Positions 1-32,000 of a stretch of DNA of 32,000 bases are shown here, one piece after another (positions within the stretch are counted from its first letter, which is position 1; each line of letters begins with the position of its first letter). Below the pieces are notes generated by a model. It did no database searches, was not told where the DNA came from, and was given only the letters and a program-made list of their open reading frames with translations. The position numbers and the translations under genes are program-made. The DNA is taken from positions 18,798 to 50,797 of the forward strand of contig JAVKCJ010000037.1 of assembly GCA_040222795.1 (NCBI GenBank). Reading direction: 5' to 3'. This DNA comes from Salinisphaeraceae bacterium (GTDB lineage Bacteria > Pseudomonadota > Gammaproteobacteria > Nevskiales > Salinisphaeraceae).

Positions 1-1
1 G

Positions 2-74
2 CTCAACTGGCATGGGATCGGCGTCGATCGCGGCTACAGCGTGGGCAACCCCTTCCGGCGGGACTTTCACAGCT
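2..74 (+). CDS. 3' end of an ORF entering from the left edge; by position possibly traL-like
   Basis: Frame 2 is open from the window edge to TGA 72-74. The stop overlaps the traE ATG (TGATG). F-type order is traL-traE-traK-traB. Only 24 aa are visible, so identity is not verifiable. Confidence 0.3.
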
Positions 75-75
75 G

Positions 76-714
76 ATGGACATCAAGCAACTTCGCCGCA
101 CCTGGAGCGGCATGCGGGCAGAAATCCGCATTCATCAGTTCGTGACCCCCATGGCCCTCTCTCTTGCGCTGCTCACCACCATCGGCTGGATGAGCTCAAA
201 GGAAGTGGCGGTTCTCGTTCCTCCGAATCTCGACGAGACCGTTCGCGTTTCACAGTCGAGTGCGGATGGCGGCTACAAAAAAGCTTGGGGCGTTTACGCC
301 GCCACCTTGATGGGGAACATCACCCCGAGCAATGCCGAGTTCATCGCCGGGACCCTGGAGAACATCATGTCGCCCCGGGTCTATCAGGCGATCCGGGAAT
401 CCCTTGCTCAGCAGGTGGACCGTATCAAGCGCGATGGACTGTCCGTCGCCTTCAATCCGCGATCGGTCAACTATGAAGTCGAAACCGGGAAGGTGTTCAT
501 TGATGGCTGGCTGCAGCTGACCGGGTCCAGTGGCGAGACCAAGCGCACCCAGCGCGTCTACGAGTACGAATTCGATATCCGAGCGGGCAGCCCGGTCATC
601 ACCTATTTCGACACCTACAGCGGCAAGCCGAAAACCAAGACCGTGATGCAGCGGCTCGATGCCGCGGAGCGCCGGCGTGAGGAAGCGGCACAAGAACAAC
701 GGGAGGGCCAGTAA
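76..714 (+). CDS. traE: F-type T4SS protein TraE (VirB8-like)
   Basis: 212 aa with one N-terminal TM segment. The central block VSQSSADGGYKKAWGVYAATLMGNITPSNAEF..IKRDGLSVAFNPRSV resembles F TraE (FAVSQNSADASYLQQMALSFIALRLNVS..IKNDNVNSAFFQTSV). Synteny with traK/traB. Confidence 0.85.
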   Translation: MDIKQLRRTWSGMRAEIRIHQFVTPMALSLALLTTIGWMSSKEVAVLVPPNLDETVRVSQSSADGGYKKAWGVYAATLMGNITPSNAEFIAGTLENIMSPRVYQAIRESLAQQVDRIKRDGLSVAFNPRSVNYEVETGKVFIDGWLQLTGSSGETKRTQRVYEYEFDIRAGSPVITYFDTYSGKPKTKTVMQRLDAAERRREEAAQEQREGQ

Positions 715-715
715 G

Positions 716-1642
716 ATGCCCCGCCACTCAATGCTTTTTTATGTCGCTCTGGCGGCCTCGATGTTGACGGCCTATCCGTCGCTCGCGCAAGAGCAGAGCA
801 TCAACATTCAGGGCGTCGAACTCCCAGGCATCCCGACCCAGGATCTGGAGCCGGCACGCCAGGCCGAATCAACGGCGTCGCGGCGCTACACCCGTCAGCG
901 CTCTACCTACCCTGATGGGTTTACCCAGTCCCAGCAATACCCACTTGAGCTGGATGTCGACCCGGGCCTCAACGAGATCGTCAGCATCAGTCGTGGTTAT
1001 CTCAACCGGATCGTCACGCCATTCGAGACGCCCGCGATCAAGACGGCCAACAATGTCCAGACGCACATCGAGTCGAACATCATCTATGTCGCAACCGATG
1101 ATGATCGTGCGATTGGTCTCTTCATTGAACCGGCCGAAGGCGGGCCTGCGATTTCGCTCTCTCTGATTCCGAAGTCCATCCCGCCCCGTGAGATCCGCCT
1201 GCGGTTACCCAACACTCGCTTCGATGGTGCTGTCACCACCGCCAAGGCCCGCCGCTTCGAGACCGGCAGCAGTTACGTCTCCACGATCAAGAAGCTGCTC
1301 AGCGCTACCGCACTGGGAGACGTGCCGCCCGGGTATACGCTTCAGAAACCCTCGCAGCAGGATGCGGTGGACTTCTACTGTCCGCTTGAAAACCTTGGCG
1401 TCGAAATCGCCCAGGTGCTGGATGGCCACGCCTGGCGGCTGGCCGTCAATCGAGTTCGCAACGACACGTATCAGCCGATCGAAATCCGAGAAGCCGACTG
1501 TCTGACGCCCAACGTGCTGGCGGTTGCCGCTTATCCCTCGGCGATCGTGCAGCCCGGGGCCGAGGCAGAGCTCTACATCGTGCGCAAACGTGCGCCCGCC
1601 GCTTCCGGTCGTCCTGAGCGGCCCTACGTTTTCACGGAGTAA
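716..1642 (+). CDS. traK: F-type T4SS periplasmic/secretin-like protein TraK
   Basis: ATG at 716 lies just after the traE stop. Signal peptide MLFYVALAASMLTAYPSLAQ. GYLNRIVTPF motif as in TraK/VirB9-like proteins. Position is between traE and traB. Confidence 0.75.
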   Translation: MPRHSMLFYVALAASMLTAYPSLAQEQSINIQGVELPGIPTQDLEPARQAESTASRRYTRQRSTYPDGFTQSQQYPLELDVDPGLNEIVSISRGYLNRIVTPFETPAIKTANNVQTHIESNIIYVATDDDRAIGLFIEPAEGGPAISLSLIPKSIPPREIRLRLPNTRFDGAVTTAKARRFETGSSYVSTIKKLLSATALGDVPPGYTLQKPSQQDAVDFYCPLENLGVEIAQVLDGHAWRLAVNRVRNDTYQPIEIREADCLTPNVLAVAAYPSAIVQPGAEAELYIVRKRAPAASGRPERPYVFTE

Positions 1643-1644
1643 TC

Positions 1645-2985
1645 GTGAGCGCCTCTGATCAGATCAAGCAGCGCTGGGAGGGTCTCTCAGCCACCAACAA
1701 GAGAAACGTCGTGCTGGTCATCGGTGGGGCGTTGATGTTCCTGGTCCTCTACATCTACGCCTCTGGCGGCAAGGACACCAGAGTTCGCCAGCAGCCTGAT
1801 CAGCCCGTCGTCCGGGCGCCCTTGACCGGTGGCAATGAAGAAGCTCTGGGTATCGAAGCGCTGGCGGCGCGCATCGAGAATCTCACCGACGCTGTTGAGC
1901 AAGGCCGTGGCGAGCTCGAGATGCAGGCCAAGCGCTATCAGTCCTCCATCACCCAGATGGAACAACGCTCGGAAGCCCAGACCAGATCGCTCAAACAGCA
2001 GCTTGTTGATTCAACGCAGCGACTCCAGGACCTGCAGGCAGAGCTCCAGCGTGCCCAGACCGAGATCAATCAGCTGCGCGACGATACCGAGAACCTCTCG
2101 ACTCGCCCACGCGAATCCGGTGATCTTCCTGAGCTCAATCGAGAAGGGCAGACCACGAATGAGGCGGTCATCGAAGAGGAGTGGGACCTTTTCAGTACAC
2201 CGATATCACCCGAGGGGCAGCCCGGCACCAGTCCGCTCGACGCCGACCCGCAGGCTCCTGATGGCGGACTGACCATCCAGGTCAAATCCGGCGAGCCCCC
2301 GCAGATTGAGCCGACACCGGAAGAGAAGGCCGCGGCCGAAGCCGCCGCGCAGGCCTACACGATGCCGGCCGGATCCATTCTTTCTGGCGTGCTCATCACC
2401 GGCATGGACGCGCCCACCGGCAATCAGGCCCGCTCGGAGCCTGTGCCAAGCCTCATTCGAGTGAAAACGGAAGCCACCCTCCCCAACTATTTCGCCTTTG
2501 ACGTGCGAGAGTGCTTCGTTCTTGCTGCCGGATTCGGCGATCTTTCCAGCGAGCGAGTATTTCTTCGAGCTGAGCGCATCAGCTGTATTCGCGCCTCGGA
2601 TGGCCGCGTGGTTGAGAAGACCATTGATGCCTATGCTTCCGGTGAGGATGGCAAGACCGGCGTGCGTGGTCGATTGGTTTCTCGGGCCGGCTCTGTTCTC
2701 GCCAACAGCTTACTGGCCGGATTCGCCAGCGGCGTCTCCCAGGCCTTCGGTCAGCAACGCGTCCCCATTGTCAGCACCAACCCGGATCAGGGCTTTTTCA
2801 CGCCCTCGGCCGGTGACCTGGCGTCCTCTGGGCTGAGCGGCGGGGCCAGTAATGCCCTGGAACGACTCGCGGATTACTACCTGCAGTTCGCCGAAGAGAC
2901 TTTCCCCGTCATCGAAGTGGATGCCAAGCGACAGGTCAACTTCATTCTGGTTCGCGGACTGACCTTCCCGGTATTGCCTAACTGA
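1645..2985 (+). CDS. traB: F-type T4SS protein TraB (VirB10-like)
   Basis: GTG start 3 nt after the traK stop. 446 aa: N-terminal TM, Q/E-rich coiled coil, proline-rich linker, conserved C-terminal beta domain. Canonical traK-traB order. Confidence 0.8.
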   Translation: MSASDQIKQRWEGLSATNKRNVVLVIGGALMFLVLYIYASGGKDTRVRQQPDQPVVRAPLTGGNEEALGIEALAARIENLTDAVEQGRGELEMQAKRYQSSITQMEQRSEAQTRSLKQQLVDSTQRLQDLQAELQRAQTEINQLRDDTENLSTRPRESGDLPELNREGQTTNEAVIEEEWDLFSTPISPEGQPGTSPLDADPQAPDGGLTIQVKSGEPPQIEPTPEEKAAAEAAAQAYTMPAGSILSGVLITGMDAPTGNQARSEPVPSLIRVKTEATLPNYFAFDVRECFVLAAGFGDLSSERVFLRAERISCIRASDGRVVEKTIDAYASGEDGKTGVRGRLVSRAGSVLANSLLAGFASGVSQAFGQQRVPIVSTNPDQGFFTPSAGDLASSGLSGGASNALERLADYYLQFAEETFPVIEVDAKRQVNFILVRGLTFPVLPN

Positions 2986-3060
2986 TGCCCGGGAAACCCC
3001 CCTCATATACGCCTGCAAAAGCCAGACGTTCCCGCCATGCCCGGCCGTAGGATTTCTTAC

Positions 3061-3795
3061 ATGAGCATCGTTCGATTCATCGTTACCGCTTTGACCGCGG
3101 GGTTGATTGCTGCCACCCCGGCACTATCGCAGCCCCCGGGCCAGATGGGGCCCACCCCGCTGTTCGAAGGCGACCCCCGTGAAATCACTTCACAGGTGGT
3201 TCCGCTGCCGGGTACCGACATCAGCGCGGTCGATCGTGACGGCAACTTGGTGCTGATCACCAGCAACAAGCGATACGCCGTGGTGGGCAAGGTCATCGAT
3301 CTTCTCGAGCGCAAGGAGCTGCGGACCATCGAGGATATCAAGCAGGCCCGCCGACTCGACTTCAAAGGCATTGGCATCGACTTCACCGAGATGGGTGCCG
3401 TCACCTTCGGCAATGGGCCCAAGGAGGTCATCTACTTTGTAGACCCCTACTGTCCGCACTGTAACGAGCTGCTCAAACAGTCCCGTGGTCTTTTCAACGA
3501 CTACACGTTCAGGGTCGTCCTGGTTCCCCTCTACAAAGGCCCAGTCGCCGCGGATACCTCCATCCGCCTGGTCTGCAATCCGGACCAGGACCAGAGCCGC
3601 CAGGCGTTGTTCTCCAAGCAATTCGACAAGCTGCCTGCCGCGTCCGATAGCTGTGATCGCGCCCAGTTCTACCGCAACGCCGCCGTGGCTCAGCTCCTGA
3701 ATGTGGAAGGCGTCCCGTTCGTCTATGCCCCGAATGGCGAACCCCATCTGGGCACCCCTCGTGATCTCGCTGCCTTCCTGGAGGACAACGCATGA
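3061..3795 (+). CDS. DsbC/DsbG-like thiol:disulfide interchange protein of the transfer region
   Basis: Signal peptide (IVTALTAGLIAATPALSQ) and a thioredoxin CxxC motif (DPYCPHCNEL). AGGA lies 8 nt upstream of ATG 3061; the ORF-track start 3037 is the alternative. SXT/IncA/C-type transfer regions encode a DsbC homologue. Confidence 0.8.
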   Translation: MSIVRFIVTALTAGLIAATPALSQPPGQMGPTPLFEGDPREITSQVVPLPGTDISAVDRDGNLVLITSNKRYAVVGKVIDLLERKELRTIEDIKQARRLDFKGIGIDFTEMGAVTFGNGPKEVIYFVDPYCPHCNELLKQSRGLFNDYTFRVVLVPLYKGPVAADTSIRLVCNPDQDQSRQALFSKQFDKLPAASDSCDRAQFYRNAAVAQLLNVEGVPFVYAPNGEPHLGTPRDLAAFLEDNA

Positions 3796-4370
3796 ACCGT
3801 CTGCTCGTTCTGTCCTTCATTCCCCTGTTTGGCGCGTGCGCCATCGGTAACTCCGATTTCGCTTGCAGCGGCGTTCCCGAGGGCAAGACTTGTATGTCAG
3901 CGCTCGAGGTCTATGACGCCACCAATGGCGTGCATCAGTCACCTCATGGTGCCGGCGGCCATGCCCACCACGATGGCCATGCCCCATCAGATCCGACTTC
4001 TACCGGGCGTTCTCTCACGCCCGCTCCACTGGTGTTGTCCCGTGGGGGAATCAGCCCATCGCCTGATCGTCCCGTTCCGATTCGGACCGAGCCCAAGACG
4101 CTTCGGATCCTCATCGGACCCTGGCAGGACCAGGATCGGGACCTGAATGCCGGCGGGTATGTTTTCACCGACCTTGCACCCCGCACCTGGAATATCGGTG
4201 CCGGCCCGGAAGCGGCCACCGCCCCCGTATATCCCGTATCGGTGGGTGACTCCTCGACATCGGGCGGCAGCTCGGCAGACACAGATCGGCCAGCATCCGC
4301 ACCCACGACGTCGTCAGGTGGAAGTTCACCGGATGTGGGGCGCGCATATTTCGATTCCGACCGCCAGTAA
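3792..4370 (+). CDS. traV: F-type T4SS outer-membrane lipoprotein TraV
   Basis: Lipobox PLFGAC followed by the conserved Cys pattern (FACSG..GKTCMSALEVYD) typical of TraV. P/S/G-rich C-terminus. ATGA overlap with the dsbC-like stop. Confidence 0.75.
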   Translation: MNRLLVLSFIPLFGACAIGNSDFACSGVPEGKTCMSALEVYDATNGVHQSPHGAGGHAHHDGHAPSDPTSTGRSLTPAPLVLSRGGISPSPDRPVPIRTEPKTLRILIGPWQDQDRDLNAGGYVFTDLAPRTWNIGAGPEAATAPVYPVSVGDSSTSGGSSADTDRPASAPTTSSGGSSPDVGRAYFDSDRQ

Positions 4371-4398
4371 GGCGGCACACAACGACAGGTAATCAATC

Positions 4399-4686
4399 AT
4401 GCAACGCATCTTCAAGTTCGCTTTGGTCTTCGTCGCCATGTTCGGTGCGGGCGCTGCCTATGCCGGCGCCGGTGGCACGGAGTTCGACACCATCTATCAG
4501 CAGCTCACCGACTGGACCGAAGGCACCCTCGGTCGAATCATCGCCCTGGGCATGATCATCACCGGCCTCGGCTGGGGTGTGGTCCGTCAGTCGATCATGG
4601 CTGTTGTTGTCGGCGTCGCCGGCGGCCTTGCTCTGGCCAACGCCCCGACTGTCATCGACAACATCCTCGGTGGCGTTCTGTTCTAA
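4399..4686 (+). CDS. Conjugative pilin precursor (TraA/VirB2-like)
   Basis: 95 aa. Signal peptide ends AYA, leaving about 73 aa of mature protein with two hydrophobic helices. The position after traV matches traA in SXT/R391-type gene order. Confidence 0.55.
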   Translation: MQRIFKFALVFVAMFGAGAAYAGAGGTEFDTIYQQLTDWTEGTLGRIIALGMIITGLGWGVVRQSIMAVVVGVAGGLALANAPTVIDNILGGVLF

Positions 4687-4695
4687 GTGGACCCG

Positions 4696-4722
4696 GCAGG
4701 GCGGGCCTGGCGCCCGCCCTGC
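4696..4722 (+). terminator. GC-rich hairpin after the pilin gene (attenuator or mRNA stabiliser; no U-tract)
   Basis: GCAGGGCGGGC (4696-4706), loop CTGGC, GCCCGCCCTGC (4712-4722): a perfect 11-bp stem. It is followed by ATTCCCACC rather than a T-run. Confidence 0.45.
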
Positions 4723-4754
4723 ATTCCCACCTCGTTCTCTCCCGGAGTTAGGCC

Positions 4755-7208
4755 ATGTTGGCGCCCCTGCGCGAAAAGCTCTACGAGCACAATCACTCCA
4801 GTGATCTCTTCCCGGTGCTTGCTTACGACAGCGATCACCATCTGTTCGTGTTGAGTGATACCGCGGTCGGGTTCGCCTTTCTCTCCAACCCACTCAACGG
4901 GGCTGACGAGACCACCGCTGAAAAGATCAACGTCCTGCTCAATCAGGATTTCCCCGGTGACACCATTCTGTCCGTGAGTCTGATCGGCCATCGCGACATC
5001 GAATACTGGCTGACGGACTTCGTTTCCCGTCGCATTCCTCACCGCAATGATTCGCCGATGCACAACCTGCTCTACGAGAGCACCGTCGAATCTTCCAAGT
5101 TCATGCGTCGTGGCACCCGGCGCCCCATCGAGAACCGCAACCACACCAAGGTTCGCGACATTCTCAGCCTGATTACCGTCAAGATACCGCTACAAAACCC
5201 AGAGCCCAGCGAGCTCGAGCTCGAGACGCTCGGACAACTCCGGCGCAGTGTTCAGCAGACCATCGATATCATTGGCATGAAGCCGACCCCGGTGGATGCC
5301 TCAATGTACGTTCGCCTGATGTCGGTTCTTCTTCACGGGGGCGACAATCCGCGGTGGCAATCCGAATTCGACCTCTACGATGACCAGCAGCTCATCTGCG
5401 ACCAGGTGCTGGATCTGGACACGGCCATCTCCGTAGATCCAACCGGCCTATGGGCGGGCGATCCGCGCAACAAAGAAGAGCGCACCCGGATCAAGGTCCT
5501 CAGCCCCAAGCGCATCCCCAAGGAAGTGCATATCAACAGTGCAGCGCTCTATGTTGGCGATCCGTTGAGTGGCACCCGCGGTATCCGCGGCAATTTCCTG
5601 CTGAATTTCAACATCCATTACCCCAATGCCGAGCAGCTGAAAAGCAAGCTCGAAAAGCGCCGGCAGTGGGCCACGCAGCAGGCCGGCGGCAAGCTCGTCA
5701 AGTTCGTTCCGCAGCTGGTCGACACAAAGCGCAGCTTCGACACGATGTTCCAGGCGCTGGATGACGGTGATCGGCCGGTTCGTCTTTCGATGTCCCTGAT
5801 GCTCTTTGCCGATGACGAGGAAGAAGCCGCTGGGGCTGTGTCCGTGGCCAAGACCTATTACCGGGAACTTGGCTACCAGATGCTCGAAGATCGATTCTTC
5901 TGCCTGCCGATCTTCATCAACAACTTGCCTTTCGGCGCCGACCGAAAGGCCGTCGAAGAGCTCAAGCGGTATCGATCACTGGCCACTCGCCACGTCAGCC
6001 ACATGCTGCCTCTTATCAGCGAGTGGAAGGGTACCCGCACACCCGTTCTGCAGTTCGTCAGCCGCAATGGACAGATCATGAACTTCGATCTGTTCGATTC
6101 TCAGAGCTCCTACAACTGTGCCATCGCCGCGGAGAGTGGCAGCGGCAAGTCGTTCCTGGTCAACGCCATGGCCTCGTCCTACCTCAGCCTTGGCGCCAAG
6201 GTATTCATCATCGACGTGGGGCGAAGCTACGAAAAGCTCGCGAAATCGTTCGGCGGTTCTTTCATCGAGTTCACCGACGAATCGAATATCTGCCTCAATC
6301 CGTTCCCGATCGTGATGAACTATAACGACGAGGTGGACATGCTCGCGACGGTCATCTCGACCATGGCCCAGCCCAGCGGGCCTATTTCGGACTTTCAGAA
6401 CTCGAACCTGCGCCGCATCCTTCGGCGTGGTTGGGAGGCCCACAAGCAGGATCTGACCATCGACATTGTCTCGGACATGCTCCGAGAGCATGAAGATCGA
6501 CGCATTCAGGACCTTGGCGAGCAGTTATTCCAGTTCACCGTGGCCGGTGAGTACGGGCGTTGGTTCAATGGCCCCAACACGATGCAGTTCGATAACCCTT
6601 TCACGGTGCTCGAACTCGAGGAACTCAAAGGCCGCCGTCATCTTCAGCAGATCGTGCTGCTGATGCTGATCTATCAGATCAACAACGAGATGTACCTGGG
6701 CGACCGCGGCCGCCGCAAAGTTGTCATCATCGACGAAGCCTGGCAGCTCCTCACGGAGGGGGATGTCGGAGAATTCATCGTCCATGGCTACCGGCGCGCC
6801 AGAAAGTACGGCGGGGCATTTGCTGTGGCGACTCAGTCGGTCAACGACCTGTATTCGAACAATACGGGCGTGGCCATTGCCGAAAACAGCCCCAACAAGA
6901 TCCTGCTCGGCCAGAACGCTGAAACCGTGGCCAACCTCAAGCGTACCCAGCGAATTGATCTGCCCGAAGCTGGCTACGAGTTCCTGAAATCGGTCAAGAC
7001 GGTGACCGGGGTCTACTCGGAGATGTTCATCAACACTGGCAACGGCATCGGTATCGCCCGCCTCATCGTGGATCGCTTCCGTCAGCTTCTCTACAGCACC
7101 AAGGCGGAGGAAGTATCCGAGATCAACAAGCTGGTGGACTCCGGCCTTTCGATTACCGATGCGATCCATCGCATCATGGCCCGCGAGAACGGCGATGAAG
7201 CTGCTTGA
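4755..7208 (+). CDS. traC: F-type T4SS ATPase TraC (VirB4 family)
   Basis: 817 aa. Walker A AESGSGKSF, Walker B VVIIDEAW. Size and position are typical of TraC/TrhC. Confidence 0.9.
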   Translation: MLAPLREKLYEHNHSSDLFPVLAYDSDHHLFVLSDTAVGFAFLSNPLNGADETTAEKINVLLNQDFPGDTILSVSLIGHRDIEYWLTDFVSRRIPHRNDSPMHNLLYESTVESSKFMRRGTRRPIENRNHTKVRDILSLITVKIPLQNPEPSELELETLGQLRRSVQQTIDIIGMKPTPVDASMYVRLMSVLLHGGDNPRWQSEFDLYDDQQLICDQVLDLDTAISVDPTGLWAGDPRNKEERTRIKVLSPKRIPKEVHINSAALYVGDPLSGTRGIRGNFLLNFNIHYPNAEQLKSKLEKRRQWATQQAGGKLVKFVPQLVDTKRSFDTMFQALDDGDRPVRLSMSLMLFADDEEEAAGAVSVAKTYYRELGYQMLEDRFFCLPIFINNLPFGADRKAVEELKRYRSLATRHVSHMLPLISEWKGTRTPVLQFVSRNGQIMNFDLFDSQSSYNCAIAAESGSGKSFLVNAMASSYLSLGAKVFIIDVGRSYEKLAKSFGGSFIEFTDESNICLNPFPIVMNYNDEVDMLATVISTMAQPSGPISDFQNSNLRRILRRGWEAHKQDLTIDIVSDMLREHEDRRIQDLGEQLFQFTVAGEYGRWFNGPNTMQFDNPFTVLELEELKGRRHLQQIVLLMLIYQINNEMYLGDRGRRKVVIIDEAWQLLTEGDVGEFIVHGYRRARKYGGAFAVATQSVNDLYSNNTGVAIAENSPNKILLGQNAETVANLKRTQRIDLPEAGYEFLKSVKTVTGVYSEMFINTGNGIGIARLIVDRFRQLLYSTKAEEVSEINKLVDSGLSITDAIHRIMARENGDEAA

Positions 7209-7488
7209 TATCGTCTCGGCCATTCTCCCGATGATCGTGGCCGGCGCCGTCGGCGCGATATCCGCGCATGCCTACATGATGCGCAATTCACCGAGCATTG
7301 TTGTCCTCGATGTCGGGGCAATGACCGCTCGGATGGATCCTTCCGACCCGGCATTTCCAGAGGCCGTTAAGCGATCAGCGCAACGCGCTCGTGAAGTGGC
7401 TGATCGTTATGCCGATGCCGGCATGATTGTCCTGGATGGCCGCGGCGTCATGCGCGCGCCTTCGCGTCTGACGGTGACGCCAGAGTGA
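7195..7488 (+). CDS. Small single-TM protein, TrbI-like by architecture
   Basis: 98 aa from ATG 7195, overlapping the traC stop. N-terminal TM (ILPMIVAGAVGAISAHAY) and a soluble tail ending ..AGMIVLDGRGVMRAP, loosely like F TrbI (..HHAVILVSPAVVQGAP). Located between traC and trhF. Confidence 0.4.
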   Translation: MKLLDIVSAILPMIVAGAVGAISAHAYMMRNSPSIVVLDVGAMTARMDPSDPAFPEAVKRSAQRAREVADRYADAGMIVLDGRGVMRAPSRLTVTPE

Positions 7489-8027
7489 GCGCCACCGTCG
7501 ACCAGGCCCCACATCCATCGATGTGGAGAAACCTGTATATCGGGCTGGTGAAGACGCTGATCACCCTCGTCATTCTGTTGCCCGCGCTCTACTTCGCCCG
7601 CGAAAACTTCACCCTTGGCTTCGAGATGCAGAAGGGGGCACACAGCGTTCCCCACACCGTCTTTCTCATCCACAAGCAGTCCTACCCCTTTCGCGCGGAC
7701 CAATACATTGCTTTCGAAACGAAAGGCCTGGTTGATCCCTTCGTTGACGGGCTGACCATGATCAAGATCGTCGCCGGCGTGCCCGGGGACACTGTCCGCG
7801 TCACCCCCGAGGCGGTTTTCGTCAACCAGGCGAAGGTAGCCGACATCACCGTCGACACCATCGGGGAGAAAACCGGCAATCCGGTATCGGTAAAGACGAT
7901 CGACACACGCATCCCACCGGGCCACTACTTCGTGCTGGGGACACATCCGAAGTCCTATGACTCCCGGTTCTGGGGCCTGGTCAAGCCCGATCAGTTGATC
8001 GGCCGTGCTTACGGGCTATGGAAGTAG
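7485..8027 (+). CDS. trhF: S26 signal-peptidase-like transfer protein (TrhF/TraF type)
   Basis: GTGA overlap with the upstream stop. N-terminal TM. C-terminal PPGHYFVLGTHPKSYDSRFWGLV..IGRAYGLW matches the S26 peptidase box. traC-trhF-traW order as in R27/SXT. Confidence 0.75.
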   Translation: MSATVDQAPHPSMWRNLYIGLVKTLITLVILLPALYFARENFTLGFEMQKGAHSVPHTVFLIHKQSYPFRADQYIAFETKGLVDPFVDGLTMIKIVAGVPGDTVRVTPEAVFVNQAKVADITVDTIGEKTGNPVSVKTIDTRIPPGHYFVLGTHPKSYDSRFWGLVKPDQLIGRAYGLWK

Positions 8028-8036
8028 GTGCGTGCG

Positions 8037-9275
8037 ATGACTCGATTTGTCGTCTGCCTCCTCGCTGGCCTGTCTGCCGCCACCGCACTGCATGCCCAGC
8101 CATCTGGCAATACTGACGCTGACTTGAAGGAGATCCTCGAGCGTGCCGAGCAGGCGATTCGGCATGCCAAGGAGAATCCACCCGACTGGCTCGAAACCGA
8201 GCCACCGGAAGAGTACCGTGATATTGGCGCCGAGATCGCCGAAAAGGCACGCCAGGCGCAGCGTGAGGCGGTCGCGGCGGCCGGCGAAAAACAGGGCATG
8301 GACATGTCCGGTTTGGATCGCGATGCCAGCGGCAACGCCGGCGTTATTCTCGCGTTTGCTTCCACCGGCATGCCGGAGGCCGAGTTGCGCGGTCTTCTGG
8401 AAGTGGCAGCCGTCAACCCCAGGGTGGTGGTGCTTTTCCGCGGCCTGCTGCCAGGCGATGCGAATCTGCGCGAGAGCCTGCTGCGCTTCAATGCCATGAC
8501 CGATGGCCTCGACCCGAAGCCTTCTGTCCAGATTCACCCGAAGCCGTTTCAGCGCTATCGCGTGACCGCGGTGCCGACACTGGTCATGCTCTCCGACAAG
8601 CCCGGGGATCCCACGGTGCGTGTCGAAGGCAGCATCAATCTGGACTGGCTGAAAGAGCAGGGTGAGAAACGCCTATCGGAGGATGCTGACCCTGATCTCT
8701 CTGCCGATCTCGGGCGCGTTGGACAGGTCTATGACATCGCGGAGCAGGACCTTCTGGAGCTGATGAAATCCAGGGTGGCCAGCATCGACTGGGAGCAGAA
8801 GAAACGCCAGGCCCGCGAACGCTTCTGGACCAATCATCCGCCTTTCATCGAGCTTCCACTGGCCAAAGCCGACGACGTCCGCCTGGTCGATCCCACCGTC
8901 ATCGTCAAGAAGGATGTGCCGAAACCAGACGGCAGCGGCTTGCTGGCCAGGGCAGGGGAGTCCTACAACCCCCTCGACAAGATCAGCTTCACGCGGCGCG
9001 TATTCATCTTCGATGCCACCGATCCACGCCAGATCGAGTATGTCATTGAGCAGTCCGAAACCCCGGTGCCCGGCAAGCTCGATGTCTTCATCACCACGGC
9101 GATCGACCGCGAAAAGGGTTTCGACTTCATCACCGAGGTGGAAGACAAGCTGGGCATGCCGATATTCCTGCTCAAGCGGGACCTCGCCATCATGCTTCGC
9201 ATCCGCGCCATCCCCTCGGTGGTCACCGGCGAGGGCAAGCGGCTTCGCATTCAGGAAGTGGGGTTGGCGCTATGA
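8037..9275 (+). CDS. traW: TrbC-TraW fusion protein (TrhW-like)
   Basis: Signal peptide MTRFVVCLLAGLSAATALHA; GTG 8028 is the alternative start. The N-terminal half has the TrbC pattern (ILAFASTGMP..VVVLFRGLL..VQIHPKPFQRYRVTAVPTLV). The C-terminal half has the TraW pattern (VYDIAEQDLLELMKSRV..). R27 TrhW is a known TrbC/TraW fusion. Confidence 0.75.
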   Translation: MTRFVVCLLAGLSAATALHAQPSGNTDADLKEILERAEQAIRHAKENPPDWLETEPPEEYRDIGAEIAEKARQAQREAVAAAGEKQGMDMSGLDRDASGNAGVILAFASTGMPEAELRGLLEVAAVNPRVVVLFRGLLPGDANLRESLLRFNAMTDGLDPKPSVQIHPKPFQRYRVTAVPTLVMLSDKPGDPTVRVEGSINLDWLKEQGEKRLSEDADPDLSADLGRVGQVYDIAEQDLLELMKSRVASIDWEQKKRQARERFWTNHPPFIELPLAKADDVRLVDPTVIVKKDVPKPDGSGLLARAGESYNPLDKISFTRRVFIFDATDPRQIEYVIEQSETPVPGKLDVFITTAIDREKGFDFITEVEDKLGMPIFLLKRDLAIMLRIRAIPSVVTGEGKRLRIQEVGLAL

Positions 9276-10453
9276 GTCATCAACGTAACTGGCGCCGGAC
9301 AATCGCCTTGCTGGGTTTGAGTCTGGCCGCCATCTGGCCAGCGACCTCGTCGGCCGACGATGATCTGATTTGCCCGAGCGCGGAAATCTGGGGCTCTTTC
9401 CTGTTTACCGGCATCTGCTGGGACTGCGTTCTTCCCATCCGCGTCTTCGCGGGGCAGATCGGCGATAGTGCCGGCGCGCCGGCAGGCGCGGCTGACAGCA
9501 CGGTTTGCCTCTGCGAGGACGAGCTCGGCGTCCCCGAGGTGGGTTTGACCACCGGCATGTGGCACCCAACCAAGATTCTCGAGATCACCCATACCCCGTA
9601 TTGCAGCCCCACGCTCGGCGGGGTTCGCTTGTCGGATTCGTTCAAGCTCCTAGGCGGCCGTTCTACCCAGGCCGGCGCCGGCGGTGGCGGCAAGGCCTTC
9701 TACAACTACCACATGTATGCCTTCCCGCTATTCGAGATCCTCGAGATCCTGATTGCGCCGATCTGTACGCCGGCCTCCTACACGGACTTCGATCTACTGT
9801 TCATCAGCGAGCTCGATCCCACCTGGAGCGACCCCGAGCTGACGCTCTTCGCGATCCCGGAGGCACTGTTGTTTACCGGCCCATCTGCAGCCCTGGCGTC
9901 GTTGGTCGACTGCCCAGCCGCGAGCGTTGGCAAGCCTATCGATGACATCTACTGGTTCGCCGGCTGCTGGGGCAACTTGTATCCCTTCTCCGGGCATATC
10001 AGCGGGGGCTCCAACCCCGTGCGTGACACCAGTCTTGCCGCCTCCCGTGCGATGGCCCAGCTGCACCGCCGCGGTCTTGCCAAGCGAACCGTCGGTGAGG
10101 ACACGATGTGCGAAAGCCAGTATTTCCCGCACATCAAGAAGAGCCAGTACAAGATGCAGATGATGTACCCGCGCACCGAGGCCGCGGGCTCACCCTTCAA
10201 CCCGACCGACTTCGAGAACACGAATACCGAAACCGGTGACGAAGCCTCCACGGATGATCGTGGTACCGAGTACACCGAGCTCACGCCGGGCCAGCGAAAC
10301 ACACTGGAGAATCCCGGGTCGTGGGGCGAAACAGACACCTGTTGCCATCGCATTGGCGAATCCACTTTCCGGTGGGGCGAATGGCGAAACAGGCCTGCCA
10401 AGGAGAATCACCTCTACCTGCTCTGGCAATGGGTGGATTGTTGCTTGAGGTGA
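9272..10453 (+). CDS. traU: F-type T4SS protein TraU
   Basis: ATGA overlap with traW. Signal peptide. Cys-rich N-terminus (LFTGICWDCVLPIRV) characteristic of TraU. Position is between traW and traN. Confidence 0.85.
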   Translation: MSHQRNWRRTIALLGLSLAAIWPATSSADDDLICPSAEIWGSFLFTGICWDCVLPIRVFAGQIGDSAGAPAGAADSTVCLCEDELGVPEVGLTTGMWHPTKILEITHTPYCSPTLGGVRLSDSFKLLGGRSTQAGAGGGGKAFYNYHMYAFPLFEILEILIAPICTPASYTDFDLLFISELDPTWSDPELTLFAIPEALLFTGPSAALASLVDCPAASVGKPIDDIYWFAGCWGNLYPFSGHISGGSNPVRDTSLAASRAMAQLHRRGLAKRTVGEDTMCESQYFPHIKKSQYKMQMMYPRTEAAGSPFNPTDFENTNTETGDEASTDDRGTEYTELTPGQRNTLENPGSWGETDTCCHRIGESTFRWGEWRNRPAKENHLYLLWQWVDCCLR

Positions 10454-10457
10454 GCCG

Positions 10458-13400
10458 ATGGCTTTCCCGACATTGAATCCTCTTCGAGTTCTGCCACTGC
10501 TTGGGGCTGTGGCGACGGCGTGTCAGCCCTGGATCCCAGCAATGGTGGTCCTGATGTCCGCGACACCGACTATCGCCCAGGCCCCTGCCGGCGACCCGGA
10601 GGAGTATCTGCGCCAGGGTGAGTCGTTCGGCGAAAGTCAGCGCTTGAATGCGCCCCGTCCGGGATTCTCTCCCGACAGCTATCAGATCACGGTGCCCAAT
10701 CGCGACGGCACCTCCACCCAGATGGACTTCGGGACCCGTCCCGATGGGACGACTTACTCGCCGTCGGATATCGACGGGTTGCGAAACTCCTACGGTGATA
10801 ATGCCGAGACCCGTCAGCAGGTTGATAACCGGCCACCTGATCCCGCCGCCGATACCGTTGATCCGGTGAAATCGGACCGCTCCCGCACCTCGATGGAGAA
10901 TGACCCGACGATCGCCCGGTCCGATCAATACCTGCAGGGTATGGAACGTGACGGTGGCTTTACCGCCCAAACCCAGCAGTGCCAGGTGGTTGAACCCCAG
11001 GACGATGGCAGCCCTCATGTCGAAGACCCCCGCGATTGCGTGAGTGTCGATGCCCCGGCCATCGCCGAGTGCACGATCGACAACGAGCTGCAGCTCTCGA
11101 CCACGGACAACCAGGCGGTGGCCCTGACGATCCTGATCGAGAAATCCGATTCCATGCGTGGCGGCAACCGGATGGAGGATGCTGCCAGCGCCACGGTTTC
11201 CGTAGCCCGGGCATTGGAATCCGCAGTGTTCACCGAATACTCGGTCCATGCCTATGCCCGCGGTGGCGACGACCCTGCTTCGGCTGATGGTATGGCCTCG
11301 AGCTACTCCTTGACCGCATTTCCCGAGAACATCAACGACCCTGGCGTCATTACTCGATATGCCGAGATAGAAGCGGACGCGAACTCGACGCCGACAGCCA
11401 GCGTCATGGATGCGGCGGCCAATGTCCTGGTCAGCAGCCGGCGGGAACCGCGCAAGCTCGTGCTTGTGCTCACCGATGGCCGGCCGAGCTTTGAACAGAC
11501 CTGTCCCAATGCCGCGGACTGCAATCCCCGAGGTGTTGCCGAGCACTACGCGGGCGAGGTCCAGGTGGCTGCGGTGGGCATTCAAAGCGATGCCGTTCAG
11601 GACGACTTCGATCTCTACCGTGTCGCCAACTCCAGTGGCCAGATAGCAGAAGCCGTTTTCGAGATCCTGTCAGAGGACCTTGGCTGGTTCCAGGTCTCCA
11701 ACGTCTGGAAGCCCGACACCTGCATCGAGACCGCCCAGGAGGTACAGAACGAGACCTTCGCCGGCGAGATTTCCTGCAGTGCGCCACCGGATAGCAGCGG
11801 CTGTGTGGAGATCGACGGCGTTCGCGTGTGTGAAGGTTCGACCTTCGCCGAGCAGATGTCCGAACCGCCGGTCGACAACGTACCGAAGGTTTGCGGTGCC
11901 ATCGAAGTCACCGATGTTGAGTATTGCTGGCGTGACTCCGATGGGTCTCAACAGTGCACCAACGACACCGACGAAGAGGCCCCGGGCCCGACACGCTGCG
12001 AGATATACCGGTCTGATCCCCAGTGCGGTATCAAGACCTCGCAGTGTGTCGAATCCACCCGCAATGAAGACGGTCAGTGCTACGTCTTCGAGGAGGTCTG
12101 GGATTGCGGCTTCCGTGAAGCCGGCCCGAACGTGACTCGTGACACCGAGGGCAATATCTATGAATGCGACGGTCAGTCGATGGGCTGCATTGACGGCAGC
12201 TGCATGGATGACCCCCAGGAGGAAAACCCGAATTTCGAGTCCATGGCCACGACCCTGCAGATGGTGGAATTCACCGCCCAGGACGAAGGCACCTGCGACA
12301 TCAACAACGGTTGTGAGCTCTTCCCTGGCGAAGCCTACTACTGTAAATCGGAGGTCTTCTACGGCGCCGAGAACTGTTGCGACGACACCCCTGAAGTCAA
12401 TTTCGTTGCCTACATCACCGCAGCAAAGCTCGCCTGGAAGGGGCTGAAGTCCGAGCAGATGGCCAACTGGATGGCCTCCTATGGCGTGGACTACATGGGC
12501 TATTGGCAGTCATTCCAGTCAGGGGCCTATGACGTCTACGGCTCCATTTCGAGCCACTTCACCAGCGCCTTCGGCTCCATGAGCGAAAGCTACGCCGGCC
12601 AGGCCGCGGTCAACCAGGGCGCTGCCAGTACCGCCGAGGCTGGATCTCAACTGGGCATTGATAGCATCAAGCAGGAAATCCTCAACCAGGTGCAACGGTG
12701 GATGGAGCGGTTCGCCCCGGCCATGCACGATGCCCTGTTTGCCGAAGGTGCACAGCAGGGTGGCCAGGCGGTGTTGTCTGATCAGGCCCAGCAGTACATT
12801 GGCTACGCCAGCTGGATCATGACAGCCTATTCCTATTACCAACTGGCCAAGTTCGCGATCACCATCATCGCCGACTGTCAGGATGATGAGCAGCCGTTGT
12901 TCAACATCAAGCGAGACAACCTACGCAGCTGCCATGTCCTTGGCGAGTATTGCCACCGTGATGATTTCTTCGGCAATTGCATCGAGCGTCGGTTGACGGG
13001 CTGCTGTTTCAACTCGCCCTTGTCGCGCATTCTTCAGCAGCAACTACACCAACAGCCGCATCTCGGGCTTTCCTGGGGAGATGTCCGTAACCCGAGCTGT
13101 GCTGCCATCCCGCTTGAAACGATGGCCCAGGTTCGCTGGGAGGATGTCGATCTCTCCGAATGGACCGACATTCTTTACGAAACCGGCATCGCGCCGAGGG
13201 CTGCCGATATGCAAGCCGCCGGCGCCCGCGACCAGAAGACCGCGAATGTCGATGACCCCAACTACTATCAGCCGCCCGATTCGGACGAACGCTACGATCG
13301 ACGCTCGACCGACCCTGAAAGTGGTGACCAGAGCTTCGATTTCTCTGAGATTCGCGACAAGAACGTGGAAGAGATGCGACGCCGCACCGATTCAGCTGAC

Positions 13401-13598
13401 GAAGCCAACAACGGCGAGAACAATCAGCCCAACGGTGGTGCTGCACAGAACCCCGACGCGGGAGCCGCCTCTCGTGCGTATGCGGTGCCGCCTTCCGGCC
13501 GCGCCGCGCTCCAGATTGAACAGGACGCCAACGGGGATGGCCGAATCGATATTCGCGACGGCGTCTGCAGCCTGTTCAACAACTGTCAGACTCAATGA
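10458..13598 (+). CDS. traN: Mating-pair stabilisation protein TraN (giant, 1046 aa)
   Basis: Long signal sequence and many Cys residues. Conserved C-terminal GCCFNSPLSRILQQQ box as in TraN. Size is comparable to R27 TrhN. Carries an internal vWA-like segment (see findings). Confidence 0.8.
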   Translation: MAFPTLNPLRVLPLLGAVATACQPWIPAMVVLMSATPTIAQAPAGDPEEYLRQGESFGESQRLNAPRPGFSPDSYQITVPNRDGTSTQMDFGTRPDGTTYSPSDIDGLRNSYGDNAETRQQVDNRPPDPAADTVDPVKSDRSRTSMENDPTIARSDQYLQGMERDGGFTAQTQQCQVVEPQDDGSPHVEDPRDCVSVDAPAIAECTIDNELQLSTTDNQAVALTILIEKSDSMRGGNRMEDAASATVSVARALESAVFTEYSVHAYARGGDDPASADGMASSYSLTAFPENINDPGVITRYAEIEADANSTPTASVMDAAANVLVSSRREPRKLVLVLTDGRPSFEQTCPNAADCNPRGVAEHYAGEVQVAAVGIQSDAVQDDFDLYRVANSSGQIAEAVFEILSEDLGWFQVSNVWKPDTCIETAQEVQNETFAGEISCSAPPDSSGCVEIDGVRVCEGSTFAEQMSEPPVDNVPKVCGAIEVTDVEYCWRDSDGSQQCTNDTDEEAPGPTRCEIYRSDPQCGIKTSQCVESTRNEDGQCYVFEEVWDCGFREAGPNVTRDTEGNIYECDGQSMGCIDGSCMDDPQEENPNFESMATTLQMVEFTAQDEGTCDINNGCELFPGEAYYCKSEVFYGAENCCDDTPEVNFVAYITAAKLAWKGLKSEQMANWMASYGVDYMGYWQSFQSGAYDVYGSISSHFTSAFGSMSESYAGQAAVNQGAASTAEAGSQLGIDSIKQEILNQVQRWMERFAPAMHDALFAEGAQQGGQAVLSDQAQQYIGYASWIMTAYSYYQLAKFAITIIADCQDDEQPLFNIKRDNLRSCHVLGEYCHRDDFFGNCIERRLTGCCFNSPLSRILQQQLHQQPHLGLSWGDVRNPSCAAIPLETMAQVRWEDVDLSEWTDILYETGIAPRAADMQAAGARDQKTANVDDPNYYQPPDSDERYDRRSTDPESGDQSFDFSEIRDKNVEEMRRRTDSADEANNGENNQPNGGAAQNPDAGAASRAYAVPPSGRAALQIEQDANGDGRIDIRDGVCSLFNNCQTQ

Positions 13599-14488
13599 CC
13601 AGCGTAGGCATATAGGCGAAGAGCCGGCACGATCGGCTCCTTCGCCAGTCGACGGCCGCCGCTTCGGGGTAGCCGCTTCTTTCGCTCGCGTTCATCCGGC
13701 GGGTAGGCGTCCAGCTCGTTATGCCGCACACCCGCGGCGCCAGGCCGCGCCGGATAGAGCAGGGGCAGGGCGGCATCGAACATCTGTCGCGTGGTCTCGT
13801 CATCAATCTTCCAGACCACGTTGGCCCGCACGGATGGCGCCACCGGCTTGACCACCGCCAATTCCTGATTCTCCGGCATCGCACTAAGGCGTGCCTGAGC
13901 CTGTTCCCGAACCCGATCCGAGAGGTGTTTCGCCCTCCGCACCATCGCCCGGCCTTGCGCCACATCCACCTTGCGGATCGAGCGATTACCACATGACCAG
14001 GTCAGGCTGATGGAGGCGGGCATCGGCTCCAGTACCCGAATCTGGCGATAGGTTTGTACAAGATGCACCCGCGCATTCCCCACCTGGGATAGTGCCTCAA
14101 CGACGGCAGGCGCTCGTCCTCTGTCCTCATTGATCAGTCGGTTGACGGCATCTTCTTTCCCCAATCCCTCGGGATGCCGGATCTCCAGCACGCGTTTTTT
14201 CACCCTGGATTTCCATTCGTTGACCCGGCGGGCACAGGCCAGGGTTTTCTCAGACACGCCCAGCGCGCCAGGGCAGCGATCGCTCCGGCTTTCCTCCTGA
14301 GACTCACGATATTCCAGTCGTCGGATCGCCGCGGCCGCGGCGGCATGCCTGGCGTTTTCCCGCCATGCCAACCAACCGGGATAGCCGGCTTGTTCGTCCT
14401 GGATCAATCGGCCTTCAAGCTCCGAGAGTGCCTCGGCAAGCCCATTGAAGGCTTCCAGAAGGGCGATGCGCATGTCATTTTTCATCAC
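13592..14488 (-). CDS. Tus-family (DNA replication terminus site-binding) protein homologue
   Basis: 298 aa against 309 aa for E. coli Tus, with collinear matches from memory. CPGALGV matches LPGVLCY. TYRQIRVLEPMPASISLTW matches AYRTLTVLHDPATLRFGW. MPENQELAVVKPVAPSVRANVVW matches [23 protein letters not shown]. The C-terminal IVPALRLYAYAGH matches IIPRLHLYVAD. The start is GTG 14488 or ATG 14485. Confidence 0.55.
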   Translation of the reverse strand: MMKNDMRIALLEAFNGLAEALSELEGRLIQDEQAGYPGWLAWRENARHAAAAAAIRRLEYRESQEESRSDRCPGALGVSEKTLACARRVNEWKSRVKKRVLEIRHPEGLGKEDAVNRLINEDRGRAPAVVEALSQVGNARVHLVQTYRQIRVLEPMPASISLTWSCGNRSIRKVDVAQGRAMVRRAKHLSDRVREQAQARLSAMPENQELAVVKPVAPSVRANVVWKIDDETTRQMFDAALPLLYPARPGAAGVRHNELDAYPPDERERKKRLPRSGGRRLAKEPIVPALRLYAYAGH

Positions 14489-14491
14489 CGC

Positions 14492-14506
14492 TATTATACC
14501 ATCCCC
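14492..14506 (-). promoter_or_regulatory. Left arm of the 15-bp perfect inverted repeat; extended -10 promoter facing the tus-like gene
   Basis: The minus strand reads GGGGATGGTATAATA and contains TGGTATAAT (TGnTATAAT). 7 nt separate the -10 from the A of ATG 14485. No Shine-Dalgarno sequence is present. Confidence 0.5.
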
Positions 14507-14623
14507 AGAGGAAGGGGTAGACGGACGTCTGTTTGCCGAACTTTTTTCTTCTATGCTCTTCTTCTATCCCCTATAACCGCCGCCGATCTTGTGCTACGAC
14601 GCGGACGGTCATGCAGCCCAAAA

Positions 14624-14638
14624 GGGGATGGTATAATA
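14624..14638 (+). promoter_or_regulatory. Right arm of the 15-bp perfect inverted repeat; extended -10 promoter facing the small basic ORF
   Basis: The plus strand reads GGGGATGGTATAATA. 6 nt separate the -10 from the A of ATG 14644. No Shine-Dalgarno sequence is present. Confidence 0.5.
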
Positions 14639-14643
14639 ACGAC

Positions 14644-14805
14644 ATGAAAGGCAAGACAACATCGGCGAGGCCACGAGTTCGCAATCGAGTCGCCCAGTCA
14701 GCCTGGGACCGGCAGAGCGGGCCACATGGCAAAACGCGCAAGGCGGATCGCCGTGCTGAGAAGATGGCCGATCGTCGTGCCCTTCGGGAGCGGCTGGACG
14801 ATTAG
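14644..14805 (+). CDS. Hypothetical small, highly basic protein (53 aa)
   Basis: ATG lies 6 nt after the extended -10. The protein is R/K-rich (MKGKTTSARPRVRNRV..RKADRRAEK..). Third-position GC is moderately coding-like. The region could instead be the 5' part of a non-coding antisense RNA. Confidence 0.35.
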   Translation: MKGKTTSARPRVRNRVAQSAWDRQSGPHGKTRKADRRAEKMADRRALRERLDD

Positions 14806-15911
14806 TCGTGCAATCGGCGGCCCACCCTGAGCACCGGGTCGAAGCTGTACAGATGTTCCCTGGGCGCGTTTCGGCAAGTCCCCACCAGGCGCCCGGGATG
14901 ACGCCAGCGAGACCCTTCGCGGATCTCCAGCTCGCCGCCACATAGCTTGCAGCGCCCCTCATAGGCGGACAGGCGCAACCGCTTGACCTCATAACCCCAC
15001 TGGTCCACACGCCGCTGTGGGTCATATTTGAACTCAAGCAGCAGGGTAGGGTGGTCAATGCGCGTTCGCATCCAGGCTGGGGCAACCACCACTCCAAGAC
15101 GTTGCACGCTGACGAACGCCCCGACTGAACGCCACAAGATCCAGCCGCTGAAAACGAGCACCACCATCGTGGTGACCCAAGGCCGCAGGCCTTCCTTGTC
15201 TGACGCGGTGATCACGGCGGCGTAGGCCACAACGATGCTCACAGCCACGATCAGGCTAACTGTCAGGTAGAAGAAGGCCCCCGACATACCTGCCAGTCTC
15301 AGGTTTCCCAGAAAGCGCCCGAGACGGGGCATCTCTGGCAGCCTCGACACTTCGTATCTCACCTCATTGTCGGCGAGCTTCGGGCTCGTGGCTTTGGGCG
15401 TGTCGTGGGCGTTCGACCGGGCACGGATCGCCAACCCATAGACAACCGCGTTGCCCGATCCGCCCGCACCGGCGTCGTAGCGAGCAAGCGCGACTTCAGC
15501 GGGAATCCCCGCGTCGGCCAGTCGCTCCTCCGCTACAGCCTTGGCTTCTTGCCACCAGCTACCCTCGCTCAGCGTCTTCCAGTAACGCCGAACCCGACCG
15601 GCAAACTCCGATCCGTAGTCCACCTCATAGCTGTCCGGCATGCGCCGACCGTTGCGAAGTTCGTAACCGGCCACGTAGAGTTCCCGGCCATCGAGCTCTT
15701 TTACCCAGCGACCGTCTGATGCCTGATCGCACAGGGCCATCGCCAGACATTGCGGCCAACGCTCTCGCCCGGGGCGATGCATGCTCTTGAGCACGTCGCT
15801 CACAACGGCCCAGTAGGCATCGACCGGGTTTTCAGCCCCCTTCTCGGACCCCTTGTAACCCCCATCGGGCGCTGTTTCGCTGCTCGTCGCCTCGCCAGAA
15901 TGAGCCTGCAT
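14802..15911 (-). CDS. Hypothetical membrane protein: N-terminal soluble domain, 2 TM helices, C-terminal zinc-ribbon-like domain
   Basis: 369 aa. TM segments GAFFYLTVSLIVAVSIVVAYAAVI and WVTTMVVLVFSGWILWRSVGAF. C-terminal CKLCGG..x21..C..x6..H. AGGT lies about 11 nt upstream of the ATG. I recognise no family. Confidence 0.6.
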   Translation of the reverse strand: MQAHSGEATSSETAPDGGYKGSEKGAENPVDAYWAVVSDVLKSMHRPGRERWPQCLAMALCDQASDGRWVKELDGRELYVAGYELRNGRRMPDSYEVDYGSEFAGRVRRYWKTLSEGSWWQEAKAVAEERLADAGIPAEVALARYDAGAGGSGNAVVYGLAIRARSNAHDTPKATSPKLADNEVRYEVSRLPEMPRLGRFLGNLRLAGMSGAFFYLTVSLIVAVSIVVAYAAVITASDKEGLRPWVTTMVVLVFSGWILWRSVGAFVSVQRLGVVVAPAWMRTRIDHPTLLLEFKYDPQRRVDQWGYEVKRLRLSAYEGRCKLCGGELEIREGSRWRHPGRLVGTCRNAPREHLYSFDPVLRVGRRLHD

Positions 15912-15931
15912 GTCTGATTACCTGAATTGAC

Positions 15932-15957
15932 GGCGGCCCGCCTGGGCCGCCTTTTTT
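15932..15957 (+). terminator. Canonical intrinsic terminator, oriented for the plus strand
   Basis: GGCGGCCC (15932-39), loop GCCT, GGGCCGCC (15944-51), then TTTTTT (15952-57). In minus sense the stem is followed by GUCAAUUC, a poor U-tract. Confidence 0.6.
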
Positions 15958-15960
15958 ATG

Positions 15961-16752
15961 TCATCGCCGGAAGTGAAGCACCCGCCCCTGGTTGAGATAG
16001 ATCGGAACCTGGTTCCGTCCTTTCTTCGGTGCCAGATAGATGTAGGCGTTGGCCGGCAGGCGCTGACTCCAGGCGCTCACGGCGCCGATCTCATGCCAAC
16101 GGGTCACCAGATTTCGATTCTGGTCATAAGCATTGAAGTAGCCCCGCACCATGTATGCCGGTCGCCCCCCTGCCAGCGGATTCCCTGGCGCCAGATCCGC
16201 GGTGACTTTGGCCGGAGCCCCACCACTGCAAATCTCAGTCGAGCACCCGCTGCCTTCCACGTAGATGCTGTCTCGCCGACGAACGCCCCTGCTGCCTTCG
16301 GGTATCCGACGCATGGTTAGGCCGGGGTTGAGCAGAAAATCATCGACATCACGCAGAATCATCTCGGTGACCATCGACTCGGCCCGTTCCGCGTCGCCAG
16401 CCTGTGCCTTGGGCACGATCACGGCCAACGCGTCGTTGCGAGCGATGTGCGGGGACGCGGCAAAGAAGCTGAGCAGATCGACGGCGCCAAACGCGGCGCC
16501 CTGCATCATGCCAAGCCCCGCGGTGACTGCCTCGGTCTCGCTGTCGAACTTGTCGTAGGCAGCCTGGCGTTCGATGGTTCGCTGCGTCTTGACGTCCTGC
16601 AGCGGCCCCTCCTCGTCGGTCAGCCCCTGGGCATGAGCGATATTCCATGCCCGGCTCTTGCTGGCCTGGTAATCCACTGTTTTCGGGGCACTGGCGCAAC
16701 CAGCCACTGCGGCAATCCCACACAGCAAAAGGACGGTCTTGATCGTGTTCAT
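15961..16752 (-). CDS. Hypothetical lipoprotein
   Basis: ATG 16752 is preceded by GGGAG at 8 nt. Signal peptide plus lipobox (LLLCGIAAVAGCAS). 263 aa. No recognised family. Confidence 0.65.
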   Translation of the reverse strand: MNTIKTVLLLCGIAAVAGCASAPKTVDYQASKSRAWNIAHAQGLTDEEGPLQDVKTQRTIERQAAYDKFDSETEAVTAGLGMMQGAAFGAVDLLSFFAASPHIARNDALAVIVPKAQAGDAERAESMVTEMILRDVDDFLLNPGLTMRRIPEGSRGVRRRDSIYVEGSGCSTEICSGGAPAKVTADLAPGNPLAGGRPAYMVRGYFNAYDQNRNLVTRWHEIGAVSAWSQRLPANAYIYLAPKKGRNQVPIYLNQGRVLHFRR

Positions 16753-16932
16753 TCTGGTAACTCCCAAGTGATGCGCGTCGCCGCGCTATCTCCCTTTGTG
16801 CCACGCCCCCGGTGATTTGCAACACCAGACCCAACATATCCCAAGGTAGCCTGTCCGCGTCGGGCGTCAGGGCTTAATCCCACCGAAAACGGCCGACTCT
16901 TCCACGCCCCTTGTCACCCGGTATGCGCTTTC

Positions 16933-17400
16933 ATGGAGCGCATGTTGCGACGAAGAGGCCTCCTAACCCCGCGTGTCCAAGCCCTTCTGGTGGCTGGGCT
17001 GACCGCTTGCCTATGGCTAACTGAAGCACATGCCAATCCCGCTGAACGCGGACAAGGGACTGTCTACTTTGACCAGGTCCGCGCCGCGGCCAGGTCCTGT
17101 GTCGCGGCTCACGGCTTCGAGCATCGGCTTGATTGCTACCAGGCAGCCAGCCCACGGGGCTGCCATGCCCAGGCTGAAAACCTTCTCGCCGACCCGGCCC
17201 GGCGAGCCCGCCAGAACGCCTGGTATTACTGCGTCGTGTCTTGCGCCGATGCCCATTTTTTCTCCCGCACGCTCGGGAGCTGTCGACGAGAGATTATCTT
17301 GCCTGCGGGGGAACCCTCGGCGCGCTACACTCCCGCTGACAAGTTTAGTACGTCGGTGATGCTGCCCGCCGGGCCGCTTCGTCGGGGTCGCCAGCCTTAA
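16933..17400 (+). CDS. Hypothetical secreted Cys-containing protein
   Basis: 155 aa. Signal-like LLVAGLTACLWLTEAHA. Several Cys residues. The start is uncertain (ATG 16933 or 16942). Confidence 0.45.
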   Translation: MERMLRRRGLLTPRVQALLVAGLTACLWLTEAHANPAERGQGTVYFDQVRAAARSCVAAHGFEHRLDCYQAASPRGCHAQAENLLADPARRARQNAWYYCVVSCADAHFFSRTLGSCRREIILPAGEPSARYTPADKFSTSVMLPAGPLRRGRQP

Positions 17401-17405
17401 CAGAC

Positions 17406-17816
17406 ATGACCCGAAGCCTAGTCTTGCTTGCGGCCACCCTGATGCTCGGGTGCGCCGCGCCGCAGCCGTCAAGCGAAGACATTCGAAACGAGATCCTATC
17501 CCTGTTTATATCGCCAGGCGGGGTGGAATACCTTCAGCTGACCAACTTTGAGCATCGCGCGGGGTACATTGATCGGCAGGGGGCCTACGTTACCCGTGTC
17601 GCCTACGATCTCATCTTCCCTCGCAGCTATGAGGAAATGATGGCCGAGGCAAGGCAACTTGTCTCCAACGGCAGAGAGAATGATGATCTGCTCTCCAGTA
17701 TGCGGGCATTTCGCCGGCAGTTCGGGGACTTCCCGGCCGGGCATCGCACACCCATGCAGCATAACCTCGTCCTTGTAGAGATCGAGGGCCAATGGAAAAT
17801 CGAGCAATCACAATGA
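17406..17816 (+). CDS. Hypothetical small lipoprotein
   Basis: 136 aa. Lipobox ATLMLGCA. Begins 5 nt after the previous stop. Confidence 0.6.
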   Translation: MTRSLVLLAATLMLGCAAPQPSSEDIRNEILSLFISPGGVEYLQLTNFEHRAGYIDRQGAYVTRVAYDLIFPRSYEEMMAEARQLVSNGRENDDLLSSMRAFRRQFGDFPAGHRTPMQHNLVLVEIEGQWKIEQSQ

Positions 17817-18424
17817 AAGGGCATCTGGCGATGATGATCCGTAAGCGCTGCATTGCAGCTATCATCGTGGCCATGTTCGCCACGGTCCCCAGCGTCGTGT
17901 CGGCCGAGTCCTATCTAACCTTTGATATCGGCCAGGACTCCTGGGAGAGCGTTCGCTACCGACTTTCCCGTCAAGCGGATTTTCTCCGAGGGCAGCCCAA
18001 CCCACTGGATTCCGAAGTTGGGCATGAGTCCCTAAATGCCAGCGGCTATCCGCCTTTTGAGGCATTCCCCGGCGACCTGATGAGTGCGACATTCAACTTC
18101 GATCACAACGCGGTCCTCTATCAGATATCGCTGACCGCGCTCAATGTAGAACAGACTCAAATCGAAGCGCTTGAGAAGAAATTCCGTGACCGGTACCAGG
18201 TCATTGATCAAACCAAAAAGCGATTTCAGACCCAAGTCATTTTCGACGCCAACCCTCAGGACGGCGCTGATGCCGGAGTGATGGTTGAGCTCGACGCATT
18301 CGGCGGGATGTACACGATCCGCTACACCCATCGTGATCGCCTTCAGGGGTTCAAGGATCGCATTGCCGAAATTGACCAAAAAAACTTGAGGGAAAGCGAC
18401 AGAATCCTGGATGAAATGTTGTAG
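17813..18424 (+). CDS. Hypothetical secreted protein
   Basis: ATGA overlap with the upstream stop. Signal peptide IAAIIVAMFATVPSVVSA. 203 aa. Confidence 0.55.
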   Translation: MKGHLAMMIRKRCIAAIIVAMFATVPSVVSAESYLTFDIGQDSWESVRYRLSRQADFLRGQPNPLDSEVGHESLNASGYPPFEAFPGDLMSATFNFDHNAVLYQISLTALNVEQTQIEALEKKFRDRYQVIDQTKKRFQTQVIFDANPQDGADAGVMVELDAFGGMYTIRYTHRDRLQGFKDRIAEIDQKNLRESDRILDEML

Positions 18425-18532
18425 CTCATCGCGACCGGCTTCAGTAACCCCGTCGACTAAGCGCGGCATTTGACGGCCACTCCCATGGCTAACTGAGGTT
18501 CACTGAGAGAGGACTCTCATTGGACCTTTGCC

Positions 18533-18952
18533 ATGCGCATAGCACCAAGCGACGTTCAGACAGGATTTTCGCTGCTTGAGCTGATGATTGTTGTCGCGCT
18601 CATCTCAATTCTCGTCTGCATCGCCATCCCCGGGTACCAAACCTACGTCCAAACCGCCCGGCAAACAGACGCTCAGCGCTTTCTGCTCGAGATGTCGTCG
18701 CGGATCCAGACGTATCGCCTAAGCAACCGCATTTATCCGGCTGGCCTGGGGAGCGATCCCGGGCAGATACCCATCAGCCTTCCCGACCGTCTGGACGACT
18801 ACTACAGCGTTTCCTACACCCTCGATGCCAATGGCACCCCCCCCGTTTATCGGGTTACGGCCACCCCTGTTCCAGATTCTCCCCAGGCGTCCCGTCCGGA
18901 GCTCACGCTGGTCAGCAATGGCCTTCGCTCCCCAGCTTCGGCGTGGAAATGA
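18533..18952 (+). CDS. pilE: Type IV pilin-like protein, PilE type
   Basis: Class III prepilin signal ..VQTG/FSLLELMIVVALISIL, followed by IPGYQTYVQTARQTDAQ, typical of PilE. Confidence 0.8.
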   Translation: MRIAPSDVQTGFSLLELMIVVALISILVCIAIPGYQTYVQTARQTDAQRFLLEMSSRIQTYRLSNRIYPAGLGSDPGQIPISLPDRLDDYYSVSYTLDANGTPPVYRVTATPVPDSPQASRPELTLVSNGLRSPASAWK

Positions 18953-19452
18953 TCGGTCCGTTCTTCCAGAAGGGGTTTACGCTACTCGACGCCTTGGTCG
19001 TGATAGCAGTGCTCGCCGTAGCTCTCGGGCTGGGTACGCCAGCATTCGACCACTACATTAAAGCCAGCTCTGTTCGCACATCTGCCTCCGAGCTGCAAAA
19101 GGCGTTCATCCTCGCTCGTACGGCCGCCATTGAACGTGCGGTTCCGGTGTATGTTTACCCTGATGCCAGTTGGGGGAAGGGCTTCGCCGTTACGGTGGCT
19201 CAGAATAAAACTCCAGAATCCTGCAGCAAGGATAGTACCGACTGCCTGCATCACATGACGCCTTCGGAATTCTCCCGCGCCAAGATTCGCGCGACAGATG
19301 CCGCTATTGAGTTCCTTCCGACTGGCGAATCCACGACTCCGACGACTCTCATCGTCTGTGCCGAAGATTACGGGGATCTCCGCACCATTCACTTGTTGGC
19401 AAGTGGGCGGACATTTGTCTTGCCGGACACGGGCGCTTGCGATGCGTCTTGA
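18943..19452 (+). CDS. fimT: GspH/FimT/FimU-family minor pilin
   Basis: Prepilin motif QKG/FTLLDALVVIAVLAV, then SELQKAFILARTAAIERAVPVYV, typical of the GspH/FimT family. Overlaps the pilE stop. Confidence 0.7.
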   Translation: MEMIGPFFQKGFTLLDALVVIAVLAVALGLGTPAFDHYIKASSVRTSASELQKAFILARTAAIERAVPVYVYPDASWGKGFAVTVAQNKTPESCSKDSTDCLHHMTPSEFSRAKIRATDAAIEFLPTGESTTPTTLIVCAEDYGDLRTIHLLASGRTFVLPDTGACDAS

Positions 19453-20008
19453 GCAGGGCGTCACCCTCATTGAGATTCTTATATCCCTCCTGGTCCTGAG
19501 TATCGGGCTGCTGGGCTTGGCCGGGTTGCAGGTGAGTGCTCAGCAACTCTCCATGGATGCTTACGAGCAAGAGCGCGCTGGATTGCTTGCTGACTACATC
19601 GTCGAACGTATCGCGTTGAATCGCGAGGCCCGGCAGTGCTACGGCTTTACCGATCCGGTTACCGGCGGTCCCGCGATCGGCCAGGGCGTCGAGATCGACC
19701 TGACTTGCACCGGGTTTGGCACTATCGCGACCCAAGAACTTGCCGAGGCCGATCTCGCAGCCTGGGAGCAAATGCTCGAAGGCGCGACTGAGACTCTCGC
19801 GGGAAACAACGTCGGCGCCATGGTCAACGCCCGAGGTTGCATTTGGCTTGATGCCGACGCCAATACCGCGACGATTGCGGTCACTTGGCAAGGGGAAATT
19901 CAGGCGGATGCGCCCCCGGCATCCCTCTGCGGCGCGAATCAATACGGCGACGAACGCTACCGCCGCGCGCTTATTCGCACCCTTGAGTTCGCGGACCTAG
20001 ACGCATGA
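19442..20008 (+). CDS. pilV: Type IV pilus minor pilin PilV
   Basis: Internal ATG 19442 gives MRLEQG/VTLIEILISLLVLSIGLLGLAGLQ, the canonical PilV N-terminus. The longer ORF-track start 19298 overlaps fimT. Confidence 0.8.
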   Translation: MRLEQGVTLIEILISLLVLSIGLLGLAGLQVSAQQLSMDAYEQERAGLLADYIVERIALNREARQCYGFTDPVTGGPAIGQGVEIDLTCTGFGTIATQELAEADLAAWEQMLEGATETLAGNNVGAMVNARGCIWLDADANTATIAVTWQGEIQADAPPASLCGANQYGDERYRRALIRTLEFADLDA

Positions 20009-20123
20009 GGCGCTCGCGCCAACAAGCGGGCTTTACCCTCATCGAGCTTCTGATCGCGCTCACCCTGGGCTTGCTCGTTATTGCGGCTGCTGGGGCAGTG
20101 TCCTTAGCCGGGTTCGGTCCCAC

Positions 20124-20987
20124 TCACACGGACGGTTTGGAAAGGGCTTCAAACTGCTGATCGAGTTTATCGAGTCTACGTTGCATCCTCGGGTTATGAA
20201 ATCGCTCGATGTAGTCGAAAACGTCTGAGCGAGCCTGGGCTCGGGTCAGGTATTTCCGTCGGCGGACCCGCTCGCGCTTGAGCACGCCGAAAAAGCCCTC
20301 GCAGGCGGCGTTATCACCGCAGTGGCCGACCGCACTCATGCTGCTGACGAGATTCTGGTCTTTGAGAAAGCCCTGCACCTCATGACTGGTGAATTGCGTG
20401 CCGCGATCCGAATGCAGGATCACCGGCTGGCCGGGGTCCTCACGACGTCCCAGCGCGGCGGTCACCGCATCCAGCACCAGCTGACGCTGCTGCGTCGCGC
20501 CCATCGACCAGCCGATCACGAGCTTGCTGTAAAGGTCGATCACCACGCACAGAAATAGCCAGCCTTCGGCGGTGCGGATCTGGGTGATATCGGTCACCCA
20601 TTTGGTGTTGGGCTCAAGCGCGGCGAAGTCGCGCTCGAGATGATTGGCGATGCCGATGGGTCGCAGCCCCGATGGCTTGTAACGCCAGGACCGGGCCACT
20701 GGGATCCCGTGGATGCCGTGTCGGCGCATCAGGCGTGCGACCCGATTGAGACTGGCCCGCTCGCCTTCAAAGCCGAGTTCTTCGTGCATGCGCCGGCGTC
20801 CCATCACGCCGAGATGATCGGCATGGATCGCCCGAATGCGGCTCAGTAGCCTGCGATTGTCACGTACCCGAGCACTGGGCCGGCGTTTCTGCCAGTCGTA
20901 GAAACCGCTGTGCGAGACCCGCAAACAGCGGCACATCAGCCGCACCGGATAGTCGCCGCGGCCAGCATCGATCGCCTGGTACTTCAA
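20124..20987 (-). CDS. IS3-family transposase OrfB (DDE), probably made as an OrfAB fusion by -1 frameshift
   Basis: DDE triad contexts [15 protein letters not shown] and [11 protein letters not shown]. The orfB frame stays open upstream to the T TTT TTG heptamer at 21029-21023. Confidence 0.9.
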
Positions 20988-21277
20988 TTCGATTCCCTGG
21001 CGAAGAATGTGGCCGCGTCTCGCAAAAAATCGCGTTCCTTTTTCAGGCGCGCGTTCTCCCGCTTGAGCCGGGCCACCTCCTCGTCGCGGGGCGTACCAGT
21101 GCCGCCGAAGGCGGTCCGGCCTTGCTCGTCGGTCTCGCGGCGCCAGCGACTGAGCAGGTTGGCGGCGATGCCAATGTCGCGGGCGACCTGGGTCACGCTG
21201 ACATCCGGATGCCGGGTCAATTCAACCGCTTCGCGCTTGAACTCGGGACTGAATCTTCTTCGCTTGGACATGGACAC
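20984..21277 (-). CDS. IS3-family transposase OrfA (HTH)
   Basis: 97 aa. [42 protein letters not shown] and a leucine-zipper-like tail, as in IS3 OrfA. Confidence 0.9.
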
Positions 21278-22223
21278 TCCTTTGGGCCATTGTGACGCCT
21301 TTCGTATGTGTCCGTGCTAGCGGGACCGAACCCGCCGGCACGTTGTCACATCAGTCCCTCGATCAATCCTCAACCGTCATGGAGCGTGGTGGCGCCGCCC
21401 TTCGCATGATCAAGCGTGAACTCATTCATGCTGGTTACTACGGGCGTTACGCCAACCTGGATAACCCCATCCCAGCGCCACCCGCGACCCCTAACCCCTG
21501 TGCCACTGACCTTGCATCTCTGCGTGTCGCTGCAGCGCTGCCAATCCAGGGTTATGACGCACCCACGGGGAAGCCCTTGCCTTGTCTGTCCGACAGCAAC
21601 CACATCGATGGCACTGACATTCTGGTTATTCGTCGCGCTTCGCCCATTCAGACGACAGGATCCTTATCCCCTTCCCGCGTCTATCTTCAGTCCAACGCGA
21701 TGGCATTAAGACTGGATAGTGGCGACGGCAGTTTTGATCTGACTGATCGCTTCGGTCTCCCGTCGGCGATACGCGAGTATTACGTCGATATTTACTTCAT
21801 CAGCCCCTGTCTTGTCACCACGGCCAATGAGTGCACAGCTGATGCTGATGGCGGCAACCCTATCCCTACCTTGAAACGACTCAGGCTTTCTAGTAACGGC
21901 GTAAGCCCAGTCTTCACCGAACAGCCTATGATCGAGGGGGTGGAGAATCTCCAGTTCGATTTCGGTCTCGACACGACCGAGGATGGCATCGTCGATCCGC
22001 CGTATGTCACCGCGCCGCTCACGCCCCCTGATTGGGCCGACGTGATTGCTCTTCAGGCATTCGTCCTGGCGCGGTCAATTGGCCCAGATGCCGGCGCCGC
22101 ATCTCAGCGCACCTATCACCTCGGGCTTGCTGGCAGCTTCGGCCCCTTTGCCGATCGCGTACTTCGCCATTCCTATGCGACCTCCATGCGTCTTATGAAT
22201 GTCGCAGGACGCCGAGAGCTCCC

Positions 22224-22658
22224 ATGACCATTGGTCGCCCGCAACCGCAGCGGGGCTTTGCTCTGGTGATCTCCCTGATTCTTCTGGCAGTCCTTTCCTT
22301 AATCGCAGCCAGTTCTGCCTCCCTGTCCAGGTTCGACGCACAACGAGTCTCCTTTCTCGAAAACCGTGCCGCGGTAAAGGATTCGTCTCTTCAGGCATTG
22401 GAACAAGCTTTGAGTGATCCGGCCTTTTTGAAAGGCGCAGCGACACGAGACCTCTCTCTCAACGCGGTCAATGTCACCGTGGCCGTGCCGCTATGCACTC
22501 GTGCCACCACAATGGCTGGGTTCAGTCTCAAGAACCCCCTATCTCTCGAACGCGCTTACTGGCGACTCGATGTCAGCGGGCAGGACACCGTCTCTTCCGC
22601 AGCCTTTCGTGCGCGCCAGGGGATTCGCACCATCCAGACCGCAGCAGGCTGCCCATGA
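22224..22658 (+). CDS. pilX: Type IV pilus minor pilin PilX
   Basis: ATGA overlap with pilW. N-terminus MTIGRPQPQRG/FALVISLILLAVLSLIA matches the PilX N-terminal domain pattern (no Glu5). 144 aa. Confidence 0.7.
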   Translation: MTIGRPQPQRGFALVISLILLAVLSLIAASSASLSRFDAQRVSFLENRAAVKDSSLQALEQALSDPAFLKGAATRDLSLNAVNVTVAVPLCTRATTMAGFSLKNPLSLERAYWRLDVSGQDTVSSAAFRARQGIRTIQTAAGCP

Positions 22659-25600
22659 AACACCTTCTCGCTTCCGCCTTGCTTGGCCTTGGCGTTCTGG
22701 CATGGCTCCCCGTTAAGGCCGAAGATATCGATCTGTACCGTCAGGACACGGGGAGCATTTCGGCCCCGGACGTGCTCTTTTTCATAGACAACAGCGCGAA
22801 CTGGAACGCCTCGATTGGCACGACCAGCAAGCGAGAGCTTGAGCATCAGGCGCTCACCACCTTCTTTAGCAATCCGGATATCGTCGGCACGATGAATGTC
22901 GGGATCATGCTCTTTTCCAAGGGCAACTCCCCGAAGGGAGGAAAGATCATCGAGTCGGTGAAGCCCCTTACCGAAAGCTATCGGCAGCATCTGTTATCTC
23001 GAATCGAAGAAGGTCTTCCCAAGACCAACAACGCCCCTTTGGCGCTATCGCTCGAAGAGGCCAGGCGGTACTACGGTGGTATTGCTCCGCGATCGGGGAC
23101 CCAGGACGGCAGCACCGGGGAAGACCGGTACGACACGGACGCCATTGAAGGCGACGGCAGCTATGATTCCCCCGGCAATAACACCGGCGGATGCGGTCGC
23201 CATTACATCGTTTTCATCTCCAATGGAGAGCCAGACAGTGGCGAAAACCGCGATGCGGAGAATCAGCTGCAAGCCATTGATGGGATACTGGATTCTGACC
23301 CGATCAACCTTGACCCGAGTCAGTTCGAGAGCAGCTGGGCTGACGAATACAGTCGCTGGCTTGCCAATAACCAGGTCATGCATGAGGGAATCCGTACAGC
23401 CTATCCGTCTGTTTACACCTATGTGATTGATGTCTTTGCGGATTCCGAGACCACCGACGACAATCAGCAATCCAACGGGAACAAGAAGAAGGGGCAGGGC
23501 GGCGGCGGGCAAAACGGCAATCGGAAATTCGAAAGCGCCCGAGCCCTCAATCGCAGCATCGCTGATCAGGGCAAGGGCCGCTATTTCACCGCGGCATCTG
23601 CCGCTGACGTGAATGACGCCCTGGTTTCAATTGCTGACGAGATCCAATCGGTCAATTCTGTGTTCGCCTCAACTGCGCTGCCCGTCTCGGTCAACGTGCG
23701 AGGCACAAACCTTAACCAGGTGTACCTGGGCGTATTCCGCCCCGATGGTGACGACACCACCCGTTGGCAAGGTAATCTCAAGCTCTTCGAGCTTGCCCTC
23801 GACGATGCCACCGACGAGCTCTTCCTTGCGGACCGCCATGGCAATCGCGCTCAGTCCGCTGTCACGGGTTTTATTGCACCAGGCAGCGAAAGCCACTGGA
23901 GTCATAGTTCCAGCTTCTGGGCCTTTTCTCCTAGTGGCACCCCGCCATCGGAAAGTGATCTCCCAGATGCGGAGGTGGTGGAGAAAGGCGGGGTCCACCA
24001 ACGCCTTCGCGACGCCGAAAGCAACGGCACGATAGTGGGCCAGCGTTCCGTTTACACTTGTGCAGGCGGGTGTACCCAGGGTGGCTTGCTATCCGATAAC
24101 CTGTTCGCCCCTTCCAATGCCGCAATCACTCAAGCGGATCTGGGAGCCGCTGACGTGGAAGATCGGGCCGACATCATCAATTGGGTGCTCGGGCTTGATA
24201 ACCATGAAGATGAGGACGGAGATGGCCAGCGCACCGATGCGCGCTCCTCGATTCACGGCGACGTCCTGCATTCGCGTCCGGCGTTGATCAACTACAACCG
24301 TGATGGCACAGATAACGACATCGTCGCCATCTACGGGGCCAACGATGGCCAGATACGCGCAGTGCAAGGAGGTTTCGGAGACCAGCGTGGCTCCGAGCTT
24401 TGGTCATTCATTCCTCCAGAGTTCTTCCCCCGTCTCAAAGCGCTGCGCGATAACGACGTCCGTGGTAAGTCTTACTTTGCCGACGGTAACGTCGTCCCTT
24501 ACATCGTTGATTCGAATCAGGACGGCGATCTCGCTGACGCAGGCGACAAGGCCTTCGTATACGTCGTCATGAGACGTGGTGGGAATTTCATTTATGCTCT
24601 GGACATCTCCAACCCCGACGCTCCACGCTTTCTATGGTCCATTTCGGATCAGACTGCAGGCTTCGCGGAGCTGGGTGAAACCTGGGGCGCCCCGGTAGTC
24701 GGCCGAATAGAGGCACACGACAGCCCAGTTGCCGTGATTCCCGGCGGGTACGACCCAGGTGCCGATGACCCAGAATCCAATGACTCCCGCAGCATGGGGC
24801 GCTCCATTTATGTGGTTGATGCTGTTACCGGCGCTTTGATCTGGCAGGCGAGCGGCAATCTCGATCCATCTGGCCCCGGCGCCTCGTTACTCGTTCCCGG
24901 GATGACCCACTCGATGCCGGCGGATGCCACGGCCATCGACCGAGACCAGAACGGTTTCCTCGATCGGATATACCAACCGGATACCGGGGGACAACTATGG
25001 CGGTTCGACATTGCCAATCCGGACCCATCGCAGTGGGAGGCGTCCCGTCTGGCCAGCGTCGGCGATGACCAGGAGTTTCTCTATGCGCCCGATGTGGTAG
25101 CTGGCGGAGACAGCGCAGGTGCCTTCGATGCAATTCTGATTGGCGCAGGCGATCGTGAAGACCCCTTCGATACCTCTGTGACCAACCGCTACTACATGAT
25201 TAAGGATCGGGCGGTAACCGAGTCACGTACAGGATATGCCACGGTCACGCTTGCCGACCTGCATGATGCCACCCCTGCAGATCTTCAGAACGGGGTTGCC
25301 TCAGCCCAAACGGCGCTGGACGCATCCAGTGGTTGGTATTTGACGCTCTCCAACCCTGGTGAAAAAGTCGTCAGTACAGCAACAACCATCAACGGGGTAG
25401 TGTTCTTCAACACCACCCAACCGCCGCCTGCTGATGCGCTGACCTGCTCTGTGAGTCTCGGTATAGCTCGACTCTACTCAGTGAGCTACAAGGACGCGAC
25501 CGCAGTAGCTGATCAAAGGGCCCCTGCTGGACTGGACGTGCAGGACCGCCATGTTGAAGCCCCCGGTGGGGGTTTCCCGCCATCGCCTGTCCCAGTCGTC

Positions 25601-25720
25601 GTTCAAATCGACGGACGAGAGCACCTGGCGGTCATTTCGGGCACAAATGTTCTCACCCCGCCCACGGTCAACCTAAACGTCCGGCAACGCGTCTACTACT
25701 ACGAGTCTGGCATTCGCTGA
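22655..25720 (+). CDS. pilY1: PilY1-like pilus tip adhesin with N-terminal vWA domain
   Basis: ATGA overlap with pilX. Signal peptide MKHLLASALLGLGVLAWLPVKA. vWA-like N-terminal region (VLFFIDNSANW .. ALVSIADEI). C-terminal beta-propeller-like region with EF-hand-like loops DSNQDGDLA (24509-24535) and DRDQNGFLD (24938-24964). Confidence 0.85.
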   Translation: MKHLLASALLGLGVLAWLPVKAEDIDLYRQDTGSISAPDVLFFIDNSANWNASIGTTSKRELEHQALTTFFSNPDIVGTMNVGIMLFSKGNSPKGGKIIESVKPLTESYRQHLLSRIEEGLPKTNNAPLALSLEEARRYYGGIAPRSGTQDGSTGEDRYDTDAIEGDGSYDSPGNNTGGCGRHYIVFISNGEPDSGENRDAENQLQAIDGILDSDPINLDPSQFESSWADEYSRWLANNQVMHEGIRTAYPSVYTYVIDVFADSETTDDNQQSNGNKKKGQGGGGQNGNRKFESARALNRSIADQGKGRYFTAASAADVNDALVSIADEIQSVNSVFASTALPVSVNVRGTNLNQVYLGVFRPDGDDTTRWQGNLKLFELALDDATDELFLADRHGNRAQSAVTGFIAPGSESHWSHSSSFWAFSPSGTPPSESDLPDAEVVEKGGVHQRLRDAESNGTIVGQRSVYTCAGGCTQGGLLSDNLFAPSNAAITQADLGAADVEDRADIINWVLGLDNHEDEDGDGQRTDARSSIHGDVLHSRPALINYNRDGTDNDIVAIYGANDGQIRAVQGGFGDQRGSELWSFIPPEFFPRLKALRDNDVRGKSYFADGNVVPYIVDSNQDGDLADAGDKAFVYVVMRRGGNFIYALDISNPDAPRFLWSISDQTAGFAELGETWGAPVVGRIEAHDSPVAVIPGGYDPGADDPESNDSRSMGRSIYVVDAVTGALIWQASGNLDPSGPGASLLVPGMTHSMPADATAIDRDQNGFLDRIYQPDTGGQLWRFDIANPDPSQWEASRLASVGDDQEFLYAPDVVAGGDSAGAFDAILIGAGDREDPFDTSVTNRYYMIKDRAVTESRTGYATVTLADLHDATPADLQNGVASAQTALDASSGWYLTLSNPGEKVVSTATTINGVVFFNTTQPPPADALTCSVSLGIARLYSVSYKDATAVADQRAPAGLDVQDRHVEAPGGGFPPSPVPVVVQIDGREHLAVISGTNVLTPPTVNLNVRQRVYYYESGIR

Positions 25721-25740
25721 TGGTCCCCTGCGGGTGAAAT

Positions 25741-25762
25741 GCCTGGTCATATATGACCAGGC
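25741..25762. repeat. Perfect 22-bp palindrome GCCTGGTCATATATGACCAGGC
   Basis: Read directly, 21 nt after the pilY1 stop. A third ATGACCA half-site lies at 25775-25781, and TCTAGC occurs twice (25765-70, 25792-97). Confidence 0.85.
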
Positions 25763-25817
25763 GATCTAGCCCCAAATGACCATCTTTTTGGTCTAGCGTC
25801 GGAGCTTCATTCAACGG

Positions 25818-26222
25818 ATGGAGTTTGCTATGAGCAAGAATTCTGACGCGTATCTGGATGACGACCAACCGCAGAAGGCTGCGGATCTCATGGGGGTCGA
25901 TCTCGATCCCAACTGCCATGACCGCGATCTGAATGAGACGATGACTCGTGGGGAATTTCTTCAGGAGTTCCTCCAGGACCAGTCGAAACAGCGGCTGCTG
26001 GCAATGCTTTACGGCGGAATTCATAACGCGGTAAATCCCAATTTTTCAAGAGCCAGACGCCGTCGCGGCCTGCTCGCCAAGGACCCCCATGCCGTCCTTG
26101 AAGTGATCGCCGATGGCGCCGCCACGCCTGAAAGAAAGCAGGAATTTGCCGTACTGGTCGAGTCGCTACGGGATTTCCTCCTCCGCGTTTATGACGAAAC
26201 CGCTCCCGACAATCCCGGCTAG
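25818..26222 (+). CDS. Hypothetical protein (acidic N-terminus)
   Basis: 134 aa, or 130 aa from ATG 25830, which has GGAG 6 nt upstream. No family recognised. Its stop overlaps the RES gene stop. Confidence 0.5.
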   Translation: MEFAMSKNSDAYLDDDQPQKAADLMGVDLDPNCHDRDLNETMTRGEFLQEFLQDQSKQRLLAMLYGGIHNAVNPNFSRARRRRGLLAKDPHAVLEVIADGAATPERKQEFAVLVESLRDFLLRVYDETAPDNPG

Positions 26223-26704
26223 CGGTTGAACAGCCGCCTGTCCCACCAAACGGGCATCGGCAGGCCCACCTCGATATCCGAGAATTCAGGGTGGTGCGGG
26301 TTGATGATCACGTTCTGCTCGAGCCGGGCGACGAAACACGGAACAAGCAAGATCGCGGATCGTGCCTCGGTTGCCCAGGAAACCGCGAATGCCCGGCTGG
26401 TTGCCTGTCGTCGCGCATCCCAGCCCGGCAACAAGTCTGGGGTGACGCATTCGTAACTCAGGCCGCGGGGCAGGGTGATCTCCACGTAGTGCTGGTTGGG
26501 CGGCATCAGGCCTGACGATGCCGCCAGCTTCTCCAGCATGGCGGCGCTGTACTGTCTGGACGCATAGATCACCGGCGTGTGCTCGTCGTTCCAACGCCCC
26601 GGGAATCGTGTCGATCCGGTGGCATCGAAAATCGGGAACACCCCGCCTGGGTCCCCGATTCGATAGGCCGTGAGTGTTCGGTCCAGCTTCTGGGCTGTGC
26701 TCAC
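26219..26704 (-). CDS. RES-domain toxin (RES/Xre type II TA system)
   Basis: 161 aa. R..E..S signature contexts (TAYRIGD, GRWN, VIYAS..AAMLE, SAILLVP). GTGA overlap with the upstream antitoxin gene. Confidence 0.8.
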   Translation of the reverse strand: MSTAQKLDRTLTAYRIGDPGGVFPIFDATGSTRFPGRWNDEHTPVIYASRQYSAAMLEKLAASSGLMPPNQHYVEITLPRGLSYECVTPDLLPGWDARRQATSRAFAVSWATEARSAILLVPCFVARLEQNVIINPHHPEFSDIEVGLPMPVWWDRRLFNR

Positions 26705-27135
26705 GCAGCCGAGCCGTACTTCAGTCTACCGAGGATATCTTCCACCATGCTTGCGCCGATATCCGTCCCCACGGCCACATCCAACGGGGTTTGGCCGTCA
26801 AGGAACATGTGGGGTCGCTTGAGGAACTCGCGAGCGGTGTGCTGATCCCGGAAAACGTCCTCTGCGGCGGCCAACACTCTCGCCGCTCTCTCGAATTTCT
26901 GGCTTTCAACGCTGTTAAGCCGCCCAGATTTACGACGTCGATCGAGCGTTGTTCCTTTCACGAAGAGCTCGTTGACTTGCCGATCAGCCAGCATCATAGC
27001 GGACTTGACTCGATCCACCACAGAGGTTGGGAACCCCTCCTCAATCCGTTTGATCAGCGCTAGGGGATTATCGAAGTCTCCTTCGTGCATTCCCAGAATG
27101 CTGGCCACGTTATGCGTCTCGGTTTGGATTTCCAT
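26701..27135 (-). CDS. Xre/MbcA/ParS-family antitoxin (DUF2384-type)
   Basis: 144 aa. C-terminal ..AREFLKRPHMFLDGQTPLDVA..G...V.DILGRL pattern typical of RES-partner antitoxins. GGAGG RBS. Confidence 0.75.
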   Translation of the reverse strand: MEIQTETHNVASILGMHEGDFDNPLALIKRIEEGFPTSVVDRVKSAMMLADRQVNELFVKGTTLDRRRKSGRLNSVESQKFERAARVLAAAEDVFRDQHTAREFLKRPHMFLDGQTPLDVAVGTDIGASMVEDILGRLKYGSAA

Positions 27136-27161
27136 CGTTCGTCCTCCGTCATGTGGGGTCC

Positions 27162-27189
27162 ATTATAACCCCAGATGGATGGTGCGCAA
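27162..27189 (-). promoter_or_regulatory. Putative sigma70 promoter of the TA operon with flanking short IR
   Basis: Minus strand: TTGCGC (27189-84), 16-nt spacer, TATAAT (27167-62). GGGGT/ACCCC (27155-59 and 27168-72) brackets the -10. Confidence 0.45.
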
Positions 27190-27513
27190 TGGGCCTGGTC
27201 GTGAATCCGCTCCTTTCTATGGGCACCGAGGCGTTTCCCCGGAGATCCCACAAGGGGTCGAGCACAAGGCGAGGCGTACCGCCGCTTAGTTTAAGCGCGT
27301 ATTCCGACGCTGGTGCATTTCCCCGCCTCGGTCACATCTCAGAATCACTCACGACAAGTGATCGTTATCATTAGTGTAATACCAGCGTTACACGCCTTTT
27401 TTCGGGCTTGCTTCCCGCATAAGAAGCCGTATATTGTGCATACGAAGGGAGTTTACGGGCTATATAAGATAACGCATATAACATCGCTCAGCCCGCAATC
27501 GAGGATGAATCAC

Positions 27514-27819
27514 ATGAAAGGCTGCCGAGATAACAGCTGTGTCATCGAAAAGCCCACCGGGATGGCCACCAATGGTGGCTGTCGATGCCGCCCTTGGCAG
27601 CTGCGAGCCGAGATCGTTCGGCTCCAGTCCGAGAACTCGAAACTCAAGAGCCTCGGGATCGAGCTCGCCCACGACGCGATCGCGGTCGCCGAAGCCACCT
27701 ACGCTGGCCGACAGACCTATCCTTCCTATCAGCGTCGCTATGACCGTGACACCGCCGCAGCCTCCGAGATGCTTGCGATCGCCAGGCCCGCCAGCGACAG
27801 TGACGATGACCCGGCCTAG
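27514..27819 (+). CDS. Hypothetical small protein with N-terminal Cys motif and a coiled-coil segment
   Basis: GAGG lies 9 nt upstream of ATG 27514. MKGCRDNSCVIEKPTGMATNGGCRCRPWQLRAEIVRLQSENSKLK. First gene of a translationally coupled operon. Confidence 0.55.
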   Translation: MKGCRDNSCVIEKPTGMATNGGCRCRPWQLRAEIVRLQSENSKLKSLGIELAHDAIAVAEATYAGRQTYPSYQRRYDRDTAAASEMLAIARPASDSDDDPA

Positions 27820-28519
27820 CCCTCGACCAACGATCAGCCACGCCGATCTGGTCGCCATCGGCGCCGGCTGGGCCAAGCGTGCACGCTCTCGCGGTGGGCC
27901 TGGCTCCGACATCGTCCTGACCGAACCCGGCGCAGGTTTCGGTCAGGAGTCTCCGGACGTGATCGGTTGGAAGTTGACCGGCCCGGATGGCGGCAGCGTC
28001 CTCATCGAAGCCAAGGCCAGTCGTTCCGATTTCCTGGCGGATATCAAGAAAGCCCACCGCGAAGGTGACGGACTGGGGAACTGGCGCTATTACCTCTGCC
28101 CCGATGATCTGATTCAACCGGAGGAATGCCCGGCCGGCTGGGGGCTGCTCTATGCCGGCCCTCGCCGGCGGGTGAGGGTGGTCGCCGGCGCTCATCTCGA
28201 CTCCCATTACAGCCGCCGCATCGAGGCACTTCGCCAATGGCGGTTCAACGCCGATCTCGAGGCAGAGCGCTATCTGCTGGTCGCCTGGCTTCGTCGCGTC
28301 GAGTCGCCAGAGGCCACCAACCGGTTAATCCGACTCGCCCGACAAGATGCCGCCGTCTATGGACGGGCGTACGAAAAAGAACGCAAGACCTGCCAACGTG
28401 TGTCCGATCGATTTCTCCGCCTGCAGCTGGCGATCGAACAGGCTGAGGCCGCCACCCCGGGCATCCGTGATTGCATCAATGACATCCTAGACCGCTATGA
28501 GCGTGGAGACCAACCATGA
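27806..28519 (+). CDS. PD-(D/E)XK nuclease-fold protein, MmcB-like
   Basis: Start ATG 27806 overlaps the upstream gene. The core ESPDVIGWKL..SVLIEAKASRSDFLADIKK..NWRYYLCPDDLI..CPAGWGLLYA fits the D..E.K motif and MmcB/DUF1052 layout. The ORF-track start 27539 is rejected. Confidence 0.55.
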   Translation: MTRPSPRPTISHADLVAIGAGWAKRARSRGGPGSDIVLTEPGAGFGQESPDVIGWKLTGPDGGSVLIEAKASRSDFLADIKKAHREGDGLGNWRYYLCPDDLIQPEECPAGWGLLYAGPRRRVRVVAGAHLDSHYSRRIEALRQWRFNADLEAERYLLVAWLRRVESPEATNRLIRLARQDAAVYGRAYEKERKTCQRVSDRFLRLQLAIEQAEAATPGIRDCINDILDRYERGDQP

Positions 28520-29415
28520 GTGATTCGCCCTCCCAGGATCGAACGGTCCAGCTCAACATTCCCGTCCCTGAGCGTCTCAAAGATCGGTTTGGTGAGATTG
28601 CCGAAAGCCTGGCTGCAGAATCCGGCGAGGACATTTCCCGCGCCGAGGTCTTCACCCGCCTTCTCGATGGCTTTACCGATCGCGCGTCATTCGGGGAGTC
28701 CGTCTCAGCCGAATGGCAAAGCGTATCGGCCCGGGTCGGGTTTCACGTCGCCGGGCTGGAGCGTCTGCTTCGCGAGGCGTATCTCTCGGCCGGTGAGGGC
28801 CGCCTCGAGGCGCAGCAGGAAACCGAACAGGCACGGGCCGCGGCCGATCAAGCCCAGCATCGCGCCGACGAACTCGATGCCGAGCTCAAACAGGCACAGG
28901 CGGATCTCAAGAATGCTGACAAGCAAATGCAGCGCGCCCTCGAGCAGCAGCAGCTTGAACACCAACAGGCTCTCGACAGCCTTGAACGGCAGATGGCCAC
29001 CGCCACGGCCAAGAATGAGCTGGTCGAAGAGCTGCGTGCCCAGCGTGACAATCACCAGAAGGCCCATGACGCCGTCCTGCAGCAGCTCACCGACATGGAA
29101 GAGCGTGTGGAGCAGCTCAAGGCCGAACTCGATGAGCGCGGCTTCAAGCTGGAGCAGGAGCGAGACCGTTATCACCAGGCATCCGCCAGTCTGGCCGAGG
29201 CCCAGGCTCGCGCGGCTTCTGCCACGGACCGTGCCCAGGACGCCCGCCAGGAACTCAGAACGCTGACTGACAAGAACAGTGAGCTGCGTGAACAGCTTGG
29301 CAGCCTCAAGTCGGACATCCGCGCCCGAGACGAGTTGATCAAGGAGCTGCGCAAGCCCAGCGGCCGCGCCGGCTCGAAGTCGGCCAAGTCGAAGCAGGGC
29401 GGTGCCACATCGTGA
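28516..29415 (+). CDS. Ribbon-helix-helix-like N-terminus plus long coiled coil (KfrA-like architecture)
   Basis: ATGA overlap with the upstream gene. N-terminus VQLNIPVPERLKDRFGEIAESL resembles a CopG/Arc beta-strand and helix. About 200 aa of Q/E/A/L/R heptad-like sequence follow, then a basic tail. Confidence 0.5.
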   Translation: MSDSPSQDRTVQLNIPVPERLKDRFGEIAESLAAESGEDISRAEVFTRLLDGFTDRASFGESVSAEWQSVSARVGFHVAGLERLLREAYLSAGEGRLEAQQETEQARAAADQAQHRADELDAELKQAQADLKNADKQMQRALEQQQLEHQQALDSLERQMATATAKNELVEELRAQRDNHQKAHDAVLQQLTDMEERVEQLKAELDERGFKLEQERDRYHQASASLAEAQARAASATDRAQDARQELRTLTDKNSELREQLGSLKSDIRARDELIKELRKPSGRAGSKSAKSKQGGATS

Positions 29416-30566
29416 GTGCCCTGGTGCCGGTTGAAGTCCCGGAAGCGCGGGTGGATTACCTCGTCAAGGAGGTAGGGGGCTTCGACCCGCAGGTCAGGGC
29501 ACGCATCCGCCATACCCTTCGCACTGCCATGTCCGAGAGCCTGACCCGCGGCATGGCCCGGGCCGCTCGCTATCACAAGACCTGGCTGCAGTTGCGGTTC
29601 GGGACTGACGCGGCCGACCGTTTCCCGGCCTGGGAACGAGACCATCTCATCACCTTCATCACCGACCACGCGTATGCGCCGCCGGCAAACATCGACGAGC
29701 TGCTCTGCCAACCTTCGTCGACGAATCAACGCAGCCTGAAGAAGCGCCCGGGCGGCTGGAAATTCGCGACCATCGAGCACCATCTTTCGATGCTCACAAC
29801 CGTGTGCCGTCTACGCGGCATGCCGGCGCCCAATGACGACGCCACGATTCGATACTTCCTCCAGTCCACCCGCAAGGCCATGGCCAAGGATCCCGGCCGG
29901 CGAGAGCGCCTTAGCCAGTCCACGCCGGCGATTACCCGTGACACCCTGTTCGAGCTGGTAACGCTGCTCGAGGCTGAAAGCCATGCGTCTCACCTGACGC
30001 TTTCCCTGCCGGCCAAACGTGATCTGGCCCTGCTGCTCCTCGGCTTTGGGGCAGGGGGGCGCCGTCGATCGGAGATCTCGGCCATACGCTGCGTCGACCT
30101 TGAGGCCGCGGACTATGACGATGAATCAACGCTTGCCCTGACTATCCCCCTGTCCAAAACGGACCAGAAGGGCGAGGGCAAACGCTACCTGCTTCCCCCG
30201 GTTGCCGCCTCGGCGGTCCGCGACTGGCTGTCCACGGCGGATGTCGATGCAGGTCCCGTCTTTCGTCGTATCAGCAAATCCGGTCGCGTGCTTCCCTACG
30301 GACTGACCCCCGATGGCGTCTACTACGTGCTCAAGGCCCGTTTTAAGTCCGTGGGCAAGGATCTGAGCCCCCATTCCTTGCGGGCTGGCTACGTCACTGA
30401 AGCCGGCCGTCAGGGCAGGGACCAGGGGCAAACCATGCGCATGACCGGGCATCGTTCGGTCAGCGCATTCATGGGCTATTTCGACGCCGGCGCGCTGCAG
30501 AAGAACGCATCTGTCGAAGTCCTGGGTGAAGCCCTATCGTCCGCGAAGAAAAAATCCGGCCAGTGA
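29412..30566 (+). CDS. Tyrosine-type site-specific recombinase/integrase
   Basis: GTGA overlap with the upstream gene. Catalytic contexts GGRRRSEISAIRCVDL (R), HSLRAGYVT (HxxR) and GHRSVSAFMGYF (H..Y). Confidence 0.85.
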   Translation: MSALVPVEVPEARVDYLVKEVGGFDPQVRARIRHTLRTAMSESLTRGMARAARYHKTWLQLRFGTDAADRFPAWERDHLITFITDHAYAPPANIDELLCQPSSTNQRSLKKRPGGWKFATIEHHLSMLTTVCRLRGMPAPNDDATIRYFLQSTRKAMAKDPGRRERLSQSTPAITRDTLFELVTLLEAESHASHLTLSLPAKRDLALLLLGFGAGGRRRSEISAIRCVDLEAADYDDESTLALTIPLSKTDQKGEGKRYLLPPVAASAVRDWLSTADVDAGPVFRRISKSGRVLPYGLTPDGVYYVLKARFKSVGKDLSPHSLRAGYVTEAGRQGRDQGQTMRMTGHRSVSAFMGYFDAGALQKNASVEVLGEALSSAKKKSGQ

Positions 30567-30582
30567 AATTGAGGTACCCACC

Positions 30583-31104
30583 ATGAACACGCCCCATCCC
30601 CTCCAGCAGGCCTTCCCCAGTCTTATGCGCGTGCTGGTCGAAAAGTATCAGGCGCTACCTCAGTGGGCCGCCATTGAAACTGGTTACGGCGAACAGGCCG
30701 ACCTTCCCATACTGCTCGACATCCTCAGCAAGCTGCACCACCTCGACGAGGTCAAGGAATTCCAGAACACTTTCGCCGATCGCATCAGCAGCGCCTGGCT
30801 CCAGGTCGAGCAGCAGAAGATTCAGGATGTGGTCGAAGAGGCAGATCACCCAGATCCCATTGAGGCAATTTCGGCAGCCGTGATGGAGCACCTGGCAATG
30901 TGCCCCAAGCCGTGGGCCGCTGTGAAAGACCAGCCCATCTCCTTCCTTGAAAACGAGATCACCACCGTCGTCAACGACCTCTATGGCGATGAATTCCAGG
31001 CCAGCGTGCTCAGCGTATCGCCTCTCGACGAGCACAACCTATCCCCAGTCGACATTACCTTCCGCATCCTTCCGTCCCTGGGCGACCTCCCAGACATTGA
31101 ATAG
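30583..31104 (+). CDS. Hypothetical acidic protein
   Basis: GAGG lies 8 nt upstream of ATG 30583. 173 aa, D/E-rich. No family recognised. Confidence 0.5.
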   Translation: MNTPHPLQQAFPSLMRVLVEKYQALPQWAAIETGYGEQADLPILLDILSKLHHLDEVKEFQNTFADRISSAWLQVEQQKIQDVVEEADHPDPIEAISAAVMEHLAMCPKPWAAVKDQPISFLENEITTVVNDLYGDEFQASVLSVSPLDEHNLSPVDITFRILPSLGDLPDIE

Positions 31105-31198
31105 CTCGGGACTGTTGCGCACACCAGCCAGGTTGGCCACTCTCTGCGCTGCCATCAAGTAGGCCGTCGCAGCACTCATCATTGGATGAAAATCACAC

Positions 31199-32000
31199 AT
31201 GTCCTCCCCAGAATCTGAAGCGGTAACCTGCTTCATCGCTCGCTGGGAGTCCTCCGGCGGCTCTGAACGCGCCAACTATCAGCTGTTTCTGGCCGAGCTG
31301 TGCGACCTGCTCGATCTGGCTCGGCCAGATCCGGCGCAGCCTGACAACCGCGACAACGCCTACGTGTTCGAGCGTAGCGTGCACTTCACCGACGCCGACG
31401 GCCGCCAGACCACCAATTTCATCGACCTTTACCGCCAGGGCTGCTTCGTGTGCGAAACCAAGCAGGGCGTCGACGACCCGGGCGGCTCTGACCTTCTGTC
31501 CAACGCCGACAGAGAGACCGAGCGCACGCACAAGCAGGGACATGGCAAACGCGGCAGTGGTGTCTGGAACACGGCCATGAAAAAGGCACGAGGCCAGGGG
31601 CAGAGGTATATCCGATCATTGCCCGCTAGCGAAGGCCGCCCGCCGTTTCTTCTGGTGGTCGACGTGGGCTATGTCATCGAGGTATACGCCGAGTTCACCC
31701 GTTCTGGTGGCCAATACACACCTTACCCGGACGCTCGGTCCCATCGCATCGATTTGGCCGAATTGCATGACGAGCGTATCCGCGAGCGGCTGCGCGCCAT
31801 CTGGCTTGATCCGCTCTCGCTCGATCCTGCCCGGGTCAGCGCCGCGGTCACCCGGGACCTGGCGGCTCGCCTGGCCAGACTTGCCCGATCTCTTGAGGGC
31901 GGTGGCCGTGAGCCCGACCAGGTGTCCGCCTTTCTGATGCGGTGCCTGTTCACGATGTTTGCCGAAGACGTCGGCCTGTTGCCGGCGAGGGCCTTTACCG
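31199..32000 (+). CDS. 5' part of an MmeI-like type IIL restriction-modification enzyme / class I SAM-dependent DNA methyltransferase (continues beyond the window)
   Basis: My own translation: open frame from ATG 31199 to the window end, 267 codons without a stop, and not in the ORF track. FIARWESSGGSERANYQLFLAELCDLL..NAYVFER..FIDLYRQGCFVCETKQ (D..ExK nuclease motif) ..PPFLLVVDVGYVIEVYAEF..FLMRCLFTMFAEDVGLLP matches the conserved MmeI-family N-terminus. Confidence 0.7.
   Translation, partial: MSSPESEAVTCFIARWESSGGSERANYQLFLAELCDLLDLARPDPAQPDNRDNAYVFERSVHFTDADGRQTTNFIDLYRQGCFVCETKQGVDDPGGSDLLSNADRETERTHKQGHGKRGSGVWNTAMKKARGQGQRYIRSLPASEGRPPFLLVVDVGYVIEVYAEFTRSGGQYTPYPDARSHRIDLAELHDERIRERLRAIWLDPLSLDPARVSAAVTRDLAARLARLARSLEGGGREPDQVSAFLMRCLFTMFAEDVGLLPARAFT

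Follow-up and report, generated by a model that had tools for sequence, protein, structure and literature searches.

A divergent Tus-family gene with an inverted pair of Ter-like candidate sites on a MOBH conjugative element: a possible autoregulated fork trap

Introduction

Among bacterial replication fork traps, Tus-Ter is the textbook example, and its origin is still debated. Also debated is the mechanism of arrest, for which a C(6) 'mousetrap', clamp-like binding and helicase contact have each been advanced; residue R198 of E. coli Tus slows the approaching replisome. In plasmid R6K, Horiuchi and Hidaka reportedly described in 1988 a pair of inverted ter sites that use the Tus protein of the host. 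E. coli Tus autoregulates via the ter site in its promoter, serving at TerB both as autorepressor and as fork barrier, and the R6K terminus is mentioned in the same report (PMC10331603). Non-lock Ter sites have been described, as has a clamp component (PMC8707476, PMC4499146), and the lock is not strictly required for a polar barrier.

Tus genes have been annotated on IncA/C plasmids, the IncT plasmid Rts1, pAQU1 and Moritella plasmids (PMC4036041). Under the name 'mobile tus', Galli et al. (2019) described PF05472 genes scattered over plasmids and chromosomes of Gammaproteobacteria and proposed them as the source of chromosomal Tus (PMC6549158), and a tus gene lies beside ori2 on a Pseudoalteromonas chromid (PMC7858055). 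The Ter sites of these mobile and chromid genes are unidentified or divergent from the E. coli consensus (PMC6549158, PMC7858055). Since Tus on a conjugative element is known and mobile tus has been published, the gene discussed below is not new as a kind; the novelty lies in cis, in the candidate site pair beside it.

Results

A full-length Tus-family gene adjoins traN on a conjugative element

The window, meaning the whole 32,000-nucleotide stretch of DNA analysed, belongs to an SXT/R391-IncA/C-like conjugative element (MOBH relaxase, MPF-F) of a Salinisphaera/Spectribacter-type gammaproteobacterium. It encodes TraE, TraK, TraB, a DsbC-like protein, TraV, TraC, an S26 peptidase, TrbC/W, TraU and TraN, and related contigs that share its TraE encode an FlhC-like protein, a TraI_2 relaxase, T4CP, a DtrJ-like protein and TraL just upstream. 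TraU of the window is at most ~42% identical to that of any PLSDB plasmid, and megablast of 8 kb against PLSDB returned no match. There are no tRNA genes in the window, and a 384-aa protein encoded at 29412-30566 gave a sub-threshold integrase match only. If the element were integrated, a two-way barrier would hinder chromosome replication. Two of its genes converge at the end of the transfer block:

10458..13598, forward strand: traN, 1046 aa with a VWA-domain insert, last gene of the MPF-F transfer block (context, outside the module)
13592..14485, reverse strand: Tus-family (PF05472) gene, 297 aa from a conserved ATG at 14485, predicted pI 10.0

The initial annotation described an ORF of 298 aa at 13592-14488 that overlaps traN tail to tail by 7 bp. 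Both the overlap, which is also present in two related contigs, and the ORF, which is listed on the reverse strand with a GTG start at 14488, are as described, and only the start is corrected here. The GTG is replaced by GTC in locus L001, which is 93% identical, while the ATG at 14485 is conserved. Because the ATG but not the GTG is conserved, and because 297 aa is the length of the closest homologues, the gene most likely spans 13592..14485. The ORF is intact in four related contigs and differs between the window and L001 by 48 synonymous versus 20 nonsynonymous codon differences, indicating that this full-length, basic protein is under purifying selection.

The gene had been introduced as the first cargo gene after traN. 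Adjacency to traN holds as a lineage-specific arrangement, kept in L001 and L006; 'cargo', by contrast, is probably the wrong label, since tus recurs as a maintenance-type gene of MOBH conjugative elements. The initial annotation also mentioned homologues on large conjugative plasmids, described there as essentially unstudied, and their occurrence on such plasmids is correct. In addition to the cases annotated earlier (PMC4036041), Tus homologues occur on at least 1,289 PLSDB plasmids, mostly IncC-like, and literature searches surfaced no functional study of a plasmid-borne homologue.

The protein has the Tus fold and represents a large divergent clade

PF05472 matched the protein above its curated threshold (30.6 bits versus a gathering cut-off of 22; E 2.3e-7), over residues 143-280 only. 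No NCBIfam (Tus) model matched, and phmmer with the single protein found nothing in the PDB, for which reason a family profile was needed. When searched against the PDB, a profile of 94 sequences identified E. coli Tus chains (1ecr, 4xr0) with E-values of 3-4e-11, and its positions 7-273 aligned with Tus 6-292, corresponding to full-length collinearity. Likewise, hhalign against Tus gave a probability of 96.1% (E 3e-9). The AF2 model obtained from a single sequence was useless (pLDDT 39); rerun with the 94-sequence alignment, AF2 gave a confident model (pLDDT 93.4, pTM 0.88) displaying the two-domain fold of Tus with its inter-domain beta-sheet DNA cleft. In a Foldseek search of the PDB with this model, four Tus-Ter entries alone were significant (E 1.5e-14 to 2.2e-13, TM 0.65-0.69), the next-best match having an E-value of 0.1.

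Identity to E. coli Tus is only ~16-20%, and residues P42, R139 and R288 of the latter are conserved in the alignment. The C-terminal strand is collinear as well (IPRLHLYVAD versus VPALRLYAYAGH in E. coli Tus), in agreement with the earlier claim that collinearity reaches the extreme C-terminus. Taken together, these findings show that the gene product, though divergent, is a true Tus-family protein that shares its two-domain fold with E. coli Tus. The proposed assignment is thereby confirmed by both of the checks suggested for it, the PF05472 search and the structural comparison, in which the predicted model matched Tus-Ter complexes and nothing else.

An exhaustive HMMER search was needed to define the clade containing this protein, since word-indexed searches with the single sequence or a profile gave only 1-2 proteins; it returned 429 representatives. 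The 90% cluster of the window protein includes a RefSeq-named Tus from Spectribacter acetivorans, and hosts of the clade include Salinisphaerales, Nevskiales, Chromatiales, Halomonas, Marinobacter and Pseudomonas megaplasmids. Because PF05472 at E 1e-3 misses about half of the clade, surveys of Tus-bearing bacteria are likely underestimates. Some clade members occupy apparently ordinary chromosomal neighbourhoods.

The lock pocket and the R198 loop are not retained in the alignment

The residues forming the cytosine C(6) pocket were compared by alignment rather than on model coordinates. Two alignment methods placed Y60 at the position of I79 and R140 at that of G149, where 83 of the 94 clade members have Arg. 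F140 aligned with A126 (or E131) and H144 with V130 (or Q135), both positions being variable in the clade. These findings support the view, raised for F140 and H144 in the initial annotation, that the pocket is not conserved, and they suggest that the clade lacks a lock of the E. coli type. The R198 loop is deleted in all 94 members and is also absent in IncC Tus. Residue E49, implicated in helicase interaction, aligned with E44 in a gap-rich, low-confidence region, and 42 of the 94 members have a gap there. R198 and the lock pocket are the two best-documented determinants of arrest, and with both lost, arrest may be weak or absent.

Two inverted Ter-like sites lie directly upstream of the gene

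A search of the full replicon for the cognate site had been recommended. Canonical Ter (core GTTGTAAC with G6) was not found in the 32-kb window: GTATGTTGTAACTA with up to 3 mismatches gave 0 matches, and TGTTGTAAC with up to 1 mismatch gave 1 match versus 1.9 expected. What does appear, immediately upstream of the gene, is a pair of inverted 18-bp sites (GGGGATGGTATAATARCG) separated by 117 bp:

14489..14506, reverse strand: proximal Ter-like site, 5'-GGGGATGGTATAATAGCG-3' reading towards the gene, ending 3 nt before its ATG
14507..14623, no strand: spacer, 117 nt, with a purine-rich tract on the gene strand at ~14541-14566 (AGAAGAAGAGCATAGAAGAAAAAAG)
14624..14641, forward strand: distal Ter-like site, 5'-GGGGATGGTATAATAACG-3', inverted relative to the proximal site
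14644..14805, forward strand: divergent small ORF, 53 aa, very basic, pI 11.7

The proximal site lies in the promoter region of the gene with the position and polarity of TerB, and it agrees partially, at 8-9 of 14 positions by eye, with E. coli Ter positions 6-19. Both the exact 15-mer and the degenerate core ATGKTNTAA occur in the 32 kb only at the two sites (chance expectations of 0.28 and 0.46, respectively). The exact 18-mer occurs in the Spectribacter acetivorans genome solely as this pair, and across 596 Gb it had nine other matches, all of them singletons in unrelated phyla. The cognate site need not be sought across the replicon, as this pair adjoining the gene is a strong candidate.

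Comparison with L001 bears differently on the two sites. The proximal site is identical in the two loci while lying between a spacer diverged by ~23%, roughly the neutral rate, and a gene diverged by 8% (P about 0.01). The distal site is kept in L001 and L006, but next to it lies a stretch with hardly any differences between the window and L001, and its retention in L001 therefore carries no information.

Each site coincides with a -10-like element, located 6-7 nt before a start codon that has no Shine-Dalgarno sequence. The proximal site includes the extended -10-like TGGTATAAT, and the element of the distal site lies 6 nt before the ATG of the divergent ORF. Since that ORF has a -10-like box at this distance and no Shine-Dalgarno sequence, its transcript is likely leaderless. 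A scan for σ70 promoters that demanded a -35 box gave no match here, making the extended -10 elements the sole basis of the promoter reading. No family was recognised for the 53-aa product, which differs from that of L001 by 3 synonymous and 0 nonsynonymous changes. In single-stranded DNA the arms of the pair form a strong stem (dG -29.5 kcal/mol, z -3.7), and their symmetry reaches the ATGAAA starts of both genes. The intergenic region matched no known RNA, and neither the gene nor its neighbours belonged to a defence system.

Similar sites accompany tus-family genes in other lineages

A core ATGKTNTA in TerB polarity was found 7-60 nt upstream of the start of tus-family genes in seven lineages, the proteins of which are 18-34% identical. 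These are the lineage of the window, L001 and L006; L007 (Flagellatimonas); L010 (Thioalkalivibrio); L004 (Methylophaga); L032 (IncC); L036; and L037. The core ATGGTATA of the proximal site itself recurs upstream of the tus-like genes in L010, L036 and L037. Six of the seven lineages have an inverted partner site, always in the same fork-trap orientation with 5' ends inward, and the arms are asymmetric and 100-300 bp apart. Purine/pyrimidine tracts comparable to that of the window lie between or beside the sites in L007, L010, L032 and L037, and only the lineages of the window and of L007 have a G corresponding to Ter G6. A miniature inverted-repeat transposable element (MITE) as the source of the repeat was rejected, given that analogous pairs with different arm sequences accompany tus in other lineages. 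The partner gene opposite tus differs between lineages and the tus gene alone is constant, arguing that the 53-aa ORF is not a constant part of the module.

Two of these lineages are informative with respect to promoters. L037 carries four copies of (G/C)ATAATGGTATA in the strand order (-)(-)|(+)(+), in a locus where chance would yield ~0.2 copies of the 8-mer ATGGTATA. Its inner pair sits between convergent genes, and is therefore unexplained by promoters of the flanking genes. The IncC core (GGTCTAA), in turn, is a poor -10 box. The core shared among lineages, TG-n-TATAAT, equals the extended -10 promoter consensus, and part of the cross-lineage likeness could for this reason reflect promoter function. 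Roughly half of the lineages examined had no such site detected, most of these having the gene on a chromosome or behind other genes of its operon; an upstream site was not evident in Marinobacter (L027), Vibrio (L031), pMPPla107-type megaplasmids or the operon-type loci of Pseudomonas/Stutzerimonas.

Discussion

A model for the locus

We favour, with a probability of roughly 55%, the view that the locus is an autoregulated and probably lock-less Tus-Ter module in which the inverted candidate pair would act as a miniature fork trap. We propose that the protein, acting as a monomer, recognises an asymmetric Ter-like site within the promoter region of its gene, as Tus does at TerB, a step for which the sequence comparisons give fairly good support. 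The two candidate sites (core GATGGTATAAT) are inverted and 117 bp apart. Two divergent and probably leaderless promoters would each have their -10 element covered by one of the sites, such that binding would repress both the gene itself and the small ORF opposite. By analogy, a protein-bound site would also block replication forks in a polar manner. The ends equivalent to TerB's non-permissive face are turned inward, which would create a minimal two-site trap comparable to that of R6K. Such a trap might fix the end of replication of the element or prevent run-on replication. With no R198 loop and no conserved lock pocket, the protein would be expected to stop forks through tight asymmetric clamping and/or helicase contact instead of the C(6) mousetrap, possibly with more leakage than E. 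coli Tus.

That the gene is a decaying remnant, or its Pfam match a matter of chance, is effectively refuted. The match is partial and modest, no NCBIfam model recognises the protein and phmmer against the PDB was empty; against this stand collinearity with Tus over the full length, a confident model with the Tus fold and its Foldseek matches, 429 full-length relatives, a substitution pattern indicating purifying selection and an ORF intact in four related contigs. A more serious contender, albeit an unlikely one, holds that the Tus-fold protein acts solely as a transcription factor that represses divergent promoters and arrests no forks, the family having been re-used as, or having originally been, a monomeric repressor. 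In its favour are the coincidence of both sites with -10-like elements just ahead of start codons, the deletion of R198, the unconserved lock pocket and the occurrence of a single pair in the Spectribacter genome, at the gene itself. However, a role restricted to promoters is opposed by the L037 array, with its four sites in fork-trap polarity and its inner pair between convergent genes, by an IncC core that is not promoter-like, and by the varying partner genes. Moreover, repression and arrest are not mutually exclusive, as E. coli Tus does both (PMC10331603), and a polar barrier does not depend strictly on the lock, given descriptions of non-lock Ter sites and of a clamp component (PMC8707476, PMC4499146).

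We consider it improbable, more so than pure repression, that the repeat is unrelated to the Tus-like protein, being either a duplicated promoter/operator for another regulator or a hairpin in transferred single-stranded DNA that serves as an early ssDNA promoter, with the real Ter located outside the window. The stable single-stranded stem, a symmetry that extends into the starts of both genes, the identity of the core with the extended -10 consensus and the fact that 32 kb of the element are covered all lend this explanation some weight. It is countered by the recurrence of the same core and polarity beside tus-family genes in seven lineages with differing partner genes, by the resemblance of that core to the Ter core and its location at the position of TerB, and by the lack of any other exact copy in the Spectribacter genome. 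In addition, asymmetric arms 100-300 bp apart suit a monomeric binder of asymmetric sites better than a dimeric repressor.

If the locus is indeed an autoregulated Tus-Ter module, a broader and more tentative proposal follows. A self-contained, portable fork trap with a lock-less Tus, found from IncC plasmids to Salinisphaerales and expanded to an array in L037, could represent the ancestral plasmid form, from which the Tus-Ter of Enterobacterales was domesticated, the C(6) lock and R198 being later additions; we regard this as possible, though doubtful. More immediately, the comparison supplies candidate cognate sites that can be put to the test, both for this large divergent clade and for the clinically important IncC plasmids. 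If the sites are real, they would provide a natural experiment on polar arrest without lock residues, a simple ancestral layout, one gene with an inverted site pair, on which the domestication hypothesis could build, and a starting point for learning how large MOBH conjugative plasmids end or restrict their replication.

Comparison with known systems

With E. coli Tus-TerB (PDB 1ECR/2I06/4XR0) the locus shares the fold, full-length collinearity of the protein and the placement of a site before the gene. TerB lies 11 bp upstream of the tus ATG with its TAAC end proximal, and the site in the window has its TAAT end proximal in the same polarity. Unlike E. coli Tus, the window protein has a deleted R198 loop, Arg in place of G149, Tyr in place of I79 and no conserved F140 or H144. 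The cores differ as well, ATGGTATAAT in the window versus ATGTTGTAAC in E. coli, or, for tus-associated sites in general, ATGKTNTAA versus an E. coli Ter core of ATGTTGTAA. Furthermore, E. coli has ten sites dispersed over the terminus, in contrast to two inverted sites 117 bp apart, and the window gene resides on a conjugative element. R6K also has two short polar sites inverted a short distance apart, which form a local trap for both fork directions. The candidate pair of the window, with 5' ends inward, would form a similar trap if its non-permissive face, assigned solely by analogy with TerB, is the inward one. In contrast to the window, R6K has canonical Ter sites and no Tus of its own, whereas here the gene for the protein adjoins the sites and the sites overlap its promoter.

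The Tus genes of IncA/C plasmids, IncT (Rts1), pAQU1 and related plasmids belong to the same family and to the same broad class of MOBH elements. IncC likewise has inverted 29-nt arms with GATGGTCTAA around a long purine/pyrimidine tract upstream of its gene. However, IncC-type Tus is much closer to canonical Tus (PF05472 at 143-158 bits versus 30.6 for the window protein), keeps I79, F140 and G149, and has no significant BLASTP match to the window protein; nor are the IncC-type genes adjacent to traN. Finally, the survey of Galli et al. relied on PF05472, whereas the clade described here is one of which that model overlooks about half.

A distant Tus homologue adjoining traN

The minus-strand ORF 13592..14488 was present as a 298-aa frame with a GTG start, and its tail shares 7 bp with the end of the 1046-aa traN ORF, as the initial annotation had stated. 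Since the GTG is GTC in L001 (a 93%-identical locus of the same lineage), the next codon, ATG 14485, is kept there and 297 aa is the length of the nearest homologues, the gene is best annotated from the ATG. Codon differences from L001 (48 synonymous, 20 nonsynonymous) indicate purifying selection; a decaying gene is effectively excluded. The 90% cluster of the protein includes WP_311658727.1 (Salinisphaera sp. P385 / Spectribacter acetivorans), from a 232-kb contig with the same synteny.

Features around the Tus-like gene
10458..13598 (+): traN, 1046 aa; PF06986 101.6 bits, NCBIfam PRK14876; inserted VWA domain
13592..14485 (-): Tus-family gene; ATG start kept in L001
14489-14506 (-): proximal site of an 18-nt inverted pair, GGGGATGGTATAATAGCG read towards the gene
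14624-14641 (+): distal site of the pair, GGGGATGGTATAATAACG on the other strand
14644-14805: divergent small ORF, 53 aa, basic

Homology with Tus, collinear to the C-terminus, had been proposed. PF05472 matched at 30.6 bits (curated threshold 22; E 2.3e-7) over residues 143-280 only; an NCBIfam scan gave no relevant model, and a single-sequence PDB search gave zero matches. Searched exhaustively with HMMER, 1.84 billion cluster representatives yielded 429 relatives at E <=1e-3 (186 at E <=1e-10), nearly all of 280-320 aa and aligning end to end at about 30% identity. A profile built from 94 of them (A1) matched E. coli Tus chains 1ECR and 4XR0 (E 3-4e-11, positions 7-273 versus 6-292), and hhalign of this profile with Tus gave 96% probability. 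When an AlphaFold2 model from the A1 alignment (pLDDT 93.4, pTM 0.88) was compared with the PDB by Foldseek, four Tus-Ter complexes were the sole significant matches (E 1.5e-14 to 2.2e-13, TM 0.65-0.69); the next best had E 0.1. Thus the family match exceeds its threshold, structural similarity is confined to Tus-Ter complexes, and the protein is, on profile and predicted fold, a member of the Tus family.

We checked the E. coli Tus sequence against MG1655 and mapped the residues tabulated in PMC10331603 onto the 94 aligned clade members.

E. coli Tus residues in the window protein's clade
R198 (slows replisome): carrier loop missing in 94/94
G149 (C(6) pocket): Arg in 83/94, R140 in the window protein; a robust assignment, without indels ahead of the invariant YR anchor
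F140, H144 (C(6) pocket): opposite variable positions
I79 (C(6) pocket): aromatic residue, Y60 in the window protein

The suspicion that the lock pocket is not conserved at F140 and H144 was therefore correct. P42, R139, R288 (R272 in the window, 91/94) and the C-terminal strand are all conserved, and with the end-to-end profile match this agrees with the proposed collinearity. Tus of IncC plasmids is intermediate, keeping I79, F140 and G149 with Arg at H144, and likewise lacks the R198 loop. Only 50/94 clade members reach PF05472 at E 1e-3; Pfam misses the Thioalkalivibrio member (hhalign 99.8%) and the relative P0002. By alignment, the clade is divergent, Pfam-marginal and apparently devoid of the hallmark arrest residues.

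The nearest divergent relatives (31-35% identity) lie in housekeeping-looking neighbourhoods: P0002 (L005, 6001-6900) beside cobalamin-synthesis genes, P0004 (contig JGI 3300047160) beside aroC, phaC, a peptidase gene and mutS, and P0003 (L035, 3001-3957) beside aldolase and methyltransferase genes. No PF05472 match is recorded for any of the three; hmmscan bore this out for P0002, the one member scanned. Pfam-based surveys may therefore overlook Tus-like genes on chromosomes well beyond Enterobacterales, Aeromonadales and Pseudoalteromonas.

An inverted pair of Ter-like sites upstream of the gene

A search for the cognate site found no E. coli-type Ter in the 32-kb window; it did yield a candidate inverted pair directly upstream of the gene, with a 117-nt spacer containing a purine-rich tract. 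Neither the 15-mer of the pair (0.28 expected) nor the degenerate core ATGKTNTAA (0.46 expected) has a further copy in the window. In a scan of 596 Gb of representative genomes, Spectribacter acetivorans alone had two copies of the exact 18-mer on one contig, as precisely this pair; the remaining nine matches were singletons in unrelated phyla. The spacer is about 23% diverged from L001, roughly the synonymous rate of the gene, and the proximal site is identical (P about 0.01); conservation of the distal site is uninformative because it borders a near-identical window-L001 tract. These observations argue against a chance origin of the pair. Divergence between window 13592-15911 and L001 1982-7436 is a mosaic (369-aa gene, 0.2%; small ORF, 1.9%, all synonymous; spacer, about 23%; Tus-like gene, 8.1%; traN, 4.9%), implying that a recombination boundary falls at the distal site or close to it.

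Both sites hold an extended -10-like TGGTATAAT located 6-7 nt ahead of an ATG without a Shine-Dalgarno sequence, namely the starts of the Tus-like gene and of the divergent 53-aa ORF. This suggests leaderless transcripts for both genes, and the arrangement suggests two promoter modules for leaderless mRNA in mirror image. Both genes begin ATG-AAA, and the inverted symmetry runs through the start codons (14485-14506 and 14624-14649).

Related sites in other lineages

In MG1655, TerB (AATAAGTATGTTGTAACTAAAGT) lies 11 bp ahead of the tus ATG with its TAAC end gene-proximal; the window proximal site is alike in position and polarity. Sites upstream of other tus-family genes were aligned to Ter positions 7-17.

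Ter-like sites of tus-family genes
E. coli TerB: TATGTTGTAAC; single, 11 bp before tus
Window: GATGGTATAAT (both); inverted pair, 117 nt apart
L007, Flagellatimonas plasmid: GATGGTTTATA (both); 24-nt arms, 136 nt apart, purine tract between
L010, Thioalkalivibrio pTK9001: TATGGTATATT / TATGGTATAAA; 32-nt arms, 313 nt apart
L004, Methylophaga plasmid: TATGTTATAAT / TGTGTTATAAT; inverted pair
L032, IncC plasmid: GATGGTCTAA(A/C); 29-nt arms, 177 nt apart, around a long CT/GA tract
L036: ATAATGGTATATT; single, 35 nt before ATG
L037: ATAATGGTATA; four copies (844-851, 2168-2175, 2278-2285, 2964-2971)

In the IncC plasmid (NZ_CP009410.1, 3200-3434) the CT/GA tract spans about 65 nt and the pair, with core GATGGTCTAA, lies just upstream of the annotated tus; the literature searched gave no description of this 29-nt pair. 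L037 is the most informative locus. Its four (G/C)ATAATGGTATA copies, versus about 0.2 expected for the 8-mer ATGGTATA, lie in strand order (-)(-)|(+)(+) with every 5' end towards the centre, and neighbour a tus-like gene, an integrase gene and a ParA-like gene. Because the genes on either side of the inner pair converge, this pair cannot supply promoters for them; as a whole, the array looks like a small fork trap with back-up sites.

Unlike these pairs, two MOBH/MPF-T plasmids with canonical-type Tus (L033, L034) carry a single site, AGTATG(G/T)AT(A/G)TA(T/C)ATACAG, about 45 nt upstream of tus, whose left half equals TerB positions 5-10, G6 included. This TerB-like site is accompanied by a GC hairpin (L033, Proteus, 2440-2520; L034, Citrobacter, 2420-2500), and an orphan type I-E Cas6/CasE gene follows shortly downstream of tus (4287-4805 and 3698-4078, respectively). 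Ter-like sites were not evident in about half of the lineages examined, mostly where the gene is chromosomal or not first in its operon. The gene across the intergenic region varies in every lineage, leaving the tus-family gene as the sole constant. By these comparisons, the site-pair architecture appears to recur from IncC plasmids to environmental gammaproteobacterial elements.

The host element

The window holds an MPF-F transfer block (TraE, TraK, TraB, DsbC-like, TraV, TraC, S26 peptidase, TrbC/TraW, TraU, TraN), and contigs sharing its TraE carry, upstream, an SLT protein, FlhC-like protein, TraI_2 (MOBH) relaxase, T4CP, DtrJ-like protein and TraL. Judged by gene content and order, this is the SXT/R391-IncA/C backbone layout. 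The element itself is uncatalogued, since TraU reaches at most about 42% identity to any PLSDB entry and megablast of 8 kb of window DNA against PLSDB gave zero matches. TraN is unusually long, and its N-terminal half includes a von Willebrand factor A domain (residues 223-397).

'Mobile' PF05472 genes occur on plasmids, and chromosomal tus has been proposed to be domesticated from them (Galli et al. 2019, PMC6549158); Tus genes were also noted on IncA/C, IncT (Rts1), Moritella and pAQU1 plasmids (PMC4036041). With E. coli Tus as tblastn query, at least 1,289 PLSDB plasmids encoded a homologue, and 1,069 of these plasmids are conjugative, in line with the earlier mention of homologues on large conjugative plasmids; the window protein added 17 (Pseudomonas, Halomonas, Marinobacter, Methylophaga, Flagellatimonas, Thioalkalivibrio). 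The description of such genes as essentially unstudied also stood, the literature searched having yielded no functional study of plasmid-borne Tus. The window gene adds one member to the already annotated class of Tus genes on MOBH conjugative elements; the promoter-embedded site pair is, as far as the literature searched shows, previously undescribed. Of the label 'first cargo gene after traN', the adjacency is real, but 'cargo' is not the best term: in the other plasmids examined tus does not adjoin traN, and the adjacency is specific to the window lineage.

Beyond the small ORF, a 369-aa protein gene (14802-15911; predicted membrane segments, C-terminal CxxC...C motif) and a 268-aa putative lipoprotein gene (15961-16767) are conserved and syntenic in L001 and in the S. 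acetivorans locus L006; Pfam, NCBIfam and PADLOC gave no match for either protein. A type IV minor-pilin cluster (18533-25720; ComP/FimT-like, GspH-like, PilW, PilX, PilY1), broken by an IS3-family transposase (20124-20987), is missing entirely at the matching place in L006, marking it as a variable insertion. An imperfect palindrome directly after the PilY1 gene (25719-25784; 33 + 33 nt, 73% complementary) opens with GATGGTC, probably by coincidence, and is likely a terminator or REP-like element. A RES-domain toxin and Xre/MbcA/ParS-type antitoxin pair (26219-27135) also occurs near the tus-like gene of L002, a Halomonas plasmid in which tus adjoins a gene for an FlhD-like regulator. A four-gene operon (27313-30566), kept in L006, L014 and L015 and followed in L014 by an MmeI-type restriction-modification gene, ends with a 384-aa protein whose match to tyrosine recombinases stays below threshold (17.3 versus 27.1 bits); it could be relevant to any integration of the element. 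No Rfam, tRNA or PADLOC defence family accounts for the region.

Interpretation of the site pair

Most economically, the pair is read as cognate, Ter-derived sites of the Tus-like protein, which would bind the promoter-embedded pair and autoregulate its own gene. Being asymmetric and spaced by 100-300 bp, the sites suit a monomeric asymmetric-site binder like Tus, and they occupy the position of TerB, implying autoregulation, which is established for E. coli Tus through its ter site (PMC10331603). The main caveat is that the core common to the sites coincides with the extended -10 consensus, such that promoter function by itself might explain it; the IncC core and the convergent-region pair of L037 oppose this, both coming from lineages other than the window's. 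It is improbable that the sites are unrelated to the Tus-like protein, serving as another regulator's operator or a ssDNA hairpin promoter, even though the arms pair strongly as single-stranded DNA (z -3.7). That the protein is a repressor only, without fork arrest, we regard as a somewhat stronger but still unlikely alternative. Because R198 and the lock pocket are lost, any arrest would have to come from clamping or from contact with the helicase, and it may be weaker. The module opens both the proposed plasmid origin of Tus-Ter and the choice between lock and clamp to simple bench experiments.

The cognate-site reading is further favored by geometry. In 6/6 lineages with a partner site the inward faces correspond to the non-permissive ends of TerB, as in a fork trap. 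Plasmid R6K has paired ter sites, and the inverted pair of the window resembles them in its arrangement.

Follow-up and report, generated by a model that had tools for sequence, protein, structure and literature searches.

The window analyzed here, that is the whole stretch of 32 kb, carries a perfect 15-nt inverted repeat next to the gene of a Tus-like protein. The two arms of this repeat are probably the cognate Ter-like sites of the adjacent protein, with embedded extended -10 elements through which it would repress its own gene. The original prediction had named the repeated module as candidate binding site of the Tus-like protein. Comparative data lend support to this proposal, namely the presence of the motif in about 45 loci, the ranks 1 and 2 of the arms in an independent matrix scan and the inverted pairs found in three relatives.

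The right arm GGGGATGGTATAATA is located at 14624-14638 on the plus strand and the left arm, its exact reverse complement, at 14492-14506 on the minus strand. A repeat finder reported the arms as 14489-14506 and 14624-14641 (18 nt, 94% complementary) with a gap of 117 nt, and a pattern search of both strands with up to three mismatches allowed found 2 copies only of GGGGATGGTATAATA in the 32-kb window. The perfect 15-nt inverted repeat that had been claimed is thus borne out by the sequence, the repeat finder and the pattern search. The accompanying estimate of a chance expectation of about 1e-5 within about 155 nt also has the right magnitude, given approximately 1e4 arm pairs and a factor of 4^-15.

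Both arms contain the extended -10 sequence TGGTATAAT, at 14629-14637 in the right arm and at 14501-14493 in the left arm. The pattern TGNTATAAT had two matches in the window, both of them in the arms, versus 0.10 expected, and two matches were obtained in 0/100 shuffles. In total, three perfect TATAAT hexamers are present in the window, which has a G+C content of 60%, and two of these belong to the arms. On the right side the hexamer (14632-14637) is followed by 6 nt (14638-14643) and ATG 14644, on the left side the hexamer (14498-14493) is followed by 7 nt (14492-14486) and ATG 14485. By inspection of the sequence, no Shine-Dalgarno sequence was found ahead of ATG 14485 or ATG 14644. The earlier description of start codons 6-7 nt after an extended -10 and without a Shine-Dalgarno sequence was accurate on both sides. 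Both arms agree with TGnTATAAT, the extended -10 element of sigma-70 promoters, and are accordingly predicted promoters; a -35 element was not matched at either arm, and a promoter scanner that required 9/12 matches found no promoter. The geometry, which is shared by the relative L054, would fit a pair of extended -10 promoters whose transcripts are leaderless.

The leftward gene (13592-14485, minus strand) encodes a protein of 297 aa. Its start was set at ATG 14485, since GTG 14488, an alternative start that was rejected, is GTC in the syntenic contig L001. Residues 143-280 matched the Pfam family Ter (PF05472) with 30.6 bits at a cut-off of 22. An exhaustive protein search found 429 cluster representatives of about 300 aa (clusters counted at 50% identity), which aligned from end to end at approximately 30% identity; a word-indexed protein search had given one cluster only. 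A profile of 52 relatives matched the E. coli Tus chains of the PDB over the full length (E about 1e-6), and hhalign against E. coli Tus gave a probability of 95.7% (E 8e-9). The AlphaFold model of the 297-aa protein had a pLDDT of 91.2 and a pTM of 0.86. In a Foldseek search of the PDB, E values of 0.001 or lower were reached only for the E. coli Tus entries 4xr2, 1ecr, 4xr1 and 4xr0 (TM 0.65-0.68, E about 1e-13). Since the Pfam match, the profile, the hhalign result and the predicted fold all point to Tus, the product of the leftward gene is, as judged from profiles and model, truly homologous to the E. coli replication terminus site-binding protein, though only very distantly. The identity to E. 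coli Tus amounts to only about 16-21%.

Members of the 90% cluster of the protein were found in Salinisphaera sp. P385 (Spectribacter acetivorans) and in a Salinisphaeraceae MAG. The Tus-like family as a whole extends to chromosomes of Legionellales-type bacteria and of wastewater Gammaproteobacteria and, in addition, to plasmids.

Three contigs syntenic with the window were found. The spacer between the arms is identical to that of the window in two of them and diverged in the third, L001. In the comparison with L001 the CDS of the Tus-like gene was 91.9% identical, with 52/72 differences located at third codon positions. The spacer (14507-14623, 117 nt) is fast-evolving and was 73.7% identical, with 31 changes (26% diverged). 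Both arms were conserved to 100%, in intact blocks at 14487-14508 and from 14620 onward. The left arm lies inside the 22-nt block 14487-14508, which is free of substitutions versus L001 with a probability of about 1e-3 at the rate of the spacer. All sequence right of 14620 is near-identical (98-99.8%), so that conservation of the right arm is not independent evidence and the informative conservation is limited to the left arm.

The Tus-like gene comes after TraE, K, B, V, C, F, W/TrbC, U and N of an F-type transfer system and sits on a conjugative element of Salinisphaeraceae. No relaxase gene was found in the window, no DNA similarity to plasmids was found for the region 13000-16000 and no known RNA families were found in 14200-15000. 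On the other side of the repeat, a small divergent ORF (14644-14805, plus strand) begins with the ATG located 6 nt past the right -10 hexamer and encodes a very basic protein of 53 aa. For this protein, no homologue was present in 5.8 billion proteins outside its own element, and there was no match to Pfam or NCBIfam. Across four relatives all substitutions in the ORF (4/4) were at third positions and synonymous, and these four changes support its predicted coding status. A 90-aa reading from TTG 14533, as called by the gene finder in L001, was rejected because the extension diverges from L001 evenly over the codon positions (7/8/7).

The plus strand of the spacer contains a pyrimidine-rich tract at about 14541-14571, and TCTTCTAT is indeed repeated at 14547 and 14560, as had been noted before. 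One 15-nt block of the spacer (14539-14553, AACTTTTTTCTTCTA) is unchanged in L001. A spacer that is purine-rich on the tus-sense strand and carries AGAAGAAGAG is common to the window and to the relative on the Flagellatimonas plasmid. A terminator-like hairpin at 14516-14537 was not kept in L001 and is probably due to chance.

A metagenome scan that was seeded by the protein pattern alone yielded 80 loci, 71 of them non-identical and together 243 kb in size. In these 71 loci, ATG[AG]TATAA was found 70 times when both strands of the 243 kb were searched. Thirty occurrences are located 11-52 nt upstream of the start of the Tus-like gene on the gene strand, with the A of the regex match as reference point; the 17-nt site starts 5 nt before this A and thus 16-57 nt upstream of the start. 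About 29 occurrences come shortly after the stop codon of the Tus-like gene, again on the gene strand. The consensus AGATGATGRTATAAAA is present upstream of the Tus-like gene and once more shortly after its stop codon in about 45 metagenomic loci which were picked by protein homology alone.

The motif was first spotted by eye and the core of the matrix was set by a regular expression, but no such bias applies to the flanks or to the 8-mer count. Flanking positions that were not imposed by the regex were conserved, with G at -1 in 58/58 sites, and the top upstream words of the de novo 8-mer count were pieces of GATGATGATATAA. The conserved core is at the same time a good extended -10, and promoter function could account for part of the conservation.

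The metagenomic loci are chromosomal. Here, the Tus-like gene has a gene for a LysR-type regulator on one side and, on the other, a glgX-like gene whose product has CBM48 and alpha-amylase domains. The gene downstream of the Tus-like gene begins 100-170 nt past the second copy of the motif in this chromosomal clade. Additionally, most loci carry a TAAACT/TAAAAT-like sequence about 45-55 nt past the second copy, which may be the -10 of the downstream gene itself.

The same motif was found upstream of relatives with 28-37% protein identity to the 297-aa protein. On a plasmid of Flagellatimonas centrodinii (L058, 28% identity) arms of 24 nt (TAGGGGGATGGTTTATAAA, 92%) are placed 136 nt apart directly upstream of the Tus-like gene. 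The left arm of this pair lies 26 nt before the ATG of the divergent gene, with a Shine-Dalgarno-like run between them, and on the complete 146.5-kb plasmid the arm sequence was present twice only, both times at the promoter region of the Tus-like gene. Pairs located directly upstream were also found in L055 (34% identity; GAGGAGATGGTATA, 18 nt, 94%, 79 nt apart) and L054 (37% identity; TGGTAACGGTATAA, 14 nt, 100%, 46 nt apart). L054 carries a third copy, AATGGTATAAATCCACG-ATG, at 16 nt from the ATG, which is the spacing to the start codon seen in the window. A wider pair in L118 (21 nt, 90%, 715 nt apart) is not placed directly upstream. No convincing motif above threshold was found in the other plasmid-borne relatives, namely those on pMPPla107, pBASL58 and two Halomonas plasmids and those in Methylophaga, Stutzerimonas and P. 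silesiensis. In the Legionellales-type branch TGYTGTA was modestly enriched upstream of the gene (8 versus 2 expected), which we regard as suggestive.

All loci that bear the motif share the Tus-like gene and no other gene. At the level of sequence, these comparisons show a specific tie between the motif and Tus-like genes across deep divergence. The simplest reading would be that the motif is the own site of the Tus-like protein and the counterpart of the Ter next to tus.

The arms of the window were also recovered independently. A 17-nt matrix built from 58 sites of the relatives was scanned over about 64,000 window positions. The right arm (14623-14639, plus strand) ranked first with a score of 20.3, and the left arm (14491-14507, minus strand) ranked second with a score of 15.9. 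In 1000 shuffles the probability of a top score of at least 20.3 was 0.001, and that of a second score of at least 15.9 was 0.

We propose an asymmetric site of about 16 nt, represented by AGATGATGRTATAAAA in the relatives and by AGGGGATGGTATAATA here, with the extended -10 inside. Such asymmetry is expected of a protein that, like Tus, binds as a monomer. When bound, the Tus-like protein would occlude the -10 or the transcription start, and this occlusion would repress its own gene in the leftward and the 53-aa gene in the rightward direction, as E. coli Tus does at TerB. We infer for this model that the Tus-like protein is the binder, that the arms are active promoters with leaderless or near-leaderless mRNAs and that binding represses them. 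The embedded TATAA(A/T) is well placed as a -10 in the window, L054 and L058. Many chromosomal relatives have a Shine-Dalgarno-like purine run immediately behind the motif, and any mRNA that uses this run must have its -10 elsewhere. The conserved thing would therefore be the site and not necessarily its use as promoter. Promoter overlap, and hence leaderless expression, is a predicted feature of some lineages including that of the window.

Alternatively, the arms could be only a duplicated strong extended -10 that serves two divergent leaderless genes and has no specific binder. Two perfect copies of TGGTATAAT in a window of 60% G+C would fit, as would their spacing of 6 and 7 nt to the ATGs, which is ideal, and at E. 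coli tus, too, TerB is immediately preceded by TGCTATAAA. However, the conservation reaches 5 nt upstream of the TG, into positions without a known promoter role, and the motif flanks Tus-like genes almost exclusively, and not the other genes of those loci. Furthermore, it recurs past the stop codon, where the next gene is still 100-170 nt away and the TAAACT/TAAAAT-like sequence lies between in most loci, and the Shine-Dalgarno-like run directly after the motif in many relatives is incompatible with a -10 of that mRNA. We consider a pure promoter duplication unlikely. Another regulator, e.g. the 53-aa basic protein or a host factor, might use the arms as its operators; the 53-aa product is very basic, co-located and backed as a coding sequence by the four synonymous changes. 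This protein is an orphan, however, and the motif was found with Tus-like genes including those of the LysR/glgX-like chromosomal loci, as well as on a plasmid whose divergent gene encodes a helicase-like protein. With the Tus-like gene alone common to all motif-bearing loci, a different regulator appears very unlikely. The region adjoins F-type transfer genes, the Flagellatimonas pair lies between the Tus-like gene and the helicase-like gene, followed by a coupling-protein gene, and a polypurine tract is present in the spacer of both elements, all of which would suit an origin of conjugative transfer or some other cis site with a role in transfer. The motif is also present, however, in chromosomal loci without transfer genes, a relaxase gene is missing from the window and the spacer is poorly conserved, which leaves a transfer site extremely improbable.

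The reading of the arms as cognate sites with autorepression can be compared directly with E. coli MG1655, where TerB is located on the tus strand, ends 10 nt before the ATG and is preceded by TGCTATAAA. Tus autorepresses through TerB, and a neighbouring Ter was described in all tus-bearing bacteria examined (PMC8707476). A site in the corresponding position is present in the window, where it ends 6 nt before ATG 14485 on the gene strand. The analogy to tus and TerB that was drawn in the original prediction holds for position and strand. In both cases an asymmetric site on the gene strand is placed directly upstream of the gene and adjoins or overlaps an extended -10, which in E. coli is TGCTATAAA. 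In contrast to E. coli, the site in the window reads ATGGTATAA instead of ATGTTGTAAC and has a second, mirror-image copy at a distance of 117 nt. The spacing differs as well, since the ATGs of the window are 6-7 nt from the -10, whereas the ATG of E. coli tus is 10 nt from the end of Ter and is preceded by a leader.

In a register that places ATGGTATAA at Ter 8-16, the arms share 9/14 and 8/14 positions with TerB positions 6-19. The window contains 38 14-mers with a match to TerB equal to or better than that of the arms, and the similarity of the arms to E. coli Ter is therefore not evidence. We agree with the earlier view that the similarity to the Ter core is unconvincing, as it is 9/14 at best and 38 sites in the window are as good. 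The E. coli Ter core GTTGTAAC was not found in the arms, which have GGTATAAT at this place (5/8). In two distant relatives, L018 and L026, ATGTTGTAAC/G begins 16 nt before the start codon. The sequences next to the gene are ATGTTGTAAC in E. coli, ATGTTGTAAC/G in L018 and L026, GTGCTGTAA in other loci of the Legionellales type and ATGRTATAA in the clade of the motif-bearing metagenomic loci; that these neighbouring sequences form a loose series across the clades is suggestive only.

I79, F140, H144 and G149 of E. coli Tus, whose identities were checked against the sequence, are the residues that we take to form the cytosine-binding pocket. By hhalign they map to Y59, A124, V128 and R139 in a gapped stretch of low confidence. 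The equivalent of Ter position 6 is G in the arms of the window and T in 45/58 sites of the family, in a register without statistical support. Since the pocket aligns to non-conserved residues and the family has T at G(6), the lock mechanism is not supported, and the pocket does not look conserved in this alignment.

The pair of sites may also be primarily a miniature fork trap, i.e. two head-to-head polar barriers of the Tus-like/Ter-like kind, with regulation as a secondary role. Such a trap would mark the terminus of the vegetative replication of the element or stop run-through replication. We regard this as possible, if doubtful. Closely spaced inverted terminators are present in R6K and at the IRI/IRII-rtp locus of B. 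subtilis. All inverted pairs that were found (5/5; window, L055, L058, L118 and L123) have one relative orientation, but an identical orientation of the arms is predicted by divergent promoters, too. According to PMC8707476 and the E. coli coordinates, TerB arrests forks that run the same way as tus is transcribed. If this polarity holds here, both non-permissive faces would point into the spacer, which is the orientation of a trap and, under conserved polarity, the only viable one for strong barriers. A protein with sites solely at its own promoter, as on the Flagellatimonas plasmid, would need some further purpose. Additionally, two-site traps were proposed to be ancestral (PMC8707476) and tus was proposed to originate from plasmids (PMC6549158).

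Along the Flagellatimonas plasmid the GC skew falls into two states, which change at about 4 kb (RepB at 1.2-2.4 kb) and at about 76-82 kb, and the pair at 89.5 kb is terminus-proximal, that is near the antipode and not at it. However, the pair and the skew break are 8-13 kb apart, and the values stay positive throughout without a change of sign. The skew is compatible with a terminus-proximal trap and is no proof of it. Further points against a trap are the alignment of the cytosine-lock residues to Y59, A124, V128 and R139 with T, not G, at the equivalent of Ter base 6 in the family, and the two copies of the chromosomal clade, which are direct and not inverted. A two-way barrier would also be harmful if the element were integrated in a chromosome. 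Nearly all genes of the Flagellatimonas plasmid are on one strand, and its two-state skew is significant.

A broader view would combine autorepression and fork arrest in a portable cassette. Here, a deeply divergent Tus-family gene would be joined on a conjugative element with two head-to-head sites within 150 bp, and these sites would be its autoregulatory operators and block replication from both sides. The cassette would be a living example of the plasmid-borne ancestor from which the chromosomal Tus-Ter systems were proposed to be domesticated. AGATGATGRTATAAAA would then be the Ter motif of a large unstudied family on chromosomes and plasmids outside the Enterobacterales. We put this forward tentatively and consider it rather unlikely in its full extent.

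Several known systems resemble parts of the arrangement in the window. R6K and the IRI/IRII-rtp locus of B. subtilis share the close inverted sites, and theirs stop forks from both directions. The terminators of B. subtilis are, furthermore, placed just upstream of the autoregulated gene of the terminator protein. However, RTP has an unrelated fold and binds as dimers, and the function of the sites in the window is a predicted one. R6K differs in its use of the host Tus and canonical Ter, with no tus gene on the plasmid. The two-way terminus of R6K and the use of Ter by R1 to enforce unidirectional replication were described in PMC10331603, where the autoregulation of rtp is cited as well. The type I fork trap with two Ter sites of Edwardsiella tarda and other non-Enterobacteriaceae Enterobacterales (Toft et al. 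2021, PMC8707476) is likewise a minimal system of two opposite sites, one of which adjoins tus. Its sites are chromosomal, 18-56 kb apart around dif and represent canonical Ter with C(6), whereas those of the window are 117 nt apart on a conjugative element and have another motif.

Mobile, plasmid-borne tus genes are known and chromosomal tus was proposed to be domesticated from plasmids (Galli et al. 2019, PMC6549158). IncA/C, IncT and pAQU1 plasmids were annotated with tus (PMC4036041). These reports (PMC6549158, PMC4036041) resemble the present case in that a tus homologue is carried by a gammaproteobacterial conjugative element with an F-type transfer system, but they are limited to the annotation of the gene. 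Moreover, the protein of the window is much farther from E. coli Tus, with only 30.6 bits against the Pfam model. A literature search found no description of cognate sites for Tus-like proteins as divergent as this one.

Among polar replication barriers Tus-Ter is the textbook example and, to our knowledge, has been characterized in detail in Enterobacterales only. The locus of the window and its relatives provide a concrete and testable candidate for the site that proteins of a large, very divergent Tus-like family (429 clusters) would bind. The plasmid origin of tus is an open proposal (PMC6549158). The gene and its two mirrored sites lie within 1.1 kb and could move as a unit, as a scenario of domestication requires. 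If binding and polarity are true, it becomes testable whether the cytosine lock is an ancestral trait or was added in enterobacteria, and which of autoregulation and fork arrest is older.

A possible third, weak match to the motif (CGGCGATGACATAAAAA) is located at 15953-15969 on the minus strand, in the same orientation as the left arm, and ranked third in the matrix scan with a score of 10.8. It overlaps the stop codon of a 268-aa gene and the A/T tract beside a hairpin terminator (hairpin at 15932-15951). The score is inside the range of the shuffles (mean maximum 8.2, sd 3.3) and the match is probably due to chance. The variant GATGACATAA seen in this match is also present at genuine sites of the family in L090.

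The spacer between the two arms of the inverted repeat (14507-14623) is 26% diverged from that of the close syntenic relative L001, more than the adjacent gene is at its third codon positions, where 52 of 298 differ (about 17%). Within it, a 15-nt block at 14539-14553 (AACTTTTTTCTTCTA) is identical in the window and in L001. The strand in the sense of the tus-like gene is purine-rich here, and AGAAGAAGAG is common to this spacer and to that of the pair of sites on the Flagellatimonas plasmid (locus L058, 1120-1160). At the right arm (window about 14620) the similarity to L001 rises abruptly, from 74% in the spacer to 98-99.8% over the next 1.3 kb. This step looks like a recombination boundary.

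The gene for the Tus-like protein and the gene for TraN are convergent and their ends overlap by 7 nt (13592-13598); the 53-aa ORF and the 369-aa gene are convergent as well, with an overlap of 4 nt (14802-14805). Between the 268-aa and 369-aa genes lies what looks like a bidirectional terminator (15932-15969), a G+C-rich hairpin that has a run of T on the plus strand and one of A on the minus strand. The third-best match of the family motif in the window, CGGCGATGACATAAAAA, overlaps this region.

In E. coli MG1655 the tus promoter region reads TGCTATAAAATAAGTATGTTGTAAC (locus L142, 1218-1260). Its extended -10, TGCTATAAAA, directly abuts TerB and matches the part TGATATAAAA of the motif at 9 of 10 positions. 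The E. coli counterpart of the new motif is therefore ambiguous, since the -10 element next to TerB is itself nearly identical to part of the motif.

A large branch of chromosomal tus-like genes was found in Berkiella, Coxiellaceae, Legionellales, Francisellaceae and Piscirickettsia salmonis (loci L005-L050). This branch lies far beyond the three clades in which tus was described as 'resident' by Galli et al. 2019 (PMC6549158). In two loci, L018 (around 1840-1856) and L026 (around 2960-2977), the Ter core of E. coli, ATGTTGTAAC/G, is present in its exact form and begins 16 nt 5' of the start codon. A further chromosomal clade originates from wastewater and digester metagenomes (loci L062-L120). 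Here, two direct copies of AGATGATGRTATAAAA flank the tus-like gene, one located upstream and the other right after the stop codon. The neighbours of the gene are a LysR-type regulator gene on one side and, on the other, a glgX-like gene whose product has CBM48 and alpha-amylase domains.

On the 146.5-kb Flagellatimonas plasmid NZ_CP092105.1 (loci L143-L145) nearly all genes are orientated on one strand. Its GC skew is two-state and positive along the whole plasmid; one break lies near RepB (about 4 kb), the other close to a gene for a tyrosine recombinase (about 76-79 kb). The tus-like gene and a RecD2-HHH helicase-like gene point away from each other, and the latter is followed by a gene for a type IV coupling protein.

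TraN (10458-13598) in the window is unusually long with 1046 aa, and its F-type TraN domain is preceded, at residues 223-397, by a von Willebrand factor A domain. On the conjugative element, genes for type IV minor pilins form a cluster (18533-25720) that encodes ComP-like, GspH/FimT-like, PilW and PilY1 proteins and is broken by an insertion sequence with an rve integrase (20124-20987); the related locus L051 has instead an IS605-type TnpB insertion at another place. The region 26219-27167 encodes a RES toxin paired with an Xre-type antitoxin. The sole perfect TATAAT of the window besides those in the arms (27162-27167, minus strand) lies 27 nt 5' of the antitoxin start.

Follow-up and report, generated by a model that had tools for sequence, protein, structure and literature searches.

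A type IVa pilus priming and tip gene set as probable captured cargo of a MOBH/F-type conjugative element in a Salinisphaeraceae bacterium

The finding of a type IVa priming and tip module (pilE, fimT, pilV, pilW, pilX and pilY1) close to conjugative transfer genes raises the question of whether these genes are cargo of a mobile element or the host's own operon beside one. The window analyzed here is a stretch of 32,000 nt from a metagenome-assembled genome of a Salinisphaeraceae bacterium. A sequence-only reading had placed the module at 18533-25720, a few kilobase pairs from traN; profile searches identified all six genes there, and the end of traN (13598) lies 4.9 kb before pilE. Our analysis indicates that the module probably entered a MOBH/F-type conjugative element as a single 7.3-kb block, inserted in the variable region that follows traN, that it would re-tip the pili of the host, and that it was probably silenced recently.

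Two sister elements were compared with the window (Spectribacter acetivorans P385 and Logan contig L096), their flanks matching it at 88-97% identity. The backbone is laid out as follows.

76-4686, forward strand: traE, traK, traB, a dsbC-like gene, traV and a TraA/TrbC-like conjugative pilin gene (Pfam TraE 2.2e-31, TraK_C, TrbI 2.6e-31, TraV 6.8e-15; NCBIfam TraA_gammapb 4.3e-31), 95% identical to the P385 element
4755-10453, forward strand: traC ATPase gene, a small ORF, an S26 peptidase gene (trhF-like), a trbC-traW fusion of 415 aa (TIGR02743 TraW covers residues 226-411) and traU (Pfam TraC_F_IV 2.2e-73, Peptidase_S26 1.1e-18, TrbC_Ftype, TraU 4e-82)
10458-13598, forward strand: traN, for mating-pair stabilisation, its product bearing a VWA domain at the N terminus (Pfam F_T4SS_TraN 6.9e-29, VWA 1e-5; NCBIfam PRK14876 4.4e-82, below its cut-off)
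13592-18424, both strands: backbone between traN and the insertion, collinear with the P385 element (next five lines)
13592-14488, reverse strand: Tus/Ter-like gene (Pfam Ter 2.3e-7)
14802-15911, reverse strand: o369, present in P385 in the same order
15961-16752, reverse strand: o263, likewise in P385
17406-17816, forward strand: o136, likewise in P385
17813-18424, forward strand: o203, 203 aa, likewise in P385 (89% over 17855-18382)
25830-26222, forward strand: o130, 130 aa, shared with P385 and L096
26219-27135, reverse strand: RES toxin/Xre antitoxin pair (Pfam RES 6e-20, Xre_MbcA_ParS_C 1.4e-13), also in P385 and L096
27959-30566, forward strand: overlapping genes for a 186-aa protein, a 299-aa coiled-coil protein and a 384-aa tyrosine-recombinase-like protein (weak Phage_integrase and XerA/XerC matches; C-terminal HxLR...GH...Y motifs in the last), conserved in P385 and L096
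31196-32000, forward strand: first part of an MmeI-like restriction-modification gene cut by the window edge; it was assigned by aligning the window with L006 and L096, where the gene has MmeI_N, MmeI_hel and MmeI_Mtase domains

As predicted from its genes, this backbone belongs to a conjugative element of MOBH/F type, plasmid or integrated, that resembles SXT/R391, IncC and IncP-7. Shared with these are a MOBH relaxase and several blocks of F-type transfer genes separated by variable regions, the gene content comprising an FlhC-like activator, TraI_2, TraD and the traLEKB-V-A, dsbC-traC-trhF-traWUN and traFHG blocks. A contig whose overlap with the window is 100% identical encodes the FlhC-like regulator, TraI_2 relaxase, TraD coupling protein and TraL, and the P385 element, which sits within a 232-kb contig, carries traF, traH and traG as well as a Rep_3 initiator. 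The cargo follows traN, the position of the hotspot in SXT. Unlike those families, the element has a divergent TraN (∼26-32% identity at best to PLSDB plasmid TraN proteins), gave no match when positions 17000-27000 were searched against PLSDB with megablast, has Rep_3 in a sister and carries the Tus-like gene in the window itself; no integrase or attachment site was recognised.

Alignment of the P385 element to the window covered 542-17827 (95%, rising to 97% over the backbone stretch 13562-17827), 17855-18382 (89%) and 25742-32000 (92%), with no match in that element for 18383-25741. In both sister elements o203 and o130 are only ∼100-145 bp apart, where the window holds the 7.3-kb insert. 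Its ends are as follows.

18425-18532, forward strand: left insertion end, a non-coding leader of 108 bp 5' of pilE; sister similarity is lost at or just before the o203 stop codon (BLAST alignment end 18382)
25742-25761, no strand assigned: right insertion end, a perfect 20-bp palindrome (CCTGGTCATATATGACCAGG) upstream of o130, identical in L096; similarity to P385 and L096 resumes at 25742

The captured block coincides exactly with the operon, starting 108 bp before pilE and ending 21 bp after the stop codon of pilY1. No duplication or inverted repeat was found at the insertion borders, and no sigma-70 consensus promoter was recognised upstream of pilE. The arrangement is reproduced at 100% identity in independent Logan assemblies of two sequencing runs, one contig (L004) spanning traE to pilY1 and another (L001) spanning pilE to the right-hand backbone. 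An assembly chimera was rejected, both junctions being bridged by single contigs in the two runs. Since element backbone lies on both flanks (for at least 6.2 kb beyond pilY1 on the right and 18 kb before pilE on the left) and the operon is missing from two sister elements, the operon is an insertion inside the element and not a chromosomal operon beside its boundary, the case that the sequence-only reading had named as refuting its proposal of cargo on an F-type element. The structural cargo claim is therefore supported more strongly than that reading could show, by comparison of sister elements and not by proximity alone.

Apart from pilW, the captured genes have their full length, their start and stop codons are coupled, and their motifs are conserved:

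18533-18952, forward strand: pilE-like minor pilin, 139 aa, leader MRIAPSDVQTG/FSLLE (Pfam ComP_DUS 1.2e-10, N_methyl 7.5e-6)
18949-19452, forward strand: fimT/fimU (GspH-like) minor pilin, 167 aa, leader ...QKG/FTLLD (Pfam GspH 1.5e-9)
19442-20008, forward strand: pilV minor pilin, 188 aa (NCBIfam TIGR02523 type_IV_pilV 7.7e-18, above cut-off)
20005-20109, forward strand: 5' part of pilW, 35 codons, prepilin leader ...QAG/FTLIE (N_methyl 9.7e-10)
21337-22227, forward strand: 3' part of pilW (Pfam PilW PF16074 1.1e-17)
22224-22658, forward strand: pilX, GspK-like tip pilin, 144 aa, leader ...QRG/FALVI, no Glu5 (PilX_N 6e-5, below cut-off), with the same position and size as in chromosomal operons
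22655-25720, forward strand: pilY1, 1021 aa, with a signal peptide, a probable vWA-like N-terminal domain and a C-terminal beta-propeller with loop DRDQNGFLD (Pfam T4P_PilY1 PF05567 6.5e-12)

ATGA overlaps had been described at pilW/pilX and pilX/pilY1; both were confirmed, and further ones couple the translation of pilE/fimT (giving the true fimT start as the ATG at 18949) and pilV/pilW. The longest pilY1 ORF, from 22493 (1075 aa), was rejected given the overlap with pilX at 22655 and a 1021-aa product on record, the 1075-aa version being absent. As the sequence-only reading had proposed, major pilin and assembly genes are missing: no PilA, PilB/C/D or PilM-Q domains were detected when 40 ORFs across the window, the largest or best placed, were scanned with Pfam, and no pilus-machine genes turned up in the 10 kb preceding traK or the inspected regions of the sister elements. 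PilY1 matched Pseudomonas aeruginosa PilY1 (3HX6) by profile (1.6e-19), and a Foldseek search with its AF2 model (pLDDT 72.8) returned 3HX6 (5.9e-19) as well as the vWA-containing 4jdu, 6m48 and 9p98. Of the proposed vWA-PilY1 adhesin, the vWA domain is thus probable from the fold model, while its sequence match fell below threshold.

An insertion sequence (IS) had been reported to inactivate pilW, and the gene is indeed split by an IS3-family element:

20110-21333, reverse strand: IS3-family insertion sequence, 1,224 bp (Pfam HTH_Tnp_1 1.2e-17, rve 4.2e-24)
21277-20984 and 20987-20124, reverse strand: transposase genes orfA and orfB, both intact
20109-20145 and 21298-21334: imperfect terminal inverted repeats, 37 nt
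20107-20109 and 21334-21336: direct 3-bp target duplication, GCC

The range suggested for repair (20110-21336) corresponds to the IS plus one duplication copy, and excising these 1,227 bp in silico restored a single 331-aa PilW reading frame. The reconstructed protein is 34-45% identical to chromosomal PilW proteins over ∼330-355 residues, and its sequence was absent from a collection of 15 billion proteins. An identical insertion was found in two Logan assemblies, and every observed copy has the IS. The pil set is probably inactive now; the target duplication, the intact transposase genes and the intactness of the other five pil genes indicate that the disruption is recent.

The nearest PilY1 relatives are only ∼49% identical. 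Four with inspected gene context (∼46-49% identical) are chromosomal and share the gene order, one adjoining ispH-fkpB-lspA-ileS-ribF-murJ-rpsT, and the six-gene order is mostly kept in those of 80 GTDB loci that have sufficient sequence upstream. No homologue of the element's transfer, relaxase, coupling or replication proteins was found within 10 kb of any of 160 related loci. In PLSDB, tblastn with PilY1 and PilW recovered 12 and 3 records, respectively (chromids, megaplasmids or chromosome-size records); one that was opened carries chromosomal genes. A neighbour-joining phylogeny (no bootstrap), a comparison suggested in the sequence-only reading, placed PilY1 outside the chromosomal group of Salinisphaeraceae, which is 71-97% identical, with PilY1 at 50-53% over the trimmed columns of the alignment. 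GC3 of the pil genes is 0.61-0.69 versus 0.70-0.80 for the tra genes, except traV (0.64). GC3 and tree position are both counted as support for the pil genes being foreign. All pil proteins are singletons at 90% clustering, and the cassette is known from one lineage, possibly one population.

Chromosomal fimU-pilVWXY1E-type operons, as in P. aeruginosa, share the six protein families, their order, similar gene sizes, coupled genes and the C-terminal propeller of PilY1 seen in 3HX6; the pilE-fimT-pilV-pilW-pilX-pilY1 form is found in Spectribacter, Salinisphaera, Halofilum and Burkholderiales. The present set differs in lying inside a conjugative element, in being 25-49% identical to any known copy (tblastn) and in its IS-interrupted pilW. 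The R64 thin pilus and PAPI-1/ICEclc-type mating pili likewise have their genes on conjugative elements. Each of those is a complete type IVb system that brings its own pilin, ATPase and secretin, whereas the present set comprises just the tip and primer of a type IVa pilus, and the inspected regions contain no machine genes.

We infer that the function of the set would be re-tipping of host pili. The host's prepilin peptidase would process the five pilin-like proteins (a host type IVa machine and a second, chromosomal minor-pilin set being assumed from relatives). With PilY1, these proteins would make up another priming complex within the host pilus machine; the host major pilin would then polymerise under this complex, and the resulting pili would bear a different tip adhesin. 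That the host major pilin accepts a tip set diverged by 46-50% is assumed by analogy with Myxococcus xanthus, in which PilY1/minor-pilin sets would be interchangeable in use. Several PilY1 paralogs occur in that species, usually encoded with minor pilins (PMC13190605). Loss of PilW in the observed copy would probably abolish function unless the host PilW substitutes, which suggests that the module is a recently silenced accessory trait and not part of the transfer apparatus.

Whether the module works, and for whom, can be read in other ways. It might be a stray chromosomal fragment, acquired by illegitimate recombination, that never worked in its present hosts and is now decaying. The IS in pilW of all copies, with no intact version on record, the singleton status of the cassette and borders without the signature of a dedicated mobility mechanism would fit this, but five of six genes retain full length, coupling and motifs, the block is delimited exactly to the operon, and the disruption is recent, so we regard such passive carriage as unlikely. 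Quite unlikely, too, is a module serving the element, in which the donor's resident type IVa pili would be re-tipped to grab recipients or surfaces, raising conjugation in liquid as R64 and PAPI-1 type IVb pili do. Its location within the transfer-gene region and the probable vWA adhesin-type domain of PilY1 (with a VWA domain in the element's TraN too) are consistent with such a role; against it, two close sister elements keep an intact transfer set without the module, the only known copies are IS-disrupted, and nothing was seen that would tie the module to regulation of the tra genes.

A foreign tip set could also compete with that of the host, altering pilus-dependent phage sensitivity or lowering DNA uptake to the element's benefit. 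Competence and pilus functions are often targeted by mobile elements (review PMC12378983), and the first gene falls in the ComP_DUS pilin family. That review does not mention element-borne minor-pilin sets, though, and the module looks like a complete priming set of the usual kind, not a truncated inhibitor; interference is very improbable. Finally, the window could be ordinary chromosome, with the host's own operon adjoining an integrated element, or the linkage could stem from faulty assembly or binning, given that the window comes from a metagenome-assembled genome and the P385 sister lies within a larger contig. This is already contradicted by the extent of backbone on either side, by the bridged junctions and by the different neighbours of the relatives' chromosomal operons, and its probability is practically negligible.

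The re-tipping reading has a parallel in clusters that supply a single pilus machine with alternative or additional tip sets, and phylogeny or GC3 has led to the proposal that such clusters were acquired horizontally (PMC13190605; PMC6505155). Those clusters are chromosomal with no vehicle identified, and the words "plasmid" and "mobile" are absent from one of the two reports (PMC13190605). Here, by contrast, the vehicle of the pilus-tip gene set is visible.

All six genes of the type IVa minor-pilin/PilY1 set that the sequence-only reading had described in the window were identified by profile searches, and that observation is confirmed (profile matches in brackets):

18533-18952, pilE-like gene (ComP_DUS 1.2e-10, plus N_methyl)
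18949-19452, GspH/FimT-like gene (GspH 1.5e-9)
19442-20008, pilV (TIGR02523 7.7e-18)
20005-20109 and 21337-22227, pilW in two parts (PF16074 1.1e-17)
22224-22658, pilX (PilX_N 6e-5, below cut-off)
22655-25720, pilY1 (PF05567 6.5e-12)

The genes are coupled by ATGA overlaps at pilE/fimT, pilV/pilW, pilW/pilX and pilX/pilY1, and together encode minor pilins of the GspH/GspI/GspJ/GspK classes (FimU/T, PilV, PilW, PilX), a PilE-type connector pilin, which is likewise the product of the first gene in chromosomal operons, and a PilY1/PilC-type protein with a C-terminal beta-propeller encoded straight after pilX. Prepilin leaders of the form G|(F/V)xxxE were read from the sequences of all five pilin-like proteins; FimT carries Asp in place of Glu, and PilX has Ile at position 5 and no Glu5. 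GspK-class tip pilins lack Glu5. A promoter scan of 17700-26300 returned no sigma-70 sites. PilY1 combines a signal peptide with a propeller domain, and its family profile matched P. aeruginosa PilY1 (3HX6; 1.6e-19), whereas a single-sequence phmmer search against the PDB gave no matches. The loop DRDQNGFLD is present, and its pattern is that of the calcium site known from PilY1. An AlphaFold (AF2) model built on 19 homologues (mean pLDDT 72.8) had 3HX6 as its best Foldseek match (5.9e-19, TM 0.62). Strands and helices alternate in the N-terminal domain of the model (39-335), and Foldseek also matched the vWA-containing 4jdu (TM 0.63), SpaC (6m48) and integrin (9p98); by sequence, VWA_2 fell below the cut-off (E = 0.035). 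A vWA domain in the N-terminal half is a feature of many, not all, PilY1 proteins.

One of the members that would together prime assembly is not intact: pilW is split after codon 35 by an insertion sequence (20110-21333; 1,224 bp) with both transposase ORFs (HTH_Tnp_1 1.2e-17, rve 4.2e-24), terminal inverted repeats and a GCC target duplication. Two overlapping consecutive ORFs (HTH, then DDE/rve), inverted repeats, a 3-bp duplication and a length within the range of about 1.2-1.5 kb place it in the IS3 family. Removal of 1,227 bp gave back a PilW of 331 aa, and its alignment with chromosomal PilW proteins covers its length; the repaired protein is absent from a collection of 15 billion proteins. 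The identical insertion was present in two independent Logan assemblies. The earlier reading of an IS in pilW is borne out by an IS3-family element, and the copy in the window is probably inactive. Because the duplication, the transposase genes and the five neighbour genes are intact, the sequence suggests that inactivation was recent.

On both sides of the pilus genes lies the backbone of an F-type conjugative element:

76-13598, + strand, F-type transfer genes: traE, traK, traB, dsbC-like, traV, TraA/TrbC-like pilin, traC, S26 peptidase, trbC-traW, traU, traN
13592-18424, Tus/Ter-like gene, then several unknown genes
right of the cassette, 130-aa unknown gene, RES/Xre pair, three overlapping genes, MmeI-like start

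The transfer region supplies the MPF-F proteins TraE, TraK, TraB, TraV, TraC, TraW, TraU, TraN and TrbC. A Logan contig overlapping the window at 100% identity added, upstream, genes for an SLT lytic transglycosylase, an FlhC-like protein and a TraI_2 (MOBH) relaxase, together with a TraD coupling protein, a DtrJ-like gene and traL. Genes traF, traH and traG were seen only further upstream in the sister element of Spectribacter acetivorans P385, with a Rep_3 initiator resembling plasmid initiators in 584 PLSDB records. To the right in P385 follow the MmeI gene, a gene for a Tn3 transposase, one for an integrase of 429 aa and, beyond these, metabolic genes. The source contig of the window (59,844 bp; Salinisphaeraceae metagenome-assembled genome with proteins MEQ9418082-84; source population in runs SRR26209246 and SRR26209069) is roughly as long as the whole element as reconstructed from P385. 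TraN of the window was only about 26-32% identical to any plasmid TraN in PLSDB, and the stretch 17000-27000 had no megablast hit in that database. A TraN homologue search returned the query itself only. No tRNA genes were found in the window or in P385 loci L006 and L007, so no attachment site is marked in that way.

TraN (10458-13598) is unusually long at 1046 aa, with a VWA domain (residues 223-397) upstream of the TraN domain; alignments to PLSDB TraN proteins start mainly at residues 340-440, and three near 140. A single protein of 415 aa (8028-9275) is a fusion of TrbC (residues 108-195) with TraW (226-411). A Tus/Ter-like replication-terminus gene (13592-14488, - strand) directly follows traN, and the plasmid-type Rep_3 initiator of P385 (L097 19134-20444) adjoins traFHG; these two features suggest a plasmid or plasmid-derived replicon. 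Just 3' of the cassette, a RES toxin/Xre-MbcA-ParS antitoxin pair (26219-27135, - strand) is kept in all three variants, with the RES gene shortened to 106 aa in L096, the third variant, on a Logan contig. Common to all variants are three overlapping genes (27959-30566) encoding a 186-aa protein that resembles PD-(D/E)xK nucleases by eye, a 299-aa coiled-coil protein and a 384-aa tyrosine-recombinase-like protein with weak Xer/integrase matches; they could form a module, of a kind not yet described, for resolution or integration. UniRef names the homologue of the 130-aa protein (25830-26222) in P385 "CRISPR type III-A-associated protein Csm2", a label that looks unreliable because the window protein had no Pfam or NCBIfam match. 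In gene layout the element resembles SXT/R391 elements as well as IncC and IncP-7 plasmids. It was not assigned to SXT/R391, for which the marks are a family tyrosine integrase with integration into prfC and a setR/setCD module: an FlhC-like (SetC-like) gene does lie upstream of traI, but neither a junction with prfC nor an SXT-type integrase turned up for the element, and its sister in P385 carries a Rep_3 gene.

The P385 element, on a 232-kb contig reached through cluster look-ups of TraN, TraC and recombinase relatives at ≥90% identity, aligned with the window over 542-17827 (95%), 17855-18382 (89%) and 25742-32000 (92%), with no counterpart of 18383-25741. In the third variant, from run SRR23272284, the backbone genes that flank the cassette on the left (o203) and right (o130) likewise lie within 145 bp of each other. 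Since both relatives lack the cassette between these genes, the pilus block is, judged by alignment, an insertion that took the place of about 57 intergenic bp. The block begins directly after the stop codon of o203 and ends 21 bp past that of pilY1; no direct or inverted repeats of ≥8 bp and no target duplication were found at its borders. Third-position GC content (GC3) is 0.61-0.69 in the pil genes versus 0.70-0.80 in the transfer genes, except traV (0.64). The suggestion that the operon is cargo of a conjugative element is therefore supported by flanking backbone and by the empty site in sister elements, and the competing scenario of a chromosomal operon merely adjacent to an element boundary does not apply because backbone lies on either side.

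Identity to sister elements is 88-89% at 17855-18382 and 25742-29446 versus 95-97% over 542-17827, and this lower identity in the genes on either side of the cassette suggests a separate history for a longer stretch around the hotspot. A perfect 20-bp palindrome (CCTGGTCATATATGACCAGG; 25742-25761) lies upstream of the 130-aa gene, exactly where backbone similarity restarts; it is identical in L096 and degenerate in P385, and could be either an operator or a site prone to recombination by which the cargo hotspot is set. P385 carries an IS605-type TnpB gene between the backbone genes o136 and o203 (L007 17445-18713), about 0.6 kb from the cassette site, and a TnpB fragment adjoining traG (L097 11472-11825); the region around the cassette site seems to collect insertions. 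The Logan assembly of run SRR26209246 is broken inside pilE (18890-18900), where two contigs (L005 and L001) share 11 bp, and run SRR23274478 holds a 99.5%-identical variant (L009; source contig 28,307 bp) with a calculated end near window position 18,000. The populations may be polymorphic around the cassette. A scan of JGI metagenomes with the o130 protein found no relatives and no further copies of the insertion site.

The nearest PilY1 proteins among 5.8 billion clusters were ≤49% identical. Three relatives that were inspected (P0002, P0008 and P0025 of S. hydrogenooxidans) lie in chromosomal contexts with the gene order of the cassette; P0002 adjoins ispH-fkpB-lspA-ileS-ribF-murJ-rpsT, the classical position of the operon in Pseudomonas. 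In a neighbour-joining tree (no bootstrap), the element PilY1 fell beside the chromosomal Salinisphaeraceae group and outside it. Members of that group are 71-97% identical to each other and 50-53% identical to the element copy over trimmed alignment columns, and the other five cassette proteins are similarly distant (25-48%). Judging from the tree position and the distance of all six proteins, the cassette is not a recent copy of any sampled host operon, and its donor would be unsampled.

Of 160 loci (the best 80 from GTDB species representatives and the best 80 from JGI metagenomes), none had, in the 10 kb around it, homologues of the transfer, relaxase, coupling or Rep proteins encoded by the element, a test that detects F-type and MOBH homologues only and in which many loci are short; GTDB loci with enough upstream sequence mostly keep the six-gene order. 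By tblastn, PilY1 matched 12 of 72,556 PLSDB records and PilW three, all chromids, megaplasmids or chromosome-size records. A PilY match on "Legionella adelaidensis plasmid 9" was rejected as a plasmid precedent, since that record, with carB, clpB, mpl and ftsK on it, is a piece of chromosome. IMG/VR viral contigs scanned with PilY1 held no relatives, and full-text searches turned up no plasmid or integrative element described as carrying a minor-pilin/PilY1 cluster. The clusters of Pseudomonas sp. SCT (PMC6505155) and of PilY1.3 in Myxococcus (PMC13190605) have been inferred to be horizontally transferred.

The expectation that major pilin and assembly genes are missing from the window held in domain scans, which covered the window, 10 kb upstream of traK and the inspected P385 regions and detected no gene for a major pilin, assembly ATPase, platform protein or secretin. 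The cassette differs in this from type IVb mating pili (R64 thin pilus, PAPI-1), which are complete element-borne systems. A role in mating is possible and is not favoured because sister elements do without the cassette. Type IVa minor pilins and PilY1 prime pilus assembly and end at the pilus tip, and such sets may be used interchangeably. On this basis, the cassette products would be processed by the prepilin peptidase of a Salinisphaeraceae host with its own machine and would then seed pili of the host major pilin bearing a foreign PilY1 tip. Several PilY1 paralogs occur in Myxococcus, as a rule encoded alongside minor pilins (PMC13190605).

The find brings two known things together in a new way and is no new kind of machine, and the case is weakened because it comes from one lineage, disrupted by an IS, in a metagenome-assembled genome. 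We consider it unlikely that conjugative elements spread a stand-alone type IVa tip cartridge that takes over the pilus machine of the recipient and alters pilus adhesion, which could serve the element through recipient capture or by blocking DNA uptake or pilus phages. Both the formation of a type IVa pilus and the binding targets of its tip depend on minor pilins and PilY1, and here the whole module, with nothing more, sits in the variable region of a self-transmissible element whose sisters have the site empty. If the repaired set works with the host machine, specificity of adhesion and surface sensing could be traded by conjugation without the roughly 15 other pilus genes. If elements do spread tip cartridges, pili would diversify by a path other than that of complete type IVb pili on plasmids, and the horizontal transfer of PilY1 clusters implied by phylogenies would have a concrete carrier.

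Follow-up and report, generated by a model that had tools for sequence, protein, structure and literature searches.

The window analysed here, a stretch of 32 kb that encodes an F-type conjugation system and contains no tRNA gene, carries five genes that are read in the same direction (g1 to g5; Table 1). Their layout, read directly off the sequence, is the one that the initial annotation had given: g1 and g2 overlap by 14 nt, g2 and g3 by an ATGA and g3 and g4 by a GTGA, and g5 follows g4 after a gap of 16 nt. The ATG at 27806 is the sole start codon that retains the conserved N terminus of the g2 family (H12 and W22), and no terminator-like site was found on the + strand within the five-gene block. 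The 14-nt and 4-nt overlaps are also present in a relative with only 68–72% protein identity (L006–L009), and the five proteins are 89–100% identical to those of Salinisphaera sp. P385 against a DNA identity of 92.4%; on these grounds, the five open reading frames are genuine genes under selection. Both flanks proposed earlier, a RES/Xre toxin–antitoxin pair upstream and an MmeI-type IIG enzyme downstream, were found in place. The toxin–antitoxin pair adjoins the block on a conjugation-bearing element, which we counted in favour of multimer resolution, discussed below.

Table 1. Positions of genes, palindromes and flanking features in the window.
Feature	Position	Strand	Description
RES/Xre toxin–antitoxin pair	26219-27135	-	Upstream of the block
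Inverted repeat overlapping the core	27344-27363		ATCACT-N7-AGTGAT
Candidate recombination core	27345-27377	+	TCACTCACGACAA-GTGATCG-TTATCATTAGTGT; 13-7-13 palindrome, 137 bp upstream of g1
Second palindrome	27374-27394	.	GTGTAA-N8-TTACAC; perfect 6-bp arms, abuts the core
g1	27514-27819	+	101 aa
g2	27806-28519	+	237 aa
g3	28516-29415	+	299 aa
g4	29412-30566	+	384 aa, GTG start
g5	30583-31104	+	173 aa
MmeI-type IIG enzyme	begins 31199		Downstream of the block

Proteins encoded by the block

The first gene product has an invariant four-cysteine motif, GC(G)DNSCV-x5-GMATNGGCRC, that is probably a zinc knuckle and is followed by a helical tail. An alignment of 31 small proteins of this family has 16 invariant columns, searches of Pfam, NCBIfam, PHROG and PADLOC with g1 returned no match, and relatives of g1 were found in phage-like early regions without g2. 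The proposal that g2 is an MmcB-like PD-(D/E)XK protein was borne out: D51, E68 and K70 are invariant, g2 matched phrog_631 (E = 4e-47) and its profile PDB 3dnx (SPO1766; E = 1.2e-5), and a Foldseek search with the AF2 model (pLDDT 91) retrieved 3dnx (E = 2.6e-5) together with viral models of phage 'MmcB-like' proteins. The PD...ExK motif and the fold are common to g2 and the MmcB family (PF06319; PDB 3dnx), but g2 falls under Pfam's own threshold for that family and carries a C-terminal helical tail of ~65 residues. Most members of the g2 family belong either to the nin regions of prophages or to plasmid arrays resembling leading regions; on plasmids, g2 relatives adjoin ssb, rdgC, orphan methyltransferases and ArdC-like genes. 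At 80 genome loci of g2 relatives, g1, g3 or g5 was within 10 kb in none and a weak g4 relative in one.

The g3 protein had been described as a KfrA-like coiled coil with an RHH-like DNA-binding head. Its overall shape was recovered in the AF2 monomer, in which a small head (coil 1–18, helices 19–36 and 42–51, pLDDT 50–70) sits on a helix of ~200 residues (78–279, pLDDT > 90). The kinship with KfrA was not: the N-terminal 95 residues gave nothing against KfrA_N (PF11740) at E values up to 10, and hhalign against the heads of TnpT and KfrA_N found no head similarity, the aligned part being 38 coiled-coil columns only. Searches of Pfam and PDB with the head returned no sequence match, and hhalign aligned 42 columns of it in register with Arc (E = 4e-4; 34% probability). 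This non-KfrA_N head is possibly of the RHH type.

That g4 is a tyrosine recombinase held up well. Residues R218, K249, H321, R324, H347 and Y356 are invariant in its family, and its profile matched Cre over residues 82–341 (E = 4e-21) and XerC-like proteins (9e-13), with a further weak match to Cre 16–64; an arm-binding domain was not seen. It is also 32% identical to TnpS of the Tn3-family transposon TnXca1 over 166 aa (E = 1e-18). Judged by these residues and profiles, g4 is a catalytically complete, Cre-like and TnpS-like recombinase. Among plasmid records, 1058 carry a g4 relative, and 538 of these were typed as conjugative; some relatives lie on long, chromosomal-looking contigs (Pseudomonas). 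The last protein, g5, is acidic, as first described (pI 4.33), and a search of 1.84 billion representatives found only its own cluster, making it an ORFan. In L001, a g5 homologue (65%) adjoins an AcrVA2-like gene and is separated from the g4 homologue upstream by 3.5 kb. We regard g5 as a syntenic backbone gene outside the conserved core that is probably co-transcribed with the block in the window.

A candidate recombination site upstream of the block

At 48 of 59 loci of g4 relatives with enough upstream DNA, a divergent KfrA_N gene is present within 1.5 kb of the recombinase gene, and the products of these partner genes have a KfrA_N head and a coiled coil, like TnpT. Between the two genes lies a palindrome, GATAA-N7-TTATC, in 54 of the 55 relatives that have a KfrA_N neighbour. 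This site follows the recombinase gene, because three loci in which no KfrA_N gene was found upstream (L115, L150 and L175) retain it directly upstream of that gene. Across the family its arms covary symmetrically, with changes on both sides in 54 cells (27 in shuffles), and 78.7% of arm cells pair, compared with 25–53% when the register is slid. By this symmetric covariation, the family site reads as a dimer-binding palindrome.

A weight matrix was built on 52 palindromes between KfrA_N-type genes and g4 homologues, a training set of stand-alone relatives ~33% identical to g4 rather than of an experimentally mapped site. The matrix found a single match in the window, at 27341–27381 on the + strand, with a score of 25.6 bits (next-best real position, −4.8). 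Maximum scores in 200 Markov shuffles had a mean of −3.4 (sd 4.0, highest 9.7), which places the match at z ~7. Its orientation relative to the recombinase gene agrees with the training set. The window site is imperfect, in that GACAA replaces GATAA and its 13-bp arms, which flank a 7-bp spacer, are symmetric at 9 of 13 positions. One copy each is present in L005, L182 and L183, and weaker counterparts occur at the same place in L006 (14.5 bits) and L184 (13.7 bits).

TnpS, TnpT and rst form the resolvase system of Tn4651-type transposons, in which rst lies between tnpS and tnpT and its IR1–IR2 core is assigned to TnpS (PMC7157771, PMC4337579). The TnXca1 core, GCGGGATAAT-CTAGA-ATTATCCCGC, is a palindrome of the same type, GATAA(T)...(A)TTATC, and TnpT, the helper of that transposon, is recognised by the Pfam KfrA_N model (E = 2.4e-28). 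The palindrome at 27345–27377 resembles the IR1–IR2 core of rst and is a candidate recombination site. The second palindrome shares TGTAATAC with an AT-rich second element seen in related intergenic regions and with IRa/IRb of TnXca1 (ATTACAT-ACC-ATGTAAT), the helper-binding palindrome of the rst type; the TGTAA and TTACA half-sites of IRa/IRb are also found in the window palindrome, in the opposite arrangement. This element is possibly an accessory site, a helper-binding site or an operator.

Resolution sites and operators frequently coincide, and the core itself could be only a transcriptional operator of the recombinase or of g3, with the recombinase acting on sites elsewhere, for instance in an inversion switch or a different replicon. 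We consider this unlikely. The site is promoter-proximal and the second palindrome adjoins it, and we also counted for an operator that KfrA-type proteins are autoregulators (PMC7783346). The architecture, however, agrees with that of rst, for which recombination at IR1–IR2 has been reported (PMC7157771), and the 13-7-13 geometry is that of a tyrosine-recombinase core site. Further candidate sites are also absent from the 32-kb window and from the complete 182.6-kb plasmid pXCV183, which has two KfrA_N/recombinase modules with one site apiece and no others.

Conservation of the block and its likely role

Only the site, g3 and g4 are common to the three lineages that we found, g3 homologues preceding g4 homologues in each; the genes are intact at 31–47% identity and catalytic residues are kept. 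The tight g1–g2 pair is present in two of the three lineages (L184 lacks both genes), and one of these two carries six type IV-like CRISPR-Cas genes between g3 and g4. In L006 and L001, g4 is 7 kb past g3, and g5 is 3.5 kb past g4. As only the site, g3 and g4 recur throughout, the block is not the single uncharacterised five-gene module for which the initial annotation had put it forward as a candidate, and the survey of co-occurrence suggested there found that the genes do not stay together. The annotation had also held that a match to a known prophage or ICE integration module with assigned functions would count against the proposal. This is half the case: the core resembles TnpS/TnpT/rst of Tn4651-type transposons, the function of which has been assigned.

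These departures from synteny also bear on the suggestion that the five genes form a single DNA-sensing defence or anti-defence system. The island-like setting between the toxin–antitoxin pair and the MmeI-type enzyme speaks for it, as do the nuclease fold of g2, the coiled coil of g3, the acidic ORFan g5, the AcrVA2-like neighbour of the g5 homologue in L001 and the plasmid neighbours of g2 relatives listed above. But g1, g2 and g5 had no match in PADLOC-DB, g3 gave only compositional coiled-coil matches to the tails of LmuB, JetC and ZorA, g4 gave a single match at E = 0.035, and the genes are not kept together. We consider a defence system highly improbable.

From their distribution, g1 and g2 appear to be lineage-specific additions that the recombination core does not need, although the conserved translational coupling of g1, g2 and g3 means that both could participate in the reaction. 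At its strongest, this would make g1 to g4 a single four-protein machine, in which the zinc-knuckle and PD-(D/E)XK nuclease proteins are indispensable to the Cre-like recombinase. Both the g1/g2 and the g2/g3 overlap persist at 68–72% protein identity (g1 of L006 is 72% identical and retains the 14-nt overlap), and in each of the two lineages with the pair the site is upstream of g1, not of g3. In such a machine, g1 and g2 might act at the site on DNA that is foreign or has not been resolved, by processing or destroying it, or might give the reaction its direction. We view this as quite unlikely; if true, it would amount to nuclease-assisted site-specific recombination, for which there is no described precedent.

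Homology, catalytic residues, conservation and symmetry of the site and synteny were all observed directly, and we give a probability of about 55% to the conserved unit being the core site together with g3 and g4, as a free-standing relative of TnpS/TnpT/rst. Its most likely role, at similar odds, is multimer resolution, by which the module would probably maintain a large conjugative element in monomeric form. Of the three roles first offered (a recombination module of a mobile element, multimer resolution and stability, or defence), this is the one that the evidence favours. We infer that g4 would occupy the two 13-bp arms as dimers, with strand exchange over the 7-bp spacer, and that recombination between directly repeated sites in dimers of the conjugative element would yield monomers. 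As a candidate helper, g3 would be an analogue, not a homologue, of TnpT and KfrA_N-type proteins. It would take the part that TnpT plays towards TnpS and may bind beside the core, its long helix stimulating or directing the reaction. As the site precedes the whole operon, the same binding events would probably autoregulate transcription too.

Two further accounts were weighed. In the first, g4 would be the integrase of a conjugative element and the palindrome an attP-like site. The nearest TraC relatives include SXT/R391-type ICEs, g4 relatives occur on the chromosomal-looking Pseudomonas contigs, and the P385 contig (232 kb) has ordinary-looking genes a few kb downstream. Integration is nonetheless unlikely: g4 covers Cre 82–341 (and, weakly, 16–64) with no arm-binding domain seen, an excisionase-like gene is absent, and the site is intact beside its gene at every locus seen, whether plasmid or chromosomal-looking. 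A search for att-like repeats, suggested at the outset, found no direct repeats flanking the block.

In the second, the module would be a remnant of the resolution module of a Tn4651-type transposon that no longer serves its host element. The relatedness of g4 to TnpS fits such an origin, and the sister strain P385 has a true Tn4651-type transposon, which encodes TnpA and a TnpS with 63% identity to its TnXca1 counterpart. A Tn3-family transposase is, however, absent from the window and from 6.6 kb beyond it, and was found within 10 kb at 0 of 80 related metagenome loci; no TnpA match was present in the window or in L182, and terminal repeats were not found. The genes, moreover, have remained intact in three lineages. 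A remnant is very unlikely.

Multimer resolution would explain most of the operon, apart from g1, g2 and g5, as maintenance machinery. The literature describes TnpS/TnpT/rst-type resolution for Tn4651-type transposons; here, its relatives are stand-alone modules on many large plasmids. The resolution system is also connected to the KfrA proteins of plasmid maintenance. The helper appears to be exchangeable, with a different head in the window variant and the long coiled coil and core site retained, which makes this variant a natural experiment on the contribution of the helper. The palindrome consensus can be used to annotate resolution sites and could yield new orthogonal pairs of Cre-like recombinase and site.

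Comparison with known resolution systems

The closest parallel is TnpS/TnpT/rst, which resolves cointegrates of the Tn4651 subgroup of Tn3-family transposons (Tn4651, TnXax1 and TnXca1). Both have a Cre-like tyrosine recombinase (32% identity between g4 and TnXca1 TnpS), a helper of ~300–350 aa with a small head of DNA-binding type (putative in g3) and a long coiled coil, and, as a resemblance of sequence only, a GATAA...TTATC-type core beside the genes with a short second palindrome adjacent. They differ in that the head of the window helper is not KfrA_N, in that g3 is co-directional and translationally coupled with g4 whereas TnpT is divergent from tnpS, and in that the window site is upstream of the entire operon, with g1 and g2 intervening before the helper, whereas rst lies between its two genes. 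Stand-alone pairs of KfrA_N/TnpT-like and TnpS-like genes on plasmids and chromosomes (such as pXCV183, 76556–78688, and Pseudomonas, L002–L004) have recombinases of the same family as g4, at 32–37% identity, and share the core-site consensus and its orientation with the window, again with no transposase nearby. Their KfrA_N helper is divergent and 65–480 bp from the recombinase gene, whereas the window has a non-homologous head and the order site–g1–g2–g3–g4. Cre of the phage-plasmid P1 resolves dimers of a low-copy replicon, requires no helper and acts at loxP, which has an 8-bp spacer. Cre is the closest solved structure to g4 by sequence profile (E = 4e-21) and, like g4, a simple recombinase without an arm-binding domain, with a site of 13-bp arms near its gene and a presumed part in resolving dimers of a low-copy replicon. 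Cre/loxP is set apart from the window module by its independence of a helper, by its 8-bp spacer, by an unrelated site sequence and by only distant similarity between Cre and g4.

Layout and setting of the block

The block consists of five genes on one strand: g1 (a Cys-motif protein), g2 (MmcB-like), g3 (a helper candidate), g4 (a Cre-like, TnpS-like recombinase) and g5 (an acidic ORFan). The initial annotation described the first four genes as overlapping, and this layout held up, with overlaps of 14, 4 and 4 nt at g1/g2, g2/g3 and g3/g4 and a gap of 16 nt between g4 and g5. The ATG assigned to g2 is the sole start that retains the conserved N-terminus of its family, and identical 14-nt and 4-nt overlaps are found in a relative with just 68–72% protein identity. 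The flanking genes are also as claimed, a RES/Xre toxin–antitoxin pair on one side and, downstream, an MmeI-type IIG enzyme whose full length is 1150 aa.

The window belongs to a conjugative element, either a plasmid or an ICE. Its TraC shares 45–51% identity with TraC proteins from SXT/R391-type ICEs and from plasmids of Methylomonas, Azospirillum and Pseudomonas. Directly after traN lies a gene whose product is of the Ter/Tus-like, replication-terminus-binding kind (PF05472, E 2e-7); this gene is kept in the closest genome, Salinisphaera sp. P385. DNA searches of plasmid and phage collections with the block returned zero nucleotide matches.

Features of the window discussed in the text
Feature	Position	Strand	Description
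Conjugation genes	659-13598		TraK, TraB/TrbI, TraV, TraC, peptidase S26, TrbC, TraU, TraN
Ter/Tus-like gene	13592-14488	-	replication-terminus-binding protein
Pilus segment	18383-25741		type IV pilus operon of minor-pilin and PilY1-like genes
rve ORF	20124-20987	-	part of IS3-family element
Breakpoint palindrome	25719-25784		imperfect, 33+33 nt
RES/Xre pair	26219-27135	-	toxin–antitoxin
Weight-matrix match	27341-27381		25.6 bits
Site	27345-27377		candidate 13-7-13 recombination core
g1	27514-27819	+	ORF, 101 aa
g2	27806-28519	+	ORF, 237 aa
Lox-like palindrome	27915-27948		13-8-13, within g2, rejected
g3	28516-29415	+	ORF, 299 aa
g4	29412-30566	+	ORF, 384 aa
g5	30583-31104	+	ORF, 173 aa
MmeI-type gene	from 31199		IIG enzyme

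The recombinase and its candidate palindromic site

Residues R218, K249, H321, R324, H347 and Y356 are invariant across 27 g4 homologues. The g4 family profile matched Cre (residues 82–341) at E 4e-21, XerC-like proteins at 9e-13 and XerD at 6e-5. Among plasmid records, 1058 carry g4 relatives at about 30–37% identity, and 538 of these are typed as conjugative.

In Pseudomonas loci, on the complete plasmid pXCV183 and on a Variovorax plasmid, a gene for a KfrA_N-headed product is divergent from the homologous recombinase gene, and a divergent KfrA_N-type gene was found within 1.5 kb in 48 of the 59 metagenome loci having sufficient upstream DNA. Between the two genes lies GATAA-N7-TTATC (54 of 55 loci, with zero mismatches in 52). 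The palindrome reaches 13-bp arms, the sequences of which vary by subfamily while their symmetry is kept: two-sided changes were seen in 54 cells versus 27 in shuffles, and the arms pair in 78.7% of cells versus 25–53% with the register slid. Three loci showed no KfrA_N gene upstream, and there too the site immediately precedes the recombinase gene.

The weight matrix derived from these sites had a sole match in the 32-kb window, upstream of g1 and in the family orientation. The second-best real position scored -4.8, and 200 shuffles gave a mean maximum of -3.4 (sd 4.0); on 1.47 Mb of unrelated loci, three matches reached at least 15 bits, all in AT-rich DNA. A purely regulatory role for the palindrome is less likely than one in resolution.

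A second palindrome, TACGT-TGA-ACGTA, abuts the recombinase ATG in L097, L100, L002 and other Pseudomonas-type loci, where a Shine–Dalgarno sequence is not visible; this arrangement suggests that the mRNA may be leaderless or under tight operator control. We also considered a lox-like palindrome within g2 (arms 12/13 matching), and rejected it because neither P385 nor the related locus L006 keeps its arms.

Genes that travel with the recombinase

We found three lineages in the g4 clade. In the first (the window, P385, L182 and L183) the order is site, g1, g2, g3, g4, g5; in the second (L006–L009 and L001) six genes stand between g3 and g4 and six further genes between g4 and g5; in the third (L184) the site is followed by g3 and g4, and g1 and g2 are missing. 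As the site, g3 and g4 are present in all three lineages, these make up the conserved core, and the proposal that the block is one five-gene module did not survive the comparison. The insert between g3 and g4 in L006 (11660–17915) includes genes for RAMP-like, Cas6e-like (PF08798, E 2e-7) and DinG-like helicase proteins, and looks like a type IV-A CRISPR–Cas module on a related element.

The motif D51...E68-x-K70 of g2 is invariant. The protein matched phrog_631 (E 4e-47), phage 'MmcB-like' models and, by both profile and fold, the MmcB-family structure 3dnx. Its relatives in prophages occupy nin regions, with an IstB-like loader on one side and NinG on the other; those on plasmids adjoin rdgC, ssb, an orphan cytosine methyltransferase and a zincin-like metallopeptidase. 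In 0 of 80 genome loci were g2 relatives accompanied by g1, g3 or g5. Many members of the family (P0127–P0164; H31–H55) are publicly recorded as 'adenylosuccinate synthase', a name that does not fit their nuclease-type motif and fold.

The g1 motif GC(G)DNSCV-x5-GMATNGGCRC, common to 31 small proteins, spans 22 residues (g1 residues 3–25, window 27514–27600) with 16 invariant columns. No Pfam family covers it, and it probably represents a new zinc-binding module. Relatives of g1 sit in phage-like early regions, in which no recurring partner was found.

The g5 protein is acidic (pI 4.33); an exhaustive HMMER search of 1.84 billion representatives found no relatives beyond its own cluster, and its Pfam matches were all far below threshold. 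In L001 (4136–7438) a 65% identical homologue is flanked by a sigma-70 family gene and an AcrVA2-like gene, which hints at an anti-defence neighbourhood. For the module itself a defence role is less likely, and the earlier suggestion of a DNA-sensing defence system was rejected because both matches and co-conservation are lacking.

Relation to transposon resolution systems

P385 carries the same block and lacks the whole 7.4-kb pilus segment. This segment encodes a ComP_DUS pilin, GspH-like and PilW proteins and a 1075-aa PilY1-like protein, and is broken up by an IS3-family element; a comparable operon lies upstream of the module in L006. We rejected this difference as a product of the recombinase, as the left breakpoint has no site-like repeat. 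At the right breakpoint, just past the PilY1-like stop, lies an imperfect palindrome whose core, CCTGGTCATATATGACCAGG, is perfect; it is unlike the rst-like site and has no matching repeat on the left. An integration role for the module is less likely: flanking repeats were sought near the block and as far as 6.6 kb past the window, and those found were all short and imperfect.

The link to a known system came through pXCV183. On this plasmid a single strong site (36.4 bits) separates the KfrA_N gene from the recombinase gene. A perfect palindrome, GCGGGATAAT-CTAGA-ATTATCCCGC, lies in the same position in a second such pair, whose recombinase gene adjoins a Tn3-family transposase. The element with the transposase is TnXca1, in which the Cre-related TnpS and the divergent helper TnpT flank rst, with an IR1–IR2 core where recombination takes place and a second pair, IRa–IRb (PMC4337579, PMC7157771). 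TnXca1 TnpS and g4 are 32% identical over 166 aa (E 1e-18). Pfam KfrA_N matches TnpT at E 2.4e-28, which contradicts the published statement that TnpT is without homology to other proteins (PMC7157771).

With this kinship the block could be a transposon remnant. This is less likely: a Tn3-family transposase was present within 10 kb in 0 of 80 metagenome loci, and most g4 relatives are therefore stand-alone modules. Stand-alone pairs of KfrA_N/TnpT-like and TnpS-like genes with an rst-like palindrome are common (L096–L175; pXCV183 76556–78688). The literature searched held no account of such pairs outside transposons, and searches on KfrA combined with recombinase or integrase yielded no report of the pairing; the connection came solely by way of TnXca1 on pXCV183. 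In P385 (L005 11788–18569) the MmeI-type gene encodes 790 instead of 1150 aa. Next to it come a Tn3-family transposase and a recombinase that shares 63% identity with TnXca1 TnpS; it looks as if a Tn4651-type transposon truncated the gene by insertion.

Single-sequence AF2 prediction gave g3 an unstructured N-terminus, short helices at 19–36 and 42–51, and a single helix at 78–279 (pLDDT >90). Pfam and PDB sequence searches with the head found nothing credible, just spurious aldehyde-dehydrogenase matches, and its hhalign alignment to Arc was in register yet weak (E 4e-4, probability 34%). KfrA_N similarity is absent, so g3 was rejected as a KfrA homologue.

Every functional statement on the block rests on homology and conservation. 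The most plausible reading is that the block represents a Cre-like resolution module of the TnpS/TnpT/rst type, a putative stand-alone variant into which g1 and g2 were inserted as a coupled mobile-element gene pair, with g5 an unrelated ORFan after it. Its most likely role would be to resolve multimers of the conjugative element, a reading that we hold at slightly better than even odds (about 0.55). With its long helix, g3 is built like TnpT and KfrA but lacks their head; compared with TnpS/TnpT/rst, the block thus has a helper with another head and is arranged as an operon.
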